Of a stretch of DNA of 64,000 nucleotides, positions 1 through 64,000 are shown piece by piece. Position numbers and translations under genes: made by a program. The notes beneath the pieces were generated by a model. It did no database searches. It saw only the letters and a list, made by a program, of their open reading frames with translations, and was not told where the DNA came from. The stretch is from Flavobacteriales bacterium. Lineage in GTDB: Bacteria > Bacteroidota > Bacteroidia > Flavobacteriales_D > Sanyastnellaceae. The stretch lies in NCBI GenBank assembly GCA_016780385.1, contig JADHLY010000001.1, forward strand, positions 37,498 through 101,497, written 5' to 3'. Numbering within the stretch: position 1 is the first letter of the stretch; each line of letters starts with the position of its first letter.

Positions 1-208
1 CGGTCGCACCAATGCACAAAACGAAGAGGGCAATGGTCAAATACCAAGTGGCCTTTTCCAAGAAATCGGTGGTGCGCTGGACGCCTCCAATCTTTCCTGC
101 TGACTCAAATCCGGAGGCAAGTCCCGTGCCCTTGGGGTTCTGTACGAGGATCACCGCGCCCAACAAAATGGCGATAATCAGGATAAGAACGAGAAGAATG
201 TAGCCCAT
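1..208 (-). CDS. secG: Preprotein translocase subunit SecG (3' end runs off the window edge)
   Basis: Not in the ORF track because it is open at the window edge. My reverse-strand translation from the ATG at 208 gives MGYILLVLILIIAILLGAVILVQNPKGTGLASGFESAGKIGGVQRTTDFLEKATWYLTIALFVLCIGAT... This has an N-terminal TM helix, the SecG-type 'Q..KG.GL...FG' loop and a second TM helix. The 12..203 (+) ORF is its antisense shadow. Confidence 0.85.
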   Translation of the reverse strand, partial: MGYILLVLILIIAILLGAVILVQNPKGTGLASGFESAGKIGGVQRTTDFLEKATWYLTIALFVLCIGAT

Positions 209-265
209 AATGTGGTGTTCAATTGAAGTCTAAATCCGCTGTTAACTCAGCAATAACTGGGTTTT

Positions 266-1462
266 TCAGTCATCGGCTGCCTTTCGGCCAAGCTTCTGGG
301 ATTGGGCGGCAAAATAAACGCTTTTCTCCGGGTATTTCAAGGCCAAAAGCTTGTAAGCCCGTCGGGCCCGCCCAATTTGTCCTTGTCCAGCGTAAATCCG
401 CGCCATGGTTTCGGTGATCAAAGAAGCGTCTTCGACGAGGCTCTCCTTGGCCAATTCCTTGACGCCTTTGTGCTCCACTTCCGGGCGTATGGGCCCGATG
501 GTGGGCTCGTTTCGGATAAACAAATCAATCAGGGCCGCCTGCTGCTCGAGTCCCCCTGGAGCGGACTCAATTTCCGAAGCCGCGCCCTCTGCACTGGCAT
601 CCATCACCGCCTCAATTTGCTCAGCAGCCGTCCGCAAATTCTCCGAAGAACGCTGTGCCGCCACACCTTCCGCAAAACCCGTTTCACGGCCCCGCTCGAA
701 CGCCCAACGGGCCAACGGCGAAAGGCTCGAGACGTCCACCGCATCCGCAGGGTTTTCCTCTGTGATCTCACCCGCGAGGCCAAAAGCAAACCCTCCGGCT
801 CCTGTATTTCCTTCGGATCCGGCCTCCTTGGTGTCTTGGTGGGGCAACTCCAAATTGTCGGAGGAGAGGTCGCTGATCTCCTTCTCAATGCTGCGCTCAA
901 TCGCGCCCAGCACCACCTCGCGGGCCAACGTGCCCGGCTCCGGAATGACCACCTCGGTGGCTTTGTCTTCTGTTGCTTGCGCTTCCTCTTCTTCTGCCTC
1001 GTCAAAATCTGACAAAGGTGTGACTCGCTCCCCTCCCTCATCGGGATCTTGGACCGAAGCCTCCTCCGTCCCCGCTGCAGCAGTGGTGGTATCCTCTTCA
1101 CCAGCGGGATGCCAGCGCAAGCGCAAGGCTTCTTCCACTTCCGGCTCGAGCGCCTCTACCGCACGGGCGAACGATGCAATCTCCCCTTCGATTCCTGCAC
1201 GGAACAACAAATCAAACAAGCGGCCTGGCTCAGAGGAGAACACCGCCGCCTCGGTCAGCCGGTCCGCAGCAGAAAGTGCGCGTGTCTCCCGCGCCGTCTT
1301 GGCACGCAGCATGCGGCCCGCGCCAAACGCAGGGTAGGCCTCCACCCATCGGTCAAGGGTACTGGCCCACTCTTCCCATGAGACGGCCTGTTCCGCGCCA
1401 TCGCCTCCGCGCACGGCGTCAAGGAGTGCCCCCAACCGCTTCGTTTCCGTTGATTCGTTCAT
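266..1462 (-). CDS. Acidic hypothetical protein with C-terminal TPR-like helix pair
   Basis: 398-aa ORF with GC-rich third codon positions and a long E/D/A/T-rich low-complexity centre. The C-terminus TETMARIYAGQGQIGRARRAYKLLALKYPEKSVYFAAQ looks like a single TPR. It sits directly upstream of secG. Function unknown. Confidence 0.6.
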   Translation of the reverse strand: MNESTETKRLGALLDAVRGGDGAEQAVSWEEWASTLDRWVEAYPAFGAGRMLRAKTARETRALSAADRLTEAAVFSSEPGRLFDLLFRAGIEGEIASFARAVEALEPEVEEALRLRWHPAGEEDTTTAAAGTEEASVQDPDEGGERVTPLSDFDEAEEEEAQATEDKATEVVIPEPGTLAREVVLGAIERSIEKEISDLSSDNLELPHQDTKEAGSEGNTGAGGFAFGLAGEITEENPADAVDVSSLSPLARWAFERGRETGFAEGVAAQRSSENLRTAAEQIEAVMDASAEGAASEIESAPGGLEQQAALIDLFIRNEPTIGPIRPEVEHKGVKELAKESLVEDASLITETMARIYAGQGQIGRARRAYKLLALKYPEKSVYFAAQSQKLGRKAADD

Positions 1463-1487
1463 CCGTGGCGCAATATGCGAAGGCGGC

Positions 1488-2003
1488 TCACCAATTTCCG
1501 AGGCTCGCGTTGAACACTTCTTGGGTCAGTTGTTCGTTGATCTCCTCCACCAATTCAGATTCCACATCGAACAAGTCACTCGTCGCCGGGAAATCGGCGA
1601 AACGACTGAAGGTCCGTTCAAAACCAAGATCGGCCTCCACGATGTGGACATACTGGACCTGGACCTGCATAGTGAGTCGGTTTTGCGAAGCCACTTCTTG
1701 ACCGCCGGCCACCGCACTCGTCGACACGTCATAGCCTACGATGCGCCCGCTGTATTGGATGTCGCCACCCTCAGCCACCCACTGGAGGGTGCTCTGCCGC
1801 TGAATCAAATCCTTCAAAGCTTCGGTAAACTGTTGTCCAACTTCCGGACCTGCCAAGGGCGCCACCGGAGTGAAATAGTCCACCGAAAAAGTCCGGGCAC
1901 CGGCCGTCTGTGCACCGTACGGTGTGTAGACACCGCAGCCGCCCCCCACCAACAGAACCGCGATGACGGCGGCACACCACAATTTGTGCAACACCTGCTT
2001 CAT
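1488..2003 (-). CDS. LptE-like LPS-assembly lipoprotein (171 aa)
   Basis: The internal ATG at 2003 overlaps the stop of the upstream gene (ATGA). [25 protein letters not shown] is a signal peptide with a lipobox Cys. Size and position (between the sigma-54 activator and secG) fit the LptE family. The 240-aa track form would overlap the activator gene by about 210 nt. Confidence 0.55.
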   Translation of the reverse strand: MKQVLHKLWCAAVIAVLLVGGGCGVYTPYGAQTAGARTFSVDYFTPVAPLAGPEVGQQFTEALKDLIQRQSTLQWVAEGGDIQYSGRIVGYDVSTSAVAGGQEVASQNRLTMQVQVQYVHIVEADLGFERTFSRFADFPATSDLFDVESELVEEINEQLTQEVFNASLGNW

Positions 2004-3253
2004 TTGAGGCCGAATTCCTTGATTTTGCGGTACAGCGTCCTTTCGGAAATGCCCAACTCCGCGGCGGCTTGCTTCCGGCGGTGACCGTGCTTGACCAAGG
2101 CCCGTTGGATCAATTCCCGCTCGCTGTCCAACAAGGACAGGGACTCCTCCACCTCCGTGGATTCCGCAAAAGCCTCGGGGTCTCCTGTCTCTGTGCGGGT
2201 CGCCGCCCAAGCAGGTTCTGCACCCGCCCGTTCTGGCAGCAGCAATAAGTCCGTGCCTTCTTGTTCGCCAAACACCCGGTTGACCAAGGACTGGTCTTCG
2301 CTGGATCCCGCATCGATCTTGCCCTCCTGTATCATCTTGAGCACAAGCGACTTCAAATCGTGGAGGTCCGACTTCATCTCGAACAGCAGCTTGTAGAGGA
2401 TCTCACGCTCGTTCAATCCCGGACCTGCGCCCTCCTGCCCGTCCACCGGGATTTTGGCGAGGTCTCGGCGCGGCAACTCAGGCAGGTAATCCAACAGCCG
2501 GTCCGCATCCACGGCACGCTCTGTTTCGATGGCGCTGATTTGCTCCGCGATGTTCTTGAGTTGGCGCACGTTGCCCGGCCAAGGGTAGCGCTGCAGCAAT
2601 TCAACCGCCTCGGGCCCCAATCGGATGGGCGGCATGTGGTGGCGCTCGCTGAAGTCCCCGGTAAACTTGCGGAACAACAGGTGGATGTCCATGCCCCGGT
2701 CGCGGAGCGGCGGCAGCATGAGCGGCACCTGGTTCAAACGGTAGTACAGGTCCTCGCGGAATTTGCCGTCCACCATCGCCTGATCGAAATCGAGATTGGT
2801 GGCGGCCACCACGCGGACATCCGTCTTGCGCACCTTGGAGGAACCCACACGCAGGTATTCACCTGTCTCCAATACCCGAAGGAGGCGGGCCTGAGTGGCC
2901 AAGGGCAATTCGCCCACCTCATCGAGAAAGACCGTCCCACCGTCGGCCTCTTCAAAATACCCTTTACGCGCCTCGTGGGCACCAGTAAAACTGCCCTTCT
3001 CGTGACCGAATAGCTCCGAATCAATGGTGCCTTCAGGAATGGCACCGCAGTTTACCGCGATGTACGGACCGTGCTTGCGCGCGCTGTGGTGGTGGATGAT
3101 CTTGGGCAGGGCCTCTTTACCGGTGCCGGATTCGCCGCGCACCAGCACCGTAATGTCGGCAGGGGCCACCCGGACAGCTGTCGCCAGCGCACGCTCTAGC
3201 GCCGGGCTGGTGCCCACAATGCCAAAACGGGTTTTGACGCTCTGCAGGTTCAT
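2000..3253 (-). CDS. Sigma-54-dependent transcriptional activator (AAA+ plus Fis-type HTH, no N-terminal sensor domain)
   Basis: Walker A GESGTGKE lies about 40 aa from the N-terminus. GSFTGA is a GAFTGA-loop variant; also DEVGELP Walker B, R-finger region and C-terminal [20 protein letters not shown]. Confidence 0.9.
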
Positions 3254-4707
3254 GCGATATACCCTTCGGCTTTGGCTTCGGCCTCCGTGATCAATTCACC
3301 GCGCAATGTCACCGCCGTATGGTCGGTCGCACGGACGTAGACATATTGCCCGGCTTGGGCCTCTTGCTTCGGAAAGACCACCACCGTGTTGTACGTGTTG
3401 CGCCCTTGGAACTCCTCTGAGTTTCTTTTGGACGGCCCCTCCACGAGGACGCGGTATACCTTGCCACTCTGGGCGGCTGTGCGCTCACGGCTGTGTTCCT
3501 GTTGCAAGGCGATGATTTCGGAAAGGCGGCGGCCTTTTTCTTCCTCGGAAACATCGTCCTCAAACTTCCGCTCGGCCAAAGTGCGCGGACGCTCGCTGTA
3601 CTTGAACATGTACGCCATTTCGTACCGCACCTCCCGCATCAACGACAAAGTCGCCCCGTGCTGTTCCTCGGTCTCGCCACAGAATCCGGCGATGACATCC
3701 GTACTGATCGCACAATCCGGCATGATCCGACGGATCGCGGCAATGCGGTCGAGGTACCACTCGCGGGTGTAGCCGCGGTTCATCCGCTTTAGGACATCGC
3801 TGTCACCGGACTGCACCGGCAGGTGGATATACTTGCACAGGTTGTCCTTGCGGGCCATCACCTCGAGCACCTCATCGGTCATGTCCTTGGGGTGAGAGGT
3901 CGAAAAGCGCACGCGCAAGTCAGGATTCACCTCTGAGACAAGATCCATCAATTGGGCAAACCGCACTACGGGCTCCTCCGGGTCCTTGACCTGCCCTTTG
4001 GCGTCAACGTTCCACTTGTAGGAGTCCACGTTTTGGCCCAACAAGGTCACCTCGCGGTATCCCTTGGCAAACAAATCATGGGCTTCGGCCACGATGCTCT
4101 TGGGATCCCTGCTCCGCTCTCGGCCCCTGGTAAAGGGCACCACACAAAAGCTGCACATGTTGTCACACCCCCTCATGATGGAAATGAAGGCGGTCACACC
4201 TTTGTCGTCCAGCCGGACCGGCTGAATTTCTGCATAGGTCTCCTCTCGGCTGAGCAAAGTGTTCACCGCTTTCTGGCCACCCTCCACCTCGTCAACGAGG
4301 CGCGGCAGGTCACGGTAAGCATCAGGCCCCACCACCAGGTCCACGAGTTTTTCTTGCTCGAGCAGCTGGTCGCGCAAACGCTCAGCCATACAGCCCAGAA
4401 TGCCCACTTTCAAATTTGGATTGTCCCGCTTGCCTTGCTTGAGGCGCTGCAAACGGTGACGGATCCGCTGTTCGGCATTGTCACGAATGGAGCAGGTATT
4501 GAGCAGAATCAAATCTGCTTCATCCTCCTGCTGCGTTGTGGCAAAACCAGCCTCCGCCAAGATGCTCGCCACGATTTCGCTGTCGCTGAAGTTCATTTGG
4601 CAACCGTAGCTCTCCAGATAGAGCTTGCGTCCACCTTGGCCGCCAGGTCGTGGGCCTATGGCCTCACCCTGTCTCTGTTCATCAATCGTGTGGTTACCGG
4701 GTCTCAT
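3250..4707 (-). CDS. miaB: tRNA-i6A37 methylthiotransferase MiaB (radical SAM)
   Basis: N-terminal UPF0004 motif [14 protein letters not shown], radical-SAM cluster motif [12 protein letters not shown] and a C-terminal TRAM-like end. 4-nt overlap with the downstream activator gene. Confidence 0.9.
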
Positions 4708-4896
4708 CGTGGAAATTCAATGCAGTGGGAGACAAAACTACCCCAAACCTGACAACGTGTCAGTTCATGCCTCGCCAAATTTCCCTGCGCCTACGGCGGG
4801 AGCAGATGAAACTTTTGTGTCAGATGACAAGTACACCCCTGCCGCATTGGAAATCAGAGTTTGTCGCTTCCTTTGCCGATTCGAATCAACCCGAAA

Positions 4897-7353
4897 ATGA
4901 GCAAGAACCTCGTCATAGTGGAGTCGCCGGCCAAGGCCAAGACCATTGAAGGATACCTCGGTGGTGATTACGTGGTGCGCTCCAGTTACGGACACATCCG
5001 GGATTTGCCCGGTGGTCAGCTGGCCGTTGATGTGGAAAATGGATTCATGCCCACCTACGAGTTGACGGCCGACAAAGGCCGGTTCAGCGAACTCAAGAAA
5101 CTGGCCAAGGCTGCCCAAACGGTCTGGCTCGCGACGGATGAGGACCGCGAGGGAGAAGCCATCAGCTGGCACCTGCAGGAGGCCCTGCAACTGCCAGAGG
5201 AAAAGACGAAGCGCATCGTTTTTTCAGAGATCACCAAAAACGCGATCCTGAAGGCCATCGAAAACCCCAGGGAGGTCAACATGCCCTTGGTCATGGCCCA
5301 GCAGGCCCGCCGGGTGCTTGACCGCCTTGTCGGATATGAGCTCTCTCCAGTGTTGTGGAAGAAGGTCCGCCCATCGCTGTCTGCTGGACGGGTGCAGAGC
5401 GTCACCGTTCGCCTCATCGTGGACCGTGAACGCGAAATCCTTTCTTTCCAGCCAGAGGGTTACTACAAGGTATCGGCCCAACTCGAAACGGCCGGCCAAG
5501 GATTCAAGGCTGACCTCAACAAGCGCATTGGCGATCCGGATACAGCAGAGGCCATTTTGAAGTCAGCGCACGGAGCTGCCCTGAAAGCGGACCGCGTCGA
5601 ACGGAAGCCCACCAACCGTAAGCCCGCAGCCCCCTTTACCACCTCCACACTCCAACAAGAGGCCGCGAGGAAACTGGGATTCACAGTGTCCCGCACCATG
5701 CAAGTGGCCCAGCGCCTCTACGAAAGCGGACGCATCACTTACATGCGTACCGACTCCACAAACTTGTCGGACGTCGCCCTCGATGGCGCCAAAGCGCACA
5801 TCCTCGGCACATACGGCGAGGAATACCATATGCTCCGCACCTTCAAGACGAAGAACGCCGGTGCACAAGAGGCACACGAAGCGATTCGCCCCACTGATTT
5901 GGGCCGCACCGAGGTGTCCGGGGAATCCGATGAGCAGCGCCTGTACCAATTGATCTTCAAGCGCACCCTCGCCAGCCAGATGGCAGATGCCATCATCGAA
6001 AAAACAACGGTGGACATCCACCTGCCCGGCCGAGAAGAAATGCTCGTCGCCCGTGGAGAAGCCATCCAGTTCGACGGCTTCATGAAGGTCTACCTCGAAG
6101 GCACCGACGAAGAAAAAGAAGAGCGGGGCATGCTGCCGCGCATGGAACAAGGCGCATCCCTGAACCTCAGGGAGATGAAGGCCATCGAGCGGTTTACCAA
6201 GCCCACAGCCCGTTTCAGCGAGGCTGCGCTGGTCAAGAAGCTCGAAGAACTCCAGATTGGACGTCCTTCAACTTACGCCAGCACCATTGCCACCATCCAG
6301 AAACGCGGATACGTGGTCAAGGAGGACCGCGAGGGCAAGGAGCGAGCATTCAACTCCATGACCCTGCAGGCCGACGGCACGGTGCACTCCGAACAAGAGA
6401 AGGAAATGGCCGGATCTGAGCGCAACAAGATGTTCCCTACGGACATCGGCAATGTGGTCACCGACTTCCTCCAAGAACACTTCGCCTCCATCATGGACTT
6501 CCAGTTCACCGCCAAGGTCGAGCAGGAGTTTGACGACATCGCCGCCGGAAAAGACGATTGGCAGCGCATGGTCAAGGCCTTCTACACCCCTTTCAACAGC
6601 CAAATTCAAGAGACCACCGAGAACGCCAAGCGCGCCAGTGGTGAGCGCGTATTGGGCGTCGACCCCGCTTCGGGCAAGATGGTCCTCGTGCGCATCGGCC
6701 TCTATGGCCCCCTGGCGCAAATCGGCGCACCCGACGATGAGGGAAAGCAATTTGCCTCCTTGCTCAAAGGACAGACCCTCGAGGGCATCACGCTGGAGGA
6801 AGCGCTCAAGCTCTTCGAACTGCCGCGCGACCTGGGCACATTCGAAGACAAGAAGGTCGTCGCGGCGATTGGCCGTTTTGGGCCCTATGTGCGCCACGAC
6901 GGGAAGTTCGTCAGCATCCCCAAGGACAGCGAATACACGCCGTACGACATTCCTTTGGACTACGCCATAGAAATGGTCAAGGCTAAGCGAGAGGCCGATG
7001 CCAAGGCGTTACTCAAGACTTTCGACGAAGATCCCGACACCCTTATCATCATGGGGCGCTGGGGGCCCTATATCAAGGCGGGCAAGGACAACGTCAAGAT
7101 TCCTAAAGGCGAAGACGTCGACAGCATCGACTGGGCCCGTGTGGAACAATTGAAGGCCGGTGTGATCAAGGCTTTTGCCGAGGACGACAAGTGGACCATC
7201 CGCTTAAAGGGCCGCCAGTACTACCTCGTGGCCGACAAGAAGTCGGTGCGTATCCCTGTTGGAGAGAAGATCTTGGAGATGGACTGGGCCCGCGCTCAGG
7301 AAATCATCAAGGGAACGGCGAAAAAGTCTCCCAAGGCCAAGAAAAAGTCCTGA
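4897..7353 (+). CDS. topA: DNA topoisomerase I
   Basis: Toprim start MSKNLVIVESPAKAKTIEGYLG at the ATG at 4897 (the track ORF starts at an upstream TTG at 4861). Also DEDREGEAISWH, the active-site region ITYMRTDS, and a Bacteroidota-type long C-terminal domain with a Lys-rich tail. Confidence 0.95.
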   Translation: MSKNLVIVESPAKAKTIEGYLGGDYVVRSSYGHIRDLPGGQLAVDVENGFMPTYELTADKGRFSELKKLAKAAQTVWLATDEDREGEAISWHLQEALQLPEEKTKRIVFSEITKNAILKAIENPREVNMPLVMAQQARRVLDRLVGYELSPVLWKKVRPSLSAGRVQSVTVRLIVDREREILSFQPEGYYKVSAQLETAGQGFKADLNKRIGDPDTAEAILKSAHGAALKADRVERKPTNRKPAAPFTTSTLQQEAARKLGFTVSRTMQVAQRLYESGRITYMRTDSTNLSDVALDGAKAHILGTYGEEYHMLRTFKTKNAGAQEAHEAIRPTDLGRTEVSGESDEQRLYQLIFKRTLASQMADAIIEKTTVDIHLPGREEMLVARGEAIQFDGFMKVYLEGTDEEKEERGMLPRMEQGASLNLREMKAIERFTKPTARFSEAALVKKLEELQIGRPSTYASTIATIQKRGYVVKEDREGKERAFNSMTLQADGTVHSEQEKEMAGSERNKMFPTDIGNVVTDFLQEHFASIMDFQFTAKVEQEFDDIAAGKDDWQRMVKAFYTPFNSQIQETTENAKRASGERVLGVDPASGKMVLVRIGLYGPLAQIGAPDDEGKQFASLLKGQTLEGITLEEALKLFELPRDLGTFEDKKVVAAIGRFGPYVRHDGKFVSIPKDSEYTPYDIPLDYAIEMVKAKREADAKALLKTFDEDPDTLIIMGRWGPYIKAGKDNVKIPKGEDVDSIDWARVEQLKAGVIKAFAEDDKWTIRLKGRQYYLVADKKSVRIPVGEKILEMDWARAQEIIKGTAKKSPKAKKKS

Positions 7354-7377
7354 CGGCGGCGATTAGCTTGCCGTTCT

Positions 7378-8544
7378 ATGGAGTCCATCTTTGATTGGGT
7401 TGAACCCACCGAAGCCGGCCTGTTCGACATTTCGGACGGCGTCGACCGCATGCGGGATGTCTTGCGCATTCACCGCGCAGGAGAACGCCCCGACCTCGAT
7501 GGTTGTGTAGCCGCCCTTGTGGGGGTAATGGACCGGCGCGGGAGTGCTGATGGCGCGCAGACCGACCGCGCAGCAGAATGGGTGCGGGGCAAATTTTACG
7601 GACTGACCGCGATGGACCGCTGGGCCCCAGTGGCCGACCTCGGCAACATCACCGCTGGGCAGACACCAGAGGACACCATGGCCGCCCTAGACGTGGTGTG
7701 TCAAGAGCTCATGATGCGCGGCATCGTTCCTGTGGTCATCGGAGGGTCGCAAGTCCAGACCATCCCGATGTACAAGGCCTTTGCCGGACAGGACCGCCCC
7801 ATCAATGTGGCCGTGGTCGATGCGTCAGTGGACTTTGGTGGTGACCCGCAGGTCGTAGACGGACGGAACTGGCTGAACCAGCTCATCCTGCCCGAAGGCG
7901 GACACCTGTTTGACCTCAATACCCTGGGCCACCAGCGCTACCTCGTCGACGGAGACAGCCTGCAGCTGATGAACCGGATGCACTTCGACAACATCCGTCT
8001 CGGGCAACTTCGCGCAGAGATCACCATCGCCGAACCCGTGCTGCGTGACGCCGACCTGGTCTCCTTCGATGCCAGCGCCGTGCGCGCAGCTGACCATCCG
8101 GCCACCCAACAAGCCAGGCCCAATGGACTCATCGGCGAAGAGTTCTGCCAACTGGCGCGCTATGCGGGATACAGTGACCGGTTGTCTGCCGTCGGGTTTT
8201 TCGAACACGACCCTTCCAAGGATGGAGATGGCCGGGGTGGACAATTGATGGCTGAAGCCGTTTGGTGTTTCCTAGAAGGCGTCATGCACCGCATGGGCGA
8301 TCATCCGCGCGGCACGACCGATGACTATGTGCAGTATCGGGTCATGCTCGAGGACCAAGACCACGAAGTCGTGTTTTACAAGAGCCCGCGCAGTGACCGT
8401 TGGTGGATGGACATTCCCACACCGGGATCGGGCAACCGAAAAGGCCGCGTCTTGCTGGTCCCCTGTACCTATGCCGATTACCAACTGGCTGCAGAAGGTC
8501 AGCTTCCGGATCGCTGGTGGCGCACCCAGCAAAAGCTATCCTGA
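7378..8544 (+). CDS. Arginase/formimidoylglutamase-family protein
   Basis: 388-aa ORF with ureohydrolase-like segments (VVIGGSQ..., VAVVDASVDFGG, LVSFDASAV). Substrate not assignable. Confidence 0.55.
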   Translation: MESIFDWVEPTEAGLFDISDGVDRMRDVLRIHRAGERPDLDGCVAALVGVMDRRGSADGAQTDRAAEWVRGKFYGLTAMDRWAPVADLGNITAGQTPEDTMAALDVVCQELMMRGIVPVVIGGSQVQTIPMYKAFAGQDRPINVAVVDASVDFGGDPQVVDGRNWLNQLILPEGGHLFDLNTLGHQRYLVDGDSLQLMNRMHFDNIRLGQLRAEITIAEPVLRDADLVSFDASAVRAADHPATQQARPNGLIGEEFCQLARYAGYSDRLSAVGFFEHDPSKDGDGRGGQLMAEAVWCFLEGVMHRMGDHPRGTTDDYVQYRVMLEDQDHEVVFYKSPRSDRWWMDIPTPGSGNRKGRVLLVPCTYADYQLAAEGQLPDRWWRTQQKLS

Positions 8545-8743
8545 ACGACGCCGGCTTAGAGCGCCCACTCCTCAGCAGCGAGCGGGCATTGCACGCGCCA
8601 TCCTTCATTGTCATCCGTTGGAAATCAGCGATGAGGCAGGGATAATGCAGTTTGCAGGCGCAATCCTTGGTCATTTTCGGTATATTAGCCGACCACCCTC
8701 GGGTGACTTTATCAAGGAACCTATTGAAAATCAGCTGATTGGA

Positions 8744-9694
8744 ATGAATCGCCAACTGCTCGCACTGTCTGTAGTCCTCTTCAGCCTCACGGCTGCGGCC
8801 CAACAGGACCCACAACTCACCCAATTCTATCAGGACAGACTGTCCTTCAACCCCGCGTTTGCGGGTGCGGAGCGCTTACAGTACGTCAGTGCCTTTTACC
8901 GGGACCAGTGGAACGGCTTGGAGACCAATCCACAGACGACCCTCGTCCAATACAACGGCAAGCCCGGGTTCATCCCTGGCGGCATCGGCTTGAGCTTCTT
9001 TCAGGACAAGCTGGGTCAAGAAGAAAACACCGTCGTTAAACTGGCTTACGCGTACCACATGGAACCCGATGCCAATGGTGGTATCCTGAGCCTGGGACTC
9101 GCAGCCAACTACATGGGCAAGACACTCGGCAACGAGTGGGTCTATATTGATGAGGGCGATGCCGTCATCCCTCAGAGCTCCAAAAGCGGCACGACCGTGG
9201 ATGCTGACCTGGGCGTGATGTACCGGGTACCCGGTAGCTACTATGCCGGCATCAGCACGACGCGCCTCGCCGCCACCGACCTCAAGGACCTCAACATTTC
9301 CAGTGTGCGTCACCTCTACTTGCAAGCCGGCTATGAGCAAGGCTTGGGAGACGGTTCCCTGCGCTTGCGCTCACACCTCCTCGCGAAGACGGACCTGAAT
9401 GCCACCACTGTAGACATCCACGCCAATGTGTTGTGGAACGACCTCCTTTACGGCGGCGTCTCCTTCCGTCCAGGTGATGCTGTGGCCCCCGTGCTCGGAT
9501 TCGAGTATGGCACCACCAAAAACGAAAAGCTGACCCGTTCCGAGCAGATTTTCCGCTTTGGATACAGTTATGATGCCACTGTCAGTGAGTTGACCAACTA
9601 CAGCAGTGGATCACACGAAATTTTCGTCTCGTATATGTTCAACTTCGAACGCATTCCGATGCAAACCCGTCACGTAAATCCGCGCTTCTTGTAA
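8744..9694 (+). CDS. porP: PorP/SprF-family type IX secretion membrane protein
   Basis: Real start at the ATG at 8744: MNRQLLALSVVLFSLTAAAQQDPQLTQFYQDRLSFNPAFAG is the characteristic PorP/SprF N-terminus. Beta-barrel-like alternation follows, ending ...HVNPRFL. The upstream 141 codons of the track ORF overlap the arginase-family gene and are not coding. Confidence 0.85.
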   Translation: MNRQLLALSVVLFSLTAAAQQDPQLTQFYQDRLSFNPAFAGAERLQYVSAFYRDQWNGLETNPQTTLVQYNGKPGFIPGGIGLSFFQDKLGQEENTVVKLAYAYHMEPDANGGILSLGLAANYMGKTLGNEWVYIDEGDAVIPQSSKSGTTVDADLGVMYRVPGSYYAGISTTRLAATDLKDLNISSVRHLYLQAGYEQGLGDGSLRLRSHLLAKTDLNATTVDIHANVLWNDLLYGGVSFRPGDAVAPVLGFEYGTTKNEKLTRSEQIFRFGYSYDATVSELTNYSSGSHEIFVSYMFNFERIPMQTRHVNPRFL

Positions 9695-9800
9695 GCCGAA
9701 TGCACGAAATGACGAAACCTGTACGTTAAATCCTGCGTATCCCCGGGACCTGCAACCCGTGAATACCATTTGGAATCACGTTCGACAAAGGATAGAAACC

Positions 9801-11168
9801 ATGAGAAACGCTGCGTTTATCGCCTTTTGTGCCTTCGCATTGGCCGGCTGCTATGGCGGCCCCGCTGGTGAGTTGGTGGGCGTGTACCCGCGAGAAGATT
9901 GGGTGCAAGTCAATCCCTATGGGATGAACTACATCCATTACGGCTCCTTCACAATGGGCCCCAGCGATCAGGACGTGCCCTACGCCCTGACCGCCAGGTC
10001 CAAGACGGTGACCATTCCCGCCTTTTACATCGACATCCACGAGATCTCGAACAACGAGTACCGTCAGTTTGTGAACTACGTCCGCGACAGCTTGTTCCGC
10101 GACGTGCTTCAGGAAAACGACTTCGAAGAGTACTTCACGACGGAGGATGCCCAAGGACGTGAACTCGACCGCTTCATCAACAAGGGATACATCCTGAATT
10201 GGGAGGAGCCCATTGACTGGGAGAACGAAGACATTTTCGACGCGCTCTACGACGAGTTCTATTACCAAGGTTCTGACCGTTACTACGACCAGAAACAGCT
10301 GGACACCCGGAAACTTAACTTCAAGTATTTCTGGATCAACCTCCAAGCTGCAGCCAATAAAGGCGGTCTTGATTTTGAAATCAATGAGCCCAACCAATTG
10401 GGACAGTTGCACAGTGTCCGCGGACACAGTGACCGCTCACAATTCGTGGTCGAGGAGAACACCAATGTGTATCCCGACACCCTTTGCTGGATGCGCGACT
10501 TCACATACGGCTACAACGAGCCCTTGACGGAGACGTACTTCTGGCACCCCGGTTACGACGACTATCCTGTAGTGGGTGTTACTTGGGGTCAGGCCCGTGC
10601 CTTCAACGCGTGGAGGACACAATTACTCGCCACCTGGAAAAGATCCAACGGTGAAACCATGGTCCAAAAGTTCCGTCTGCCTTCTGAGGCAGAGTGGGAG
10701 TTTGCGGCTCGTGGTGGCTTGGACCTTGCCCCTTTCCCTTGGGGTGGACCCTACATCCGGAATATCTACGGTTGCCCACTGGCCAATTTCAAGCCCATGC
10801 GCGGTGACTACGTGGAAGACGCTGGTTGTCATACCGTACCCATCGAGAGCTACAGTCCGAACGACTACGGACTGTACCAGATGGCCGGTAACGTGGCCGA
10901 GTGGACGAACACGGCTTTCGACGAGACTGTCTATGACTTCAGTCACGACATGAGTCCCGAGTATGAATACCATGCAGCTGCCGACGACCCCCCGAGCCTG
11001 AAGCGGAAGGTCATTCGCGGCGGAAGCTGGAAAGACATCGGATACTTTTGCCAGACAGGTACACGTTCCTTTGAGTACCAAGACACGGCAAAAGCATACA
11101 TCGGTTTCCGCAGCGCCATGAGCTATCTGGGACGCGGTAAGAATGTAGACCCCGAAGACTTTAATTAA
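9801..11168 (+). CDS. gldK: T9SS/gliding lipoprotein GldK (PorK), FGE-sulfatase-like fold
   Basis: The ATG at 9801 gives MRNAAFIAFCAFALAGCYGG (lipobox). NPYGMNYIHYGSFTMGPSDQD...FYIDIHEISNNEYRQFV and the C-terminal VIRGGSWKD match GldK/PorK. Confidence 0.9.
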   Translation: MRNAAFIAFCAFALAGCYGGPAGELVGVYPREDWVQVNPYGMNYIHYGSFTMGPSDQDVPYALTARSKTVTIPAFYIDIHEISNNEYRQFVNYVRDSLFRDVLQENDFEEYFTTEDAQGRELDRFINKGYILNWEEPIDWENEDIFDALYDEFYYQGSDRYYDQKQLDTRKLNFKYFWINLQAAANKGGLDFEINEPNQLGQLHSVRGHSDRSQFVVEENTNVYPDTLCWMRDFTYGYNEPLTETYFWHPGYDDYPVVGVTWGQARAFNAWRTQLLATWKRSNGETMVQKFRLPSEAEWEFAARGGLDLAPFPWGGPYIRNIYGCPLANFKPMRGDYVEDAGCHTVPIESYSPNDYGLYQMAGNVAEWTNTAFDETVYDFSHDMSPEYEYHAAADDPPSLKRKVIRGGSWKDIGYFCQTGTRSFEYQDTAKAYIGFRSAMSYLGRGKNVDPEDFN

Positions 11169-11239
11169 ACCCTCATCATTGGCGGATGCCTGAGCGCATG
11201 AAACCCGCTCCCGCCAGTTAGATCAAAACCTGCAATACC

Positions 11240-12037
11240 ATGGCAAAGAAGACGAACACGAAGAAGAAAAAGAGCGGCGGAATTGGCGGTAAAGCCTGGA
11301 AGTCGTTTATGTCCAAACTGTACGGATGGGGTGCCGCGATCGTCATCGTAGGTGCTTTGTTCAAGATCGAGCACTGGGAAGGCGCTTCCGAAATGCTCAT
11401 CATCGGTCTGGGTACTGAGGCTTTCATCTTCTTCATGTCGGCTTTTGAGCCCCCGCACAAAGACCCCAAGTGGGAATTGGTCTATCCAGAACTCGCTGAC
11501 GAAGACGGTGAAGCAGGTCCAAAAAAGCCCGTTGACCAATTGGACGACATGCTAAAGGATGTGGGCATCGACAATGCCGTGCTCACCAGGTTGGGAGACG
11601 GCATGCGTCACCTGGGCGACCAAGCCAATTCACTGAGTGAAGTGACCGATGCTGCTGCAGCCACTTCTGAATATGGTGGTGCGCTCCGCACCGCCACTGA
11701 AAAGGTCAATGGTCTGACAGACACTTACTCTCAGGTGAGCGAGTCCCTCACAGGTCTCTCCGACAATAAGGAAATGGGACTCGCTGCAGGTGAGCAATTG
11801 CAAAAGATGAACGAAAACCTCGGCAGCCTCAACGGCATGTACGAGGCCCAACTCCAGCAGATGGAGACCAGCCGTCAGTTGTTTGAAGGCATGGGGTCAC
11901 TCGTTCAGAACCTCAACGACAGTGTTGAGGACACTAAGAAATACAAGGAGAACATCGCTGAGCTCTCTTCCAACCTGGAAGCCCTCAATACGGTGTATGC
12001 GAACATGTTGAACGCTATGGGCAGCTCACGCAGCTGA
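11240..12037 (+). CDS. gldL: T9SS/gliding motor protein GldL (PorL)
   Basis: YGWGAAIVIVGALFKIEHWEGASEMLIIGLGTEAFIFFMSAFEPP...WELVYPEL gives two TM helices with a conserved Glu. The C-terminal NTVYANMLNAM is close to F. johnsoniae GldL as I remember it. Confidence 0.9.
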   Translation: MAKKTNTKKKKSGGIGGKAWKSFMSKLYGWGAAIVIVGALFKIEHWEGASEMLIIGLGTEAFIFFMSAFEPPHKDPKWELVYPELADEDGEAGPKKPVDQLDDMLKDVGIDNAVLTRLGDGMRHLGDQANSLSEVTDAAAATSEYGGALRTATEKVNGLTDTYSQVSESLTGLSDNKEMGLAAGEQLQKMNENLGSLNGMYEAQLQQMETSRQLFEGMGSLVQNLNDSVEDTKKYKENIAELSSNLEALNTVYANMLNAMGSSRS

Positions 12038-12065
12038 TCCTCCCCTGACCCTCTCACAATAGATC

Positions 12066-13781
12066 ATGGCAGGAGCGAAGGAAACGCCGCGTCAAAAGAT
12101 GATCGGGATGATGTACCTCGTCCTGACGGCCCTTTTGGCACTCAACATCTCCAAGGAGATTCTAAATGGATTTGTCAAGGTGGAGAAAGGTCTGAGAAAG
12201 ACCGATCAAACCATCCAAAGCAAGTCCAAGGAGACCATGTTGGAATTCGAGGCCAAATACCTCCAAGACCAACAAAAGGTCAAGCCTTACTACGATGCCG
12301 CAAAGGACATCGACCAGAAAGCCAACGCACTTTACGACCACATCACCCAGCTCAAGGCCAACATTTTGGCAGTGGCCAGCGGAGAACGTGAAGTGGTAAA
12401 GTCTGGCGGTGATTTGTCCAAGTACATCGCACAGGACAAACTCTCACGACGCGATACCGTACTCAGCATTGCGCATTTCGAGAAGAAAGACGAGTACCAA
12501 GAGATCACCTCCTATCTCGTAGGTGGTGAACCTGGCGACCCTAAATCTGGTGAGTTCACTGCCAAAGGGTTGAAGGAAAAGCTCGAAAATTTTAGGGACG
12601 AGCTAAAAGACCTGGAGTTCACCGACTTCGTCGGCAATGAATTCAAAGTGTCTCCTGGCCTCAAAGCATCCTTTGACCAAACCTTCGTTTACGAAAAGGA
12701 AATGGAGGACGGCAAGGAAGTGCTGTGGGAAGCGGCGAACTTCTTTGATGTCCCACTCGCTGCGGTCATCCCCATCTTGTCCAAGCTGCAGATTGATGTA
12801 GAGAACGCGAAGTCAAACCTCATGACCGAACTCATGTCCGGCATCGAAGGGAAAAGCTACAAGTTCACCAACCTCATGCCGCTTGTCGTGCCTGAGAGCA
12901 ACTACATTCTGCGCGGAGACAGCTTCCGAGCTGACATTCTTTTGGCGGCTTTTGACGCCACGAACAGCCCGAATATCTACGTCGATGAACGGGAGTTCAA
13001 TGGCCGCGACAGCAGCCTGCTCGCATACGAAGGCAAAGACCCCCTCTCCATTGAAGGTGGATTGGGTAAGCTGCGCATCTCCACCAAAGGGATGTCCTTG
13101 GGAGAACGCAACTACAAAGGTCTGATTCGCTTCCAGGGTCCCGATGGAAACGTAGGAGACTACCCGTTCTACACACCAGAATTTACGGTGGCCGAGCCCG
13201 CACTCGTTGTGAGCCCGACCAAGATGAACGTGTTCTACCGCGGCGTACCCAACCCCGTAGAGATTTCTGTTCCCGGTGTCAGCAGCGACAAGCTCGACGT
13301 CCGCATCACAGGCGGCCACAAAATCAAGGCCGACGGGGAAACTTTCATCGTCGAACCTGGAGCAGGTGCAGATGCCGAAATTGTGGTGTCTGCCACCCTT
13401 CCCGACGGGAGCAAGAAATCTATGCCAGGCCGGGAGTTTCGCGTAAAGCGGATTCCAGACCCTTCTCCCCGTTTTGCGGGAAAGAGTCCCTCTGACAAAA
13501 CCATCACCAAGGTGTTGCTCGAGAATGCGCCCTCCGTGGGTGCGCTCATGGAGAACTTCGACTTTGACGTTGAAGTGCGGGTGAAGCGCTTCAATGTGAC
13601 CGTCACCAAAGGCGGCACCTTCGTAGAACAGAGCAGCAATTCCAACATGGTGACTGCCAACATGAAAGAGCTCTTCCGCTCCGTTGGCCGTGGCTCAGTT
13701 GTGTATATTGAAGACATCGTCGTGTCCATGCCTGACGGCACGGAGCGCGCGTTGCCGACCATGAAACTCAAAGTGATTTAA
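12066..13781 (+). CDS. gldM: T9SS/gliding motor protein GldM (PorM)
   Basis: MAGAKETPRQKMIGMMYLVLTALLALNISKE (conserved GldM N-terminus/TM), KMNVFYRGVPNPVEISVPGV and FRVKRIPDP motifs. Confidence 0.9.
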   Translation: MAGAKETPRQKMIGMMYLVLTALLALNISKEILNGFVKVEKGLRKTDQTIQSKSKETMLEFEAKYLQDQQKVKPYYDAAKDIDQKANALYDHITQLKANILAVASGEREVVKSGGDLSKYIAQDKLSRRDTVLSIAHFEKKDEYQEITSYLVGGEPGDPKSGEFTAKGLKEKLENFRDELKDLEFTDFVGNEFKVSPGLKASFDQTFVYEKEMEDGKEVLWEAANFFDVPLAAVIPILSKLQIDVENAKSNLMTELMSGIEGKSYKFTNLMPLVVPESNYILRGDSFRADILLAAFDATNSPNIYVDEREFNGRDSSLLAYEGKDPLSIEGGLGKLRISTKGMSLGERNYKGLIRFQGPDGNVGDYPFYTPEFTVAEPALVVSPTKMNVFYRGVPNPVEISVPGVSSDKLDVRITGGHKIKADGETFIVEPGAGADAEIVVSATLPDGSKKSMPGREFRVKRIPDPSPRFAGKSPSDKTITKVLLENAPSVGALMENFDFDVEVRVKRFNVTVTKGGTFVEQSSNSNMVTANMKELFRSVGRGSVVYIEDIVVSMPDGTERALPTMKLKVI

Positions 13782-13783
13782 TC

Positions 13784-14644
13784 ATGATGAAGACCGTTCG
13801 ACATCTCATGCTCGTGGCGCTGACCGCTTTGGTCTGCACCCCGATCAACGCCCAGGTCCAAACCGTCCTTGACGGTGCCTACGTCAAGGAAACCAACTTG
13901 ACCAAGCGCGTGATTCCCTACCCCCACCTTCGGGAGGCTGATGTGATGTACGTGCGGCGCATCTGGCAAGACATTGACCTTCGTCAAAAGATCAATCAAA
14001 TGTTCTACTTCCCGGTGGACCCCATCGAGGACCGCAAGAACCTCTTCGATGTGATCCGCTACGCCTTGGAGGTGGAAGGCTCATTGACCGCTTATGGTAC
14101 TGGACCTGCCGGTAAAGACGACGAGTTCCGTTACCCACTGAGCCCAAGTCAAGTGGACTCCATGCTCAACCCGACCGTCATCATTCCTCAGTTCGATCCG
14201 GTCACCGGTGAAGTCATCGGCTCCATGGAGGCCAAGACCAGCATCAACAGCCAGGACATCGTTCGCTACCGTGTGAAGGAGGATTGGGTATGGGACCGCC
14301 AGCGCAGCACCCGCCACATCCGCATCATTGGATTGGCCCCCATCATCGAGAAGAAAGACGACGAGGGGAACTCTCAAGGTTTGGCACCGCTCTTTTGGTT
14401 GTACTACCCAGAGTGCCGTTATGTGTTCGCCAATGCTGAATGCTACAACTACGAGAACGACGCCCAGCGCCGCACGTTTGAGGAAATCTTCCAAAAGCGT
14501 TATTTCTCGAGTTACATCATCAAGGAGACCAATGTCTTCGACCGTTCGATCTCGGACTATGCCCAAGGGCTTGATGCACTGCTCGAATCCGAACGCATCA
14601 AGGACGAGCTCTTCACGATTGAGCACGACCTTTGGCATTACTGA
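13784..14644 (+). CDS. gldN: T9SS/gliding periplasmic ring protein GldN (PorN)
   Basis: Signal peptide, then LDGAYVKETNLTKRVIPYPHLREADVMYVRRIWQDIDLRQKIN, the conserved GldN core. 2-nt gap after gldM. Confidence 0.9.
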   Translation: MMKTVRHLMLVALTALVCTPINAQVQTVLDGAYVKETNLTKRVIPYPHLREADVMYVRRIWQDIDLRQKINQMFYFPVDPIEDRKNLFDVIRYALEVEGSLTAYGTGPAGKDDEFRYPLSPSQVDSMLNPTVIIPQFDPVTGEVIGSMEAKTSINSQDIVRYRVKEDWVWDRQRSTRHIRIIGLAPIIEKKDDEGNSQGLAPLFWLYYPECRYVFANAECYNYENDAQRRTFEEIFQKRYFSSYIIKETNVFDRSISDYAQGLDALLESERIKDELFTIEHDLWHY

Positions 14645-14668
14645 TCCTCAAAGGACAATCCCACTTCG

Positions 14669-14696
14669 AAAACGCCCACCTTTGTGGGCGTTTTTG
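14669..14696 (+). terminator. Rho-independent terminator of the porP-gldKLMN operon
   Basis: AAAACGCCCAC-CTTT-GTGGGCGTTTTTG: perfect GC-rich stem with a T-run, 25 nt after the gldN stop. Confidence 0.85.
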
Positions 14697-14713
14697 TTAC
14701 CCCTGCTCTCGCC

Positions 14714-16690
<1,977 letters not shown>

Positions 16691-16760
16691 CCAAAAGGTT
16701 GCATCGCGCGGAGCACTTAATTTCGTAACCAAGCACCGATGTCTGATTGCGACAGTCTTC

Positions 16761-17288
16761 ATGCTGAGCATCCTCGACCTCAGTGGCCAGCAAGACCTGC
16801 CCATTACCCTATCAACGGAAGTCTCCACCACATACTACACCAACGGCACCAGCCAATCGCGCAGCCGGATGTTCTTCCAGCTGGCCGGCGAATCGCCGCA
16901 ACGCATGGGCTTTCTCTGCCGCAGGATGGGCCGGCACCTGAGCGAAGCCGATGCCGTCCAGTCAGAATTTAAGTCCTTCCAAACCCTTGCCGGCATCAGC
17001 CAGGCGCTGGCCCTGGCGACCTCTGCCACCCTCCTCTCGGCCATCTTCAGCGATCCAACCGATGAAATCACGGGGGAGGAAAAAGGATGGTTCCAAGTGT
17101 ACCAATGGCCCATCTACTGCGGTGTCGGTTACTTGGCCACCGGCTACATCGCCTCCAATAAACTGACCAAAACCGTAGAACTTCATAACGGCTTGATTGG
17201 TGACGCCACCCATCCTGTTTTCATAGACTTCCAACCCGTGACCCTGAACCCGTCCGCGATCGGCCCCGGTGTTCGCATCCGTTTCTAA
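16761..17288 (+). CDS. Hypothetical membrane protein (175 aa, two hydrophobic helices)
   Basis: Strong GC3 coding bias. Helices LAGISQALALATSATLLSAIF and WPIYCGVGYLATGYIAS. No in-frame ATG/GTG/TTG upstream before a stop at 16665. First gene of a tightly packed trio. Confidence 0.55.
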   Translation: MLSILDLSGQQDLPITLSTEVSTTYYTNGTSQSRSRMFFQLAGESPQRMGFLCRRMGRHLSEADAVQSEFKSFQTLAGISQALALATSATLLSAIFSDPTDEITGEEKGWFQVYQWPIYCGVGYLATGYIASNKLTKTVELHNGLIGDATHPVFIDFQPVTLNPSAIGPGVRIRF

Positions 17289-17290
17289 AC

Positions 17291-18142
17291 ATGAATCGCC
17301 TTTTCCTCTTCCTTGCCTTAATTTCATTGGGCTTCTACTCCACCACCCAACGTCAAGTGGCCACTTTCGACGACGGAACCGAAGTTGAATATGAGGTCGT
17401 CTCCGACAATTCCGAAGACATCAAATCGCTGTGGATGTCCTGGGGCGGCACCTTCAACGGCAGCATGCACGGCTTGGGATTCGATTATTGGATTCCCGGC
17501 AAGGCCAAGCTGGACCTTTCGACCAGCATCCTCGGAATGTCGCTGCTCGCTCCCGATGAAGACAGCCTCTACGTGGACGGCACCAAGCCGGCCTTCCGGC
17601 CATGGCGGCTGCGCGGCCATTACGTCCTGAGCAGCAAGGTCAAGACCAAGGAAAACAAGATCAGCCTGAAGAGTGTGGACAGCGGTGCCAATGAGCGCAC
17701 CGTCTACGTGACCAACTACGACCTGCCGCGCACCACCTACTACTGCCTCCATGGCGGTGTGGGATACCAGATCAACGGTGGTGTGAGCTACGGTGAAATC
17801 GCCATTGGCGCCAGCCTCATGCGCGCCCGCAACCTCGACCTGCAACTCTTTACGGGGGGCAAGCGCGGCGCCAAGCAACAGCGCGGCAGCTCCTTCATGG
17901 AAGTGTATGCAGACCTGCTGCTGTTCACCAATGCCGCTCCTTTCCTCCAAGAGTACGCGACAGAGCTTTCGGAGGACGGCGTGGACGCCCGGCCCATCGG
18001 ACTTGAAGTCGCTTGGCGCGGCATGACCACCGCCGGCGCCAAAGCCGGCTTCGGTGTATTCGACAAGCTCGGAGCCGGAGTTGGACCGTACGCGGCCTAC
18101 GTCGTTGGTGGATTCGGCTTCATGTTCGGCCTCGCAGAATGA
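17291..18142 (+). CDS. Hypothetical exported protein (283 aa)
   Basis: Signal peptide MNRLFLFLALISLGFYSTTQ and a Gly-rich hydrophobic C-terminus GVGPYAAYVVGGFGFMFGLAE. Starts 2 nt after the previous stop; its stop overlaps the next start (ATGA). Confidence 0.6.
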   Translation: MNRLFLFLALISLGFYSTTQRQVATFDDGTEVEYEVVSDNSEDIKSLWMSWGGTFNGSMHGLGFDYWIPGKAKLDLSTSILGMSLLAPDEDSLYVDGTKPAFRPWRLRGHYVLSSKVKTKENKISLKSVDSGANERTVYVTNYDLPRTTYYCLHGGVGYQINGGVSYGEIAIGASLMRARNLDLQLFTGGKRGAKQQRGSSFMEVYADLLLFTNAAPFLQEYATELSEDGVDARPIGLEVAWRGMTTAGAKAGFGVFDKLGAGVGPYAAYVVGGFGFMFGLAE

Positions 18143-19761
18143 CCGTCTTCTCGGCACGGATCCTTCCTTTCATCCTGATCCTCATCCTTGCCGCAGCGAG
18201 CACGGGATGTTCCGTACTGAATTTCACCACAGATATGGACGTGGTGACCACCTCGGAGCTGGACAGCGTGCGCGTCTACCAAGATGGAGGGCTGACCTCG
18301 GACGGGGTCAACTGGATCGAACGGGGAATGGATTCGGTCCAATTGGCCCTCGCCAATACAGAGCCCTACCACCTGGTGCGCTTCGAGCGCGACGGACACC
18401 TGCCCGACGTCGTGCCCGTGCTCCCTTCCCGCCGCAACCCGCTCAAATGGCTTGATGCGGGGCTGACCCTGGCCGGCATCGCTTGCATCGCAGCGGGCAT
18501 TCCAGGAGACCAGACCGGCCTGATCGGCGGCGGCTTCTTCACCGCGTTCTACAATGGCCTCGGCCTGCTGTTCCCCCCGAAAAAAGTCTATGGAAAGCGA
18601 CTAGACGGCCCCAATCTGACTTCCCTACCTGTGCATGCCGAAGGACAACCAATGGTGGACATGCACACCGTCGACTTGGCCATCGATTCGGGCCGGTATG
18701 AATGGACGTATTATGAAGACTTCAACGCTTACCTCGAGGGTCGTGACAACTACGTGAGCGGCGATGAGGACGAAGTCAAACTCGAGAACAGCAACCTCGA
18801 TGCCGCACCCCGAGAACTGCTCATTGACCAGGGCTTCCTTCCCGAATCACGCACCCTCTTTGACGACATTGAGCAGAGCGAATTGTCATGCTCCATCGAG
18901 CACGTCATGGAACACCGGGCCGGCGGCATGTTGCGGTACGACGTGGGCATGGCATGGGCCATCCACAACCCCTATGCTATGGACACCGACACGGTGCGCA
19001 TGACGACATCCTCGACCTGGAGCGGCTTTGTCATCGGCGAAGGACTTCGGCGCGACCTCCTCAACGATTGCGTCTCCCGCGGCCTCGTCCGTGTCCTCCA
19101 GGGGAAAACTGACCTACAGTGGGAAGCAGAAGCCTTACGGGATGTTGAAGCGGAATGGAAAACAAAGTGGGATACCCTCTCCTTCCATCCCGACTTCGGC
19201 GGCAAGCGGCGCATCAGCGAAACTTTGGACGCTGTGGTGACCATCACGTCCGAGAACGGCCACGGCAGCGGGTGCATCCTCGCTTCCGAGGGCTGGATTG
19301 TGACCAACCACCACGTTGTGGACGACACCACGGCCCAGTATGACGTGCACTTTGCAGATGGCAGCTCGTTGCCTGCCGACATCGTGCGCTGGGATCCCGT
19401 GGTCGATGTGGCCCTGCTCAAGGTCGACACCACAGGGCTGTCCACGCTAGCCTTGCGGACGGTGGACAATCCAATCGACATCAGCGATGCCGTGTATGCC
19501 GTGGGCACGCCCTACGACCAAGGCCTCGACGCCACCGTCACCCGCGGCATCATTTCCAGCCGGCGCGGCAAAGGGATGCTGCAGCGCCTCCAGACGGACG
19601 TCCCCATCTCGCCCGGCAACAGCGGCGGGGCGCTGCTCGATGAAGATGGCCGTTGGATCGGGGTGGTCAACGCCAAATTGGTCGCTTTTGAGGTCGACGG
19701 CATTGGCTTCGCGATTCCGGTGGAGGCCCTACCCCGGGCCCTCAGACTTGAGCTCGATTGA
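18139..19761 (+). CDS. Lipoprotein with membrane segments and C-terminal trypsin-like (S1/HtrA-like, PDZ-less) serine protease domain
   Basis: The ATG at 18139 gives MTVFSARILPFILILILAAASTGC (lipobox). Catalytic triad contexts: GSGCILASEGWIVTNHHVV (His), DVALLKVD (Asp), PGNSGGALLDEDGRWIGV (Ser). The upstream 42 codons of the track ORF overlap the previous gene. Confidence 0.8.
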   Translation: MTVFSARILPFILILILAAASTGCSVLNFTTDMDVVTTSELDSVRVYQDGGLTSDGVNWIERGMDSVQLALANTEPYHLVRFERDGHLPDVVPVLPSRRNPLKWLDAGLTLAGIACIAAGIPGDQTGLIGGGFFTAFYNGLGLLFPPKKVYGKRLDGPNLTSLPVHAEGQPMVDMHTVDLAIDSGRYEWTYYEDFNAYLEGRDNYVSGDEDEVKLENSNLDAAPRELLIDQGFLPESRTLFDDIEQSELSCSIEHVMEHRAGGMLRYDVGMAWAIHNPYAMDTDTVRMTTSSTWSGFVIGEGLRRDLLNDCVSRGLVRVLQGKTDLQWEAEALRDVEAEWKTKWDTLSFHPDFGGKRRISETLDAVVTITSENGHGSGCILASEGWIVTNHHVVDDTTAQYDVHFADGSSLPADIVRWDPVVDVALLKVDTTGLSTLALRTVDNPIDISDAVYAVGTPYDQGLDATVTRGIISSRRGKGMLQRLQTDVPISPGNSGGALLDEDGRWIGVVNAKLVAFEVDGIGFAIPVEALPRALRLELD

Positions 19762-20820
19762 TCAGGGTGCGGTGGTGGCGCCCAGGTAGCGGCGCCAACG
19801 GTCGAGCACCGTCGTCATGTCCTCCGGTAGGTCACTCTCGAACTGCTTGAACGCTCCGGTTCCTGGGTGGGTAAAGCCCAGGGACTTCGCGTGAAGCGCT
19901 TGTCGGGGCAAAATCTCGAAGCTGTTTTGGACAAACTGGTTGTACTTGCCGCTGGGAAGGCCCTTGACAATTTGGGCGCCCCCATAGGTCTTGTCTCCAA
20001 AAAGTGGGTGCCCGATGTATTGCATGTGCACGCGAATCTGATGGGTGCGCCCTGTCTCGAGTTTGCACTCCACGAGGGTGACCGGCCCTAGGCGTTCCAA
20101 CACGCGGTAGTGCGTGACGGCATGCTTGCCTTCTTCTCCATCGGCGAACACGGCCTGCACCTTGCGGTCCTTGTAGGACCGACCAATGTGTCCTTCTACC
20201 GTGCCGTCCTCAGCGACATCGCCCCATACCAAGGCGTGGTAGCGGCGCTCTGTGGTCCGCTCAAAGAACTGCTCGCTCAAACTGACCATGGCGTTTTCCG
20301 TCTTGCCGATCACCATCAAACCCGTGGTATCCTTGTCCAGACGATGCACCAATCCCGGCCGCGGGGCCGGTTGACCTTCTGCCACAGGCAGCTTTGCAAA
20401 GTGGTGCAACAGGCCATTGACCAAAGTGCCGGTGTAATTGCCCACCCCAGGATGAACGACCAGCCCGGCCGGTTTGTGGATGAGGGCCACCTCGGTGTCC
20501 TCGTAGCGGATATCCAACGGAATGTCCTCAGCCAGCAATTCGAACTCGTGCACTGGCTGGGGCAACTCAAGGGTTACAATGTCCGCGGGACGCACCTTGT
20601 AGTTGGACTTGACGGCAGCACCATTGACCCGCACATACCCGCTCTTGGCCGCCATTTGCAGGCGGCTTCGGGACGTGTTGGGCAACAGGTTGGTCAGGAA
20701 TTTGTCGACGCGCAATAGCGCCTGGCCCTTGTCGGCCACAATCCTGTGGTGCTCAAACAACTCATCGCCGTCCTGTTGGGCAGCGGAATCTTGGGGCTCG
20801 GTGGATTCCAAAGCGCTCAA
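19762..20820 (-). CDS. rluD: RluA/RluD-family 23S rRNA pseudouridine synthase with S4 domain
   Basis: S4 region RVDKFLTNLLPNTSRSRLQ and catalytic motif LVHRLDKDTTGLMV. Start is uncertain. The track ATG at 20937 would overlap the upstream gene by 120 nt. I prefer the TTG at 20820 (TTGA overlap with the upstream stop), giving LSALESTEPQD... and a typical length of about 352 aa. Confidence 0.85.
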   Translation of the reverse strand: MSALESTEPQDSAAQQDGDELFEHHRIVADKGQALLRVDKFLTNLLPNTSRSRLQMAAKSGYVRVNGAAVKSNYKVRPADIVTLELPQPVHEFELLAEDIPLDIRYEDTEVALIHKPAGLVVHPGVGNYTGTLVNGLLHHFAKLPVAEGQPAPRPGLVHRLDKDTTGLMVIGKTENAMVSLSEQFFERTTERRYHALVWGDVAEDGTVEGHIGRSYKDRKVQAVFADGEEGKHAVTHYRVLERLGPVTLVECKLETGRTHQIRVHMQYIGHPLFGDKTYGGAQIVKGLPSGKYNQFVQNSFEILPRQALHAKSLGFTHPGTGAFKQFESDLPEDMTTVLDRWRRYLGATTAP

Positions 20821-22766
20821 TTCAGCAAAATGCGCCGCGTGAACAACGCCCCTTGGATGTCTTCCACGAGCAGCAAGTATGCACCGCGGGGCTGATCGGA
20901 CACACCCAGCTGCATCTGCTGCGCGCCTGGCGTCCACGGGGTCTCCGCCACGGTTCGGCCCGTCATGTCCACCATCATGATGCGGCGGGGCTCCATGCGC
21001 TCGTCAGCCCTGATGGTAAGGGCGTCCTCTGCAGGATTCGGCCACACCGCAATGGCAGCCTGCGCCGCCGTGGGCACCGCATCGACTGCCGTAAACACGT
21101 CCTCAACGCCCGCCTGCAACACCGGGCGGATCATCACCGTCCCTTCAATCGTCGACAGCGTCCATTCCGCGCCGAGGCCCAATTGGTAGTGCACCCGCGA
21201 GAAGTTGAAGTCGGTGTTCTTGTCGAGTCCCACATTCAATGAGAACTCGGCCTCCTGAACAAGCCCGACGTGCACGGTGCCCTCCACGGGAATGGGGTCG
21301 TCATAGGTGTAGTAAGCAAAGACATCGTGGCCATCTGTAAAGTACTGGGGCTGATGAAAGACGTAATTCTCGCCCAACTCGTCGCCCGGCACTCCGTCGT
21401 CATCTGACCACGCGCGCAACAGGAAATTCAAGTTGGACTGCTCGTTGTAGTAGGGCGTAAAATGAATGGCCAGGCCGTGCAGCGTATCGGGCACAGCGAG
21501 GTCATAACGCACGGCCAGCTTGCCGCCTCCGGTGGTGAGTCCGTATGCCTTCTCGGCAGTGCCATCGTCGTAGGCGTATTCGTTGCGGAACACCTGGGTG
21601 AACACCAGGCTGTCGTTGTCCGGGACGCCTACCCGCTCCTGCTCGAGAATGCCGATCGAGTTTTCATACAGGCTGACCTCAAAGGTGGCCGCCGTGTCGT
21701 TGCCCGGGTCAGAAAAGGCAAAACCGCTCGGTTCCACCAGGACAACACCGTTCTCGATGTACGGCTCTTGGATGTAGTACTGCTCGTTGAACACGCTGCT
21801 CGGTGGCACGGACGTCAAGGAGAAAGGGTTGAGGTAGTCTTCCGTTGCGTCCGTAGTGACATTGCGCACCTTGAGGCCACAGGTCACGTTGTCGGCTTGG
21901 AAGGCGCTCATGTTGCGGTGGTCAGTTACCATGCTGTCCAACATGAAAGACGCCGGATCGCTCAGATAGTGGGACCACGGCATGATGCTGTACGGCGCCG
22001 TCAAGGTGTGCCTCGGATCGGTGAATGCCACTTCGAAATACCCCAAGTTGTCGGGGTTCAGGTTGTCGTCGAGCAAAACGTAATCGATGTGCCAGAGGTC
22101 CACGTTGCCGGCCAAAGCCCCATGGTTGCGGAACCTGAAGCGAAATCCGTCCTGAAGGTGAATCAGCTGGTCCACCGCCACAGCGGCCACAGCAAACGTG
22201 TCCATGTCAGCCCCTGTGGCCGACCACACCTGGCTCCAGCCCAGCTCGCCACCATCTGGCGCCAAGAATTCCACCACCAAGCTGTCATTCTCATCGGGCG
22301 CGTTGCCGCGGCCACCGCCCTGATAAAAGAAGGTCAGAAAGATGTTGTCCTCCGGGGTTCTGCCCGCGAGGTTGATGGGCACAGAAGTCAAGGTGTCTGC
22401 CCATCCCGTCGCGTCCTCATTAAACGCATAGGGGAAACCGTCTGAGCGCAAACCCTCCAAGGTCGCCTGACCCACGGTAGGCGCGTTCATGGCATAGGTG
22501 GCCGTTCGGCGGGCGGAACCATCGCTCCAACGCACCAACTCAATGGGCCCCTCTTCACCGGCAAACGTCGGAGAAGCGAAGTCATCGAAGAAAGGCAAAC
22601 TCATGTTGCCACCGCCCCTGCGCAGGTTCGGCACCGGAGCGCCATCCTGGGCAACGGGAACGCAGAGCAGGTCGCGCTCCACTTCCTGAGCAGAGATTGA
22701 TGCGCACACTGCCGTGAGCAGCAACGGCACAACGCATCGGAAGAGGGTAAGGGTTAACGGTTGCAT
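20817..22766 (-). CDS. Secreted protein of unknown function with T9SS type-A C-terminal sorting domain
   Basis: Signal peptide MQPLTLTLFRCVVPLLLTAVCASISAQ. The C-terminal ~80 aa, AVWPNPAEDALTIRAD...GAYLLLVEDIQGALFTRRILLN, has the Por_Secre_tail pattern. The N-terminal LPFFDDF...DLWHIDYVLL jelly-roll-like region is seen in other Bacteroidota cargo. Confidence 0.8.
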   Translation of the reverse strand: MQPLTLTLFRCVVPLLLTAVCASISAQEVERDLLCVPVAQDGAPVPNLRRGGGNMSLPFFDDFASPTFAGEEGPIELVRWSDGSARRTATYAMNAPTVGQATLEGLRSDGFPYAFNEDATGWADTLTSVPINLAGRTPEDNIFLTFFYQGGGRGNAPDENDSLVVEFLAPDGGELGWSQVWSATGADMDTFAVAAVAVDQLIHLQDGFRFRFRNHGALAGNVDLWHIDYVLLDDNLNPDNLGYFEVAFTDPRHTLTAPYSIMPWSHYLSDPASFMLDSMVTDHRNMSAFQADNVTCGLKVRNVTTDATEDYLNPFSLTSVPPSSVFNEQYYIQEPYIENGVVLVEPSGFAFSDPGNDTAATFEVSLYENSIGILEQERVGVPDNDSLVFTQVFRNEYAYDDGTAEKAYGLTTGGGKLAVRYDLAVPDTLHGLAIHFTPYYNEQSNLNFLLRAWSDDDGVPGDELGENYVFHQPQYFTDGHDVFAYYTYDDPIPVEGTVHVGLVQEAEFSLNVGLDKNTDFNFSRVHYQLGLGAEWTLSTIEGTVMIRPVLQAGVEDVFTAVDAVPTAAQAAIAVWPNPAEDALTIRADERMEPRRIMMVDMTGRTVAETPWTPGAQQMQLGVSDQPRGAYLLLVEDIQGALFTRRILLN

Positions 22767-22771
22767 TCAAT

Positions 22772-23584
22772 TCAAGGTTGTTCCGGCGTCTTGACCGAAG
22801 GGTCCGGGGCCGCCAAGGGCGCGCCAAATGTCAAATCGATCACCGTGCCTTCCTGGACCTGTCGGCCTGAGGTGTAAGCGGGCAATTGAGACGCAATGAT
22901 GGCCTCTGACGAATCCGTGCGGTCCACGGCTTCGAATAGCCAGCGGGTAGATCCAAGAGATAACCTCGATTGCTTCAGCTTGCTCAGTCCCGCAGTTCTG
23001 GACATGCCCACCAAATCGGGAAGGTCGACCGGTTCTGAAGAGGTTTGGCCAATGACCAACACGAGGGACTCCCCCTTGGCCAGGCGGTCTTCCGGTCCCT
23101 TGGCCTCACCCTTGCGGTTTTCCACCCGCATCACCAAGCCAGCCAACTCTTGAGACGGCTCATAGCGCTCTCTAAAGGGGAAGCCTTTGACGTCCAGCAG
23201 GATGCGCGCCACTCCGGCGTCCATGCCTTCCTCGACTTCCAAACGCTCGCTTGGCGGCGTCGACCTGAACACCGTCAAATACACATTGCGCGTGCCCTTC
23301 ACTTCCACCCCAGAGGCCGGATCTTGTTCGACCACGCCACCGGGCTGCCCCTTGGCGGAATACAAACTGTCCATGATCACGGGCTTGAGGCCTGCCGCCT
23401 CCAATGCCATGGCGGCCTCATCCATGTGAATCCCCACCACGGAGGGAACCGCGATGCGTTCACTGTGCCGGGTAAACCCACGCAACATCACATTCATCAC
23501 GATGAACCCCAACACACCCAGCACCAAAGCCAAGCCCAATTGGACCCAGAATGTGCGGCTGAAGATGAAGCGGAGCATGCGCAT
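22772..23584 (-). CDS. PASTA domain-containing membrane protein
   Basis: N-terminal TM FWVQLGLALVLGVLGFIVMNVML followed by three PASTA-like repeats (VPSVVGIHMDEAAMALEAAGLK..., ...VDLPDLVGMSRTAGLSKLKQSRL...). Confidence 0.75.
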   Translation of the reverse strand: MRMLRFIFSRTFWVQLGLALVLGVLGFIVMNVMLRGFTRHSERIAVPSVVGIHMDEAAMALEAAGLKPVIMDSLYSAKGQPGGVVEQDPASGVEVKGTRNVYLTVFRSTPPSERLEVEEGMDAGVARILLDVKGFPFRERYEPSQELAGLVMRVENRKGEAKGPEDRLAKGESLVLVIGQTSSEPVDLPDLVGMSRTAGLSKLKQSRLSLGSTRWLFEAVDRTDSSEAIIASQLPAYTSGRQVQEGTVIDLTFGAPLAAPDPSVKTPEQP

Positions 23585-23612
23585 GCGCAGGGGAAACGTC
23601 TAAAGGGCGGGA

Positions 23613-25856
23613 TTATTGGGCCATGGCATTGGGAATGGCCATCTCCATGGCTTCGTGGTATTCTCCGATGAAGCCGTAGTGCTGACCATCCACAACGCAT
23701 TTGCCTTTGGTGGTGTGTCCCAACAAGGTGACCGGAATCCCGACTTCACCCAATACGTCGAGGAAATCTTCCTGATCGGCTTCCGTCGTGGTCACAATGA
23801 TGCGGCCCTGGGATTCGCCAAAGAGGAAGGCGTCAAGGCGGACCTCGCTGTCGCTCTCCACATCAAAACCGAGGCCCCTCGGGGAGCCCATTTCGACCAA
23901 CGCCGTGAACAATCCACCATCGCTGACGTCGTGCGCACACGCCACCAACCGCCGGTCAATCAACATCCGCACGGCGTCATGCAACTTGACCTCAAAGTCG
24001 AGGTCAAAGTGGGGAGCAGGACTATAGCGCACACCGTGCACTGCTGTCAAATACTCGGAACAACCGAGGTCGTTGTGGGATTCGCCCAACAGGAAAATGA
24101 GCTCGCCTTTGACCTTGAAATCCAGGGTCATCTGGCGGTTGGCGTCCTCCATCAAACCAAGCATACCGATGGTCGGCGTGGGGTAGACAGGCTTGGCTGT
24201 CCCGTCGGCATCGACGGTTTGGTTGTAGAAACTCACGTTGCCTCCGGTGACGGGCGCGTTGAAGGCGCGGCACGCATCGCCCATGCCTTCAATGGCACCC
24301 ACAAACTGCCAGTACACTTCAGGGTTGTACGGATTGCCAAAATTGAGGCAGTTGGTGATCGCACTTGGCGTTCCACCCACACAAGCAATGTTTCGGGCAG
24401 CCTCTGCCACAGCGATGGCACATCCCTTGCGGGGGTCGGCCTCCACGTATCGTCCATTGCAATCCACGCTCAACGCGAGGCCCTTCTTGGACCCCTTGAC
24501 CTGCACCACAGCTGCGTCTCCGGGACGGTTGGTAGACCGGTTGACCGTGCCCACCATGCTGTCGTATTGTTCGTACACCCAGCGCTTGGAAGCCAAATTG
24601 GGCCGGGTGACCAGGGCTTTTGCTGTCGCCACGTAGTCCTCCGGTTCCGGAATGGCATCCATGTCGAAGGCTTCTACCTCAGCGAGGTAAGCGGGCGGCG
24701 TGTACTCGCGCTCATAGACGGGTGCTCCTCCGCCGAGGATGAGGCTGTCTGCCGGGACTTCCGCGATGAGTTCCTCCCCATCAAAGTAGCGCAACGTATT
24801 GCCCTCAGTGACCACGCCGATGTTCACCGCGTGCAAATCCCACTTCTCGAAGATGGCCTCAATCTCAGACTCTTGGCCCTTGTTGACCACCACCAACATG
24901 CGCTCTTGGCTCTCGCTCAGTAGAATCTCAAAGGGTTCCATGTCGGCCTGACGCTTGGGCACGAGGTCAAGCCGAATGTCCATGCCAACGCCTCCGCCGC
25001 CACTCATCTCGGAAGTGGAGCAGGTGATGCCTGCTGCCCCCATATCCTGCATGCCGACCACCGCATCGCTGCCGGCCAATTCCAACGAAGCCTCCAGCAA
25101 CAGCTTCTCCTGGAAGGGGTCCCCCACCTGCACAGCGGGCAGGTCTTCCGCACTGTCTTCCGTGATGTCCTTGGAAGCAAACGAAGCGCCCTGAATGCCA
25201 TCCTTGCCCGTATCTGACCCCACGATGTACACGGGGTTACCGGGACCCCCAGCCTTGGCGCTGATGATCTTGTCGCTGTCCAGCAAGCCGACACTCATCG
25301 CATTGACGAGGGGGTTGACCTGATACACCGGGTCGAAATACACCTCACCGCCCACGATGGGCACACCGAAACTGTTGCCGTAATCGCCGATGCCGCGCAC
25401 AACCCCGTCAAGCAACCACTTGGTCTTGGGATGGTCGAGGTCACCAAAGCGCAATGAATTCAGCTGGGCAATGGGGCGCGCGCCCATGGTGAAGATGTCG
25501 CGGTTGATGCCGCCCACGCCGGTGGCTGCGCCCTGGTATGGCTCGAGGGCACTTGGGTGGTTGTGGCTCTCAATCTTGAACGCACAACCGATGCCATCAC
25601 CGATGTCCACAATGCCGGCATTTTCCTCGCCTGCCTTGACCAACAAATGCGGGCCATCCTTGGGGAGTGTCTTCAACCACTTGATGGAGTTCTTATAACT
25701 GCAGTGCTCGGACCACATCACCGAGTAGATGCACATCTCGGTGAAGTTGGGCGTGCGGCCGAGGATCTCGGCAATCTGGTCAAACTCCTCAGGGCGCAGG
25801 CCCATGTCTTGGGCTTGCTGAAGGGTGGCAGGGGCGGTGGATGCGCGTTGGGCCAT
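23613..25856 (-). CDS. purL: Phosphoribosylformylglycinamidine synthase subunit PurL (small, FGAM synthase II type)
   Basis: The ATG at 25856 gives MAQRAST...[20 protein letters not shown]. Also [21 protein letters not shown] and duplicated AIR-synthase-like halves. At 747 aa there is no fused glutaminase domain. Confidence 0.9.
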
Positions 25857-26096
25857 GTCAGTGCAAATGCGGGGTTGCGAAATCGTTCCGTAAAGGTACA
25901 GCTGCCCCTTTACCCAACACCACACATCAACGCACCACTCAATGGGGCTTTACCCACAAATGGTAAGGGAATGCACACCGATCAAACCAAGGCTTGAGCC
26001 CTCTGTTCTTCGGGTGACCTACACCCGAGTGGCCTCAGCCTTCTGCGGTGCAACGCCGAATTCCCGGCCGCGGCCCCCTTCATCCATGGACATCCC

Positions 26097-27527
26097 TCAG
26101 TGATAGACCACGGATAGCGCTGGCGCATCTAGTCGCAATCGAAGAAAGGATTCGATCACATTGGACTGGGTGGCGCGGGTTGCCGAGTCTACATCTTGAC
26201 ACCATGAAACCGCCACATAAGGCGCACCTGCCAACCGAAATAGGCCAGTAGAATCCCTGCGTGCATCTTCGATGTGCCCCCATTCTACCACTTCCACATC
26301 GGGATACTGGACGAAAATTTCTTCCGCCAGTCCTGAGGGCAATGCATTTCGCATGGAGCGGGCTGTGGCCTCTTCAAGGGCTTTAATTTCTGCGCGCAAA
26401 TCCGCGATTTCCCGGTCCTTTCCTGAAAGTTCCTCCCGCCCTTGCGCGTAGAGGTCTACCATCCTTTCCAATTCAGCAAGACCAGCATCATCGCGGGAAT
26501 TCTGCACCACATTGAAAGCCACGCCCGGCACAAGACGAGAAAAGTCCTCCCGCCATTGCACGATGGTGGGTTCGGGTACGAATTCACCGAGCAAGACAAT
26601 ATTGAGTTTTGGCACTTCGCCCTCCCTCTCGATGGTCTGCCCCACTATTTCAGTCCCGGGATAATTGACCCTATCTGCTACAAATGCACTGATCCTACCA
26701 TCCTCTATGCTGGTCGTCACGGTGGTATAAAAAATGTACCCTGACGGCACCACCAAAGCCAACAACAAAATGGTAAACCAGCGTTTGACCTTCAACTCTG
26801 TGGCGGTGTCGACCAACTGAACCACCGGGAAGCGGAGGTATCGAATCACCAGGGCTGTGGCAGTAGCAATCAGCATACTGTTGATCAGAAACAGATAGAA
26901 GCCCCCAATGAGAAAGTTCCATTCACCATTGGCCAATCCATATCCAGCCGTACACAGGGGCGGCATCAAAGCTGTGGCAATCGCGACTCCGGGAATCACA
27001 TTGGACTTCTCTTTTCTCGAGCCCGCCATAATGCCCGCCAATCCACCGAAGAGGGCGACCATCACGTCCAAGAAATTCGGATGTGTCCGCGCTAGAAGCT
27101 CACTCGAGGCCTCATGGATGGGGGACACCATGAAATACAGCGCACTCGTCAGAATCGCAATGCCCGCGGCTACAGCAAGGCTGCTCAAAGAAGTCCTGAA
27201 CGTGGCCCCATCCTGCACACCTACACCCAAGCCTATGCCCATGATCGGACCCATCAGCGGACTGATCAACATGGCGCCAATCACCACCGCCGTGGAATCC
27301 ACATTGAGGCCTATGGCACAAATGAAAATGCTGAAAACAAGAATCCACAGATTGAAGCCTCGGAACTCGACATCACGCTTGATTCCATCAATGGTCTGTT
27401 GCGGGTCGGCAACATCTAGGATGCGAAAACGCTCTGCCAATCGCGGCTTTAAAATGGCGAAAATCCGCTGCCACAACGGCTGCTGATCCGGCTCTGAAGC
27501 CCCTTCCTTCGCGTCTTTAAGTTCCAT
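26097..27527 (-). CDS. DUF389/TIGR00341-like integral membrane protein
   Basis: Start at MELKDAKEG (45 codons inside the track ORF; coordinate from track arithmetic, +/-1). GAMLISPLMGPIMGIGLGVGV and later ATALMPPLCTAGYGLA are the duplicated DUF389 motifs. A C-terminal soluble extension follows. Confidence 0.65.
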   Translation of the reverse strand: MELKDAKEGASEPDQQPLWQRIFAILKPRLAERFRILDVADPQQTIDGIKRDVEFRGFNLWILVFSIFICAIGLNVDSTAVVIGAMLISPLMGPIMGIGLGVGVQDGATFRTSLSSLAVAAGIAILTSALYFMVSPIHEASSELLARTHPNFLDVMVALFGGLAGIMAGSRKEKSNVIPGVAIATALMPPLCTAGYGLANGEWNFLIGGFYLFLINSMLIATATALVIRYLRFPVVQLVDTATELKVKRWFTILLLALVVPSGYIFYTTVTTSIEDGRISAFVADRVNYPGTEIVGQTIEREGEVPKLNIVLLGEFVPEPTIVQWREDFSRLVPGVAFNVVQNSRDDAGLAELERMVDLYAQGREELSGKDREIADLRAEIKALEEATARSMRNALPSGLAEEIFVQYPDVEVVEWGHIEDARRDSTGLFRLAGAPYVAVSWCQDVDSATRATQSNVIESFLRLRLDAPALSVVYH

Positions 27528-27685
27528 GCTCCCAAGTATACCAAGACCACATGGACAATTGACAAAATGGACGCAAAGGAAACCAGTGACTGCACCATTA
27601 CTCCGGGCACATTTCCTCCTGCCCGAAAAGGTCACAACATGTGGCGCGGTTCCATCTTCCAAGCAATCAACATTAGTTTCACCCC

Positions 27686-28378
27686 GTGCACGCGATTCTC
27701 CACTTTGTCTTCAAGGTTCTCAAGTGGCCCGTGGCATTGGTCGCTGTCATGGGACTCCCCGGTATGGCCCAAGCTTGCTGGGCGAGAATCCTCGACTCTT
27801 TAAGCGAGGCTTATCTGCCTTTCTGGATGGGTGTCGGCATCATGTTGTTGATGTGGGGACTGCTCTTGCGCAAAGCCAAGTGGGCTCGGTTCATCACCAC
27901 CATCGAACATGAAGCCCTGCACGCCATTGTCGGGTTCATCAGTTTTATTCCCATCCGCGAACTCAAGGTCAACGAGGATGGAAGTGGTCATGTGATCTTC
28001 ACCCCACCTACTAACTGGCTCATGCTTCTGGCGCCTTATTTCATTCCGCTCACCTTGGCCATATACGCTGCCCTGGTGTTTGCCTTGAAATTGGATCCGT
28101 TCGTGCAGTCCGTCATACTCGGGGCCATTTTCGGATTGGAATGGGCGGGAAATCTCAGGGAAATCCATCCGAGACAAACGGATTTTCGTCAAGCGGGATG
28201 GGCCTTTACTGTGCTCTTTCTGCCCTCTGCAATTTTGCTGAGCTACGGGTCGGCCATCACCATGCTGCTCGAAGGAGGCGTAGGACCTGGCTGGACCTTT
28301 GCAAAAGCGGGAATGATTGGCATGTGGAATGACACCCTGAACGGGATCATCGCCGGAATCAATCTGATCAAGTCCTGA
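27686..28378 (+). CDS. Polytopic membrane protein with HExxH motif (M50B-like putative metalloprotease)
   Basis: 230 aa, GTG start, about 6 hydrophobic helices. TIEHEALHAIVGF places an HExxH at a helix end, and the size fits the Peptidase_M50B family. Assignment is by motif only. Confidence 0.5.
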   Translation: MHAILHFVFKVLKWPVALVAVMGLPGMAQACWARILDSLSEAYLPFWMGVGIMLLMWGLLLRKAKWARFITTIEHEALHAIVGFISFIPIRELKVNEDGSGHVIFTPPTNWLMLLAPYFIPLTLAIYAALVFALKLDPFVQSVILGAIFGLEWAGNLREIHPRQTDFRQAGWAFTVLFLPSAILLSYGSAITMLLEGGVGPGWTFAKAGMIGMWNDTLNGIIAGINLIKS

Positions 28379-28490
28379 CACAAACAGCCTACACGCACCA
28401 GGTTTCGCCGCGTTTCAGACTGAGGTTCTGGAAACAGATGTCGTCACACCACACACGGACCAAGTGGACGATACGGACTAATTTCCCATC

Positions 28491-28943
28491 ATGAGGGCCG
28501 TGGTACAAAGGGTGAGTCGCGCATCCGTCCAAGTGGAAGGGAAAACCATCGGGTCCTGTGGCCCTGGCTTCATGATCCTTCTGGGAGTGCATGCCGAGGA
28601 TACTGAGGAAGATGCCGATTGGCTCGCCCAAAAAACCGCTGCCCTGAGGGTGTTCTCCGACGCCGAGGGCAAGATGAACCAGTCCATCATCGACAAATCA
28701 GGTGAAGCCTTGGTGGTCAGTCAATTCACCCTTCACGCCAAATACAAAAAGGGCGCAAGGCCCAGCTTCATCCACGCCGCCCGGCCCGAAACCGCCATCC
28801 CGCTCTACGAGCGGTTCGTCCGCCAACTGGAAGACCACCTCAAGCGCCCCGTCGCCACGGGCCAATTCGGCGCCATGATGGAGGTGGAGCTCATCAATGA
28901 CGGCCCCGTTACCATCACCATGGACACCCGCAACAAAGAATGA
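28491..28943 (+). CDS. dtd: D-aminoacyl-tRNA deacylase
   Basis: [17 protein letters not shown]...[10 protein letters not shown]...VSQFTLHA...GARPSF...NDGPVTI: full-length Dtd signature. Confidence 0.92.
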
Positions 28944-29281
28944 CGCCCGAAGCCCCCACCCTCGCCGACGTACAGTCCACCGTGGACGAATGGATCACCA
29001 CCATCGGTGTGCGCTATTTCAGCGAGCTCACCAATATGGCCATCCTGACCGAAGAGGTGGGCGAACTCGCGCGCATCATGGCGCGGCGGTATGGCGACCA
29101 AAGCGAAAAGCCCTCAGACGCCGCCCTCGACCTGGGCGACGAGATGGCGGACGTCCTCTGGGTCCTCGCCGCCTTGGCCAACCAAACGGGCGTCGACCTT
29201 TCGGCAGCGTTCCGCCGGAACATCGAAAAGAAAACCCAGCGCGACGCAGACCGCCACCGCAACAATCCCAAGCTCCAATGA
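28940..29281 (+). CDS. MazG-like nucleotide pyrophosphohydrolase
   Basis: EEVGELARI...[17 protein letters not shown] is the all-alpha NTP-PPase EExxE/D motif pair. ATGA overlaps on both sides. Confidence 0.8.
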
Positions 29282-32232
29282 TCCGAGCCTCCCTCAAAAC
29301 ACAAGGCCTGCTGGTCCTGCTCACCTTCGCCCTCACCGCTTCGGGACAACGCGGCCGAAAAGGAGAAATGCTGGCACCGACACCCGCAGCGGCCCGCCTG
29401 AATGTCAGCACTGCCCACGAATTCCTCGACGACGCAAGCTGGACGGCGGGGCTCGAGCTGCGCAACGTCGGCCCCACCGTGATGAGCGGACGGGTGGTCG
29501 ACCTCTCTGTCAACCCTTCAGAACCGGCCGAATTCGTGGTCGCCTATGCTACCGGTGGTCTGTGGCACACCCGCGACCACGGGACCTCGTTCACCCCCTT
29601 GTTTGACCACGAAGCGGTCATCTTCATCGGTGCCATCGCTGTAGACTGGAGCGCGCGCACCCTGTGGGTCGGCACCGGAGAAGTCAACGCTTCCCGTTCC
29701 AGCTATGCCGGCGTTGGTGTCTACCGCAGCAGCGATTGGGGGCAATCGTGGCAACACATGGGCCTCGAGGAGAGCCACCACATCGGGCGCATGGCCCTCA
29801 CCTCAAATGGCGACCTCTACGTGGCTTCCATGGGAGCACTGTACCAGGAGGCAACACCGGGCCAGCGCGGCGTGTATCGCTGGACCAAGGACAGTGGTCA
29901 ATGGGACCTCGTGCTCGATGGCACCCAAGCCAACCGGCCAGCTGCCGGGGCCATCGACCTGGTGGTCGACGCCGCCAATGAAAACCACCTGTACGCCGCC
30001 CTTTGGGACCGTACCCGCCGTGCTTGGGACTTCACTGAAGGAGGACCAGCCAGTGGTGTCTTCGAATCCATCGACGGGGGAGACTCCTGGGTGCGTCTCA
30101 CCACAGCGGCCAATGGGTTTCCCGCCGCCGAAGGGGTCGGCCGCATGGGCCTTGCTTACCACCCCGGTGAAGCCCGCCTTTACGTCATCGTGGACAACCA
30201 AAACGCCAAACCGGACGAAGAAACCGACGAGGCGGATGAATTGGAGGCCAAGGATTTCCGCACCATGGACGCCGCCGCCTTTGCCGCCTTGGACACCGCT
30301 GCACTCACCAATTTTCTCGAAGAAAATGGGTTTCCGGAAGATGCAGATGCCAGCAGCTTGTTTGGGCGCGTGGCCGATGGAGACCTCGATCCCGCAGCGC
30401 TGGCTGACTACCTCGGTGACGCCAATGCCGAGATGTTTGACCCGCCCATCATTGGCGCCGAAGTGTACCGATGGCATGCCCAGCCATTGAGGGCCGGAGA
30501 ACAGGCTCCCCGTGGCATCGACACCGCCGCCGCCGCATGGGTGCGCACCCACGAGGAAGCGCTCGACGAAGTCTGTTACAGCTACTGCTACTATTTCGGG
30601 CTCATCGAAGTGGACCCCAACGACGCCACGCACCTGGCCATCGGCGGTGTGCCCTTGTTGGAAAGCACAGATGGCGGCGCCACCTGGTCTTCCATCGCCC
30701 AGGACAATGTCCACGTGGACCATCACCACATTTGGTTCGACCCCGCCGATTCACAACACATGATCAACGGCAACGATGGCGGCATCAACGTCACTTTTGA
30801 CGGCGGCGAGCATTGGACGTCCTGCAATTCACCCGCTGTTGGGCAGTTCTACGCCATCGCCGTAGACGACGCCAAGCCCTACCGCATCTATGGCGGCCTG
30901 CAGGACAACGGCACGTGGCGCGGCCCAAGCAGCTATGAAGAGAGCCCCCGTTGGCACCAAACCGGCAACTACCCCTACGACCGGCTCAACGGTGGAGACG
31001 GCATGCGCATCGAGGTGGACACCCGCGACAACGAAACGGTGTACACCGGCTATCAATTCGGATGGTACAGCCGCTCCAACCGCAAAACAGGGGACCGGGC
31101 GGGTTTGCATCCCGAGCACACCCTGGGTGAAACCCCTCTGCGCTGGAATTGGCAGACGCCCATTCACCTCTCCCGCCACCAGCAGGACATCCTGTACATG
31201 GGGTCCAACCGCTTCCACCGGTCTTTCGACCAAGGTGACGCCTTCGAAACCTTGTCCGGTGACCTCACCCGGGGCACCAGAAAGGGCAATGTCCCCTTTG
31301 GTTCTCTCACCGCCATTCACGAGAGCCCACTGCGGTTTGGACGGCTGGCCGTAGGGTCGGACGACGGGCTGATTCACCTCAGTCCCGACGGAGGATACAC
31401 CTGGGAAAACCGCACCCCACCAGCGCCACAAGCAGCGCCAGAACGTACACTCTGGGTCACAGAAGTGCTCTGGTCACATCACGCACCGGACCGCGTTTTT
31501 GCTGCACTCAATGGATACCGACACGACCACTTTGCCCCCTATTTGTACGCTTCCAATGACAACGGACGGTCGTGGTCCCGACTGGGAGACGACGGCACCG
31601 TGCGCCTCGGTTTGCCCATGGAGCCCATCAACGCATTGGCCGAATCCGAGGATGTGGAAGGACTGTTGTTTTGCGGCACCGATGGCGGACTCTACACCTC
31701 CATCGACGGTGGCTTCACCTGGTCCACTGCACACCCCGACTTACCCCGCGTTCCTGTCCACGACCTCGTCATTCAGGAACGAGAAAATGAACTGGTGATT
31801 GGCACCCATGGCCGCAGCATATGGGTCCTCGACATTGCCCCGCTCATCGATGGCTTAACTGCCGCAGCTGACGCCATGCCGGAAAGCCTGCCCCTCACCA
31901 TGGAGACACCGGAAAACCTGACCTGGCGCGAAGGCTGGGGCGAACGCGGCTACGGCTGGGGCGAACCTTGGACGCCCGAAGTCAAGGCAGCGGTGTTCCT
32001 GCCCAGCGCCGGTGACCACGTCCTGCAGGTCCTCGACAGTGCCCAAAAAGTGGTCAGTCAAACGTCCTATTCCGGACTTGAGCGCGGATGGCAACACTTG
32101 ACCTTTACCCCTCAAAAAGTCAACGAAACGGAATTCCTTGGGCCAGGGGCGTACACCTTGACCTTGCAATCCACAGATGACAATGCGGCCCGCTCTGAAA
32201 CCAGCTGGTCAATCGAAGAGGAAGAGGACTGA
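29278..32232 (+). CDS. Secreted BNR/Asp-box repeat (sortilin/VPS10-like beta-propeller) protein, 984 aa
   Basis: The ATG at 29278 gives [24 protein letters not shown] (signal peptide). At least 7 Asp-boxes: SSDWGQSW, SIDGGDSW, STDGGATW, TFDGGEHW, SPDGGYTW, SNDNGRSW, SIDGGFTW. The upstream 127 codons of the track ORF overlap dtd/mazG in another frame. Confidence 0.8.
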   Translation: MIRASLKTQGLLVLLTFALTASGQRGRKGEMLAPTPAAARLNVSTAHEFLDDASWTAGLELRNVGPTVMSGRVVDLSVNPSEPAEFVVAYATGGLWHTRDHGTSFTPLFDHEAVIFIGAIAVDWSARTLWVGTGEVNASRSSYAGVGVYRSSDWGQSWQHMGLEESHHIGRMALTSNGDLYVASMGALYQEATPGQRGVYRWTKDSGQWDLVLDGTQANRPAAGAIDLVVDAANENHLYAALWDRTRRAWDFTEGGPASGVFESIDGGDSWVRLTTAANGFPAAEGVGRMGLAYHPGEARLYVIVDNQNAKPDEETDEADELEAKDFRTMDAAAFAALDTAALTNFLEENGFPEDADASSLFGRVADGDLDPAALADYLGDANAEMFDPPIIGAEVYRWHAQPLRAGEQAPRGIDTAAAAWVRTHEEALDEVCYSYCYYFGLIEVDPNDATHLAIGGVPLLESTDGGATWSSIAQDNVHVDHHHIWFDPADSQHMINGNDGGINVTFDGGEHWTSCNSPAVGQFYAIAVDDAKPYRIYGGLQDNGTWRGPSSYEESPRWHQTGNYPYDRLNGGDGMRIEVDTRDNETVYTGYQFGWYSRSNRKTGDRAGLHPEHTLGETPLRWNWQTPIHLSRHQQDILYMGSNRFHRSFDQGDAFETLSGDLTRGTRKGNVPFGSLTAIHESPLRFGRLAVGSDDGLIHLSPDGGYTWENRTPPAPQAAPERTLWVTEVLWSHHAPDRVFAALNGYRHDHFAPYLYASNDNGRSWSRLGDDGTVRLGLPMEPINALAESEDVEGLLFCGTDGGLYTSIDGGFTWSTAHPDLPRVPVHDLVIQERENELVIGTHGRSIWVLDIAPLIDGLTAAADAMPESLPLTMETPENLTWREGWGERGYGWGEPWTPEVKAAVFLPSAGDHVLQVLDSAQKVVSQTSYSGLERGWQHLTFTPQKVNETEFLGPGAYTLTLQSTDDNAARSETSWSIEEEED

Positions 32233-32253
32233 ACAGGCGCGGTACAGCGCCAT

Positions 32254-33087
32254 TCAAGCCTGTGGAGTCCGGAACAATGTCTCCGGAAGCACGCACACCG
32301 GGATGGGATCCATCTTGTGCCGGTTGGCGTTGTGGTGTCCCTGATAGATCTGGAGCACTTGGGCCTCCCGTGAATCCGGACTGAAGTCTGTCGCGGATCT
32401 CCCCAATGCGGCCTGCTCCATGGCCCATTCAAGCTCATCATAGGTAGCGCCCAATTGATCCTCGTCGGTCCTGTCGTCACCCCACAAGCCGTCGGTGGGT
32501 GCGGCATTGAGAATGGCCTCTCCCACGCCGAGGGCGCGACCCACGGCGTACACCTCGTTCTTGAGCAAGTCGGCAATCGGGCTTAAATCAACCCCGCCAT
32601 CTCCGTATTTGGTGTAGAAGCCGACGCCGAAGTCCTCCACTTTGTTCCCAGTGCCGGCCACAAGGGCACGGCGCTCCGCCGCCACCGCGTAGAGCGTGGT
32701 CATCCGAAGGCGGGCCCGGGCATTGGCCAAGGAGAGGCCGCCAAACGGCGCGCCCGAGGCCCCCTCAAGCGCATCGGACAGGCCATCGAAGGACGGCGTC
32801 AAGTCCACGACCAACGAGGACACGTTGTCATATTCAGACGTCAGCCAAGCGATGTGGTCGGCCCCGCGCTGGTCCTGATCGGCAGCCTGGTCAATGGGCA
32901 TGCGCAACAAGATCGTCGGGCGTCCTGTCCGCGCCGCCAAAGTCGAGGTCACAGCAGAATCGATGCCCCCGCTGACCCCCACAACCCAGCCGTCGAGGCC
33001 AGAGGATTCCAAGTATTGATGCATCCAACCTCCGATGTGACGGGCGGCCGCATCGGCGTCGATCTGGCGAGAGGAGTGCAACTTCAT
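32254..33087 (-). CDS. nadE: NH3-dependent NAD+ synthetase
   Basis: PP-loop VVGVSGGIDSAV at the expected position. The ATG at 33087 gives MKLHSSRQIDADAAARHIGGWM. C-terminal ...YQGHHNANRHKMDP. Confidence 0.9.
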   Translation of the reverse strand: MKLHSSRQIDADAAARHIGGWMHQYLESSGLDGWVVGVSGGIDSAVTSTLAARTGRPTILLRMPIDQAADQDQRGADHIAWLTSEYDNVSSLVVDLTPSFDGLSDALEGASGAPFGGLSLANARARLRMTTLYAVAAERRALVAGTGNKVEDFGVGFYTKYGDGGVDLSPIADLLKNEVYAVGRALGVGEAILNAAPTDGLWGDDRTDEDQLGATYDELEWAMEQAALGRSATDFSPDSREAQVLQIYQGHHNANRHKMDPIPVCVLPETLFRTPQA

Positions 33088-33088
33088 A

Positions 33089-33964
33089 TCAGAACAACAA
33101 TCCAACGCTAAAAAGGATGGCGTTGTCCACCATTTTCATGTCATACCCGGTTAAACCCGCCGGGTCCAAGGAGCCATCATTCGCCGTCTCGAGGTGTTCC
33201 TCTGGCTGTGCAGGCCCGAAGTTGCGGTTGCTCGCGACATTGAATAGGCCGTTGTTGAAGGTCGCCCCAAGCAGCAAGGCCGTCTTACCACTGAGGTTGT
33301 ATTCGAGACCGAGGCCGACAATCATGGCGGCCCGCAGCAGAGCCGCCTCATCTTCTACGGGGATGTCCTCCACATTGACCACTCCGATGTTCGTCTCCTC
33401 CAACCACTCATCCTCCATCGTAGCCGTCGACAATTCGCGATAGAGGTAGTCCATCCGGTCCTTTGCCGTGCTTCTCAAGTTGAGGCCCAAACCGAGGCCA
33501 AACTGGCCCCAATAGGTGATGTGCCCGATTTGACGGGTCCTGAATTTGAAGCTGACGGGCAGCTCCACCCAATGCTGGGTCAAGGTGCGTTCCCGGCGGA
33601 CCAAAAACTGGGTACTGTCGTCTGCGGCATCCATCGGATCGCCTGTCACGCGATCGAAATAGGAAAGCTTCCCGCCATTCCGAAACACATTGATTCCTGT
33701 GCCCACCGCATAGTTATCTGCAAACATCACGTCAGCAGTAAACCCGAAACCAAAACGGACCACCCCCCCTTCGGGCGTTCCCTGACCGTCGCGCACATCC
33801 AACCAGGCCATCGAGGGCAAGAGGTGCAGGCCCATCCTGAATTTGGGCGACGGATAGCGGCCGCCGTCATTGGAGGTGTCAGTGCCTTGCGCCTGCGCTG
33901 ACAGGGCCAGTACCCCGCACACCAGCGACAAGGCAGCGGAACGAAAAAGTGTGGTGGAATCCAT
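33089..33964 (-). CDS. Outer-membrane beta-barrel (porin-family/PorT-like) protein
   Basis: The ATG at 33964 gives MDSTTLFRSAALSLVCGVLALSAQAQ (signal). Alternating amphipathic strands and a terminal ...ILFSVGLLF aromatic end. Confidence 0.7.
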   Translation of the reverse strand: MDSTTLFRSAALSLVCGVLALSAQAQGTDTSNDGGRYPSPKFRMGLHLLPSMAWLDVRDGQGTPEGGVVRFGFGFTADVMFADNYAVGTGINVFRNGGKLSYFDRVTGDPMDAADDSTQFLVRRERTLTQHWVELPVSFKFRTRQIGHITYWGQFGLGLGLNLRSTAKDRMDYLYRELSTATMEDEWLEETNIGVVNVEDIPVEDEAALLRAAMIVGLGLEYNLSGKTALLLGATFNNGLFNVASNRNFGPAQPEEHLETANDGSLDPAGLTGYDMKMVDNAILFSVGLLF

Positions 33965-34048
33965 GTCTTCGAAAATCAAACGAGCCTCAGGGGGCAAATT
34001 GCGTACCAAAGCCGAAATACCGGCCCTCTTCCGGCGCACTTTTGCAAC

Positions 34049-35125
34049 ATGCGTGTTCAGAGAGACGCCCTTTTCCTGCCCCTCACCGGCCTAGTAGCCT
34101 TGGGGTTCATGGCATTGCTGCTCACCAGCTGTCAGGATAAAAACCCCTATTCCCCCTTCGATAAAGACCCCGGGGTCACCACCGCCATCACCACCAAAAG
34201 CTGGGAGGCCGTGCAGCAGCCCTCCCAGCTCCCCAATCCGCAAGACCCCTCCACGTGGAGCGGATGGGAAGCCCCACTCCTCTCGGGCATCCTGCAATTG
34301 GGCCCCTGGCCACCCCGCAACCCTTCGGAAGAAGCGATGCTTGACACGGCCTGGCAATCCTTCACGGCCTTTGACGGCACCCGCATTGGCATCGCCGGCA
34401 TCGACAGCGTGCTGCACCGCACGGGCAAGATCAAAGCCGCCCGCTCAGCGCTCTCCGATGCTTTTGGCCGTTTCGAGCAACATTTCCCGGAAAGTGCGGC
34501 ACCCGACATCGACTTCAGCTACACCGGGTTCAATTACAGCGTGTACCCCACAGCGTCACTCCTGTTGATCGGCTGCGAATTCTTCATCGGTGCGGATCAC
34601 CCCTCCGTGACCCAGCTGCCACCCCACATTTATCCGCGGTACATGCAGGAGCGCATGGTGCCTGAACACCTCATCGGTGATGCCCTGCGGGGATGGTTGT
34701 TGGTCCATTTTCAAGAGGAACACTACCCCAAACAAGGACAACTGGCGGACGAATTGCTCTATTGGGGCAAGGTCTTGTTCCTCTCGCGTTGCCTCGCTCC
34801 TGATGTGCAGCCTTGGGACTTGCTCGACTGGACCGAAGAAGAATGGAACTGGGCAAGACAGCACGAAATGCAAGTGTGGATCGAGCTGCGCCAAGAAGAA
34901 TTCCTCTACACCTCCAAGCGCATGGACATCCAACGTTGGGTCGCCGACGCCCCCTTTACCAAGGCCGGTGCCGTTCCTCAGGACAGCCCGGACCGGCTCG
35001 GTTGGTACTTGGGAATGCGGTGGGTGGAGGACTTCATGGCGCGCCATCCCGAAATGACTTTGGAACAGCTCATGGATCAATCCAACGTCTTGCCCTTTTT
35101 GCAATCGTATCGGCCCAAGGGCTGA
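34049..35125 (+). CDS. gldB: Gliding-motility lipoprotein GldB
   Basis: Lipoprotein signal ...GFMALLLTSCQD. Size, the DUF2268-like central region (GCEFFIGADH...IYPRYMQERM) and the position immediately upstream of an unmistakable gldC support the call. Confidence 0.7.
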   Translation: MRVQRDALFLPLTGLVALGFMALLLTSCQDKNPYSPFDKDPGVTTAITTKSWEAVQQPSQLPNPQDPSTWSGWEAPLLSGILQLGPWPPRNPSEEAMLDTAWQSFTAFDGTRIGIAGIDSVLHRTGKIKAARSALSDAFGRFEQHFPESAAPDIDFSYTGFNYSVYPTASLLLIGCEFFIGADHPSVTQLPPHIYPRYMQERMVPEHLIGDALRGWLLVHFQEEHYPKQGQLADELLYWGKVLFLSRCLAPDVQPWDLLDWTEEEWNWARQHEMQVWIELRQEEFLYTSKRMDIQRWVADAPFTKAGAVPQDSPDRLGWYLGMRWVEDFMARHPEMTLEQLMDQSNVLPFLQSYRPKG

Positions 35126-35131
35126 GCGTCA

Positions 35132-35491
35132 ATGCCGAACTTGCACCCCATGGCTGACCCGCGCACCTCCGACATCCACCTGACCGTCACCACCGACGAA
35201 AACAAAGTCCCGACCGCCATCCGCTGGTCCGCATCCGACGCCGGCATCGCCAACGCGGAAGCCAAGGCCTTTGCGCTCAGCGTATGGAATGGCCGCGAAG
35301 CGCTCAGCATCGACCTGTGGGACAAGGACATGACCGTCGACGAAATGAAGGTGTTTGTGTGCCAATCCATGATGACACTGGCCGATGCCCTCGAGCGCTC
35401 CACACAGGACGAACGGGCCGCCGGAGCCATCCGGGGCTTCACCTCCGAACTCGCAGAGCGCATCGGCGTCGGCCCAGGACAAGAAGGCTGA
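35132..35491 (+). CDS. gldC: Gliding-motility protein GldC
   Basis: SDIHLTVTTDENKVPTAIRWSASDAGIANAEAKAFALSVWNGREALSIDLWDKDMTVDEMKVFVCQSMMTLAD aligns almost motif-for-motif with F. johnsoniae GldC as I recall it (..IxLxVxLDENxVPEKIxWSAxD...LSVWD...LRIDLWTKDMPVDEMK). Confidence 0.85.
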   Translation: MPNLHPMADPRTSDIHLTVTTDENKVPTAIRWSASDAGIANAEAKAFALSVWNGREALSIDLWDKDMTVDEMKVFVCQSMMTLADALERSTQDERAAGAIRGFTSELAERIGVGPGQEG

Positions 35492-35497
35492 TTCCGC

Positions 35498-36139
35498 TCA
35501 GTCGAGGGACGGCGGTTTCCTGTAAATCGGATTGGTCTGGGCGATGAAACCCAGGACATCTTGCCGGCCATCCCCCTTGGCGGCAGAGGTCACGAAATGG
35601 GGCGGCATGGCCGACCATTGCTTCAGCATGTGCTGTGTATAGCGCGGCAAGAAAGCCTCGCGCTCCGCAATCGTGAGCTTGTCCACTTTGGTGAAAATCA
35701 TGCTGAAGGAGAGGCCTGCTTTGGCCATCCACACCATGAAGTCCATGTCGATCTTCTGTGGCGGAACCCGTGAATCGAGCAGCATCATGATGCACATGAG
35801 GTTCTCCCGCTTGGTGAGGTATTCCCGAGAGGTTCGCTCCCAGGACGCCCTGTCCTTCTTGGACACCTTGGCATAGCCGATGCCCGGAAGGTCTACGAGG
35901 TACCATGGCTTGCCTGCCGTGGTCATCTCAAAATGGTTGATGAGCTGGGTCTTGCCTGGGGTAGAGCTCGTCTTGGCCAAGGCCTTGCGGCCCGTGAGCA
36001 TGTTGATCAGGGAACTCTTGCCCACATTGGAACGGCCGATGAAGGCGTATTCCGGCCGGTCAGCTTCAGGACATTCCTGGAGCTTGGCACTCGACTTCAC
36101 AAAAGCGGGATCGTCAACTGAGTATTCCTCGACGCTCAT
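35498..36139 (-). CDS. engB: Ribosome-biogenesis GTPase YihA/YsxC (EngB)
   Basis: G1 GRSNVGKSSLIN, G3 DLPGIGYA, G4 TKVDK. The ATG at 36139 overlaps the 3' end of the upstream hydrolase gene by 26 nt. Confidence 0.9.
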   Translation of the reverse strand: MSVEEYSVDDPAFVKSSAKLQECPEADRPEYAFIGRSNVGKSSLINMLTGRKALAKTSSTPGKTQLINHFEMTTAGKPWYLVDLPGIGYAKVSKKDRASWERTSREYLTKRENLMCIMMLLDSRVPPQKIDMDFMVWMAKAGLSFSMIFTKVDKLTIAEREAFLPRYTQHMLKQWSAMPPHFVTSAAKGDGRQDVLGFIAQTNPIYRKPPSLD

Positions 36140-36884
36140 ACCAATCGCTCAAGATGCTGTTGAATTCCTCGGGGTGCTCCATCATGGGAGCATGGCCACA
36201 CTGGTCGATCCAATGGAGGTCGGCATCCGGCAACAAGGCCTTGAATTCATCGGCCACTTCAGGGGGCGTGATGGTGTCGTTGCGTCCCCAGATAAGGCAG
36301 GAAGGCTGTTTCATCATAGGCAGATCGGCCGCCATGTTGTGCCGGATGGCGCTCTTGGCGATGGCCAAAATGCGCAGCACCCGGTTGCGGTCGTTCACAA
36401 TCGCAAAACACTCGTCCACCAACTCATCCGTCGCATGGTTGGGATCGAAGAAGGTCTCACCCACCTTGTTTCGGATAAACTCCTTGTCCTCACGGCGCGG
36501 AAACGAACTGCCGAAGGCGTTCTCGTAGAGTCCACTGCTCGCTGTCAAAGTGAGCGACGCCACACGGTCGGGATTGCGCTTCGTGTAAATCAGGCCCACA
36601 TGACCACCGAGTGAATTGCCAAGCAAGTGCACCTTCTGAAGTCCGAGGTGATCGAGAAAGCCTTCTACGTGCTTGCACAGGGTCTTGGCACTTGTCGTAG
36701 CCAGCGGCAAATCATAGAGCGGCAACATGGGAATGATGACCCGCATCTTCCCCGCAAAGTGGTTGAACAGGTGCTCGAAGTTGCTCAGGGCCCCAAAGAG
36801 TCCGTGCAGCAACACCAGCGGCTCGCCTTCTGTGGCGCTTTGGACGTATCGGTAACGTCCTTCGGTAATGAGATCCTGCTCCAT
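36114..36884 (-). CDS. Alpha/beta-fold hydrolase
   Basis: The ATG at 36884 gives MEQDLITEGRYRYV...PLVLLHGLFG (oxyanion HG), nucleophile elbow GNSLGGHV and a C-terminal CGHAPMMEHP (His). The track's extra 39 N-terminal codons run into the promoter repeats. Confidence 0.8.
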   Translation of the reverse strand: MEQDLITEGRYRYVQSATEGEPLVLLHGLFGALSNFEHLFNHFAGKMRVIIPMLPLYDLPLATTSAKTLCKHVEGFLDHLGLQKVHLLGNSLGGHVGLIYTKRNPDRVASLTLTASSGLYENAFGSSFPRREDKEFIRNKVGETFFDPNHATDELVDECFAIVNDRNRVLRILAIAKSAIRHNMAADLPMMKQPSCLIWGRNDTITPPEVADEFKALLPDADLHWIDQCGHAPMMEHPEEFNSILSDWYERRGILS

Positions 36885-36991
36885 GGGGTGGCCTATGCCT
36901 AACCCTACAAAGGAAGCACCCCTTTGGTTCCCTAAAGCCGCATTGATTCGGTCACAATGAAAGCATCCGTGTGGACAAGCTGACGCCTTCT

Positions 36992-37024
36992 CCATCAACA
37001 CGCCATCAACACGCCATCAACACC
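36992..37024. repeat. Tandem direct repeat, 3 x 11 bp (CCATCAACACG/CCATCAACACG/CCATCAACACC)
   Basis: Read directly at 36992-37002, 37003-37013 and 37014-37024, in the divergent hydrolase/mraZ intergenic region. Confidence 0.9.
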
Positions 37025-37155
37025 CCACGATTTCCCACTTGACAAAAACCGGTCAGAAACACACCCTAAAGAACTGATGAACAGTGTTTTACGATGATTG
37101 TTGAAAAAGTTGCCCATCCACACACGTCAGCAAATTTTCCACATTGTGTCAGATT

Positions 37156-37180
37156 GTGGGAGTCAGTGGGGAATCGTGGG
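37156..37180 (+). promoter_or_regulatory. Putative MraZ operator: three GTGGG direct repeats with 10-bp periodicity
   Basis: GTGGGagtcaGTGGGgaatcGTGGG at 37156-60, 37166-70 and 37176-80, 43 bp upstream of the mraZ ATG. This is the same geometry (TGGGN x3, 5-nt spacers) as the E. coli MraZ binding site. Confidence 0.7.
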
Positions 37181-37222
37181 ATAAACCGGCTACTTTTGGA
37201 TGGGCAAGCCGCCCATAGAACC

Positions 37223-37726
37223 ATGCTCAACCTCCTCGGGGAATACCACTGTCGGATCGACGCCAAAGGGCGCGTCAGCTTCCCGGCCAAACTGCGCAAG
37301 CAGCTGGACCGTGTGCTGCACGACGGCTTGGTGGTCAACCGCGACATCTTCGAGGGTTGCTTGGTCATCTACCCCAAGCCCGAATGGGACAAGGTCAATG
37401 CCGAGATGGGGCAACTCAGCCGTTACGACCGGCAGCACCAGCTTTTCCAGCGGAAATTCATGAAAGGCGCCACCCTCGTGGAGCTCGACGGCTCAGGACG
37501 CATGCTCCTCCCCAGCGCACTGCTCGGTCACGCCGGGTTGGAAGCCGGCAAGGCAGGCGATTGTGTGGTCACCGGATTGGGCGAGAAAATCGAAGTCTGG
37601 GCCAAGGACAGGTTTGAACAGCAAGTGCTCGGAGACGAAGAGGACTTCGACTTCGGCGCCTTGGCAGAACGCGTACGTCAGGACATCGAGCCTGGGACCA
37701 AACCCAACGACTCCAGCCGCAACTGA
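37223..37726 (+). CDS. mraZ: Division/cell-wall cluster transcriptional regulator MraZ
   Basis: The ATG at 37223 gives MLNLLGEYHCRIDAKGRVSFPAKLRKQL, with a second SpoVT-AbrB repeat LDGSGRMLLPSAL. The track ORF's 43 upstream codons cover the operator and are not coding. Confidence 0.9.
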   Translation: MLNLLGEYHCRIDAKGRVSFPAKLRKQLDRVLHDGLVVNRDIFEGCLVIYPKPEWDKVNAEMGQLSRYDRQHQLFQRKFMKGATLVELDGSGRMLLPSALLGHAGLEAGKAGDCVVTGLGEKIEVWAKDRFEQQVLGDEEDFDFGALAERVRQDIEPGTKPNDSSRN

Positions 37727-38652
37727 TGTCCATGAGCTACCACGTCCCCGTGCTGTTTGACGCCGCCCTTGACGGGCTCGACTTGCAGCCCGCCGGTACG
37801 TACGTGGACTGCACTTTCGGTGGCGGTGGTCACAGCCGTGGCATCCTGGACAGACTCGGCCCTGACGGCAGGCTGTTCGGATTTGATTGCGACCCCGACG
37901 CGGTGCCCAATGTGCCTGAAGACGACCGGTTCACCCTCATCCAAGAGAATTTCAGGTTTGCCACCAACTTCCTCCGCATTCAAGGCGTGCAGCAGGTGGA
38001 CGGCATCCTCGCGGACCTCGGTGTCAGTTCCCACCAATTCGATGCCGCTGAACGCGGATTCAGCATCCGAGGAGACGGGGCGCTGGACATGCGCATGGAT
38101 CCCCGCCTTCCAGAGGGGGCCGACGGCCTCATTCAAAGGATGAGCGAGCAGGAGCTCACCACCCTCTTCCGACAATACGGCGAAGTCAACCAGGCCCACC
38201 GCGCAGCGCGGGCCCTCCGCAAGGCCATCGAACAAGACGGCGCTGAGGGCATCGGCTCGACGGGCCGCCTTCAAAAAGTCTTGTCGCCCCTGGCGCCCCC
38301 CAACAAAAGAAACCAGTACCTCGCCCAGGCTTTTCAGGCGCTGCGCATTGCCGTGAACGACGAGCTCGGCGCACTGTCCGACCTGCTCAAAGCCAGCTTG
38401 CGGCTGCTCAAGCCCGGCGGGCGATTGGTGGTCATCAGCTACCACAGCCTGGAGGACCGCATGGTCAAGCGCTTCATGCGCGCCGGCAACCTCGAAGGTG
38501 ACATCGCCAAGGACTTCCACGGTCGGTCCCTCGCCCCGTTTGACAAGGTCACTGGAAAGGCGCTTGTGGCCGACGCCGAAGAAATGGAAAGGAACCCCCG
38601 GTCCCGCAGTGCGCGCATGCGCGTGGCGGCCCGCAATACCCAAGCCGCATGA
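37726..38652 (+). CDS. rsmH: 16S rRNA (cytosine1402-N4)-methyltransferase
   Basis: YHVPVLFDAALDGL...YVDCTFGGGGHS...DLGVSSHQFD...ISYHSLEDRMVKRF. Confidence 0.93.
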   Translation: MSMSYHVPVLFDAALDGLDLQPAGTYVDCTFGGGGHSRGILDRLGPDGRLFGFDCDPDAVPNVPEDDRFTLIQENFRFATNFLRIQGVQQVDGILADLGVSSHQFDAAERGFSIRGDGALDMRMDPRLPEGADGLIQRMSEQELTTLFRQYGEVNQAHRAARALRKAIEQDGAEGIGSTGRLQKVLSPLAPPNKRNQYLAQAFQALRIAVNDELGALSDLLKASLRLLKPGGRLVVISYHSLEDRMVKRFMRAGNLEGDIAKDFHGRSLAPFDKVTGKALVADAEEMERNPRSRSARMRVAARNTQAA

Positions 38653-39200
38653 TGGGCCGCTCCTCACGTTCCAAGAAGAACGCCCGCAAAGGCAACCGCC
38701 CCCTCTCCCCAGAGGAACGGCTGGCCCGCAACATCACCCGCGAAGGCCGGGATCAGCCCAAGGCCGCACCGCGCAGGAAAGCGGGGCACGCCAAACCGCT
38801 CGACCCAGCAGCACCGTCTTCCGGACAACGCCGCAAAGACCGCAAGCCATCCCGCATCGGACAATGGTTCTCACGCATATTCTCTCCCGTCCGCCACTCC
38901 CTTGCCGGCGACTGGCTCGGGGGACCTGAAGTGACCCGGCACCTCCCCTTCTTCGCCTTTGTCGTGGCCTTGCTCTTGGGATACACCTATCTCGAGTACC
39001 AATACGAATACGACGAACGGGCCATCAAAGAAGGACGCAAATCCTTGCGCGATCTGCGCCACCACGAGCAGAGCCTGCGCGGGCGTTTTGAATCCCAGCT
39101 CCAGCGAAGCCGCTTGGACGAAGACATGGCCGACGTGGGCTTGACTCCCCCCTCGGAGCCCCCCATTTCACTCCCTGCCAACCCCACCACCACCCCATGA
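38649..39200 (+). CDS. ftsL: FtsL-like cell-division protein with extended basic N-terminus
   Basis: Position between rsmH and ftsI. A single TM LPFFAFVVALLLGYTYL is followed by a short coiled segment. The ~90-aa R/K/P-rich N-terminal tail is unusually long. ATGA overlaps on both sides. Confidence 0.65.
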   Translation: MMGRSSRSKKNARKGNRPLSPEERLARNITREGRDQPKAAPRRKAGHAKPLDPAAPSSGQRRKDRKPSRIGQWFSRIFSPVRHSLAGDWLGGPEVTRHLPFFAFVVALLLGYTYLEYQYEYDERAIKEGRKSLRDLRHHEQSLRGRFESQLQRSRLDEDMADVGLTPPSEPPISLPANPTTTP

Positions 39201-41335
39201 AACGCACCCAACACATCGCCACAAGGGCATGGGTGCTGTTTGCACTGTTCGCTGTTTTCGGCGTGGCCATCCTGTTGCGGATCATCTTGATCCAACTCGA
39301 CCCCAGCCACGAGGACATCAGTGCCATGCTGCCTCAGGTGCGGACGATTGAGCCCGAACGCGGCCGCATCCTCTCCGCGGATGGCCACCTGCTCGCAGCT
39401 TCAGTGCCCCGCTTCGACCTCCACTGGGACCCCACGGTCATCGACACCGACGAGGAGAAGGCCTTGTTCCTGACCACCCTGCCCGAACTGGCTGACGCCC
39501 TGGCCAAGGAATTCGGAAAGCGGAGTGTCCAAGGTTGGCGCAACTTCTTGGTGGACGCCCACCGCAACGGCAACAGCCGCTATGTGCCCATCGCCCGAAA
39601 CATCGCTTGGGACCGGCGGCAGGCCGTTGAATCCTTCCCTTGGATTGGCGATCAATCACGCAACCGGTCCGGATTCATGTTTTCGGAAAAGCCCCGCAGG
39701 GACAAGCCCTTCTCTCCACTGGCCAACCGCACAATCGGACTGCACCGTCCCGAAGGCAACAGCGTCGGCATCGAGGCCGCCTTCAACGAAGCCCTCTCCG
39801 GCAAAGAAGGCCAGCGTTTGATGCGCAGGATCCACGGCAATTACTGGATTCCCGCTACTGATGACTTCATCCAGGCCCCGGAACCTGGTCGGGATGTGCG
39901 CACCACCATCGACCTGAGGACCCAAGACGTCGCCACGGACGCCCTGCGCGCCAAACTCGACGAGCACAAGGCGGAATGGGGCTGCGCCGTGGTCATGGAA
40001 GTCGCAACGGGCAATGTGGTCGCCATCTCCAACCTGGTCCGAGACGAAGACACCGGAGTGTGCTCCGAGTCTTACAACCACGCCATCGGCACGGCCATCG
40101 AACCAGGGTCAACCTTCAAGCTCGCCAGCGCCATGGCCCTCTTGGAGTCTGGCAAAATGACCGCCCAGGACACCTTGGAAACCGAAAACGGCATTTTCCA
40201 ACCCGCTCGGGGGTGCACCAAGATGAAGGACACCAGCTACCCGGACGGCGGCTACGGCCCGCTTCGGCTCGAGGAGGTGTTTGAAAGGAGTTCCAATGTG
40301 GGCACCGCAAAAGCCGTCCAGCAGGTCTTTGGTGACGACCCACAGGCGTGGCTCGACGCCCTCCGCGACATCGGCTTGGGTCAGCCATTGGGCATCGCAC
40401 TGGCCGGTGAAGGAAAGCCCAACCAACACGCGACCACGAAGGAGTCCACATGGAGCGCCTGCTCATTGACCTCCATGTCCATCGGATATGAGGTCACCAT
40501 GACCCCCTTGCAGACCGCAGCATTCTACAACACCATCGCTGCGGACGGCCGCCTCATCCGCCCCCGATTTGCGGACGCATTGCTCGATGGTGGTGAAGTG
40601 GCGGAAACCCTGCCCACCCATGTCATCGCACAACGCGTGGCAAGCCGGCCCACCATCGCTGCCCTCAAGTCCATGATGGAACGGGTCTGCGCGCCTGGCG
40701 GGCACGGCACGGCCGAAGACGTCTTCCGGGACAGGCCCTACCGTGTGGCAGGCAAAACCGGCACCGCGCGCGCATCGATACCTGGCGGAGGCTACAAAGG
40801 ACACCGCGCCTCCTTCGCGGGCTTCTTCCCCGCAGAAAAACCCGCCTACACCATTGCGGTTGTCGTCCAGCGCCCCACCGAAAAAGGGTACTACGGTGGC
40901 GTTGTGGCAGCACCCGTATTCCGCGCCATCGCCGACCACCTGCACGGCACGCACCCTGACCTCATCGAGATGGAAGAAGGCCTCCTGACGGAAACCCCGC
41001 GCCTGCCTGTCTCCATGAACGGCTCCACCGCCATCCTTACCAGCCTCTACGATGCGCTGGGCATGCCCTACGTCATCGACACCACGGGGATGGCCGATAT
41101 ACCCGAATTCGCCGCCGCCACCACGGAAGACCACATCGTCACCCTGAACGCGCGGCAGGTCACGGAAGCGCACATCCCAGATGTACGCGGCATGTCACTG
41201 CGAGACGCTGTGCGCTTGCTCGAAACCCGAGGGTTGCAAGTGAGCATCAACGGCCGAGGTACGGTGCGCCGCCAAAGCATCGCACCAGGTACGGCCCCCC
41301 GTCAAGGTCAAACCATACTACTGGAGCTGTCATGA
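39197..41335 (+). CDS. ftsI: Penicillin-binding protein 3-type transpeptidase (FtsI) with C-terminal PASTA domain
   Basis: N-terminal TM; SxxK STFK, SxN SSN, KTG KTGTA; C-terminal PDVRGMSLRDAVRLLETRGLQVSINGRGTV is a PASTA domain. Confidence 0.9.
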   Translation: MKRTQHIATRAWVLFALFAVFGVAILLRIILIQLDPSHEDISAMLPQVRTIEPERGRILSADGHLLAASVPRFDLHWDPTVIDTDEEKALFLTTLPELADALAKEFGKRSVQGWRNFLVDAHRNGNSRYVPIARNIAWDRRQAVESFPWIGDQSRNRSGFMFSEKPRRDKPFSPLANRTIGLHRPEGNSVGIEAAFNEALSGKEGQRLMRRIHGNYWIPATDDFIQAPEPGRDVRTTIDLRTQDVATDALRAKLDEHKAEWGCAVVMEVATGNVVAISNLVRDEDTGVCSESYNHAIGTAIEPGSTFKLASAMALLESGKMTAQDTLETENGIFQPARGCTKMKDTSYPDGGYGPLRLEEVFERSSNVGTAKAVQQVFGDDPQAWLDALRDIGLGQPLGIALAGEGKPNQHATTKESTWSACSLTSMSIGYEVTMTPLQTAAFYNTIAADGRLIRPRFADALLDGGEVAETLPTHVIAQRVASRPTIAALKSMMERVCAPGGHGTAEDVFRDRPYRVAGKTGTARASIPGGGYKGHRASFAGFFPAEKPAYTIAVVVQRPTEKGYYGGVVAAPVFRAIADHLHGTHPDLIEMEEGLLTETPRLPVSMNGSTAILTSLYDALGMPYVIDTTGMADIPEFAAATTEDHIVTLNARQVTEAHIPDVRGMSLRDAVRLLETRGLQVSINGRGTVRRQSIAPGTAPRQGQTILLELS

Positions 41336-42828
41336 AGTTGTTGAAAGACATCCTCTACGGTGCGCGGATCAGCCAAGTAATCGGCTCCACCCACATCGCC
41401 ATCGAATCGGTCGTCGCCGACAGCCGACAGGTCAAGCCTTTTGGCTGCTTCGTGGCGATTCCAGGCAACGCGGTGGATGGCCACGACCACATTCCCGCCG
41501 CCGTGCGCGCGGGCGCAGCAGCTGTCTTGTGCGAAGTGCTTCCAGCAGAAGAAGACCGCAAGGACCACGTCGTCTACATCCAGGTCGAATCCACCCGGTC
41601 CGCCCTGGGACACCTGGCCGCCAACTTCCACGACAACCCCGGTGAGCGCCTCAAGATCGTGGCCATCACCGGCACCAATGGCAAGACCACAGTGGCAACG
41701 CTGCTGCACCGGTTGGCCCGCATGTTTGACCGCAAAGCCGGGTTGGTCAGTACGGTGGAGAACCGCATTGTCGACCGCGTCGTCCCTGCAACGCACACCA
41801 CGCCAGACCCGGTTGGGCTTCAGCAGCTCTTTGCCGACATGCTCGATGCCGGTTGCACCCACTGCTTCATGGAGGCCAGCTCCCACGCCCTGGATCAACA
41901 CAGGCTGGCGGGCACCCCTTTGGCAGGCGGCGTCTTCACCAACATCACCCACGACCACCTGGACTACCACGGCGACTTCAATGCTTACATCGCCGCGAAG
42001 AAATCGCTCTTTGACAGCCTACCGGCATCGGCTTTTGCCCTGACCAATGCCGATGTGCGCCACCACGAAACGATGGTCGCCAACACCCGCGCAAGGGTCG
42101 TGACCTACGGCACGCGTCAAGTGGCCGACTACAAGACCCGCATCGTAGAAAACAGCCTCGGCGGACTGCAACTGCACATCGATGGGCAAGACCTCTACAC
42201 CCGCCTCATAGGGGACTTCAATGCGGCCAACCTGACAGCTGTCTACGCCGTGGCCCGCGAACTCGGTTGGGACAGCATGGAGACCCTGACCCACCTCTCT
42301 CTGCTCGACGCGCCGGCCGGCCGCATGCAACAGGTACGGGCCGGAGACCGCAGCATTCACGCCATTGTCGACTACGCGCACACACCTGACGCCCTCGGCA
42401 AGGTCCTCGAAACCCTCAAGACGGTCCGCCAAGCTGGAGCTGTTGCCGCCACCACGGGCCGCGAAGCGCGCATCCTGTGCGTGGTCGGATGCGGTGGCGA
42501 TCGCGATCGGACCAAACGCCCCATCATGGCCCAAGTGGCCGCTGAATTGGCCGACCACGTCATCCTGACCTCCGACAACCCCCGCAGCGAAGACCCCGCA
42601 GCCATCATCGCGGAGATGCGCAAGGGACTCGACCCCATTCAGGCGCGCAAGGTGACCGCCAACCAAGACCGAGAGGAGGCCATCCGCTCTGCTTGCATCC
42701 AAGCCTTGCCCGGTGACGTCATCCTCGTCGCGGGCAAAGGCCACGAGAAGTATCAGGAAATCAACGGCGAGCGGCATCCCTTCGACGACGTCGCCGTGCT
42801 CACCGCATCCCTCACCACCACACGCTGA
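41332..42828 (+). CDS. murE: UDP-MurNAc-L-Ala-D-Glu:meso-DAP ligase
   Basis: P-loop ITGTNGKTT, Mur ligase middle motifs and the DNPR motif [10 protein letters not shown] (DAP-type). Confidence 0.92.
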
Positions 42829-42838
42829 TCACGAGACG

Positions 42839-44077
42839 ATGCTGTACCACCTCTTCGACTTCCTCCAACAGACTTCCGACATCCCCGGTGCCGGTCTGTT
42901 CCAGTATATCTCCTTCCGGGCGGCCGCGGCGGCCCTGTTGTCCTTGCTCGTCTCCATCGGGATCGGCAAGCGCATCATAGAGTGGCTGCAGCTCAAGCAG
43001 GTCGGTGAAATCGTGCGTGACCTCGGCCTCGAAGGCCAGATGCAAAAGCAGGGCACCCCCACCATGGGCGGCATCATCATCCTGAGCGCCATCCTCATCC
43101 CGACCCTGCTCCTGGCCGACCTCACCAACGTCTACATCCAGTGCATGCTGCTGGTGACCGTGCTGCTCGGGGGCATCGGGTTCGTGGACGACTACATCAA
43201 GGTGTTCAAGAAGAACAAAGAGGGCCTCGCCGGCAAATTCAAGGTGATCGGTCAGATCGGCGCCAGCCTCATTGTGGCCACCATGCTGTTCTGGAACCCC
43301 CAAGTCAGGGTCAAGGAGCTCGTGCCCGCCACCAGCACCAAGGCGGTGGCCCAACAGGTCGAGGACACCGATGGTGACGGGTGGGTCAGGGTGGAACACC
43401 GCTCTCAAAAGACCACCATTCCGTTTGTCAAGGACAACGAGTTCGACTACGCCAAGCTCACCGAGTGGGCCACCGATAGCCCTTGGGCACAATTCGCCGT
43501 GTTTGCCCTCATCGTGACCTTCATTGTGACCGCCGTATCCAATGGCGCCAACCTGACCGATGGCATGGACGGCCTGGCCACAGGAACCAGCGCCATCATC
43601 GGGATGACGCTGGCCATCCTCGCTTATGTCTCGGGCAACGCGGTGTTCTCGGACTACCTCAATGTCCTGTTCATTCCGGACTCCGGAGAACTCGTGGTCT
43701 TCATTTCCGCCTTTGTGGGAGCCTGCATCGGCTTCCTCTGGTACAACGCCTTTCCGGCCCAGGTCTTCATGGGCGATACGGGGAGCCTCGCCCTCGGCGG
43801 CATCATCGCCACGTTTGCCATTGCCATCCGCAAAGAACTTCTGATCCCTGTCCTCTGTGGCATCTTCTTGATTGAGAACCTGAGCGTGGTGCTCCAGGTG
43901 GCTTGGTTCCGCCACACCAAGAAGAAGTACGGAGAAGGGCGCCGCATCTTCCGGATGTCGCCCCTGCACCACCACTATCAGAAGGCCGGCATGCCGGAAA
44001 GCAAAATCACGGCGCGCTTCTGGATTGTCGGGATCCTCCTGGCCGTCATCACCATCGTCACCCTCAAGGTCCGTTGA
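42839..44077 (+). CDS. mraY: Phospho-N-acetylmuramoyl-pentapeptide transferase
   Basis: The ATG at 42839 gives [51 protein letters not shown]. Confidence 0.93.
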
Positions 44078-45441
44078 TGCGCGACATGGTGACCATACTC
44101 GGTGGCGGTGAAAGCGGCGAAGGGGCAGCACAGTTGTGCCAGGCCCTCGACATGCCGTGCCGCGTCAGCGATGCGGGCAACCTGTCCGACGACCGGAAAA
44201 CCAGGCTCCAAGCCATGGGCGTGGACATCGAAGAGGGCGGACACGACCGCAACCTCATCGAATCTGCGGCGCTCGTGGTGAAGTCCCCCGGCATCCCCTC
44301 TGCAGCTGCCCCCCTCAAGTGGGCGCGGGAAGCCGGCGTCGAGGTCATCGGCGAACTCGAATTTGCAAGCCGCCACACCGACGCGCGCATCGCCGCCGTG
44401 ACCGGAACCAACGGCAAGACCACCACAACGGCCTTGCTCCACCACCTCCTGACGACAGGCGGAGTGGATGCAGGGTGCGCAGGCAACATCGGCACCAGCT
44501 TCGCCGGAGCGGTCGCTGCGGCCCGACAGCGGCCAGAAGGCGACCATGCGGTATGGGTCGTGGAAGCCTCCAGTTTCCAATTGGAGGACACCACGGACTT
44601 CAGCCCACACGTGGCCATCCTCCTCAACATCACGCCCGACCACCTCGACCGCCATGGCAGCGTCGAGGCCTATGGCGACGCCAAATGGAACATCACCTCC
44701 CGCCAAACGGCGGAAGATCACCTCATCGTCTGTGCAGACGACCCCGGGCTTTCCGCCCTGCGGGCCCGACAGCAGACGCAAGCCCAAGTGCACACCGTGC
44801 AGTTGGCACCGCCGACCTCGGACAACCCCGCAGGCTTGGCAGCACACAGCATTGACAAACAACGATTCACCTTCCTCAACCCCCCTTTCATCATGAGCAT
44901 GCAGGAACTCGCCCTTCAAGGCAAACACAACCTTTACAATTCCATGGCCGCCGGCGTTGCCGCGCGCATCCTCGACATCAACAACGCGGATCTCCGCGCG
45001 GGCTTCACGCACTTCCGCAACATGGAACACCGCTTGGAGCACGTTAGTCACGTCAACAACATCAAGTTCATCAACGACAGCAAGGCCACCAATGTCAATG
45101 CCGCATGGTATGCCCTCGACAGCATGACGGCACCGACAGTCTGGATCGCCGGAGGCGTGGACAAGGGCAACGATTACACCTCCCTCATCCCCCTCGTGGG
45201 CGAAAAGGTGCACACCCTCATCTGCCTCGGCAAAGACAACACCAAGCTCAAGAGCGCCTTTGCTACAGCTGTCACGCGCATTCTCGAGGTAGAGAGCGCT
45301 GAAGAAGCCGCCATCCTCGGATACAACGTTGCCCAACCCGGCGACACGGTTTTGCTGTCACCCGCTTGCGCCAGCTTCGACCTGTTCTCCAGCTACGAAG
45401 AGCGCGGTCACCGTTTCAAAGCCGGCGTCCGTTCCCTCTGA
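44077..45441 (+). CDS. murD: UDP-MurNAc-L-Ala:D-Glu ligase
   Basis: The ATG at 44077 overlaps the mraY stop. ILGGGESG Rossmann start, [11 protein letters not shown]-loop, FINDSKATN. Confidence 0.92.
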   Translation: MRDMVTILGGGESGEGAAQLCQALDMPCRVSDAGNLSDDRKTRLQAMGVDIEEGGHDRNLIESAALVVKSPGIPSAAAPLKWAREAGVEVIGELEFASRHTDARIAAVTGTNGKTTTTALLHHLLTTGGVDAGCAGNIGTSFAGAVAAARQRPEGDHAVWVVEASSFQLEDTTDFSPHVAILLNITPDHLDRHGSVEAYGDAKWNITSRQTAEDHLIVCADDPGLSALRARQQTQAQVHTVQLAPPTSDNPAGLAAHSIDKQRFTFLNPPFIMSMQELALQGKHNLYNSMAAGVAARILDINNADLRAGFTHFRNMEHRLEHVSHVNNIKFINDSKATNVNAAWYALDSMTAPTVWIAGGVDKGNDYTSLIPLVGEKVHTLICLGKDNTKLKSAFATAVTRILEVESAEEAAILGYNVAQPGDTVLLSPACASFDLFSSYEERGHRFKAGVRSL

Positions 45442-45445
45442 GCCC

Positions 45446-46651
45446 ATGCCCAACCGGTTCGCTGACTTCCTGAACACCCACCTGCGCGGAGACCGCTCCA
45501 CCTGGGTTGTGGCCATCCTGCTGGTCCTGACCTCCTTGGTGAGCGTCTACTCCGCCAGCGCCACCTTGGCGTGGAAACAAGGGGGCAATTCCGTGGGGAT
45601 CCTGTTTCGACACGGCACCTTCCTCGCGGTGGGCCTGGGCGTCATGTGGACGGTGCACCGGTTGCGGTTTGCCTGGTTTTCCAGGCTGAGCCAATTGGGC
45701 ATTCACATCGCCTTGGTGCTCTTGTTGCTCACCTTGTTGATGGGCTCAGAAATCAACGATGCCCGCCGATGGATGGACATTGGTGGCTTCCGATTCCAGC
45801 CTTCAGACGTCGCCAAAGTCGCACTGGTCGCCTTCGTCGCCCGCATGCTCGACAAAAACAGGCTCGTGCTTCACGACTTCAACAAAGGTGTGCGCCCCAT
45901 CGTTGGCTATATCGCCGCCACCTGCGCGCTGATCCTGCCCGCCGACTTCTCGACCGCGGCCATGCTCGCCCTGGTGTGCTTCCTCATGATGATCATCGCC
46001 GGGGTGACATGGAAGCCGCTGGCGATCACCACCGGCCTCGGGGTTGGGGCCGTGCTCGCTGCCGCCGGCCTCGCTTCCATCGCACCGGAACTGTTCCCTC
46101 GGATGGGGACGTGGATGGCCCGCGCCACAGGCTTTTTCGGGGGCAGTGGCGGCTCGGATTCCAGCCAAATCGACTATGCCCTTCAGGCCATCCACCAAGG
46201 CGGGTTGCTCCCGCACGGTCCGGGGTCCGGCCTGAGCCGCAACGCCATGCCCGTGGCTTACGCCGACATGATCTACGCCTTCATCATTGAGGAATGGGGC
46301 GCGTTGCTCGGTGGCCTGGGCCTCATCCTCTTGTACCTCATTCTGTTTTCCCGTGCCATCCGCATCGGGACACGCTGTCCCCGCAACTTCGGTGGACTCT
46401 TGTCCATCGGATTGGGCCTCATGCTCAGCTTACAGGCATTGGTCAACATGGGGGTTGCCGTCCGCCTATTGCCCATGACCGGACAACCCTTGCCCCTGGT
46501 CTCCATGGGCGGCACCTCCATCATTTTTACCTGTGCGGCCATCGGCATGATCCTCTCGGTCAGCCGAAGCTTGACGGATCCGGATGCCGCGGCACCCGTT
46601 GAACCTGCAGGCAGCCGCCATACGCGCCCCCTCGAACCCACCCCCTCCTGA
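45446..46651 (+). CDS. ftsW: SEDS-family peptidoglycan polymerase FtsW
   Basis: The ATG at 45446. 10-TM SEDS pattern, FQPSDVAKVALV, GQPLPLVSMGGTS. Confidence 0.88.
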   Translation: MPNRFADFLNTHLRGDRSTWVVAILLVLTSLVSVYSASATLAWKQGGNSVGILFRHGTFLAVGLGVMWTVHRLRFAWFSRLSQLGIHIALVLLLLTLLMGSEINDARRWMDIGGFRFQPSDVAKVALVAFVARMLDKNRLVLHDFNKGVRPIVGYIAATCALILPADFSTAAMLALVCFLMMIIAGVTWKPLAITTGLGVGAVLAAAGLASIAPELFPRMGTWMARATGFFGGSGGSDSSQIDYALQAIHQGGLLPHGPGSGLSRNAMPVAYADMIYAFIIEEWGALLGGLGLILLYLILFSRAIRIGTRCPRNFGGLLSIGLGLMLSLQALVNMGVAVRLLPMTGQPLPLVSMGGTSIIFTCAAIGMILSVSRSLTDPDAAAPVEPAGSRHTRPLEPTPS

Positions 46652-46655
46652 GGCC

Positions 46656-47795
46656 ATGGCGGAAGCTCCTTTGCGCATCCTGATCTCCGGGGGAGGCACC
46701 GGCGGCCACATCCATCCTGCGATGGCCATTGCCGAGGCCATCCAAGCCCAACACCCCGACGCTGTCATCGAGTTCGTCGGCGCCCTGGGCCGCATGGAAA
46801 TGGAGCGCATTCCCGCAGCAGGCTACACCATCACCGGCCTGCCCATCACGGGAATAGACCGCAAACTGAGCCGACGCAACCTGGCCTTTCCCTTCCGCCT
46901 TGTGCGGTCATTGCTCCTGGCCCGGCGGATCATCCGCCGGTTCAAACCCGATGTCGCTGTTGGGGTCGGGGGATTCGCCAGCGGCCCCCTCCTGTGGGCT
47001 GCGGCCAAAGCAGGCATCCCCACCCTCATCCAAGAACAAAACGGTTTTCCGGGGATCACCAACCGGCTTCTGGCGAGCAAAGTGAACCGGGTTTGCGCGG
47101 GATTTCCAGGACTAGAACGGTGGTTTCCCGCGGATAAAATCCTCGAAACGGGCAACCCGCTTCGACACAACATCGTCGCGAGACTCGGTGGTGATGCCGC
47201 CGAAAGCGGCAGCGACAACAGCACAGCATTGGCTCACTTCGGTTTGCGCGATGACCTGCCTGTCCTGCTGGTATTGGGCGGCAGCCTGGGGGCCGCTTCC
47301 ATGAACGCCGCCGTGCAAAATTTGGCCAGCGAAGCGTCCCTTGAAGCCCGAGGCTATCAGGTCTTATGGCAATGCGGGGGGCGTTACGCAGAGGAGCACT
47401 TGGCCTGGGTGGCCCAGCACGGCGATCCCCTCTTGCAGGTGCGGGGCTTCATCGACCGAATGGACCTGGCCTATGACGCCGCTTCGGTCATTGCGAGCCG
47501 AGCAGGGGCCATGTCCATCGCCGAACTCACGTTGGTGGGCAAGCCCACGATACTGGTGCCATCACCACACGTCGCGGAAGACCATCAAACCAAAAATGCC
47601 CGCTCTGTTGTGGACCGAGGCGGTGCTGTCATGCTCACCGACCAAAGCGTCGTGGACGACCTCGGCGAGTCCGTGCACACCTTGCTCCACGACCCCGCAC
47701 GTTGCGCCAAGATGTCGGAGGCCCTGCGGGCCGCAGCCCGGCCAGAAGCCGCTGATGCGGTCGCCCGTGAAGTCCTTCAATTGACCCGCTCGTGA
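46656..47795 (+). CDS. murG: Lipid II glycosyltransferase MurG
   Basis: ILISGGGTGGHIHPAMAIAEA at the ATG at 46656; C-terminal SRAGAMSIAEL...HQTKNA. Confidence 0.92.
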   Translation: MAEAPLRILISGGGTGGHIHPAMAIAEAIQAQHPDAVIEFVGALGRMEMERIPAAGYTITGLPITGIDRKLSRRNLAFPFRLVRSLLLARRIIRRFKPDVAVGVGGFASGPLLWAAAKAGIPTLIQEQNGFPGITNRLLASKVNRVCAGFPGLERWFPADKILETGNPLRHNIVARLGGDAAESGSDNSTALAHFGLRDDLPVLLVLGGSLGAASMNAAVQNLASEASLEARGYQVLWQCGGRYAEEHLAWVAQHGDPLLQVRGFIDRMDLAYDAASVIASRAGAMSIAELTLVGKPTILVPSPHVAEDHQTKNARSVVDRGGAVMLTDQSVVDDLGESVHTLLHDPARCAKMSEALRAAARPEAADAVAREVLQLTRS

Positions 47796-49255
47796 CGCGT
47801 CAACTTTACTTTTTGGGCATTGGCGGCATCGGCATGAGTGCCCTGGCCCGCTGGTTTCACGCCCAAGGCGCCACCGTTGCTGGCTATGACCGAACCTCTA
47901 CTGCACTGACGCAGGCCTTGGAATCAGAAGGGATCGAGGTGTCATACAAAGGTGATGTCGCTGCTTTACCCGCTGCGCTGCAAGCCGACATCAGCTCCGG
48001 ACAAAACGACCGTTGGACCATCGTCTGGACCCCGGCCATCCCGAGGGACTTCGCCTTGATCACCGCCTTGACTGAGGCGGGATTCAACCTGCACAAACGG
48101 GCAGAAATCCTCGGAGAGCTCTCCCGGGAACGCCCCCTCCTTGCCGTGGCCGGCACCCACGGAAAAACCACCACCAGCACGTTGCTCGCCCACCTCCTCG
48201 CCCATGCTTCACTTCCAGTAGAAGCGTTTTTGGGCGGCATCGCCCTGGGACAAGGCTCCAACCTGCTCCTCGCAGGGAAAGGCCATCCACGGCCTTGGAT
48301 GGTCGCAGAAGCCGATGAATTTGACCGCAGCTTCTTGACGCTGCATCCCCAATACGCCGCCATCACCTCCATCGATGCCGACCACCTCGACATCTATGGG
48401 ACCCACGCCAGCATGTTGGCCGCGTTCGCCGCATTTGCCGGGCAAGTAAAACCGGGCGGGTTGCTCCTACACGCCGACACCGCATCCGCCATTAGCGAAG
48501 CCGCCGTGGAGACATTGTCCCACAGCACATACGGCGCATTGCCTGCTGGCGCGTCTATGGAAGCGCTGGGTTTGGCAGCGGCATACAGCACAGTGGACCG
48601 GAATCCGACGCCCTCTTCTACAACCGGTCTTGCCCAATTCACCTTGCACCTCCAAGGACATCCCCCCATGCTGGTGCAGTGGAACATGCCTGGCGCACAC
48701 AATGCCGCCAACGCCACAGCCGCCGCGCATCTCGCCGTCTGCGCGGGCATGTCACCGGCCGCCATACCCGCAGCATTGGCCGCCTTTCCCGGTGTCGCCC
48801 GGCGGTTCGAAATCAAGCACCACCAAGGCCAAAAAGCCATCATCGACGACTACGCGCACCATCCGCGCGAAATCGAAGGCGCCATCGCTGCAGCACGGCT
48901 GGCATTTCCCAATCAACCCATCACCGGCGTCTTCCAGCCCCACCTGTTCAGCAGGACGCAAGACTTCATGGAAAGCTTCGCCCGCGCCCTGTCTGCATTG
49001 GACGCCTGCATCCTGCTTCCCATCTACCCCGCACGTGAATTGCCCATCCCCGGAGTGGATGCACAGGGCATTGGTGAAAAGATGGTCGGGTGTCCAGTAG
49101 AATGCCCCCCAGAAAGCCGGTTTTTAGATGTTCTGGAGAAAATGGACCCAACCGTGCTCTTGTTCATGGGCGCTGGTGACCTCAATCAGTGGATTGAACC
49201 CGCTTGGGACCGCATGAATCCAGCAAAAACGACACCCACAATCAACACGCCGTGA
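47792..49255 (+). CDS. murC: UDP-N-acetylmuramate:L-alanine ligase
   Basis: FLGIGGIGMSALA, VAGTHGKTTT, DDYAHHPREI. GTGA overlap with murG. Confidence 0.92.
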   Translation: MTRQLYFLGIGGIGMSALARWFHAQGATVAGYDRTSTALTQALESEGIEVSYKGDVAALPAALQADISSGQNDRWTIVWTPAIPRDFALITALTEAGFNLHKRAEILGELSRERPLLAVAGTHGKTTTSTLLAHLLAHASLPVEAFLGGIALGQGSNLLLAGKGHPRPWMVAEADEFDRSFLTLHPQYAAITSIDADHLDIYGTHASMLAAFAAFAGQVKPGGLLLHADTASAISEAAVETLSHSTYGALPAGASMEALGLAAAYSTVDRNPTPSSTTGLAQFTLHLQGHPPMLVQWNMPGAHNAANATAAAHLAVCAGMSPAAIPAALAAFPGVARRFEIKHHQGQKAIIDDYAHHPREIEGAIAAARLAFPNQPITGVFQPHLFSRTQDFMESFARALSALDACILLPIYPARELPIPGVDAQGIGEKMVGCPVECPPESRFLDVLEKMDPTVLLFMGAGDLNQWIEPAWDRMNPAKTTPTINTP

Positions 49256-50031
49256 GCAAGCACACCACAACCCAACGCCCCGATGAGGACGCCACGCAGC
49301 GCCCCAGAAGCCGGTGGAAAGTGTGGTGGACCCTGCTGCTCATCGTTGCAACCGGGTTTGTTTTCACAGCCGCAGATCGTGCCGCGGAAACGGTACCCTG
49401 CCGCGCTCTCGACATCGAGGTGGACCAAATGGAGGGGATGTACTTCGTGGATGCCCCTACCCTGCACACCCTGATCACGAGCCAGTACAACCTGCTCGAC
49501 CAGGCTATGCCCACCCTGCCTTTGGCCGAATTGCACCGCACCATCACCCAACAAAATGGCGTGGCTTCGTGCGAAATCGAGCCTACCCTCGGCGGCGCGC
49601 TCAATATCAAGGTGACCCAGCAGCGGCCCATTGCGCGGGTTTGGCTTCCGGATTCCGTGTTGTACCTCGACGAAACGGGGCGCACGCTGGCATTATCGCC
49701 GCGATACACTGCGGATGTCCCTGTCTTGCACGCCCCTGACCTTTCCGCTGCTCGTGCCGCCATGCCCCTCCTGAAAAAGATGGACCGAGAAGCCTTCTGG
49801 GACCACTTGATCGATCAAATAGAAGTCGACTTGAACGGCGATTTGACCGTGCGGCCCCGAATTGGCGATATGGTAGTGGAACTCGGTCCGGCTGCATCAC
49901 TCAACGCACAACTCGACACCCGATTGGACCGGTTGCGCAACTTCTATTCTGCCCTGATCACAAGGGGCGACCTCCGCCAGTACCGCAGGGTCAGCCTGCA
50001 ATATGACGGTCAACTGGTGGCCTCCAAATGA
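49252..50031 (+). CDS. ftsQ: FtsQ-like (POTRA) cell-division protein
   Basis: Position between murC and ftsA. TM WWTLLLIVATGFVF followed by a POTRA-like region. I prefer the GTG at 49252 (GTGA overlap with the murC stop) over the track start at 49204. Confidence 0.7.
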   Translation: MSKHTTTQRPDEDATQRPRSRWKVWWTLLLIVATGFVFTAADRAAETVPCRALDIEVDQMEGMYFVDAPTLHTLITSQYNLLDQAMPTLPLAELHRTITQQNGVASCEIEPTLGGALNIKVTQQRPIARVWLPDSVLYLDETGRTLALSPRYTADVPVLHAPDLSAARAAMPLLKKMDREAFWDHLIDQIEVDLNGDLTVRPRIGDMVVELGPAASLNAQLDTRLDRLRNFYSALITRGDLRQYRRVSLQYDGQLVASK

Positions 50032-51335
50032 ACCTCACCTCCAGCATCAACACCCGTATGGAACACTCCCACCCCCATCAGGACATCGTTGTCGGACTCG
50101 ACATCGGCACCACCAAAATCGCGTGCATCGTAGGCCAGAAAAATGCCCATGGCAAGCTGGAGATCATCGGCTATGGCAAAAGTGAATCCATCGGGGTCAC
50201 CCGTGGCGTTGTAGCCAACATCGAGCACACCGTTCAGTCCATCAAGACGGCTGTTGAAGCGGCGGAGAAATCGGCCAATGTCCGGATCGAAGTGGTCAAT
50301 GTGGGCATCGCGGGGCAGCACATCAAGAGCCTCCAACATAGGGGTCAACTCATCCGCACGGAGACCGACGATGAAATCACCCGCAGCGATGTGCAACAGC
50401 TCATCGACGACATGCGCAAGCTCAAGGTGTTGCCCGGGGAGGAGATCTTGCACGTCCTGCCACAGGAATTCACGGTAGACGGCGAACCCGGAATCAAAGA
50501 GCCCGTGGGCCACACGGGAGTGCGGCTCGAAGCCAACTTCCACATCATCACGGGCCAGACTTCCGCCGCCAAGAACATTTACCGGTGCATCAAGCGCGCC
50601 GGTCTGCAGGTGGACCAACTGATCCTCGAACCCATTGCGTCCAGCTCAGCAGTGTTGAGCGACGAGGAAAAGGAAGCGGGCGTGGCCTTGGTTGACATCG
50701 GCGGCGGCACCACCGACATCGCCATCTTCCAAGAGGGCATCATCCGCCACACCGCAGTCATTCCGTTTGGCGGCAACGCCATCACCGACGACATCAAACA
50801 AGGCTGCGGCGTCCTCAAGAAGCACGCCGAAGCGCTCAAAAACAAGTTTGGTTCTGCCCTCGAACAAGAAATGGACCAAGACCAAGTCGTGGTCATTCCC
50901 GGTCTGCCTGGACGCCCGCCGAAGGAAGTCTCGCGCCGCAACATCGCGGGCATCATCCAAGCGCGGATGTCCGAGATCATCGAGCACGTCCACTACGAAA
51001 TCAAGAACAGCGGATTGGAACGGGAGCTCATTGGGGGCATCGTGGTGACCGGTGGTGGAAGCCAACTCAAGCACGTGCGTCAACTGTTTGAATACGTGAC
51101 CACCATGGACTGCCGAATCGGCTTTCCCAACACCCACCTTGCCCAAGCACCTGACCGCAGCCTGACCGCCCCCACCTATGCGACGGGTATCGGACTTGTT
51201 TTGCTTGGTTTCGAACATGACGGTCCGTCTGACATGGCCGATTCACGCCAGCAAGAAGCCCAAGAAACCATGGCCGGACCGCGGCGCTTTCTGCAGAAAA
51301 TCAAGGACTTCTTTGAAGACGAAGTCGAGGACTAA
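50028..51335 (+). CDS. ftsA: Cell-division protein FtsA
   Basis: VVGLDIGTTKIACIVG, VALVDIGGGTTDIAIF, GIVVTGGGSQL actin-fold motifs. ATGA overlap with ftsQ. Confidence 0.93.
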   Translation: MNLTSSINTRMEHSHPHQDIVVGLDIGTTKIACIVGQKNAHGKLEIIGYGKSESIGVTRGVVANIEHTVQSIKTAVEAAEKSANVRIEVVNVGIAGQHIKSLQHRGQLIRTETDDEITRSDVQQLIDDMRKLKVLPGEEILHVLPQEFTVDGEPGIKEPVGHTGVRLEANFHIITGQTSAAKNIYRCIKRAGLQVDQLILEPIASSSAVLSDEEKEAGVALVDIGGGTTDIAIFQEGIIRHTAVIPFGGNAITDDIKQGCGVLKKHAEALKNKFGSALEQEMDQDQVVVIPGLPGRPPKEVSRRNIAGIIQARMSEIIEHVHYEIKNSGLERELIGGIVVTGGGSQLKHVRQLFEYVTTMDCRIGFPNTHLAQAPDRSLTAPTYATGIGLVLLGFEHDGPSDMADSRQQEAQETMAGPRRFLQKIKDFFEDEVED

Positions 51336-51503
51336 TGCGAAGCCCGTCATCATCCAAATCCTGTTTTCAACGGTACAACCGTGAAGGGATAGGCCAGACG
51401 ACCCTCAAACCAGCCCATTCTTCGTTTTACTTGTCGTGCACCCGCGGGAGGACGCAAGCCCAGTAAAACCGCACCTGCAACCCATTCCAAACAGGAAACA
51501 ACA

Positions 51504-53366
51504 ATGGAATTCGACCTACCCATTAATTCAGGATCACCCATCAAGGTCATCGGCGTCGGTGGCGGCGGCTCCAATGCCGTCAACTACATGCACCAGCAAG
51601 GCATCAAAGGGGTGGACTTCATTGTGTGCAATACGGACAACCAAGCCCTCGCGGCTTCCAATGTCCCCGTACGCATCCAACTTGGCACCACCCTGACCGC
51701 CGGTCAAGGTGCAGGGAGCATCCCCGAAATCGGGAAAAATGCCGCTATCGAAAACCTCGAAGATGTACTGAGTCAACTCAACGACAATACCACCATGGTC
51801 TTTGTGACTGCCGGAATGGGCGGCGGCACAGGAACGGGTGCGGCACCGGTGATTGCTCAAGCGTGCAAGGACCTCGACATCCTCACTGTCGGAATCGTCA
51901 CCGTGCCCTTCAACTTTGAAGGCCGCCGCCGGGCCACCCAAGCAGGAGACGGCCTCGAAGCCATGCGGGCTGCGGTGGACACCCTGCTGGTCATCCGCAA
52001 CGACAAACTCCGCGAGCTTTTCGGCAACCTGACCCTGAAGCAGGCCTTCTCCAATGCAGACGAGGTACTGTGCACCGCTGCCAAAGGCATCGCAGAAGTC
52101 ATCACGCTGACCGGCGACATCAACGTCGACATGAACGATGTCAAGACGGTGATGAGCGAATCTGGAGCCGCCATCATGGGGGCAGGAAGTGCCAGCGGTG
52201 AAGGCCGCGCCATGACCGCAGTCACGGAGGCATTGGAAAGCCCGTTGCTCAACGACAGCGACATCACAGGTGCCAACTTCGTATTGCTCAACATCACCTA
52301 CGGCACCGACGAGATCCTCATGGACGAGATCTCTGAAATCACGGACTACATCCAAGATCAAGCCGGCGCTACGGCCGAGGTCATTTGGGGATATGGTCAC
52401 GATGAGGCTTTGGGTGAGAAAATTTGTGTGACTGTCATCGCCACTGGCTTTGAAGCGACCGCCAAATTGCCTGAGGGGCCCAGTATCGTCAGGCACAACC
52501 TCCAAGACGAAGCCCGGGAAATCACCCAGCCTATGGAGACCCCGATGGGCAACCCCCAGTTCGGCGACCCCCTCACAACAGCAGAAACTCAAGACGAAAG
52601 TCCCCACCTGAAAGGCGATACGGCTCCTGTTGAAGGAACTGCGGACCCCCGCGATGTTCCCTTGGCCAACACTTGGGCTGCAGCAGACGTGACCGGTGAG
52701 ACCAGCGAAAATGCACCTGACCTCTTTGGTACCGTTGACGGCGCCGAAGAAATGAGCCTCATCCACAAGGAAGTGGAGCAAGCCCCCGCGGAGGAGACCC
52801 ATGAACCCGCCCTCGAAACGACACCCCTCGTTGAGATGACTGAGCGCGTGGAATCGGAACCCACTGCAGACATCACCGCAGAAGTCACAGCGGACACTCC
52901 GACATCCAATGGTGAATACGACATCCTCGACTTGGATGCCAATGAGGAGGACAACCTCATTCCCGAAGAACAGGGTGGCATTTCCTTTACCAACGAACAG
53001 GTAGAGACTGAGGAGGCCGCCCCCACGCCCCTGGCCGAGCAAGCGCCCGCCGCACAAGCACAGCCAATCCCCACCTCACATCCTCAGCCTAAGGCCCCCA
53101 TTGCACCAAAGACCGCGGCACCCGAAACCAGCGACCTCACGCAGCGCATCGCCCAGCGACAACAAAGCATTGAGGCCTATACCAAGCGCCTGCGTACGCC
53201 CAGCGGTTTAAGCGAACTGGAAGATGAACCCGCATACAAGCGCCGCAACATCCAGTTGGAACCCACCCCCTCAAGCGGTGAATCTCAGGCCACCCGGCTG
53301 AGCATCGATGAGGAAACCGGCGGGCTCAAAACAGACAACCCTTTCCTTCACGACAACGTCGACTGA
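51504..53366 (+). CDS. ftsZ: Cell-division GTPase FtsZ with ~250-aa acidic linker
   Basis: IKVIGVGGGGSNAVN, T7/tubulin signature AGMGGGTGTGAAPV, NFEGRRR. A long E/T/P/A-rich linker follows, then the conserved C-terminal peptides EDEPAYKRRN and NPFLHDNVD. Confidence 0.95.
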   Translation: MEFDLPINSGSPIKVIGVGGGGSNAVNYMHQQGIKGVDFIVCNTDNQALAASNVPVRIQLGTTLTAGQGAGSIPEIGKNAAIENLEDVLSQLNDNTTMVFVTAGMGGGTGTGAAPVIAQACKDLDILTVGIVTVPFNFEGRRRATQAGDGLEAMRAAVDTLLVIRNDKLRELFGNLTLKQAFSNADEVLCTAAKGIAEVITLTGDINVDMNDVKTVMSESGAAIMGAGSASGEGRAMTAVTEALESPLLNDSDITGANFVLLNITYGTDEILMDEISEITDYIQDQAGATAEVIWGYGHDEALGEKICVTVIATGFEATAKLPEGPSIVRHNLQDEAREITQPMETPMGNPQFGDPLTTAETQDESPHLKGDTAPVEGTADPRDVPLANTWAAADVTGETSENAPDLFGTVDGAEEMSLIHKEVEQAPAEETHEPALETTPLVEMTERVESEPTADITAEVTADTPTSNGEYDILDLDANEEDNLIPEEQGGISFTNEQVETEEAAPTPLAEQAPAAQAQPIPTSHPQPKAPIAPKTAAPETSDLTQRIAQRQQSIEAYTKRLRTPSGLSELEDEPAYKRRNIQLEPTPSSGESQATRLSIDEETGGLKTDNPFLHDNVD

Positions 53367-53378
53367 CACCACCTGACC

Positions 53379-53828
53379 GTGACCCTGCAAGACCGCATCA
53401 GCGCCGACATGAAGGAGGCCATGAAGGCCAAAGACAAAGTGCGGCTCGCCGCATTGCGCGACATCAAGTCCAAAATCATGCTCGCCCTGACCGAAGGTGG
53501 AGGCCAAGACACCCTTGACGATGCGGCCGTCACCAAGATCCTTTCCAAGCAGCTCAAGCAGCGGGAGGACACCATGGTCATCTACAAGGAACAAGGAAGG
53601 GACGACCTGCTCGAAGAAGAGAAGGCCCAAGCCGACGTGATCCGCGTTTACCTGCCACAACCCATGACGGAAGAAGAGCTGACTGAAGCCGTCAAAGCAC
53701 TCACCGCCGAATTGGGGGCCAGCTCAATGGCCGATATGGGCAAAGTCATGGGCGCCGCTTCCGCAAAGTTTGCAGGGCGCGCAGACGGTAAAGCCATCAG
53801 CGCCCTCGTCCGCTCCATGCTGAGCTGA
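53379..53828 (+). CDS. GatB/YqeY domain-containing protein
   Basis: TLQDRISADMKEAMKAKDKVRLAALRDIKS...GKVMGAASAKFAGRADGKAIS is the typical YqeY pattern. GTG start. Confidence 0.85.
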   Translation: MTLQDRISADMKEAMKAKDKVRLAALRDIKSKIMLALTEGGGQDTLDDAAVTKILSKQLKQREDTMVIYKEQGRDDLLEEEKAQADVIRVYLPQPMTEEELTEAVKALTAELGASSMADMGKVMGAASAKFAGRADGKAISALVRSMLS

Positions 53829-53907
53829 CCCGACTTGAACGAATCGGCACCATTGTTGTTTTAATCGGACAAGTGGAGCAATAACTGCCGCCAAGTCCAT
53901 AAAACAC

Positions 53908-54516
53908 ATGAACATTTTTCTCATTACTGGAGCCCTTTTATTCGGCATCCCTTCTCATTCCAGCACCAATGGTGGGGAACTCGAACGCATGAACGTCGAT
54001 TCGAAGTCGAGCAATGTCACCTGGGTTGGTGAAAAAGTAACAGGGAGCCACAACGGCGACATTCAAATCTCCTCCGGGTTTATCACCATGGAAGAAGGCT
54101 TGATTTCAGCGGCAACCGTCATCATTGACATGACCACCATTAACACGCTCAACCTTGAAGGCCGCGGGAAGACCAGCCTCGATGGCCACCTAAAAAGCGA
54201 CGACTTTTTTGGGACAGACCAGTTTCCAACGGCCCAATTCGAACTCAACAGCGTTCAACCCATCCGAGCGACAAACGGCATGAACTTCACGGCCAACGGC
54301 ACCGTTACCATCAAAGGCCGCACCGCGGAAGTTTCCTTCCCCATCAAGGTGGAACAAGGCAAAAAAACAGTCTCCATTGCTGGTGAAATCAAGCTCGACC
54401 GTTCTCAATTCGACGTTCGCTTCCGCAGCAAGTCCTTCTTCGACGCAGCTGAGTTGGGTGACAAACTCATCTATGATGAATTCACCATCGCTTTTGAACT
54501 GGTAGCCAACGGCTGA
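53908..54516 (+). CDS. YceI-family periplasmic (polyisoprenoid-binding-like) protein
   Basis: Signal peptide; SNVTWVGEKVTGSHNG...LDGHLKSDDFFGTDQFPTAQFE...GTVTIKGRTAEVSFP matches the YceI fold motifs. Confidence 0.85.
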   Translation: MNIFLITGALLFGIPSHSSTNGGELERMNVDSKSSNVTWVGEKVTGSHNGDIQISSGFITMEEGLISAATVIIDMTTINTLNLEGRGKTSLDGHLKSDDFFGTDQFPTAQFELNSVQPIRATNGMNFTANGTVTIKGRTAEVSFPIKVEQGKKTVSIAGEIKLDRSQFDVRFRSKSFFDAAELGDKLIYDEFTIAFELVANG

Positions 54517-54540
54517 GGCCAGCGCTTCACTCCATTCGAG

Positions 54541-54572
54541 ACCCCTGTCGCTTCCGCGTCAGGGGTTTTTTG
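54541..54572 (+). terminator. Probable rho-independent terminator after yceI
   Basis: ACCCCTG-(12-nt loop)-CAGGGGT followed by TTTTTTG. The loop is rather long, so confidence is moderate. Confidence 0.55.
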
Positions 54573-54587
54573 TTGGACGTTCCACAG

Positions 54588-55346
54588 TCAGTGCAGAATC
54601 AGGCGGATGTCCAAACCCCACCAACTGCCATCCAGCACCCGATCTGCCTCCCGCAAGTCTGCATCGGCCTGGCCCACATTCCAACGGGCCGTAAGGTCAC
54701 CACTGAACAAAGGCTGGATCAAAGGGCGCAGCACGCCCCCTACGTGCAGGTCCGCATCTTCGCCTTCCTTCACCACACCCAATTCCAACCCCATTCCCCA
54801 GCGGCTCCAGTTGTAACGCAAGGACTCGTGCTCCACCGTGAATACAGTACCCGATTGCTCAGCACTTTCAGCCGCAAAAGCATTGGTCGGTAGAATTTCC
54901 ATCACAATGCCTCCTCCGGCGCCCAAGCGCCAGCCAGGCACCAGCGTGACTTCGGTGCGGTAAAGAATCGGAATGGAATACGACGCCACAATCCAGTCCA
55001 TGTCCACCGATGCCAGCGGCGCAGAGGCCACTTCAGGCATCCAATCCGCCTCCAAGGTCCAAATCCGACGCGTCTGCTCGAAACCAAAAGCCAATTGTCC
55101 GGCTTTGCCCAATTGACGGCGAATCGACACCCCATAGCTTCGCGTGCCTTGCTGCCCCCAACGGGCCATCAGCGGTGCATCGGCCCACTGCAGCGGTTGG
55201 CCATTCCAACCCACGCCCTCTCCCGCTGCTGGCCGGCCGACAGACAAGGACGTCAACAGCCGCACGTCCAAGGACCAAAGCTCACTTTGGGCCCACACAC
55301 CACTTGTGCAAAGCGAAACACACAATATGGCCACCCACCTGATCAT
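54588..55346 (-). CDS. Hypothetical exported/outer-membrane protein (252 aa)
   Basis: The ATG at 55346 gives MIRWVAILCVSLCTSGVWAQ (signal). Trp/Gly-rich beta-strand-like alternation. ATGA overlap with the upstream gene. Confidence 0.6.
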   Translation of the reverse strand: MIRWVAILCVSLCTSGVWAQSELWSLDVRLLTSLSVGRPAAGEGVGWNGQPLQWADAPLMARWGQQGTRSYGVSIRRQLGKAGQLAFGFEQTRRIWTLEADWMPEVASAPLASVDMDWIVASYSIPILYRTEVTLVPGWRLGAGGGIVMEILPTNAFAAESAEQSGTVFTVEHESLRYNWSRWGMGLELGVVKEGEDADLHVGGVLRPLIQPLFSGDLTARWNVGQADADLREADRVLDGSWWGLDIRLILH

Positions 55347-55678
55347 GAGCGCATCCATCCTATTGCGGCAAGCACCACCATTCCTGCTGTCACGAGCAAC
55401 ATCAGCCACCGCAAACCACCATGGGCGATAAACGGCTGCCGGTGCCGGGCATGCAACAGGTGATTCACCCGCAGTGCTTCCTTGAACACAGAACGATGCA
55501 CGCCGAATTTCAACACAATGCCTTCTCCACTTGAAGCCGCCTCAATGGGCGCCTTTTCAAACGCAATGTCCCCGCGCACCAAATCCCGCTCGAATTCCTC
55601 TGCCATTTCCGCATTTCGAAACTCAAAAACGTGATAGCGGTTGTCCGCTGGATGCGTATACCAATTGGTCAGCCGCAT
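55343..55678 (-). CDS. Hypothetical protein (111 aa) with C-terminal TM anchor
   Basis: MRLTNWYTHPADNRYHVFEFRNAEMAEEFERDL..., then WLMLLVTAGMVVLAAIGW. Starts 1 nt after the stop of the upstream nitroreductase gene (55680). Confidence 0.6.
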   Translation of the reverse strand: MRLTNWYTHPADNRYHVFEFRNAEMAEEFERDLVRGDIAFEKAPIEAASSGEGIVLKFGVHRSVFKEALRVNHLLHARHRQPFIAHGGLRWLMLLVTAGMVVLAAIGWMRS

Positions 55679-55679
55679 C

Positions 55680-56267
55680 TCAATCCTCGTTCCAACGGGT
55701 GACGTACTCCAACGGCTTCCGGTGCCCTTTTACAGGCCACGCTCCCTCAGGGTAGCCCATGTAGAACAGGCCCATACCACGCACCCCTGCTTCGTGGTCC
55801 AACGCCGACTTGGCCTCCGGGTGCGACAGAAATCCTGGCGTAGACCAGAATCCACCTATGCCATGGGCCGTGCACATCAGGTACATGTTCTGAACAGCTG
55901 CAGCCAAAGCCGCTTGATCCTCCCAAAGCGGGAAACGGCCTTCGGCATCGTGTGCCAAGCCAAGCGCCACAATGGCATTGCAACGCTCACCACGTTTTAG
56001 AATTTTCTCCGCCTTGGAGGCCGACGCCTGCTCACCAGCGTGTGCGCGATAGGCCGCCGACAGTGCTGTCATCAGCCGGGTCGCCGCACCATCCATGAAC
56101 ACGTTGAACCGCCACGGCTGGGTGAGGCCATGGTTGGGCGCCCAAGTGCCGTGCTGCAAGACTTCCTCCACGATTTCACGGTGAACCCTCCGTCCGGAGT
56201 AATGCTCTGGCGAGATGCTACGTCGGTCGAGGATCAGGGTACTCGTATCACTGATGCTGTGTCGCAT
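55680..56267 (-). CDS. Nitroreductase-family (FMN) protein
   Basis: LDRRSISPEHYSGRRV...APNHGLTQPWRF...GGFWSTPG is the typical NfsB/FRP-like fold pattern. Confidence 0.8.
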   Translation of the reverse strand: MRHSISDTSTLILDRRSISPEHYSGRRVHREIVEEVLQHGTWAPNHGLTQPWRFNVFMDGAATRLMTALSAAYRAHAGEQASASKAEKILKRGERCNAIVALGLAHDAEGRFPLWEDQAALAAAVQNMYLMCTAHGIGGFWSTPGFLSHPEAKSALDHEAGVRGMGLFYMGYPEGAWPVKGHRKPLEYVTRWNED

Positions 56268-56271
56268 AATG

Positions 56272-57687
56272 TCAATCCAAAGATTCGTAGTCCAACTGAT
56301 CCAAGAGGTACACCATGGAGGTCAAGGCCGCCGCCCCCAATTTGAGCTCCCGCTCGTGCACGTTTTCGAAGATATCGCGGTCGCTGTGATGGTAGTCAAA
56401 GTAGCGCTGCGAATTGGGGCGCAGCCCCACCATCAGCGGCCGCTTTCCTGCGGGCATCTCCTTCTTCAGTGGACCGATGTCCACCCCGGCTCCTCCCCGT
56501 CGCATATCGCCAACACCATATTCTGCAAGTCCATCCCGCCAAGCCCTCACCGCTTCTGTTCCGAGGTCACTCGCGTCGATAGAGTACCCCCGAGGAGCGT
56601 CTCCCCCTGCGTCACTCTCCACTGCGGCCACATGCCATTCTCCCCGCTCACGGGCGCGCTGCGCATACGTCTTGCCCCCATTGTTTCCGTTCTCCTCATT
56701 GATGAAGAGCACAATCCTCAATGTGTGTCGGGGCGCATAACCCAATGCATGGAGCGTGCGCAACACCTCTATGCTCTGTACGATTCCAGCCCCGTCATCG
56801 TGTGCCCCCTCGCCAATGTCCCAACTGTCGAGGTGCCCACCGACCACGATATACCGATCAGGAAATTCACTGCCCGTCCACTCCGCGATGACATTGGCCT
56901 GAGCCTTGTCCTCGTAGAGCACGCAATTCATGTTCATGCCTACCCTGACTTCATGTCCTGCTTCTACCAACCGGGCAATCCGCCGCGCATCCACCGTACT
57001 GACGGCAGCAGCGGGCAACTGCTCCACTTCATCCGAATAGCGCAATCCACCTGTATGCGGGAAAGTATCCAGCGCATGAGTCAGGGACCGCACCAAAGCA
57101 GCGACACCTCCATGATCAGCTGCTTCCACAGCACCCCTGGAGCGTTGCTCGTAAGCGCCACCATACGCACTTCCCGCGTTGATCATCAGCGGATCCATGG
57201 GCCGATTAAAAAAAGCAATGCGGCCATCCAACCCGTCTTCACCCAAGCTATCCAAGGCCTCAAAATCCCGAAAGACAGCCACCTCCGCCTCGAGGTCGCC
57301 CTCCGTTCCGACGCTGCCGCCGAGGGCAGCGATGCGCAGGGGCTCTGCTTCACCCCCATCTACGCGCATCCAAGCCTGCTCAGGTGCCCCACGCTCCCAG
57401 TGTGGAACCACAACCGGCTGCATTCGGACCTCTGCCGGTCCCACAGCTTCCAACACCTTGGCTCCCCACAAAATCGCTGCATCCGCCTCCGGCGAACCGC
57501 TCAATCGGGCACCGATGTCCTTGCACAGCACCCTCAAGTTCTCGTAACACGCGCCCTGGCCGAGCACCTCCGCATGGATCCGAGAAACCATGGTTGAATC
57601 CGACGATGACAGACTGGGTTCCACCTGTGCATGCAGGTGACCACACCACAGGGTCAAAGTCAATAAACACTTCATACTCGTCTTCAT
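56272..57687 (-). CDS. M28-family secreted aminopeptidase
   Basis: Signal MKTSMKCLLTLTLWCGHLHAQ. Zn-ligand contexts VVGGHLDSWDIGEGAHDDGAG, FINEENG, HHSDRD. Confidence 0.85.
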   Translation of the reverse strand: MKTSMKCLLTLTLWCGHLHAQVEPSLSSSDSTMVSRIHAEVLGQGACYENLRVLCKDIGARLSGSPEADAAILWGAKVLEAVGPAEVRMQPVVVPHWERGAPEQAWMRVDGGEAEPLRIAALGGSVGTEGDLEAEVAVFRDFEALDSLGEDGLDGRIAFFNRPMDPLMINAGSAYGGAYEQRSRGAVEAADHGGVAALVRSLTHALDTFPHTGGLRYSDEVEQLPAAAVSTVDARRIARLVEAGHEVRVGMNMNCVLYEDKAQANVIAEWTGSEFPDRYIVVGGHLDSWDIGEGAHDDGAGIVQSIEVLRTLHALGYAPRHTLRIVLFINEENGNNGGKTYAQRARERGEWHVAAVESDAGGDAPRGYSIDASDLGTEAVRAWRDGLAEYGVGDMRRGGAGVDIGPLKKEMPAGKRPLMVGLRPNSQRYFDYHHSDRDIFENVHERELKLGAAALTSMVYLLDQLDYESLD

Positions 57688-58463
57688 GACATCCAGCTTC
57701 CATTGTTCATGTCCAGTCCCTGACCCGTGATGCCGCGCTGCTCATCTGACATCAACCACGCCACAAAATCTGCCACCTCCGAAGGTTGGCTCATCCGTCC
57801 GGTGGGCAATACCGCACATTGTTGGGCATGACAGGCTTCATAACTCAGGCCTTGGGCTTCCGCCATCCGTTGAATGGACGCTTGGGCCATGGCAGTCTCC
57901 ACCCAACCCGGGCAAATGGCGTTGACCAAAATCCCATCAGCCCCCCACTCCACAGACAAACTCCGCACCAACCCCAAGACCGCGGTTTTGGAGGTCACGT
58001 AAGCCGACTGTCCAGGTACACCAAAACGCGCCAAAACGCTTGAGGTCACCACAGCATGGGTGACGGCCTGATCCGCTGCCTTCAAGTAGGGGTATGCCGT
58101 CTGCAATGTCACATACACACCGGTCACATTAACCCGCATGATCTCATCCCAACGGTCCTCTGACGCTTCCAATGCAAATCCATTGGCACCACCAATGCCC
58201 GCATTGGCAAACACACCCACAAGCTCTCGCCCTCGGCCATTGCCCATCACATCTGCCAAGCCATCATGAAAAGCCCATCTATCGGACACATCCAAAGCCA
58301 TCGAGAGATGACCATCACCCCCCTTCATCAGGGAACGGGTCTCCTCCAAAGCCTCAAGCCGCCTTCCCACCAACAACACAGCGAAGCCATCGTCTGCCAA
58401 ACGCACTGCCGTGGCACGACCAATGCCAGAACCTGCTCCTGTAACCAAAACCGTTTTCTGCAT
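57684..58463 (-). CDS. Short-chain dehydrogenase/reductase
   Basis: The ATG at 58463 gives MQKTVLVTGAGSGIGRA (TGxxxGxG). NAGIGG, catalytic YVTSK. ATGA overlap with the M28 gene. Confidence 0.88.
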   Translation of the reverse strand: MQKTVLVTGAGSGIGRATAVRLADDGFAVLLVGRRLEALEETRSLMKGGDGHLSMALDVSDRWAFHDGLADVMGNGRGRELVGVFANAGIGGANGFALEASEDRWDEIMRVNVTGVYVTLQTAYPYLKAADQAVTHAVVTSSVLARFGVPGQSAYVTSKTAVLGLVRSLSVEWGADGILVNAICPGWVETAMAQASIQRMAEAQGLSYEACHAQQCAVLPTGRMSQPSEVADFVAWLMSDEQRGITGQGLDMNNGSWMS

Positions 58464-58493
58464 GATGCGAAGATGGGGCATACTCTAAAAGAG

Positions 58494-58519
58494 AAAGGCC
58501 CGACTTGCGTCGGGCCTTT
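58494..58519 (-). terminator. Rho-independent terminator of the giant gene
   Basis: AAAGGCCCGAC-TTGC-GTCGGGCCTTT: perfect 11-bp stem. On the minus strand it is followed by TCTCTTTT, 40 nt after the stop at 58560. Confidence 0.85.
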
Positions 58520-58559
58520 CCAAAGTTTCTGAAGGATTGTCCTTCGAACCTATGCTGGT

Positions 58560-61500
58560 TTAGCAGTCGGTACCGAAAGCACCCAAGAAGATCAACAGGT
58601 CAGACGTGGTCGTCTGTCCGTCGCCGTTCAAGTCCGTTGGACAAGGGTTCGCTGTATCGAAAATACATGAACCATCATCGTTGGTTGGCAACATGTCTTC
58701 TGGGATAACCGTACCATCATCATACACTCCGTAGTTGGAAGCGTCTGGGTAGGTACAACCCATGATCACTGCTGTGAAGTCACAGAGGTCATCGTTGACA
58801 ATGTCAACACTGTCTGGATCCACGTAGTTCGGAGCGAATGGCAAGCCACATCCCTCAGTACAAGGGGTTCCGAGACCTACTTGGTAGGTGCCAGGACCAC
58901 CAGCGGTGTTGTTGAAGGCGTTGCCTGAGATGGTCCAGCTCACCTCTGAAGGGAAGGAACCACCGGTCACGACCAATGTGACACATCCTGAAGCATCGAT
59001 ACAAATCTCATCTGAGTCAGCATCTCCGTTGCCTTCTGTAGAGAGCAAGCCACCCTCAGCGAGGAGGTTGCCATCGGCATCGTAGAAGCTGTAGGTAGCA
59101 CCGTTCCATCCGTCGCCGAAGCTATCGAACATGTTGAAGGTGATGAACGAACCGAAGCAGCAGGAACCGTCATCCAATGAAGCGAATGGGTTGTAGTTCA
59201 CAGCATCAGGGTTGGTACAACCGAGGCAGCTGTAGTCACAGAGCGTGTTGTCTGCGAAGTCAACTGGACCGTTGTAGTTACAAGCTGTTGAGTCAGCACA
59301 ACCCGTGCTTGGTGCTGGAGCACAAGTGATCGCCAAGCTAATGAAGTAGCCCGTCGTGCTTGTGACACAGCTCACTGAACCGTCAGAAGTGAAGCTCACA
59401 GTCAATGAGTCCGTACCGATTACGAGGCCGTCGTCAGGATCAACATCGCTGTTGTACAGGTTGGCACCCGTAGCCGCGTCGTCGATGACGAGCTCGTCCC
59501 AGCCCTGCTCGATGAGCGTACCGGCAAGGTCGACAACGATCGTACCACCGTTCGGGTTGACCAACGTGAAGCTCCAGCTCTCGTTCAAACCGTAGCAGTA
59601 ATCCCAGGTCTCGGTATCGCAGTCCAAGCAGCTCGTGTAGTCGCAAGGATCGTTGACATCGTCAACGTTTGCTTCTGAGTTGTAGTTACAAGCCAATTCA
59701 TCCTGACAACCGTACACAACAGGCTCGCAAGAAACGCTCAATTCGAACGGTCCACCAATTGAACCTGAACCTGCACTCACCAAGATGGCGTAGGTGTTGG
59801 CATTGTCGTCGCTGATGAACTGGAAGGTCTCACCGTTTTCACAGCTCTCGTCGCTGATCAAGGTGTTGTCACCCTCGTTCCAGCAGAGGAGGCTGCCACA
59901 AGTGCCCGTTCCACCGAAGATGGTGAAGGACTGCTCAACAGTTGCTCCAGCAGGGAAGTTGAATGGGCTGGCATCCAACGTGAAATCAAAGCTGGTAGAA
60001 GAACCAGTAACATCACCAGCGGTCACCAAAGCGGTGCCATCAACGGTTGTGAGGTTCACATCGTCTGAACCGGTAGTGCCGATTCCATCACCGAAGCTGT
60101 CCGCAACGACCAACGTGTAGCTACCAGCTGGCAAGCAGAGGGTCTCTGTGTTCGTCGTGTTGGAGAAGGAAGGAGCACCGCTGGCCACAACCGATCCGTT
60201 CGCGTTCGTGATTGTCCAAGAGGTCTCCGAAACAAATGAGTCCGTATTGATGCTCAAGTCAAAGCAAACCTGAGGATCAGTGGTACATCCGCCTGAGCAG
60301 AGGAGGTCCTGTGAGGAACCATCGGAAGAGATCACCTGAGCGGCGATGCCGTCGAGCTCTGAACCCTCATTGGTGAAGTACACAGTGTAATCACCTCCAG
60401 ACAAGCTGTAGTAGAAGTCATTGAACAGTGTGGGGAACAATTCACCCGCTGGAATGGATGCAACCGTGTCACCGTTGTACACAATCACTGCGCTGATGTT
60501 CTGGTAGTTGTCAGCATTCAAGCTGTTCACCTCCAACGTAGCGTCGGGAGCATCCACCTCCTGGAACACCTCCAGTGTGCTGTTCACCGTAGATCCGCAA
60601 GTGCTGATGGTAACCAGCTGCTCCACACCACCGTTATCCAAGGTGTACCAAACTCCGCTACCGGAACCTCCACAAGCGTTCGTTCCACCGACGGCGGTTG
60701 CACCACCGGTATTACCCATTTCAGTTCCACCACATGCAATGGCAATGGCATTGCTGCAGCTGTCATTGGGCTGGGTCACGCCAACATACAGGCAACCTGC
60801 GTTAATCGTAGCCTGATCGTTGTAGTTAGAAGCAGTGGGGTCAGTACAACCCTGAATCTCCGCAGAGAGGCTTACACTGTAGGTACCGCAATCTTCAGTC
60901 TGCGTTGTCCAAATGAACAGGTAGTATGTGTTGTCATAGTTCGGAGATGAAATGCTCACGGTAGCGGGACCTTCTTGCTCCGCAGCGAAGTACTGGTTCA
61001 TCTCTTCCTGTACAGCACCTGAAACAACACCTGAAACCATGTCAGCCAAGTCGTCGCATGCACCATTGTAGGTAGCGTAACCAACAGCTCCGTCACCTGT
61101 AGCATCCACAGTGATGTTGTACAGGTTGTAAGGCGCTTCAGTAGAAACCTCATACCATACACCATATGCAGTAGCGAAAGTGCTCAAGCTGGGCATACCA
61201 AAGTCCTCATCTGGACCAGAGCAGCAGAGGCTACCATCATAGTTACCACCGTCAACCAATGGCAAAGCCAAGGTGCAGACATCATCATTGTTCGGGAATC
61301 CATCGGGACATACTGCACAGTTAGCTTCGATCACAATGCCTGTTTGGCTGGAGAAGCTGCTGTAGTGACCAACACGCACGAGGTAGTTGTCACCCTGCTC
61401 AGCGTTGATGCTCACGATGGAGTTGAATGAACCCGTTGTTCCTGAACCACAACCTGCAATACCAGAGTCATCATTCGTAGCAATGGCGGTCAATGAACCG

Positions 61501-63866
61501 TCCGTGCCCACAGCAAACACAATCACGTCAGTGTCGGTCACACCATTGTCGGCATCTGCAGAAGCACAGGTGTTAAAGGTCACTTGGTAATCCTGGTCAG
61601 CGTTGAACTCGTACCAAATGGCACCGCTTTCAGAAATCGCGTTACCCAATACAGTCGTACCGCTGTACTCGTCTCCATTGGAGTTGGCCAAAGAACCCGT
61701 CAGAATGAGTTCACAAGCGATGGCCTGTGCATCCTCTGGGTTGTCGTTGGCTGGCGGGAACTCACATGTTCCGTCATCAACAGAAGCAGAGATATTGTAG
61801 TTGTTTGCAGCTGGATCCGTACAACCTGGGAAGGCACAGTCAGTGACGCCAGTGCCACCAAATGCCACTGGATATCCATCCGTTGGACCATATGTGAGAT
61901 CAGCATAAACATTGCCCAAGTTATCGGCAAGGCCCCATCCTTCAGTAGTAAAGATGGCCCCGGTGCTAAACGTATAGCAACCGATATTCAAGCAGTTCAC
62001 CGCTTCAATCGTCGTTGATCCTGCTGCCATTGTGCCTGTCAGAACGGTGTCACCGGTCTCCTCACTCACCAAGTAGTAATCGTTTCCTGGGCTCCATCCT
62101 GAAGCAAAGTTGTCTTGCAGGGTCAAATAGAAACCGAGTTGACCATTGTCACACACCACACAAGAACCATCGTCGATGGTCGCGTCGGCGTTGTAGTTGA
62201 TGGCCGCTGGAAGCGTACATCCGCTCACACAGGTCTCAGTAGATGAGCCGAAGCCGATGTCATACACACCGAGGGTGCCTTCGTGAATCACGTTTCCACT
62301 GAAGTCCAAGATGTACCAGAGGGGCTGACCTGAAGGTGAACCACCTCCACCTGAGAAGTTCAAACAAGCATCGTTGGGAACACAGAACTCCCAGTATCCA
62401 TCAACAACAGTAGCCTCAAAGTCTGGGACGTAGAGGTCATTGTTGTAACCCGCTGACAAGAGCGTGTCACCTGTGACAGGGTCGTAGATGTAAGCAGCGT
62501 TGTTACCCCAGAACAAGAAAATGTCGTGGTTCAAGTAGAGGATGTAGCTCGTGCTGTCTGCATTGCCCAAGCAGCTTGGAGAGAAACAGGAGCCATCATC
62601 AGCTGTTGCAGTCTCGTCGTAGTTAAATGCGTTGGCATCCGTACATCCGCAGACCACATCACCAGCAGCAACACCAAATACTCCAAATCCGTCGTTGGCA
62701 GTGAAGTCATACAGAATCTCTCCTGTGTTGAAGTTCACCATCTGCCACTCCTTCTCACCGGGGAAAGAACCACCGGACACTTCGAAAACGTAGCACTCGG
62801 TAGAAGAGATGCAGAGGAAGTCATAACCTGCCGCACCTGGATCAGTAACAAACGTAGCGTCGTCCAAGGAACCCGTGCTCAAGATCTCTCCAGCCTGGTT
62901 TGACAAGGTGTAAGACGCACCGTCCCATCCATCTCCGAAGGTGTCGTACATCAGGAGCTGCACGAGAACATCATCTGGGTTGTCGCAGCTTGGGAAGACG
63001 CAGCTTCCATCGTCTACGGTGGCGTCACCGTCGAAGTTCAACGCCGTGACATCCGTACAGCCACACACCTCAGCCGTAGGACCGAAGTAGAAAGAAGCCG
63101 TTCCACCGTCCTCATCGCCAGCGATGATTGCACCTGTGTAGGCGCTTACAATGGTCCATCCGATTTCACCCAAGAAGCTTCCGCCTCCACTTACAACTTC
63201 GTAACAAGCGCCAGACGGAATACAAATGGTATCCTGACCAGCATTGGCACCTCCGGCGGTACCTCCAGTTCCAGTGACAGAATCGTCCAAGGTTCCAGAC
63301 GCAATCAACACGCCGTCGGCATAAATCTCGTAGGTGTTGCCGTTCCAGCCGTCACCCCAAGTGTCGGTCATGTTTACGAAGACCATCTCATCGTCAGAGG
63401 TCGCGCAGATGTCGAACAAGCATGAACCGTCGTTCAGGGTAGCTGTATCGTCGTAGTTCAACGCCGTCTCATCAGTACAACCTGGGACATCTGATGTCAG
63501 AGTGAACGCAAATTCAGATCCTGACCCCGCGACTACTCCAGAACATTGACCGGTACAGTTGAAGGCGCCTCCATCCACAGCCATCCCCGTTCCTCCGTCA
63601 CCGAAAGAGTCATCGATGGACACGGTGTAGTCTCCCGCTCCGTAAGTAGCGATGCTGTAGACGTTGACGTCATTCGGTCCATTGGGGAACAAAAGCGCTC
63701 CGTCCACGTTTAGAATCGTGTCCCCATTGAAGGTAACGATACAAGAAGTCACTTCATCGGGATAAAAGTCCGCTGTGAAAGTGATGGTCTGCGCCTGTAG
63801 CGACGCAAAGAGGGCCAAGGCAAACGTGCCAAGGGACCCTCGGAGAATGGTAGTTCTCAGGTTCAT
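58560..63866 (-). CDS. Giant (1,768 aa) cysteine-rich modular secreted protein, function unknown
   Basis: The ATG at 63866 gives MNLRTTILRGSLGTFALALFASLQAQ (signal peptide); the track start (TTG 63896) lies inside the candidate promoter. It contains 11 short C..A.NY..DDGSC modules, GDGW modules and PPC-like modules, and ends ...DLNGDGQTTTSDLLIFLGAFGTDC. No T9SS CTD. Confidence 0.9.
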   Translation of the reverse strand: MNLRTTILRGSLGTFALALFASLQAQTITFTADFYPDEVTSCIVTFNGDTILNVDGALLFPNGPNDVNVYSIATYGAGDYTVSIDDSFGDGGTGMAVDGGAFNCTGQCSGVVAGSGSEFAFTLTSDVPGCTDETALNYDDTATLNDGSCLFDICATSDDEMVFVNMTDTWGDGWNGNTYEIYADGVLIASGTLDDSVTGTGGTAGGANAGQDTICIPSGACYEVVSGGGSFLGEIGWTIVSAYTGAIIAGDEDGGTASFYFGPTAEVCGCTDVTALNFDGDATVDDGSCVFPSCDNPDDVLVQLLMYDTFGDGWDGASYTLSNQAGEILSTGSLDDATFVTDPGAAGYDFLCISSTECYVFEVSGGSFPGEKEWQMVNFNTGEILYDFTANDGFGVFGVAAGDVVCGCTDANAFNYDETATADDGSCFSPSCLGNADSTSYILYLNHDIFLFWGNNAAYIYDPVTGDTLLSAGYNNDLYVPDFEATVVDGYWEFCVPNDACLNFSGGGGSPSGQPLWYILDFSGNVIHEGTLGVYDIGFGSSTETCVSGCTLPAAINYNADATIDDGSCVVCDNGQLGFYLTLQDNFASGWSPGNDYYLVSEETGDTVLTGTMAAGSTTIEAVNCLNIGCYTFSTGAIFTTEGWGLADNLGNVYADLTYGPTDGYPVAFGGTGVTDCAFPGCTDPAANNYNISASVDDGTCEFPPANDNPEDAQAIACELILTGSLANSNGDEYSGTTVLGNAISESGAIWYEFNADQDYQVTFNTCASADADNGVTDTDVIVFAVGTDGSLTAIATNDDSGIAGCGSGTTGSFNSIVSINAEQGDNYLVRVGHYSSFSSQTGIVIEANCAVCPDGFPNNDDVCTLALPLVDGGNYDGSLCCSGPDEDFGMPSLSTFATAYGVWYEVSTEAPYNLYNITVDATGDGAVGYATYNGACDDLADMVSGVVSGAVQEEMNQYFAAEQEGPATVSISSPNYDNTYYLFIWTTQTEDCGTYSVSLSAEIQGCTDPTASNYNDQATINAGCLYVGVTQPNDSCSNAIAIACGGTEMGNTGGATAVGGTNACGGSGSGVWYTLDNGGVEQLVTISTCGSTVNSTLEVFQEVDAPDATLEVNSLNADNYQNISAVIVYNGDTVASIPAGELFPTLFNDFYYSLSGGDYTVYFTNEGSELDGIAAQVISSDGSSQDLLCSGGCTTDPQVCFDLSINTDSFVSETSWTITNANGSVVASGAPSFSNTTNTETLCLPAGSYTLVVADSFGDGIGTTGSDDVNLTTVDGTALVTAGDVTGSSTSFDFTLDASPFNFPAGATVEQSFTIFGGTGTCGSLLCWNEGDNTLISDESCENGETFQFISDDNANTYAILVSAGSGSIGGPFELSVSCEPVVYGCQDELACNYNSEANVDDVNDPCDYTSCLDCDTETWDYCYGLNESWSFTLVNPNGGTIVVDLAGTLIEQGWDELVIDDAATGANLYNSDVDPDDGLVIGTDSLTVSFTSDGSVSCVTSTTGYFISLAITCAPAPSTGCADSTACNYNGPVDFADNTLCDYSCLGCTNPDAVNYNPFASLDDGSCCFGSFITFNMFDSFGDGWNGATYSFYDADGNLLAEGGLLSTEGNGDADSDEICIDASGCVTLVVTGGSFPSEVSWTISGNAFNNTAGGPGTYQVGLGTPCTEGCGLPFAPNYVDPDSVDIVNDDLCDFTAVIMGCTYPDASNYGVYDDGTVIPEDMLPTNDDGSCIFDTANPCPTDLNGDGQTTTSDLLIFLGAFGTDC

Positions 63867-63892
63867 GATTAAGGTTTTTTCCAATTGCCGGA

Positions 63893-63921
63893 GCAATATA
63901 GAGGAAACCGCGCTGAATCAA
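63893..63921 (-). promoter_or_regulatory. Candidate Bacteroidota-type promoter (TTG-N18-TAtaTTGc) for the giant gene
   Basis: The minus strand reads cTTGattcagcgcggtttcctcTATATTGCtccgg, resembling the -33 TTG / -7 TAnnTTTG consensus. An A-rich leader (ggaaaaaaccttaatc) precedes the ATG. Confidence 0.3.
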
Positions 63922-64000
63922 GAAGAGAATGCGGGATGAAATCATGCCGGTTCCCGAAGATGCGGCGGGTCACAACTTGCAGGTCGTTGATTATCAAAGA

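What the first reader, a model, noticed from the sequence alone, without database searches (positions are those of the whole stretch)
58560..63866. Monocistronic 1,768-aa cysteine-stapled mosaic secreted protein with no recognisable catalytic or classical adhesin domain
This is the largest gene in the window, bounded by its own candidate promoter with an A-rich leader and by a perfect 11-bp-stem terminator. After a Sec signal peptide it consists of at least 20 modules of about four types (see the separate findings below), each delimited by paired cysteines. The composition is dominated by G/T/D/S/N/A/V/Y, with very few K/R/H (highly acidic). By eye I find no hydrolase, lectin, FN3, cadherin, PKD, VWA or Ig signatures. 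The picture is of a disulfide- and probably Ca2+-stabilised extracellular fibre or coat protein of unknown function. It is built from modules that, to my knowledge, are not described functionally.
Basis: partly seen in the sequence, partly recalled or inferred. Interest (0 to 1): 0.7.

Follow-up and report, generated by a model that had tools for sequence, protein, structure and literature searches.

The report
Highly expressed lysine-free modular surface protein
This is a real, strongly transcribed gene of an uncultured marine Flavobacteriales bacterium. It encodes a 1,768-residue exported protein made of about 25 small cysteine-stapled modules, almost without lysine or arginine, that ends in half a "GC-type dockerin" instead of the usual Bacteroidota secretion tail; it is most likely a non-enzymatic surface coat or adhesin that standard trypsin proteomics cannot see.

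Summary
Window 58560-63866 (-) is one 1,768-aa ORF with a Sec/SPI signal peptide, 77 cysteines, 247 D+E and only 1 K and 3 R. An 11-bp-stem terminator follows it.

Metatranscriptome contigs cover the gene at about 41-48x, against 0-6x for 24 kb of neighbouring genes. They stop at the terminator and no more than 13 nt upstream of the ATG, so the gene is monocistronic and highly expressed.

There are about 25 modules of five unrelated types:
- GDGW beta-sandwiches, including permuted variants: no Pfam, NCBIfam or PDB match.
- Eleven 20-residue Cys-closed linkers (GCTDxxAxNYxxxAxxDDGSC): undescribed.
- Three or four distant PPC/collagen-binding-like domains.
- One weakly CUB-like domain.
- A C-terminal single-repeat (half) GC-type dockerin (NF041540, below cut-off).

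There is no T9SS C-terminal domain and no catalytic domain. Wider family members end either in a T9SS tail or in this dockerin. In all 12 orthologous loci a ~1,484-1,524-aa paralog with the same tail sits directly upstream.

Best reading: a polyanionic, disulfide- and Ca2+-stabilised, trypsin-proof surface coat or adhesin anchored by the dockerin-like tail. Function and export route are inferred, not shown. It is a new variant of a known kind.

The parts
63894..63900 (-). TATATTG, a candidate Bacteroidota -7-type promoter element upstream of the RNA 5' limit
   Evidence: Read from the sequence. It lies 15-21 nt upstream of the farthest RNA contig end at 63879. No sigma-70 consensus is present here. 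Inference only.
63867..63886 (-). Short A-rich 5' leader (aattggaaaaaaccttaatc)
   Evidence: RNA contigs from three metatranscriptomes end between 63857 and 63879, and none covers 63881-64000. The DNA run X1 does cover that stretch.
58560..63866 (-). CDS, 1,768 aa plus stop
   Evidence: There are 29 full-length orthologs at 59-82 % identity. RNA contig depth is 41-48x.
63792..63866 (-). Sec/SPI signal peptide, residues 1-25, cleavage A25|Q26
   Evidence: Read from the sequence. A25 and Q26 are invariant. Fits the Q-rule (PMC5837995).
63483..63791 (-). A0: N-terminal beta-sandwich, residues 26-128, with DSFGDGG; a GDGW-family variant
   Evidence: Its HMM converges on the GDGW family. AF2 pLDDT is about 90. 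It is similar to residues 1091-1195 and 1208-1297.
63408..63482 (-). L1: Cys-closed linker GCTDETALNYDDTATLNDGSC (residues 129-153)
63066..63407 (-). G1: GDGW module (residues 154-267)
   Evidence: HMM iE 8.9e-26. Eight predicted strands.
62988..63065 (-). L2 linker (residues 268-293)
62652..62987 (-). G2: GDGW module (residues 294-405); holds the only lysine, the invariant K372
62574..62651 (-). L3 linker (residues 406-431)
62223..62573 (-). G3: degenerate GDGW module (residues 432-548; motif reads FLFWGNN)
   Evidence: HMM iE 6.4e-13
62154..62222 (-). L4 linker (residues 549-571)
61827..62153 (-). G4: degenerate GDGW module (residues 572-680; motif reads FASGWSPG)
   Evidence: HMM iE 3.7e-9
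61755..61826 (-). L5 linker (residues 681-704)
61311..61754 (-). P1: PPC/collagen-binding-domain-like module (residues 705-852)
   Evidence: The family profile hits ColH/ColG CBDs (5sv5 E 7.5e-4, 5iku) and PPC 2luw. Pfam PPC matches 5 of 16 members. Foldseek hits 5iku at E 4.7e-6.
60852..61310 (-). P2: second, more divergent P-type module (residues 853-1005)
   Evidence: P1 HMM iE 2e-16
60780..60851 (-). L6 linker (residues 1006-1029)
60564..60779 (-). P3n: N-terminal part of a third P-type module (residues 1030-1101)
   Evidence: Aligns to the start of a contiguous P domain in paralogs P0109 and P0111. HMM iE 7.5e-21.
60267..60563 (-). A1: beta module (residues 1102-1200); either an insert or a divergent continuation of P3
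   Evidence: The parse is ambiguous.
59970..60266 (-). A2: GDG module (residues 1201-1299), apparently a circular permutant of the GDGW module; the most variable part of the protein (54 % identity)
   Evidence: Aligns to permuted G5 at z 6.6 against native order at z 2.7. Conservation. Carries the weak internal Por_Secre_tail hit.
59712..59969 (-). P3c: C-terminal part of a P-type module (residues 1300-1385)
   Evidence: Aligns to the C-terminal two thirds of the contiguous P domain of P0111. HMM iE 0.0046.
59631..59711 (-). L7 linker (residues 1386-1412)
59304..59630 (-). CUB-like beta-sandwich (residues 1413-1521), found only in this ortholog group
   Evidence: Absent from the upstream paralog. 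Sequence support is weak: CUB_M02D8 in 2 of 16 members, TIG in 5 of 16. CUB proteins top the Foldseek list for the whole model, but the hits are not resolved to this module.
59157..59303 (-). L8 and L9: tandem linkers (residues 1522-1570)
58854..59156 (-). G5: GDGW module (residues 1571-1671)
   Evidence: HMM iE 6.8e-27
58659..58853 (-). L10 and L11: elongated linkers (residues 1672-1736)
58563..58658 (-). C-terminal single-repeat (half) GC-type dockerin, CPTDLNGDGQTTTSDLLIFLGAFGTDC (residues 1737-1768); the most conserved part of the protein (88 %)
   Evidence: NF041540 E 5.6e-4, profile positions 30-67 of 67, 20.3 bits against a cut-off of 29. Dockerin_1 E 0.1. Predicted helix at residues 1754-1763. 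Conservation.
58487..58519 (-). Intrinsic terminator: 11-bp stem, GCAA loop, CTCTTTT tail
   Evidence: RNA contigs end at 58513 and 58528, and depth is 0 on the downstream SDR gene.

Best explanation
The gene encodes an abundant, non-enzymatic, Sec-exported structural or adhesive protein of an uncultured marine Flavobacteriales bacterium.

Shown:
- It is transcribed as its own short-leader, terminator-bounded mRNA at far higher levels than its neighbours.
- The product is a string of about 14 small beta-sandwich domains: GDGW type and permuted variants, PPC/collagen-binding-like, and one CUB-like.
- The domains are separated by 11 disulfide-type 20-residue Cys loops.
- The protein ends in a single Ca2+-loop-plus-helix unit, which is half of a GC-type dockerin.
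- The mature chain has 247 acidic residues and only two basic ones (K372 and R831).

Inferred:
- After SPI cleavage at A25|Q26, with probable pyroglutamate formation, the chain is oxidised into about 38 disulfides.
- It is displayed outside the cell as an extended polyanionic fibre or coat, resistant to Lys/Arg-specific proteases.
- The conserved C-terminal half-dockerin holds it at the cell by a Ca2+-dependent dockerin-type contact. This contact possibly forms by pairing with the identical-type half-dockerin of the paralog encoded directly upstream.
- The more variable N-terminal GDGW modules and the PPC- and CUB-like modules face outward and bind particles, glycans or proteins.
For: Real and conserved: 29 full-length orthologs at 59-82 % identity, with almost all Cys invariant.

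Expression and transcript bounds: RNA contig depth is 41-48x over the gene, against 0-2.7x on the SDR, M28 and nitroreductase genes and <=6x over window 34-54 kb, which includes ftsZ. RNA ends at 58513/58528 and at 63866-63879. A DNA run reads through.

All-beta modular fold: AF2 pLDDT 81 for residues 25-705.

No catalytic domain here or in the relatives scanned. Co-occurring domains are PPC, GBD_T9SS_assoc, Ig_7, MAM, Calx-beta and the T9SS CTD, which is the repertoire of surface proteins.

P modules resemble Ca2+-dependent collagen-binding domains.

C-terminal half GC-dockerin. 116-118 of the top 120 homologs end this way, and other GDGW-module proteins end in a T9SS CTD instead. The tail therefore occupies the position of a sorting or anchoring domain.

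Conservation gradient: the dockerin is 88 % identical, against 54-60 % for A0, G1, G2 and A2. This fits an anchored C-terminus and an exposed distal end.

The tandem paralog, with the same grammar and the same tail, is present in all 12 orthologous loci.

K+R is 0.2 % here and 0.26 % at the median in the family, against 6-11 % in the neighbouring proteins.
Against: - No localisation data exist.
- No route across the outer membrane is known for GC-dockerin-tailed proteins in Bacteroidota, and no T9SS CTD is present.
- No cohesin-like partner was identified.
- The dockerin match is below NCBIfam's cut-off and covers only one repeat.
- Fold assignments come from whole multi-domain models with TM about 0.1 and are not resolved per domain.
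- The second model is of modest quality (pLDDT 64.5).
- Contig depth is a crude proxy for expression. The RNA contigs come from about 97 %-identical strains. Contig ends can also reflect de Bruijn graph breaks rather than true RNA ends.
- Ca2+ binding and disulfide pairing are inferred from motifs only.
Confidence: 0.45

Rival explanations
1. It is a conventional T9SS cargo adhesin, like the SprB/RemA-type giant surface proteins. It would be exported by the type IX system using a cryptic or non-canonical signal and attached through the T9SS sortase pathway.
For: The organism is a member of Flavobacteriales. Relatives sharing GDGW and PPC-like modules carry bona fide Por_Secre_tail domains (P0033, P0119, P0165, P0171, P0244; many loci). 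A weak internal Por_Secre_tail-like stretch lies at residues 1209-1256 (E 0.029).
Against: There is no C-terminal CTD in Pfam or NCBIfam at E<=1. The last 32 residues are a dockerin-type loop-helix, not a beta-sandwich. The two kinds of tail are mutually exclusive across the family. The weak hit is internal and below the cut-off.
Confidence: 0.15
2. It is a released, soluble exoprotein rather than a cell-bound coat. It would act as a polyanionic, protease-proof scavenger or binder of particles, glycans or cations in the surrounding water. The half-dockerin would mediate only oligomerisation, as a homo- or heterodimer with the paralog.
For: The protein has a signal peptide, no membrane anchor, no lipobox and no CTD. 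It is extremely acidic and Cys-stapled, which suits a free extracellular life. EF-hand-type units normally pair, and each paralog has only one.
Against: A free protein is costly for a small planktonic cell, because it is lost by diffusion. The tail is the most conserved module and takes the place that the T9SS anchoring domain has in relatives.
Confidence: 0.2
3. It stays in the periplasm, or on the inner face of the outer membrane, as a structural or Ca2+-buffering polyanion and is never surface-exposed.
For: Only a Sec signal is demonstrable, and no recognised outer-membrane translocation signal is present.
Against: It is 183 kDa and built from module types (PPC-like, CUB-like, dockerin-like, and partners of the T9SS CTD in relatives) that are typical of extracellular proteins. 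GDGW modules also occur in secreted-type giant proteins of marine protists and in phage-associated proteins.
Confidence: 0.07
4. Its main role is defensive: a dense acidic shield or decoy layer that blocks phage adsorption or grazer digestion, rather than adhesion to substrates.
For: It is near-free of K and R, hence immune to trypsin-like digestion. RNA levels are very high. Foldseek hits from the N-terminal half reach proteins of marine uncultured viruses and of crAss-like virus NIOZ-UU157, including a muzzle-protein C-terminal domain (E 1e-21 to 1e-10). GDGW modules occur on IMG/VR contigs.
Against: The gene is conserved in synteny next to core genes (the ftsZ region) at 59-82 % identity. 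It does not sit in a hypervariable island, as is typical of phage-driven surface loci. The viral hits may be host-derived or mis-binned.
Confidence: 0.1

Closest known systems
GC-type dockerin domain-anchored proteins (NCBIfam NF041540)
   Same: The module is C-terminal. It has a Ca2+-loop (DxNxDGxxxxxD) plus a hydrophobic helix, ends in FGxxC, and is bracketed by a Cys pair. Two-repeat relatives in the same module family match the full profile, one above the cut-off (35.5 bits).
   Different: Only one of the two repeats is present (profile positions 30-67). The score is 20.3 bits, below the cut-off of 29. The host is Bacteroidota. To my knowledge the family itself has no experimental characterisation, and a literature search found nothing.
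T9SS-secreted giant modular surface adhesins of Flavobacteriia (SprB/RemA type; own knowledge) and GBD_T9SS_assoc/PPC-bearing T9SS cargo (PF23759, PF04151, PF18962)
   Same: These are large, acidic, non-catalytic strings of beta-sandwich domains from the same order. Relatives combine the very same GDGW modules with PF23759/PPC and a T9SS CTD.
   Different: This protein has no T9SS CTD. Its repeat types are different (GDGW, Cys-loop linker). It is dense in cysteines (4.4 %) and almost free of K and R.
Collagen-binding domains of clostridial collagenases ColG/ColH, and the PPC (pre-peptidase C-terminal) domain
   Same: The P-module profile hits 5sv5 (E 7.5e-4), 5iku and 2luw. Foldseek hits the tandem s3a-s3b domains of 5iku (E 4.7e-6, prob 1.0). 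The N-terminal 'ND..A..l' and C-terminal 'YYxxV...G.fxLsv' signatures are shared.
   Different: The window's own P1 gives no Pfam hit. The modules are larger (about 150 aa), carry extra Cys pairs, and are not attached to a peptidase. Ligand and Ca2+ dependence are untested.
CUB-domain extracellular proteins (cubilin, enteropeptidase, neuropilin, PCPE-1)
   Same: They top the Foldseek PDB matches of the C-terminal model (E about 1e-7, prob 1.0). Residues 1413-1521 show the pattern ...WDELVIDD...SLTVSFTSDGSVS....
   Different: Sequence support is weak (2 of 16 members, E 0.005). The Foldseek alignments span many domains at TM about 0.1, so the hit cannot be assigned to this module.
Cellulosomal type I dockerin (PF00404)
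   Same: It shares the F-hand Ca2+ loop and helix. Two-repeat relatives reach the Pfam cut-off (23.6-24.6 bits).
   Different: This protein reaches only E 0.1 with one repeat. No cohesin partner is known, the organism has no cellulosome, and the terminal Cys staple is absent from classical dockerins.

Membership tests
GC-type dockerin domain-anchored protein (NF041540) | Match to the NCBIfam model at or above its curated cut-off (29 bits) | tested here: not met
   20.3 bits, E 5.6e-4. A two-repeat relative reaches 35.5 bits.
GC-type dockerin domain-anchored protein (NF041540) | Two tandem loop-helix repeats covering the whole 67-position profile | tested here: not met
   Only profile positions 30-67 are matched, and there is a single repeat.
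GC-type dockerin domain-anchored protein (NF041540) | Location at the extreme C-terminus, ending in G-x(0-3)-C | tested here: met
   ...FLGAFGTDC* forms the last residues and is invariant in the orthologs.
GC-type dockerin domain-anchored protein (NF041540) | Ca2+-dependent anchoring to a partner | not testable with these tools
   The DLNGDGQTTTSD loop fits the EF/F-hand consensus, but binding was not measured.
T9SS cargo (type A CTD: PF18962 / TIGR04183) | C-terminal 70-100-aa beta-sandwich sorting domain | tested here: not met
   Pfam gives 0 hits. NCBIfam gives only an internal stretch at residues 1209-1256, E 0.029, 14.4 bits against a cut-off of 23.
PPC / collagen-binding domain (PF04151; ColG s3) | Significant sequence or structure match of the P modules | tested here: inconclusive
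   The window's P1 alone gives no Pfam hit. The family profile hits 5sv5 at E 7.5e-4. PPC matches 5 of 16 members at best E 4.5e-4. Foldseek hits 5iku at E 4.7e-6 but TMt is only 0.35.
CUB domain | Sequence or fold match of residues 1413-1521 | tested here: inconclusive
   CUB_M02D8_5_3rd matches 2 of 16 members (E 0.0048). There is no PDB sequence hit. The Foldseek CUB hits are not resolved to this module.
Sec/SPI substrate obeying the Bacteroidetes Q-rule | n-h-c signal peptide with Gln at +1 and no lipobox Cys | tested here: met
   ...LFASLQA|QTITF, with A25 and Q26 invariant and the first Cys at residue 42. The rule is described in PMC5837995. No predictor was run.
Classical adhesin or enzyme domains (FN3, cadherin, PKD, VWA, Ig, lectin, hydrolase, RTX) | Any Pfam or NCBIfam match | tested here: not met
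   There are 0 Pfam families at E<=1 for the whole protein and no PDB sequence match at E<=10 with the ortholog profile.
GDGW-module proteins (uncurated family defined here) | About 80-110-aa module with D-[ST]-[FWY]-G-D-G-W-N-G ... C-x(3-6)-C-Y ... GG-x-[FWY]-x-x-E-[IV]-x-W | tested here: met
   There are five copies plus permuted or degenerate variants. 1,780 representatives at 50 % identity match at E<=1e-3. No Pfam or PDB relative was found.

The most novel reading that the evidence does not exclude
The single-repeat 'half dockerins' of this protein and of the paralog encoded directly upstream pair with each other, as EF-hands do, into one complete, Cys-stapled, Ca2+-dependent dockerin. 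This would assemble a heteromeric surface layer that is almost free of K and R and is exported and anchored independently of the T9SS C-terminal domain. If so, it would be a previously unrecognised surface-display system and a major cell-surface component of abundant uncultured marine Flavobacteriales. It would have escaped metaproteomics because trypsin cannot cut it.
Probability: 0.15. Interest if true: 0.75.

Novelty: new variant of a known kind. Interest (0 to 1): 0.55.

Why it matters
Uncultured Flavobacteriales are major consumers of organic matter in the ocean, and their cell surface decides what they stick to and which phages and grazers can attack them. This gene is among the most strongly transcribed in its 64-kb neighbourhood and is conserved across at least 12 species-level genomes. 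Its main building blocks are absent from Pfam, NCBIfam and the PDB.

Three points are of general use:
1. The GDGW module and the Cys-loop linker are widespread in marine Bacteroidota and also occur in protists, Cloacimonadota and phage-associated contigs. They deserve curated families and a structure.
2. A (half) GC-type dockerin replaces the T9SS tail in hundreds of related proteins. This points to an unstudied anchoring or export route in Bacteroidota.
3. Proteins with two basic residues in 1,743 are invisible to tryptic metaproteomics, so a potentially dominant surface protein class may be missing systematically from marine protein inventories.

Tried and rejected
- Whole-protein Pfam and NCBIfam scans gave nothing except a weak internal Por_Secre_tail stretch.
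- The ortholog-profile search of PDB sequences gave no hit at E<=10.
- Foldseek on the two multi-domain AF2 models gave long, low-TM (about 0.1) alignments to generic multi-beta-sandwich proteins (otoferlin, complement, cytokine receptors). These are uninformative for the N-terminal half.
- The GDGW profile against PDB and Pfam gave only scattered chance-level Ig-like hits.
- Profile-profile comparisons G vs P, CUB-like vs P and CUB-like vs G showed no relationship (probabilities <1 %). The module types are therefore treated as distinct.
- The CUB-like profile searched against 5.8 billion proteins returned only three fragments, so nothing was learned beyond lineage restriction.
- Self-BLAST of the whole protein returned only the identity hit. 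A windowed BLAST was used instead.
- Exact look-up of the window's protein to recover the upstream flank found nothing on record.
- The sigma-70 and terminator consensus scan found neither the promoter nor the obvious terminator.
- Literature searches for GDGW, DDGSC and 'GC-type dockerin' gave nothing relevant.
- The JGI name 'subtilisin-like proprotein convertase family protein', seen on a paralog cluster, was rejected. It rests on a P-domain-like stretch only, and no peptidase domain is present.
- The TTG at 63896 was rejected as the start codon, because RNA does not reach it.
Full report
OBSERVATION

The window holds a single long ORF on the minus strand, 58560..63896 from a TTG, with the ATG at 63866 giving 1,768 aa. 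It is the only ORF in the 64 kb that carries the module types described below.

The N-terminus is MNLRTTILRGSLGTFALALFASLQA|QTITF. It has two arginines, a 14-residue hydrophobic core and no lipobox cysteine (the first Cys is at residue 42). A25 and Q26 are invariant in 23 orthologs. I read this as a Sec/SPI signal peptide that exposes Gln, as described for Bacteroidetes in the 'Q-rule' papers (PMC5837995, PMC10653852). No signal-peptide predictor was available, so this reading is by eye.

There are 77 Cys, 247 D+E, one Lys, three Arg (two of them in the signal peptide) and three His, with pI about 4. Six other proteins of the window (SDR, M28, nitroreductase, FtsZ and two further ORFs at 28897-32232 and 39197-41335) have 6-11 % K+R. 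The orthologs keep 1-6 K and 2-8 R over about 1,760 residues, and K372 and R831 are invariant. A tryptic digest of the mature chain would give three peptides of 347, 459 and 937 residues.

Thirty-six nucleotides after the stop codon lies AAAGGCCCGAC-GCAA-GTCGGGCCTTT (58519-58494), followed by CTCTTTT. The fold gives -27.2 kcal/mol with z = -4.9. The consensus scanner missed it because extending the stem uses up the T tract.

TRANSCRIPTION

The sequence is present in many marine, estuarine and aquatic metagenomes and metatranscriptomes.

In two metatranscriptome assemblies (X25, X26), contigs from strains about 97 % identical to the window cover the gene continuously at a word depth of 41-48. 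The SDR, M28 peptidase and nitroreductase genes immediately downstream have depth 0-2.7. The 20 kb from 34 to 54 kb, which includes ftsZ, has only short contigs at depth <=6.

The RNA contigs end at 58513 and 58528, at or just before the terminator hairpin; one end carries an Illumina adapter. At the other side, contigs from three RNA runs and several co-occurring strains end between 63857 and 63879. None covers 63881-64000, even at 80 % likeness, whereas a DNA run reads through.

These data support a monocistronic mRNA with a leader of roughly 13-20 nt (aattggaaaaaaccttaatcATG). They argue against the upstream TTG as the start codon. They also place TATATTG (63900-63894) where a Bacteroidota -7 box (TAnnTTTG; own knowledge) would lie.

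Two caveats apply. Contig depth is a rough proxy for expression, and contig ends can be assembly-graph breaks rather than true RNA ends.

ANATOMY

Windowed self-comparison, iterated HMMs on 80 related loci and two AlphaFold models give the layout listed under 'parts'.

(i) Linkers. Eleven linkers have the form G-C-[TQA]-D-x-x-A-x-N-[YF]-[ND]-x-x-A-x-x-D-D-G-S-C, that is, a loop of about 20 residues closed by two invariant cysteines. They are among the best conserved parts of the protein (L8, L2/L4 and L9: 86, 83 and 82 %; the eleven range 53-86 %).

(ii) GDGW modules. There are five: G1, G2 and G5 are canonical, G3 and G4 are degenerate. Each is predicted as an eight-stranded beta-sandwich (pLDDT 80-90). 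Each has the motif D-[ST]-[FWY]-G-D-G-W-N-G, an internal C-x5-C, a second motif GG-x-F-x-x-E-[IV]-x-W, and a Cys at each end. A0 and A2 carry 'DSFGDG' late in the module instead of early. A2 aligns better to a circularly permuted G5 (z 6.6, 0 of 300 shuffles) than to the native order (z 2.7). This suggests a permuted variant, but the evidence is only suggestive.

(iii) P modules. P1 and P2 are complete. A third is interrupted or rearranged. Its N-terminal part (1030-1101) and its C-terminal part (1300-1385) each align to a contiguous domain of about 150 residues in paralogs P0109 and P0111. About 200 residues (A1 + A2) lie between them.

(iv) A module at 1413-1521 with a CUB-like sequence pattern. 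It is restricted to this ortholog group and is absent from the upstream paralog.

(v) A C-terminal unit, C-P-T-D-L-N-G-D-G-Q-T-T-T-S-D-L-L-I-F-L-G-A-F-G-T-D-C.

Profile-profile comparisons show no relationship among the G, P and CUB-like types.

The cysteine spacing suggests the pairing: one pair per linker, an N-to-C staple plus an internal pair in each G module, and one pair around the tail. This is an inference.

WHAT THE MODULES ARE

The whole protein has no Pfam match at E<=1 and no PDB sequence relative.

GDGW module. A 67-sequence profile matches nothing significant in the PDB and no Pfam family consistently. A search of 1.84 billion representatives, using a three-copy profile from this protein, finds 1,780 proteins at E<=1e-3. 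They include proteins of the pelagophyte Chrysophaeum taylorii, an MMETSP protist transcript and Cloacimonadota; all of these that carry a name are called 'hypothetical protein'. In relatives with Pfam hits, the module co-occurs with GBD_T9SS_assoc, PPC, Ig_7, MAM, Calx-beta and the T9SS CTD, and never with a catalytic domain in the nine proteins scanned.

P modules. These are distant PPC/collagen-binding-domain relatives. The profile hits ColH and ColG CBDs (5sv5 E 7.5e-4; 5iku) and a PPC domain (2luw). Pfam PPC matches 5 of 16 family members and GBD_T9SS_assoc matches 4 of 16. Foldseek matches the ColG tandem CBD (E 4.7e-6, prob 1.0).

CUB-like module. CUB proteins head the Foldseek list for the C-terminal model, but the alignments span many domains at TM about 0.1. 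Sequence support for the 1413-1521 module is weak. I therefore leave 'CUB-like' as inconclusive.

C-terminal tail. It matches the second half of NCBIfam NF041540, 'GC-type dockerin domain-anchored protein' (E 5.6e-4, 20.3 bits, cut-off 29), and weakly Dockerin_1. Relatives with two such repeats match the full profile, one of them above the cut-off, and also match Dockerin_1 and EF-hand models. The loop DLNGDGQTTTSD has the D-x-N-x-D-G...D spacing of F-hand and EF-hand Ca2+ sites, and AF2 places a helix on TSDLLIFLGA.

FAMILY AND CONTEXT

There are 997 homologs at E<=1e-3 among the candidates scored. Twenty-nine are full-length orthologs (59-82 % identity), all from uncultured marine Flavobacteriales/Bacteroidota MAGs. 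All are unannotated and none has a Pfam domain.

Twelve species-level reference genomes carry the ortholog. In every one of those loci a 1,484-1,524-aa paralog lies directly upstream on the same strand (truncated by the contig end in one). It has the same grammar: an SPI signal ending in A|Q, an A0-like domain, six G modules, three P modules, 13 linkers, and the tail CPTDLNQDGATTTADLLEFLISFGDPC. In the window this neighbour would begin just beyond coordinate 64000. RNA does not bridge the gap. Downstream synteny (SDR, M28, nitroreductase) appears conserved by ORF sizes and order in the one locus examined.

Across the wider set of GDGW proteins the C-terminus is one of two kinds. It is either a T9SS sorting domain or one or two GC-dockerin repeats. 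Of the 120 closest homologs, 116 end in the single repeat by regex, two more by eye, and two end in a T9SS CTD. Their median K+R is 0.26 %.

Within the orthologs the tail is the most conserved module (88 %). A0, G1, G2 and A2 are the least conserved (54-60 %).

HOW IT MOST LIKELY WORKS

Shown: the gene is real and conserved, strongly and separately transcribed, and exported at least across the inner membrane. It is non-catalytic by every search, built of small beta-sandwiches and Cys loops, polyanionic, and almost free of trypsin sites. It ends in a Ca2+-loop/helix unit that substitutes for the T9SS tail found in relatives.

Inferred: the protein is oxidised into a rigid beads-on-a-string fibre and displayed outside the cell. 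The conserved tail holds it there through a Ca2+-dependent dockerin-type contact. Because EF/F-hands normally work in pairs and each of the two tandem paralogs has just one, pairing of the two tails is an attractive but untested possibility. The variable distal modules and the PPC- and CUB-like modules would provide binding surfaces. The absence of Lys and Arg would protect against Lys/Arg-specific proteases and keep the fibre from collapsing onto anionic surfaces.

I put about 0.45 on this surface coat or adhesin reading. The rivals are a released exoprotein, a cryptic T9SS cargo, a periplasmic polyanion, and a primarily anti-phage or anti-grazer shield. They are listed above with their tests. 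The weakest link is export across the outer membrane, for which no signal is recognisable.

COMPARISON AND NOVELTY

In kind, it resembles the large non-enzymatic surface proteins of Bacteroidota and the uncharacterised 'GC-type dockerin domain-anchored' proteins. It fails the formal membership tests for both, having no CTD and only half a dockerin below the cut-off.

Its two most numerous building blocks are undescribed in the libraries searched, and I found no literature on them. I therefore rate it a new variant of a known kind, not categorically new.

A cultured handle exists. Sanyastnella coralliicola (Flavobacteriales, Sanyastnellaceae) encodes a family member, WP_306640393.1, clustered at 90 % identity with P0105, whose tail is of the same single-repeat kind (near-miss to the motif pattern).

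Noticed in passing
beyond window end (>64000); L003:5262-9713 and the equivalent in L001-L012: A ~1,484-1,524-aa paralog lies directly upstream of the ortholog in all 12 orthologous loci. It has the same module grammar and the same half GC-dockerin tail. The window cuts it off, so the target gene is half of a conserved tandem pair.
   Followed up: partly
L004, L063/L072, L039/L049, L041: Contigs carrying this Flavobacteriales-type gene family sit in reference MAGs labelled Nitrosopumilus sp., Methanobacteriota archaeon, Comamonadaceae and Bdellovibrionales. L004 is a 76 %-identical full-length ortholog. These are probably mis-binned contigs.
   Followed up: no
P0145, P0269, P0183: GDGW modules also occur in eukaryotic marine protists (Chrysophaeum taylorii KAJ8600298.1 with 11 stretches; a 4,665-aa MMETSP transcript) and in Cloacimonadota. 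Every one of these proteins that carries a name is called 'hypothetical protein'. The module is a widespread, uncurated marine extracellular domain.
   Followed up: partly
L081-L100 (IMG/VR) and BFVD hits A0A218MM41, A0A218ML01, A0A7S9XDT1, A0A7S9SUA2: Viral-contig proteins carry single GDGW modules, many with T9SS-CTD-like tails. The N-terminal model matches proteins of marine uncultured viruses and of crAss-like virus NIOZ-UU157, including a muzzle-protein C-terminal domain (E 1e-21 to 1e-10). It is unclear whether these are genuine phage genes or host contamination.
   Followed up: partly
window 59970-60266 (residues 1201-1299) versus 58854-59156 (G5): Module A2 aligns better to a circularly permuted GDGW module (z 6.6) than to the native order (z 2.7). 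A2 is also the most variable module and carries the weak internal Por_Secre_tail-like stretch.
   Followed up: partly
window 59712-60779 (residues 1030-1385): The third PPC-like domain is split or rearranged by about 200 residues relative to the contiguous domain in paralogs P0109 and P0111. This is either a nested domain insertion or a partial duplication.
   Followed up: partly
window 51504-53366 (+): This ORF is FtsZ (Tubulin + FtsZ_C). The target gene therefore lies close to a core cell-division region, not in a variable island. The ORF at 54588-55409 (-) has no Pfam match.
   Followed up: no
window 59097-59123, 62159-62183 and 63445-63482: Short stretches inside the gene attract extra RNA and DNA contigs from other loci or strains, and one chimeric RNA contig joins 59120 to 61597. 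These coincide with the coding sequence of conserved motifs and look like assembly cross-talk between repeated modules, not splicing.
   Followed up: no
P0109 cluster: JGI names a paralog 'subtilisin-like proprotein convertase family protein' on the strength of a 50-residue P-domain-like stretch. No peptidase domain is present, so this is a likely over-annotation that could propagate.
   Followed up: partly
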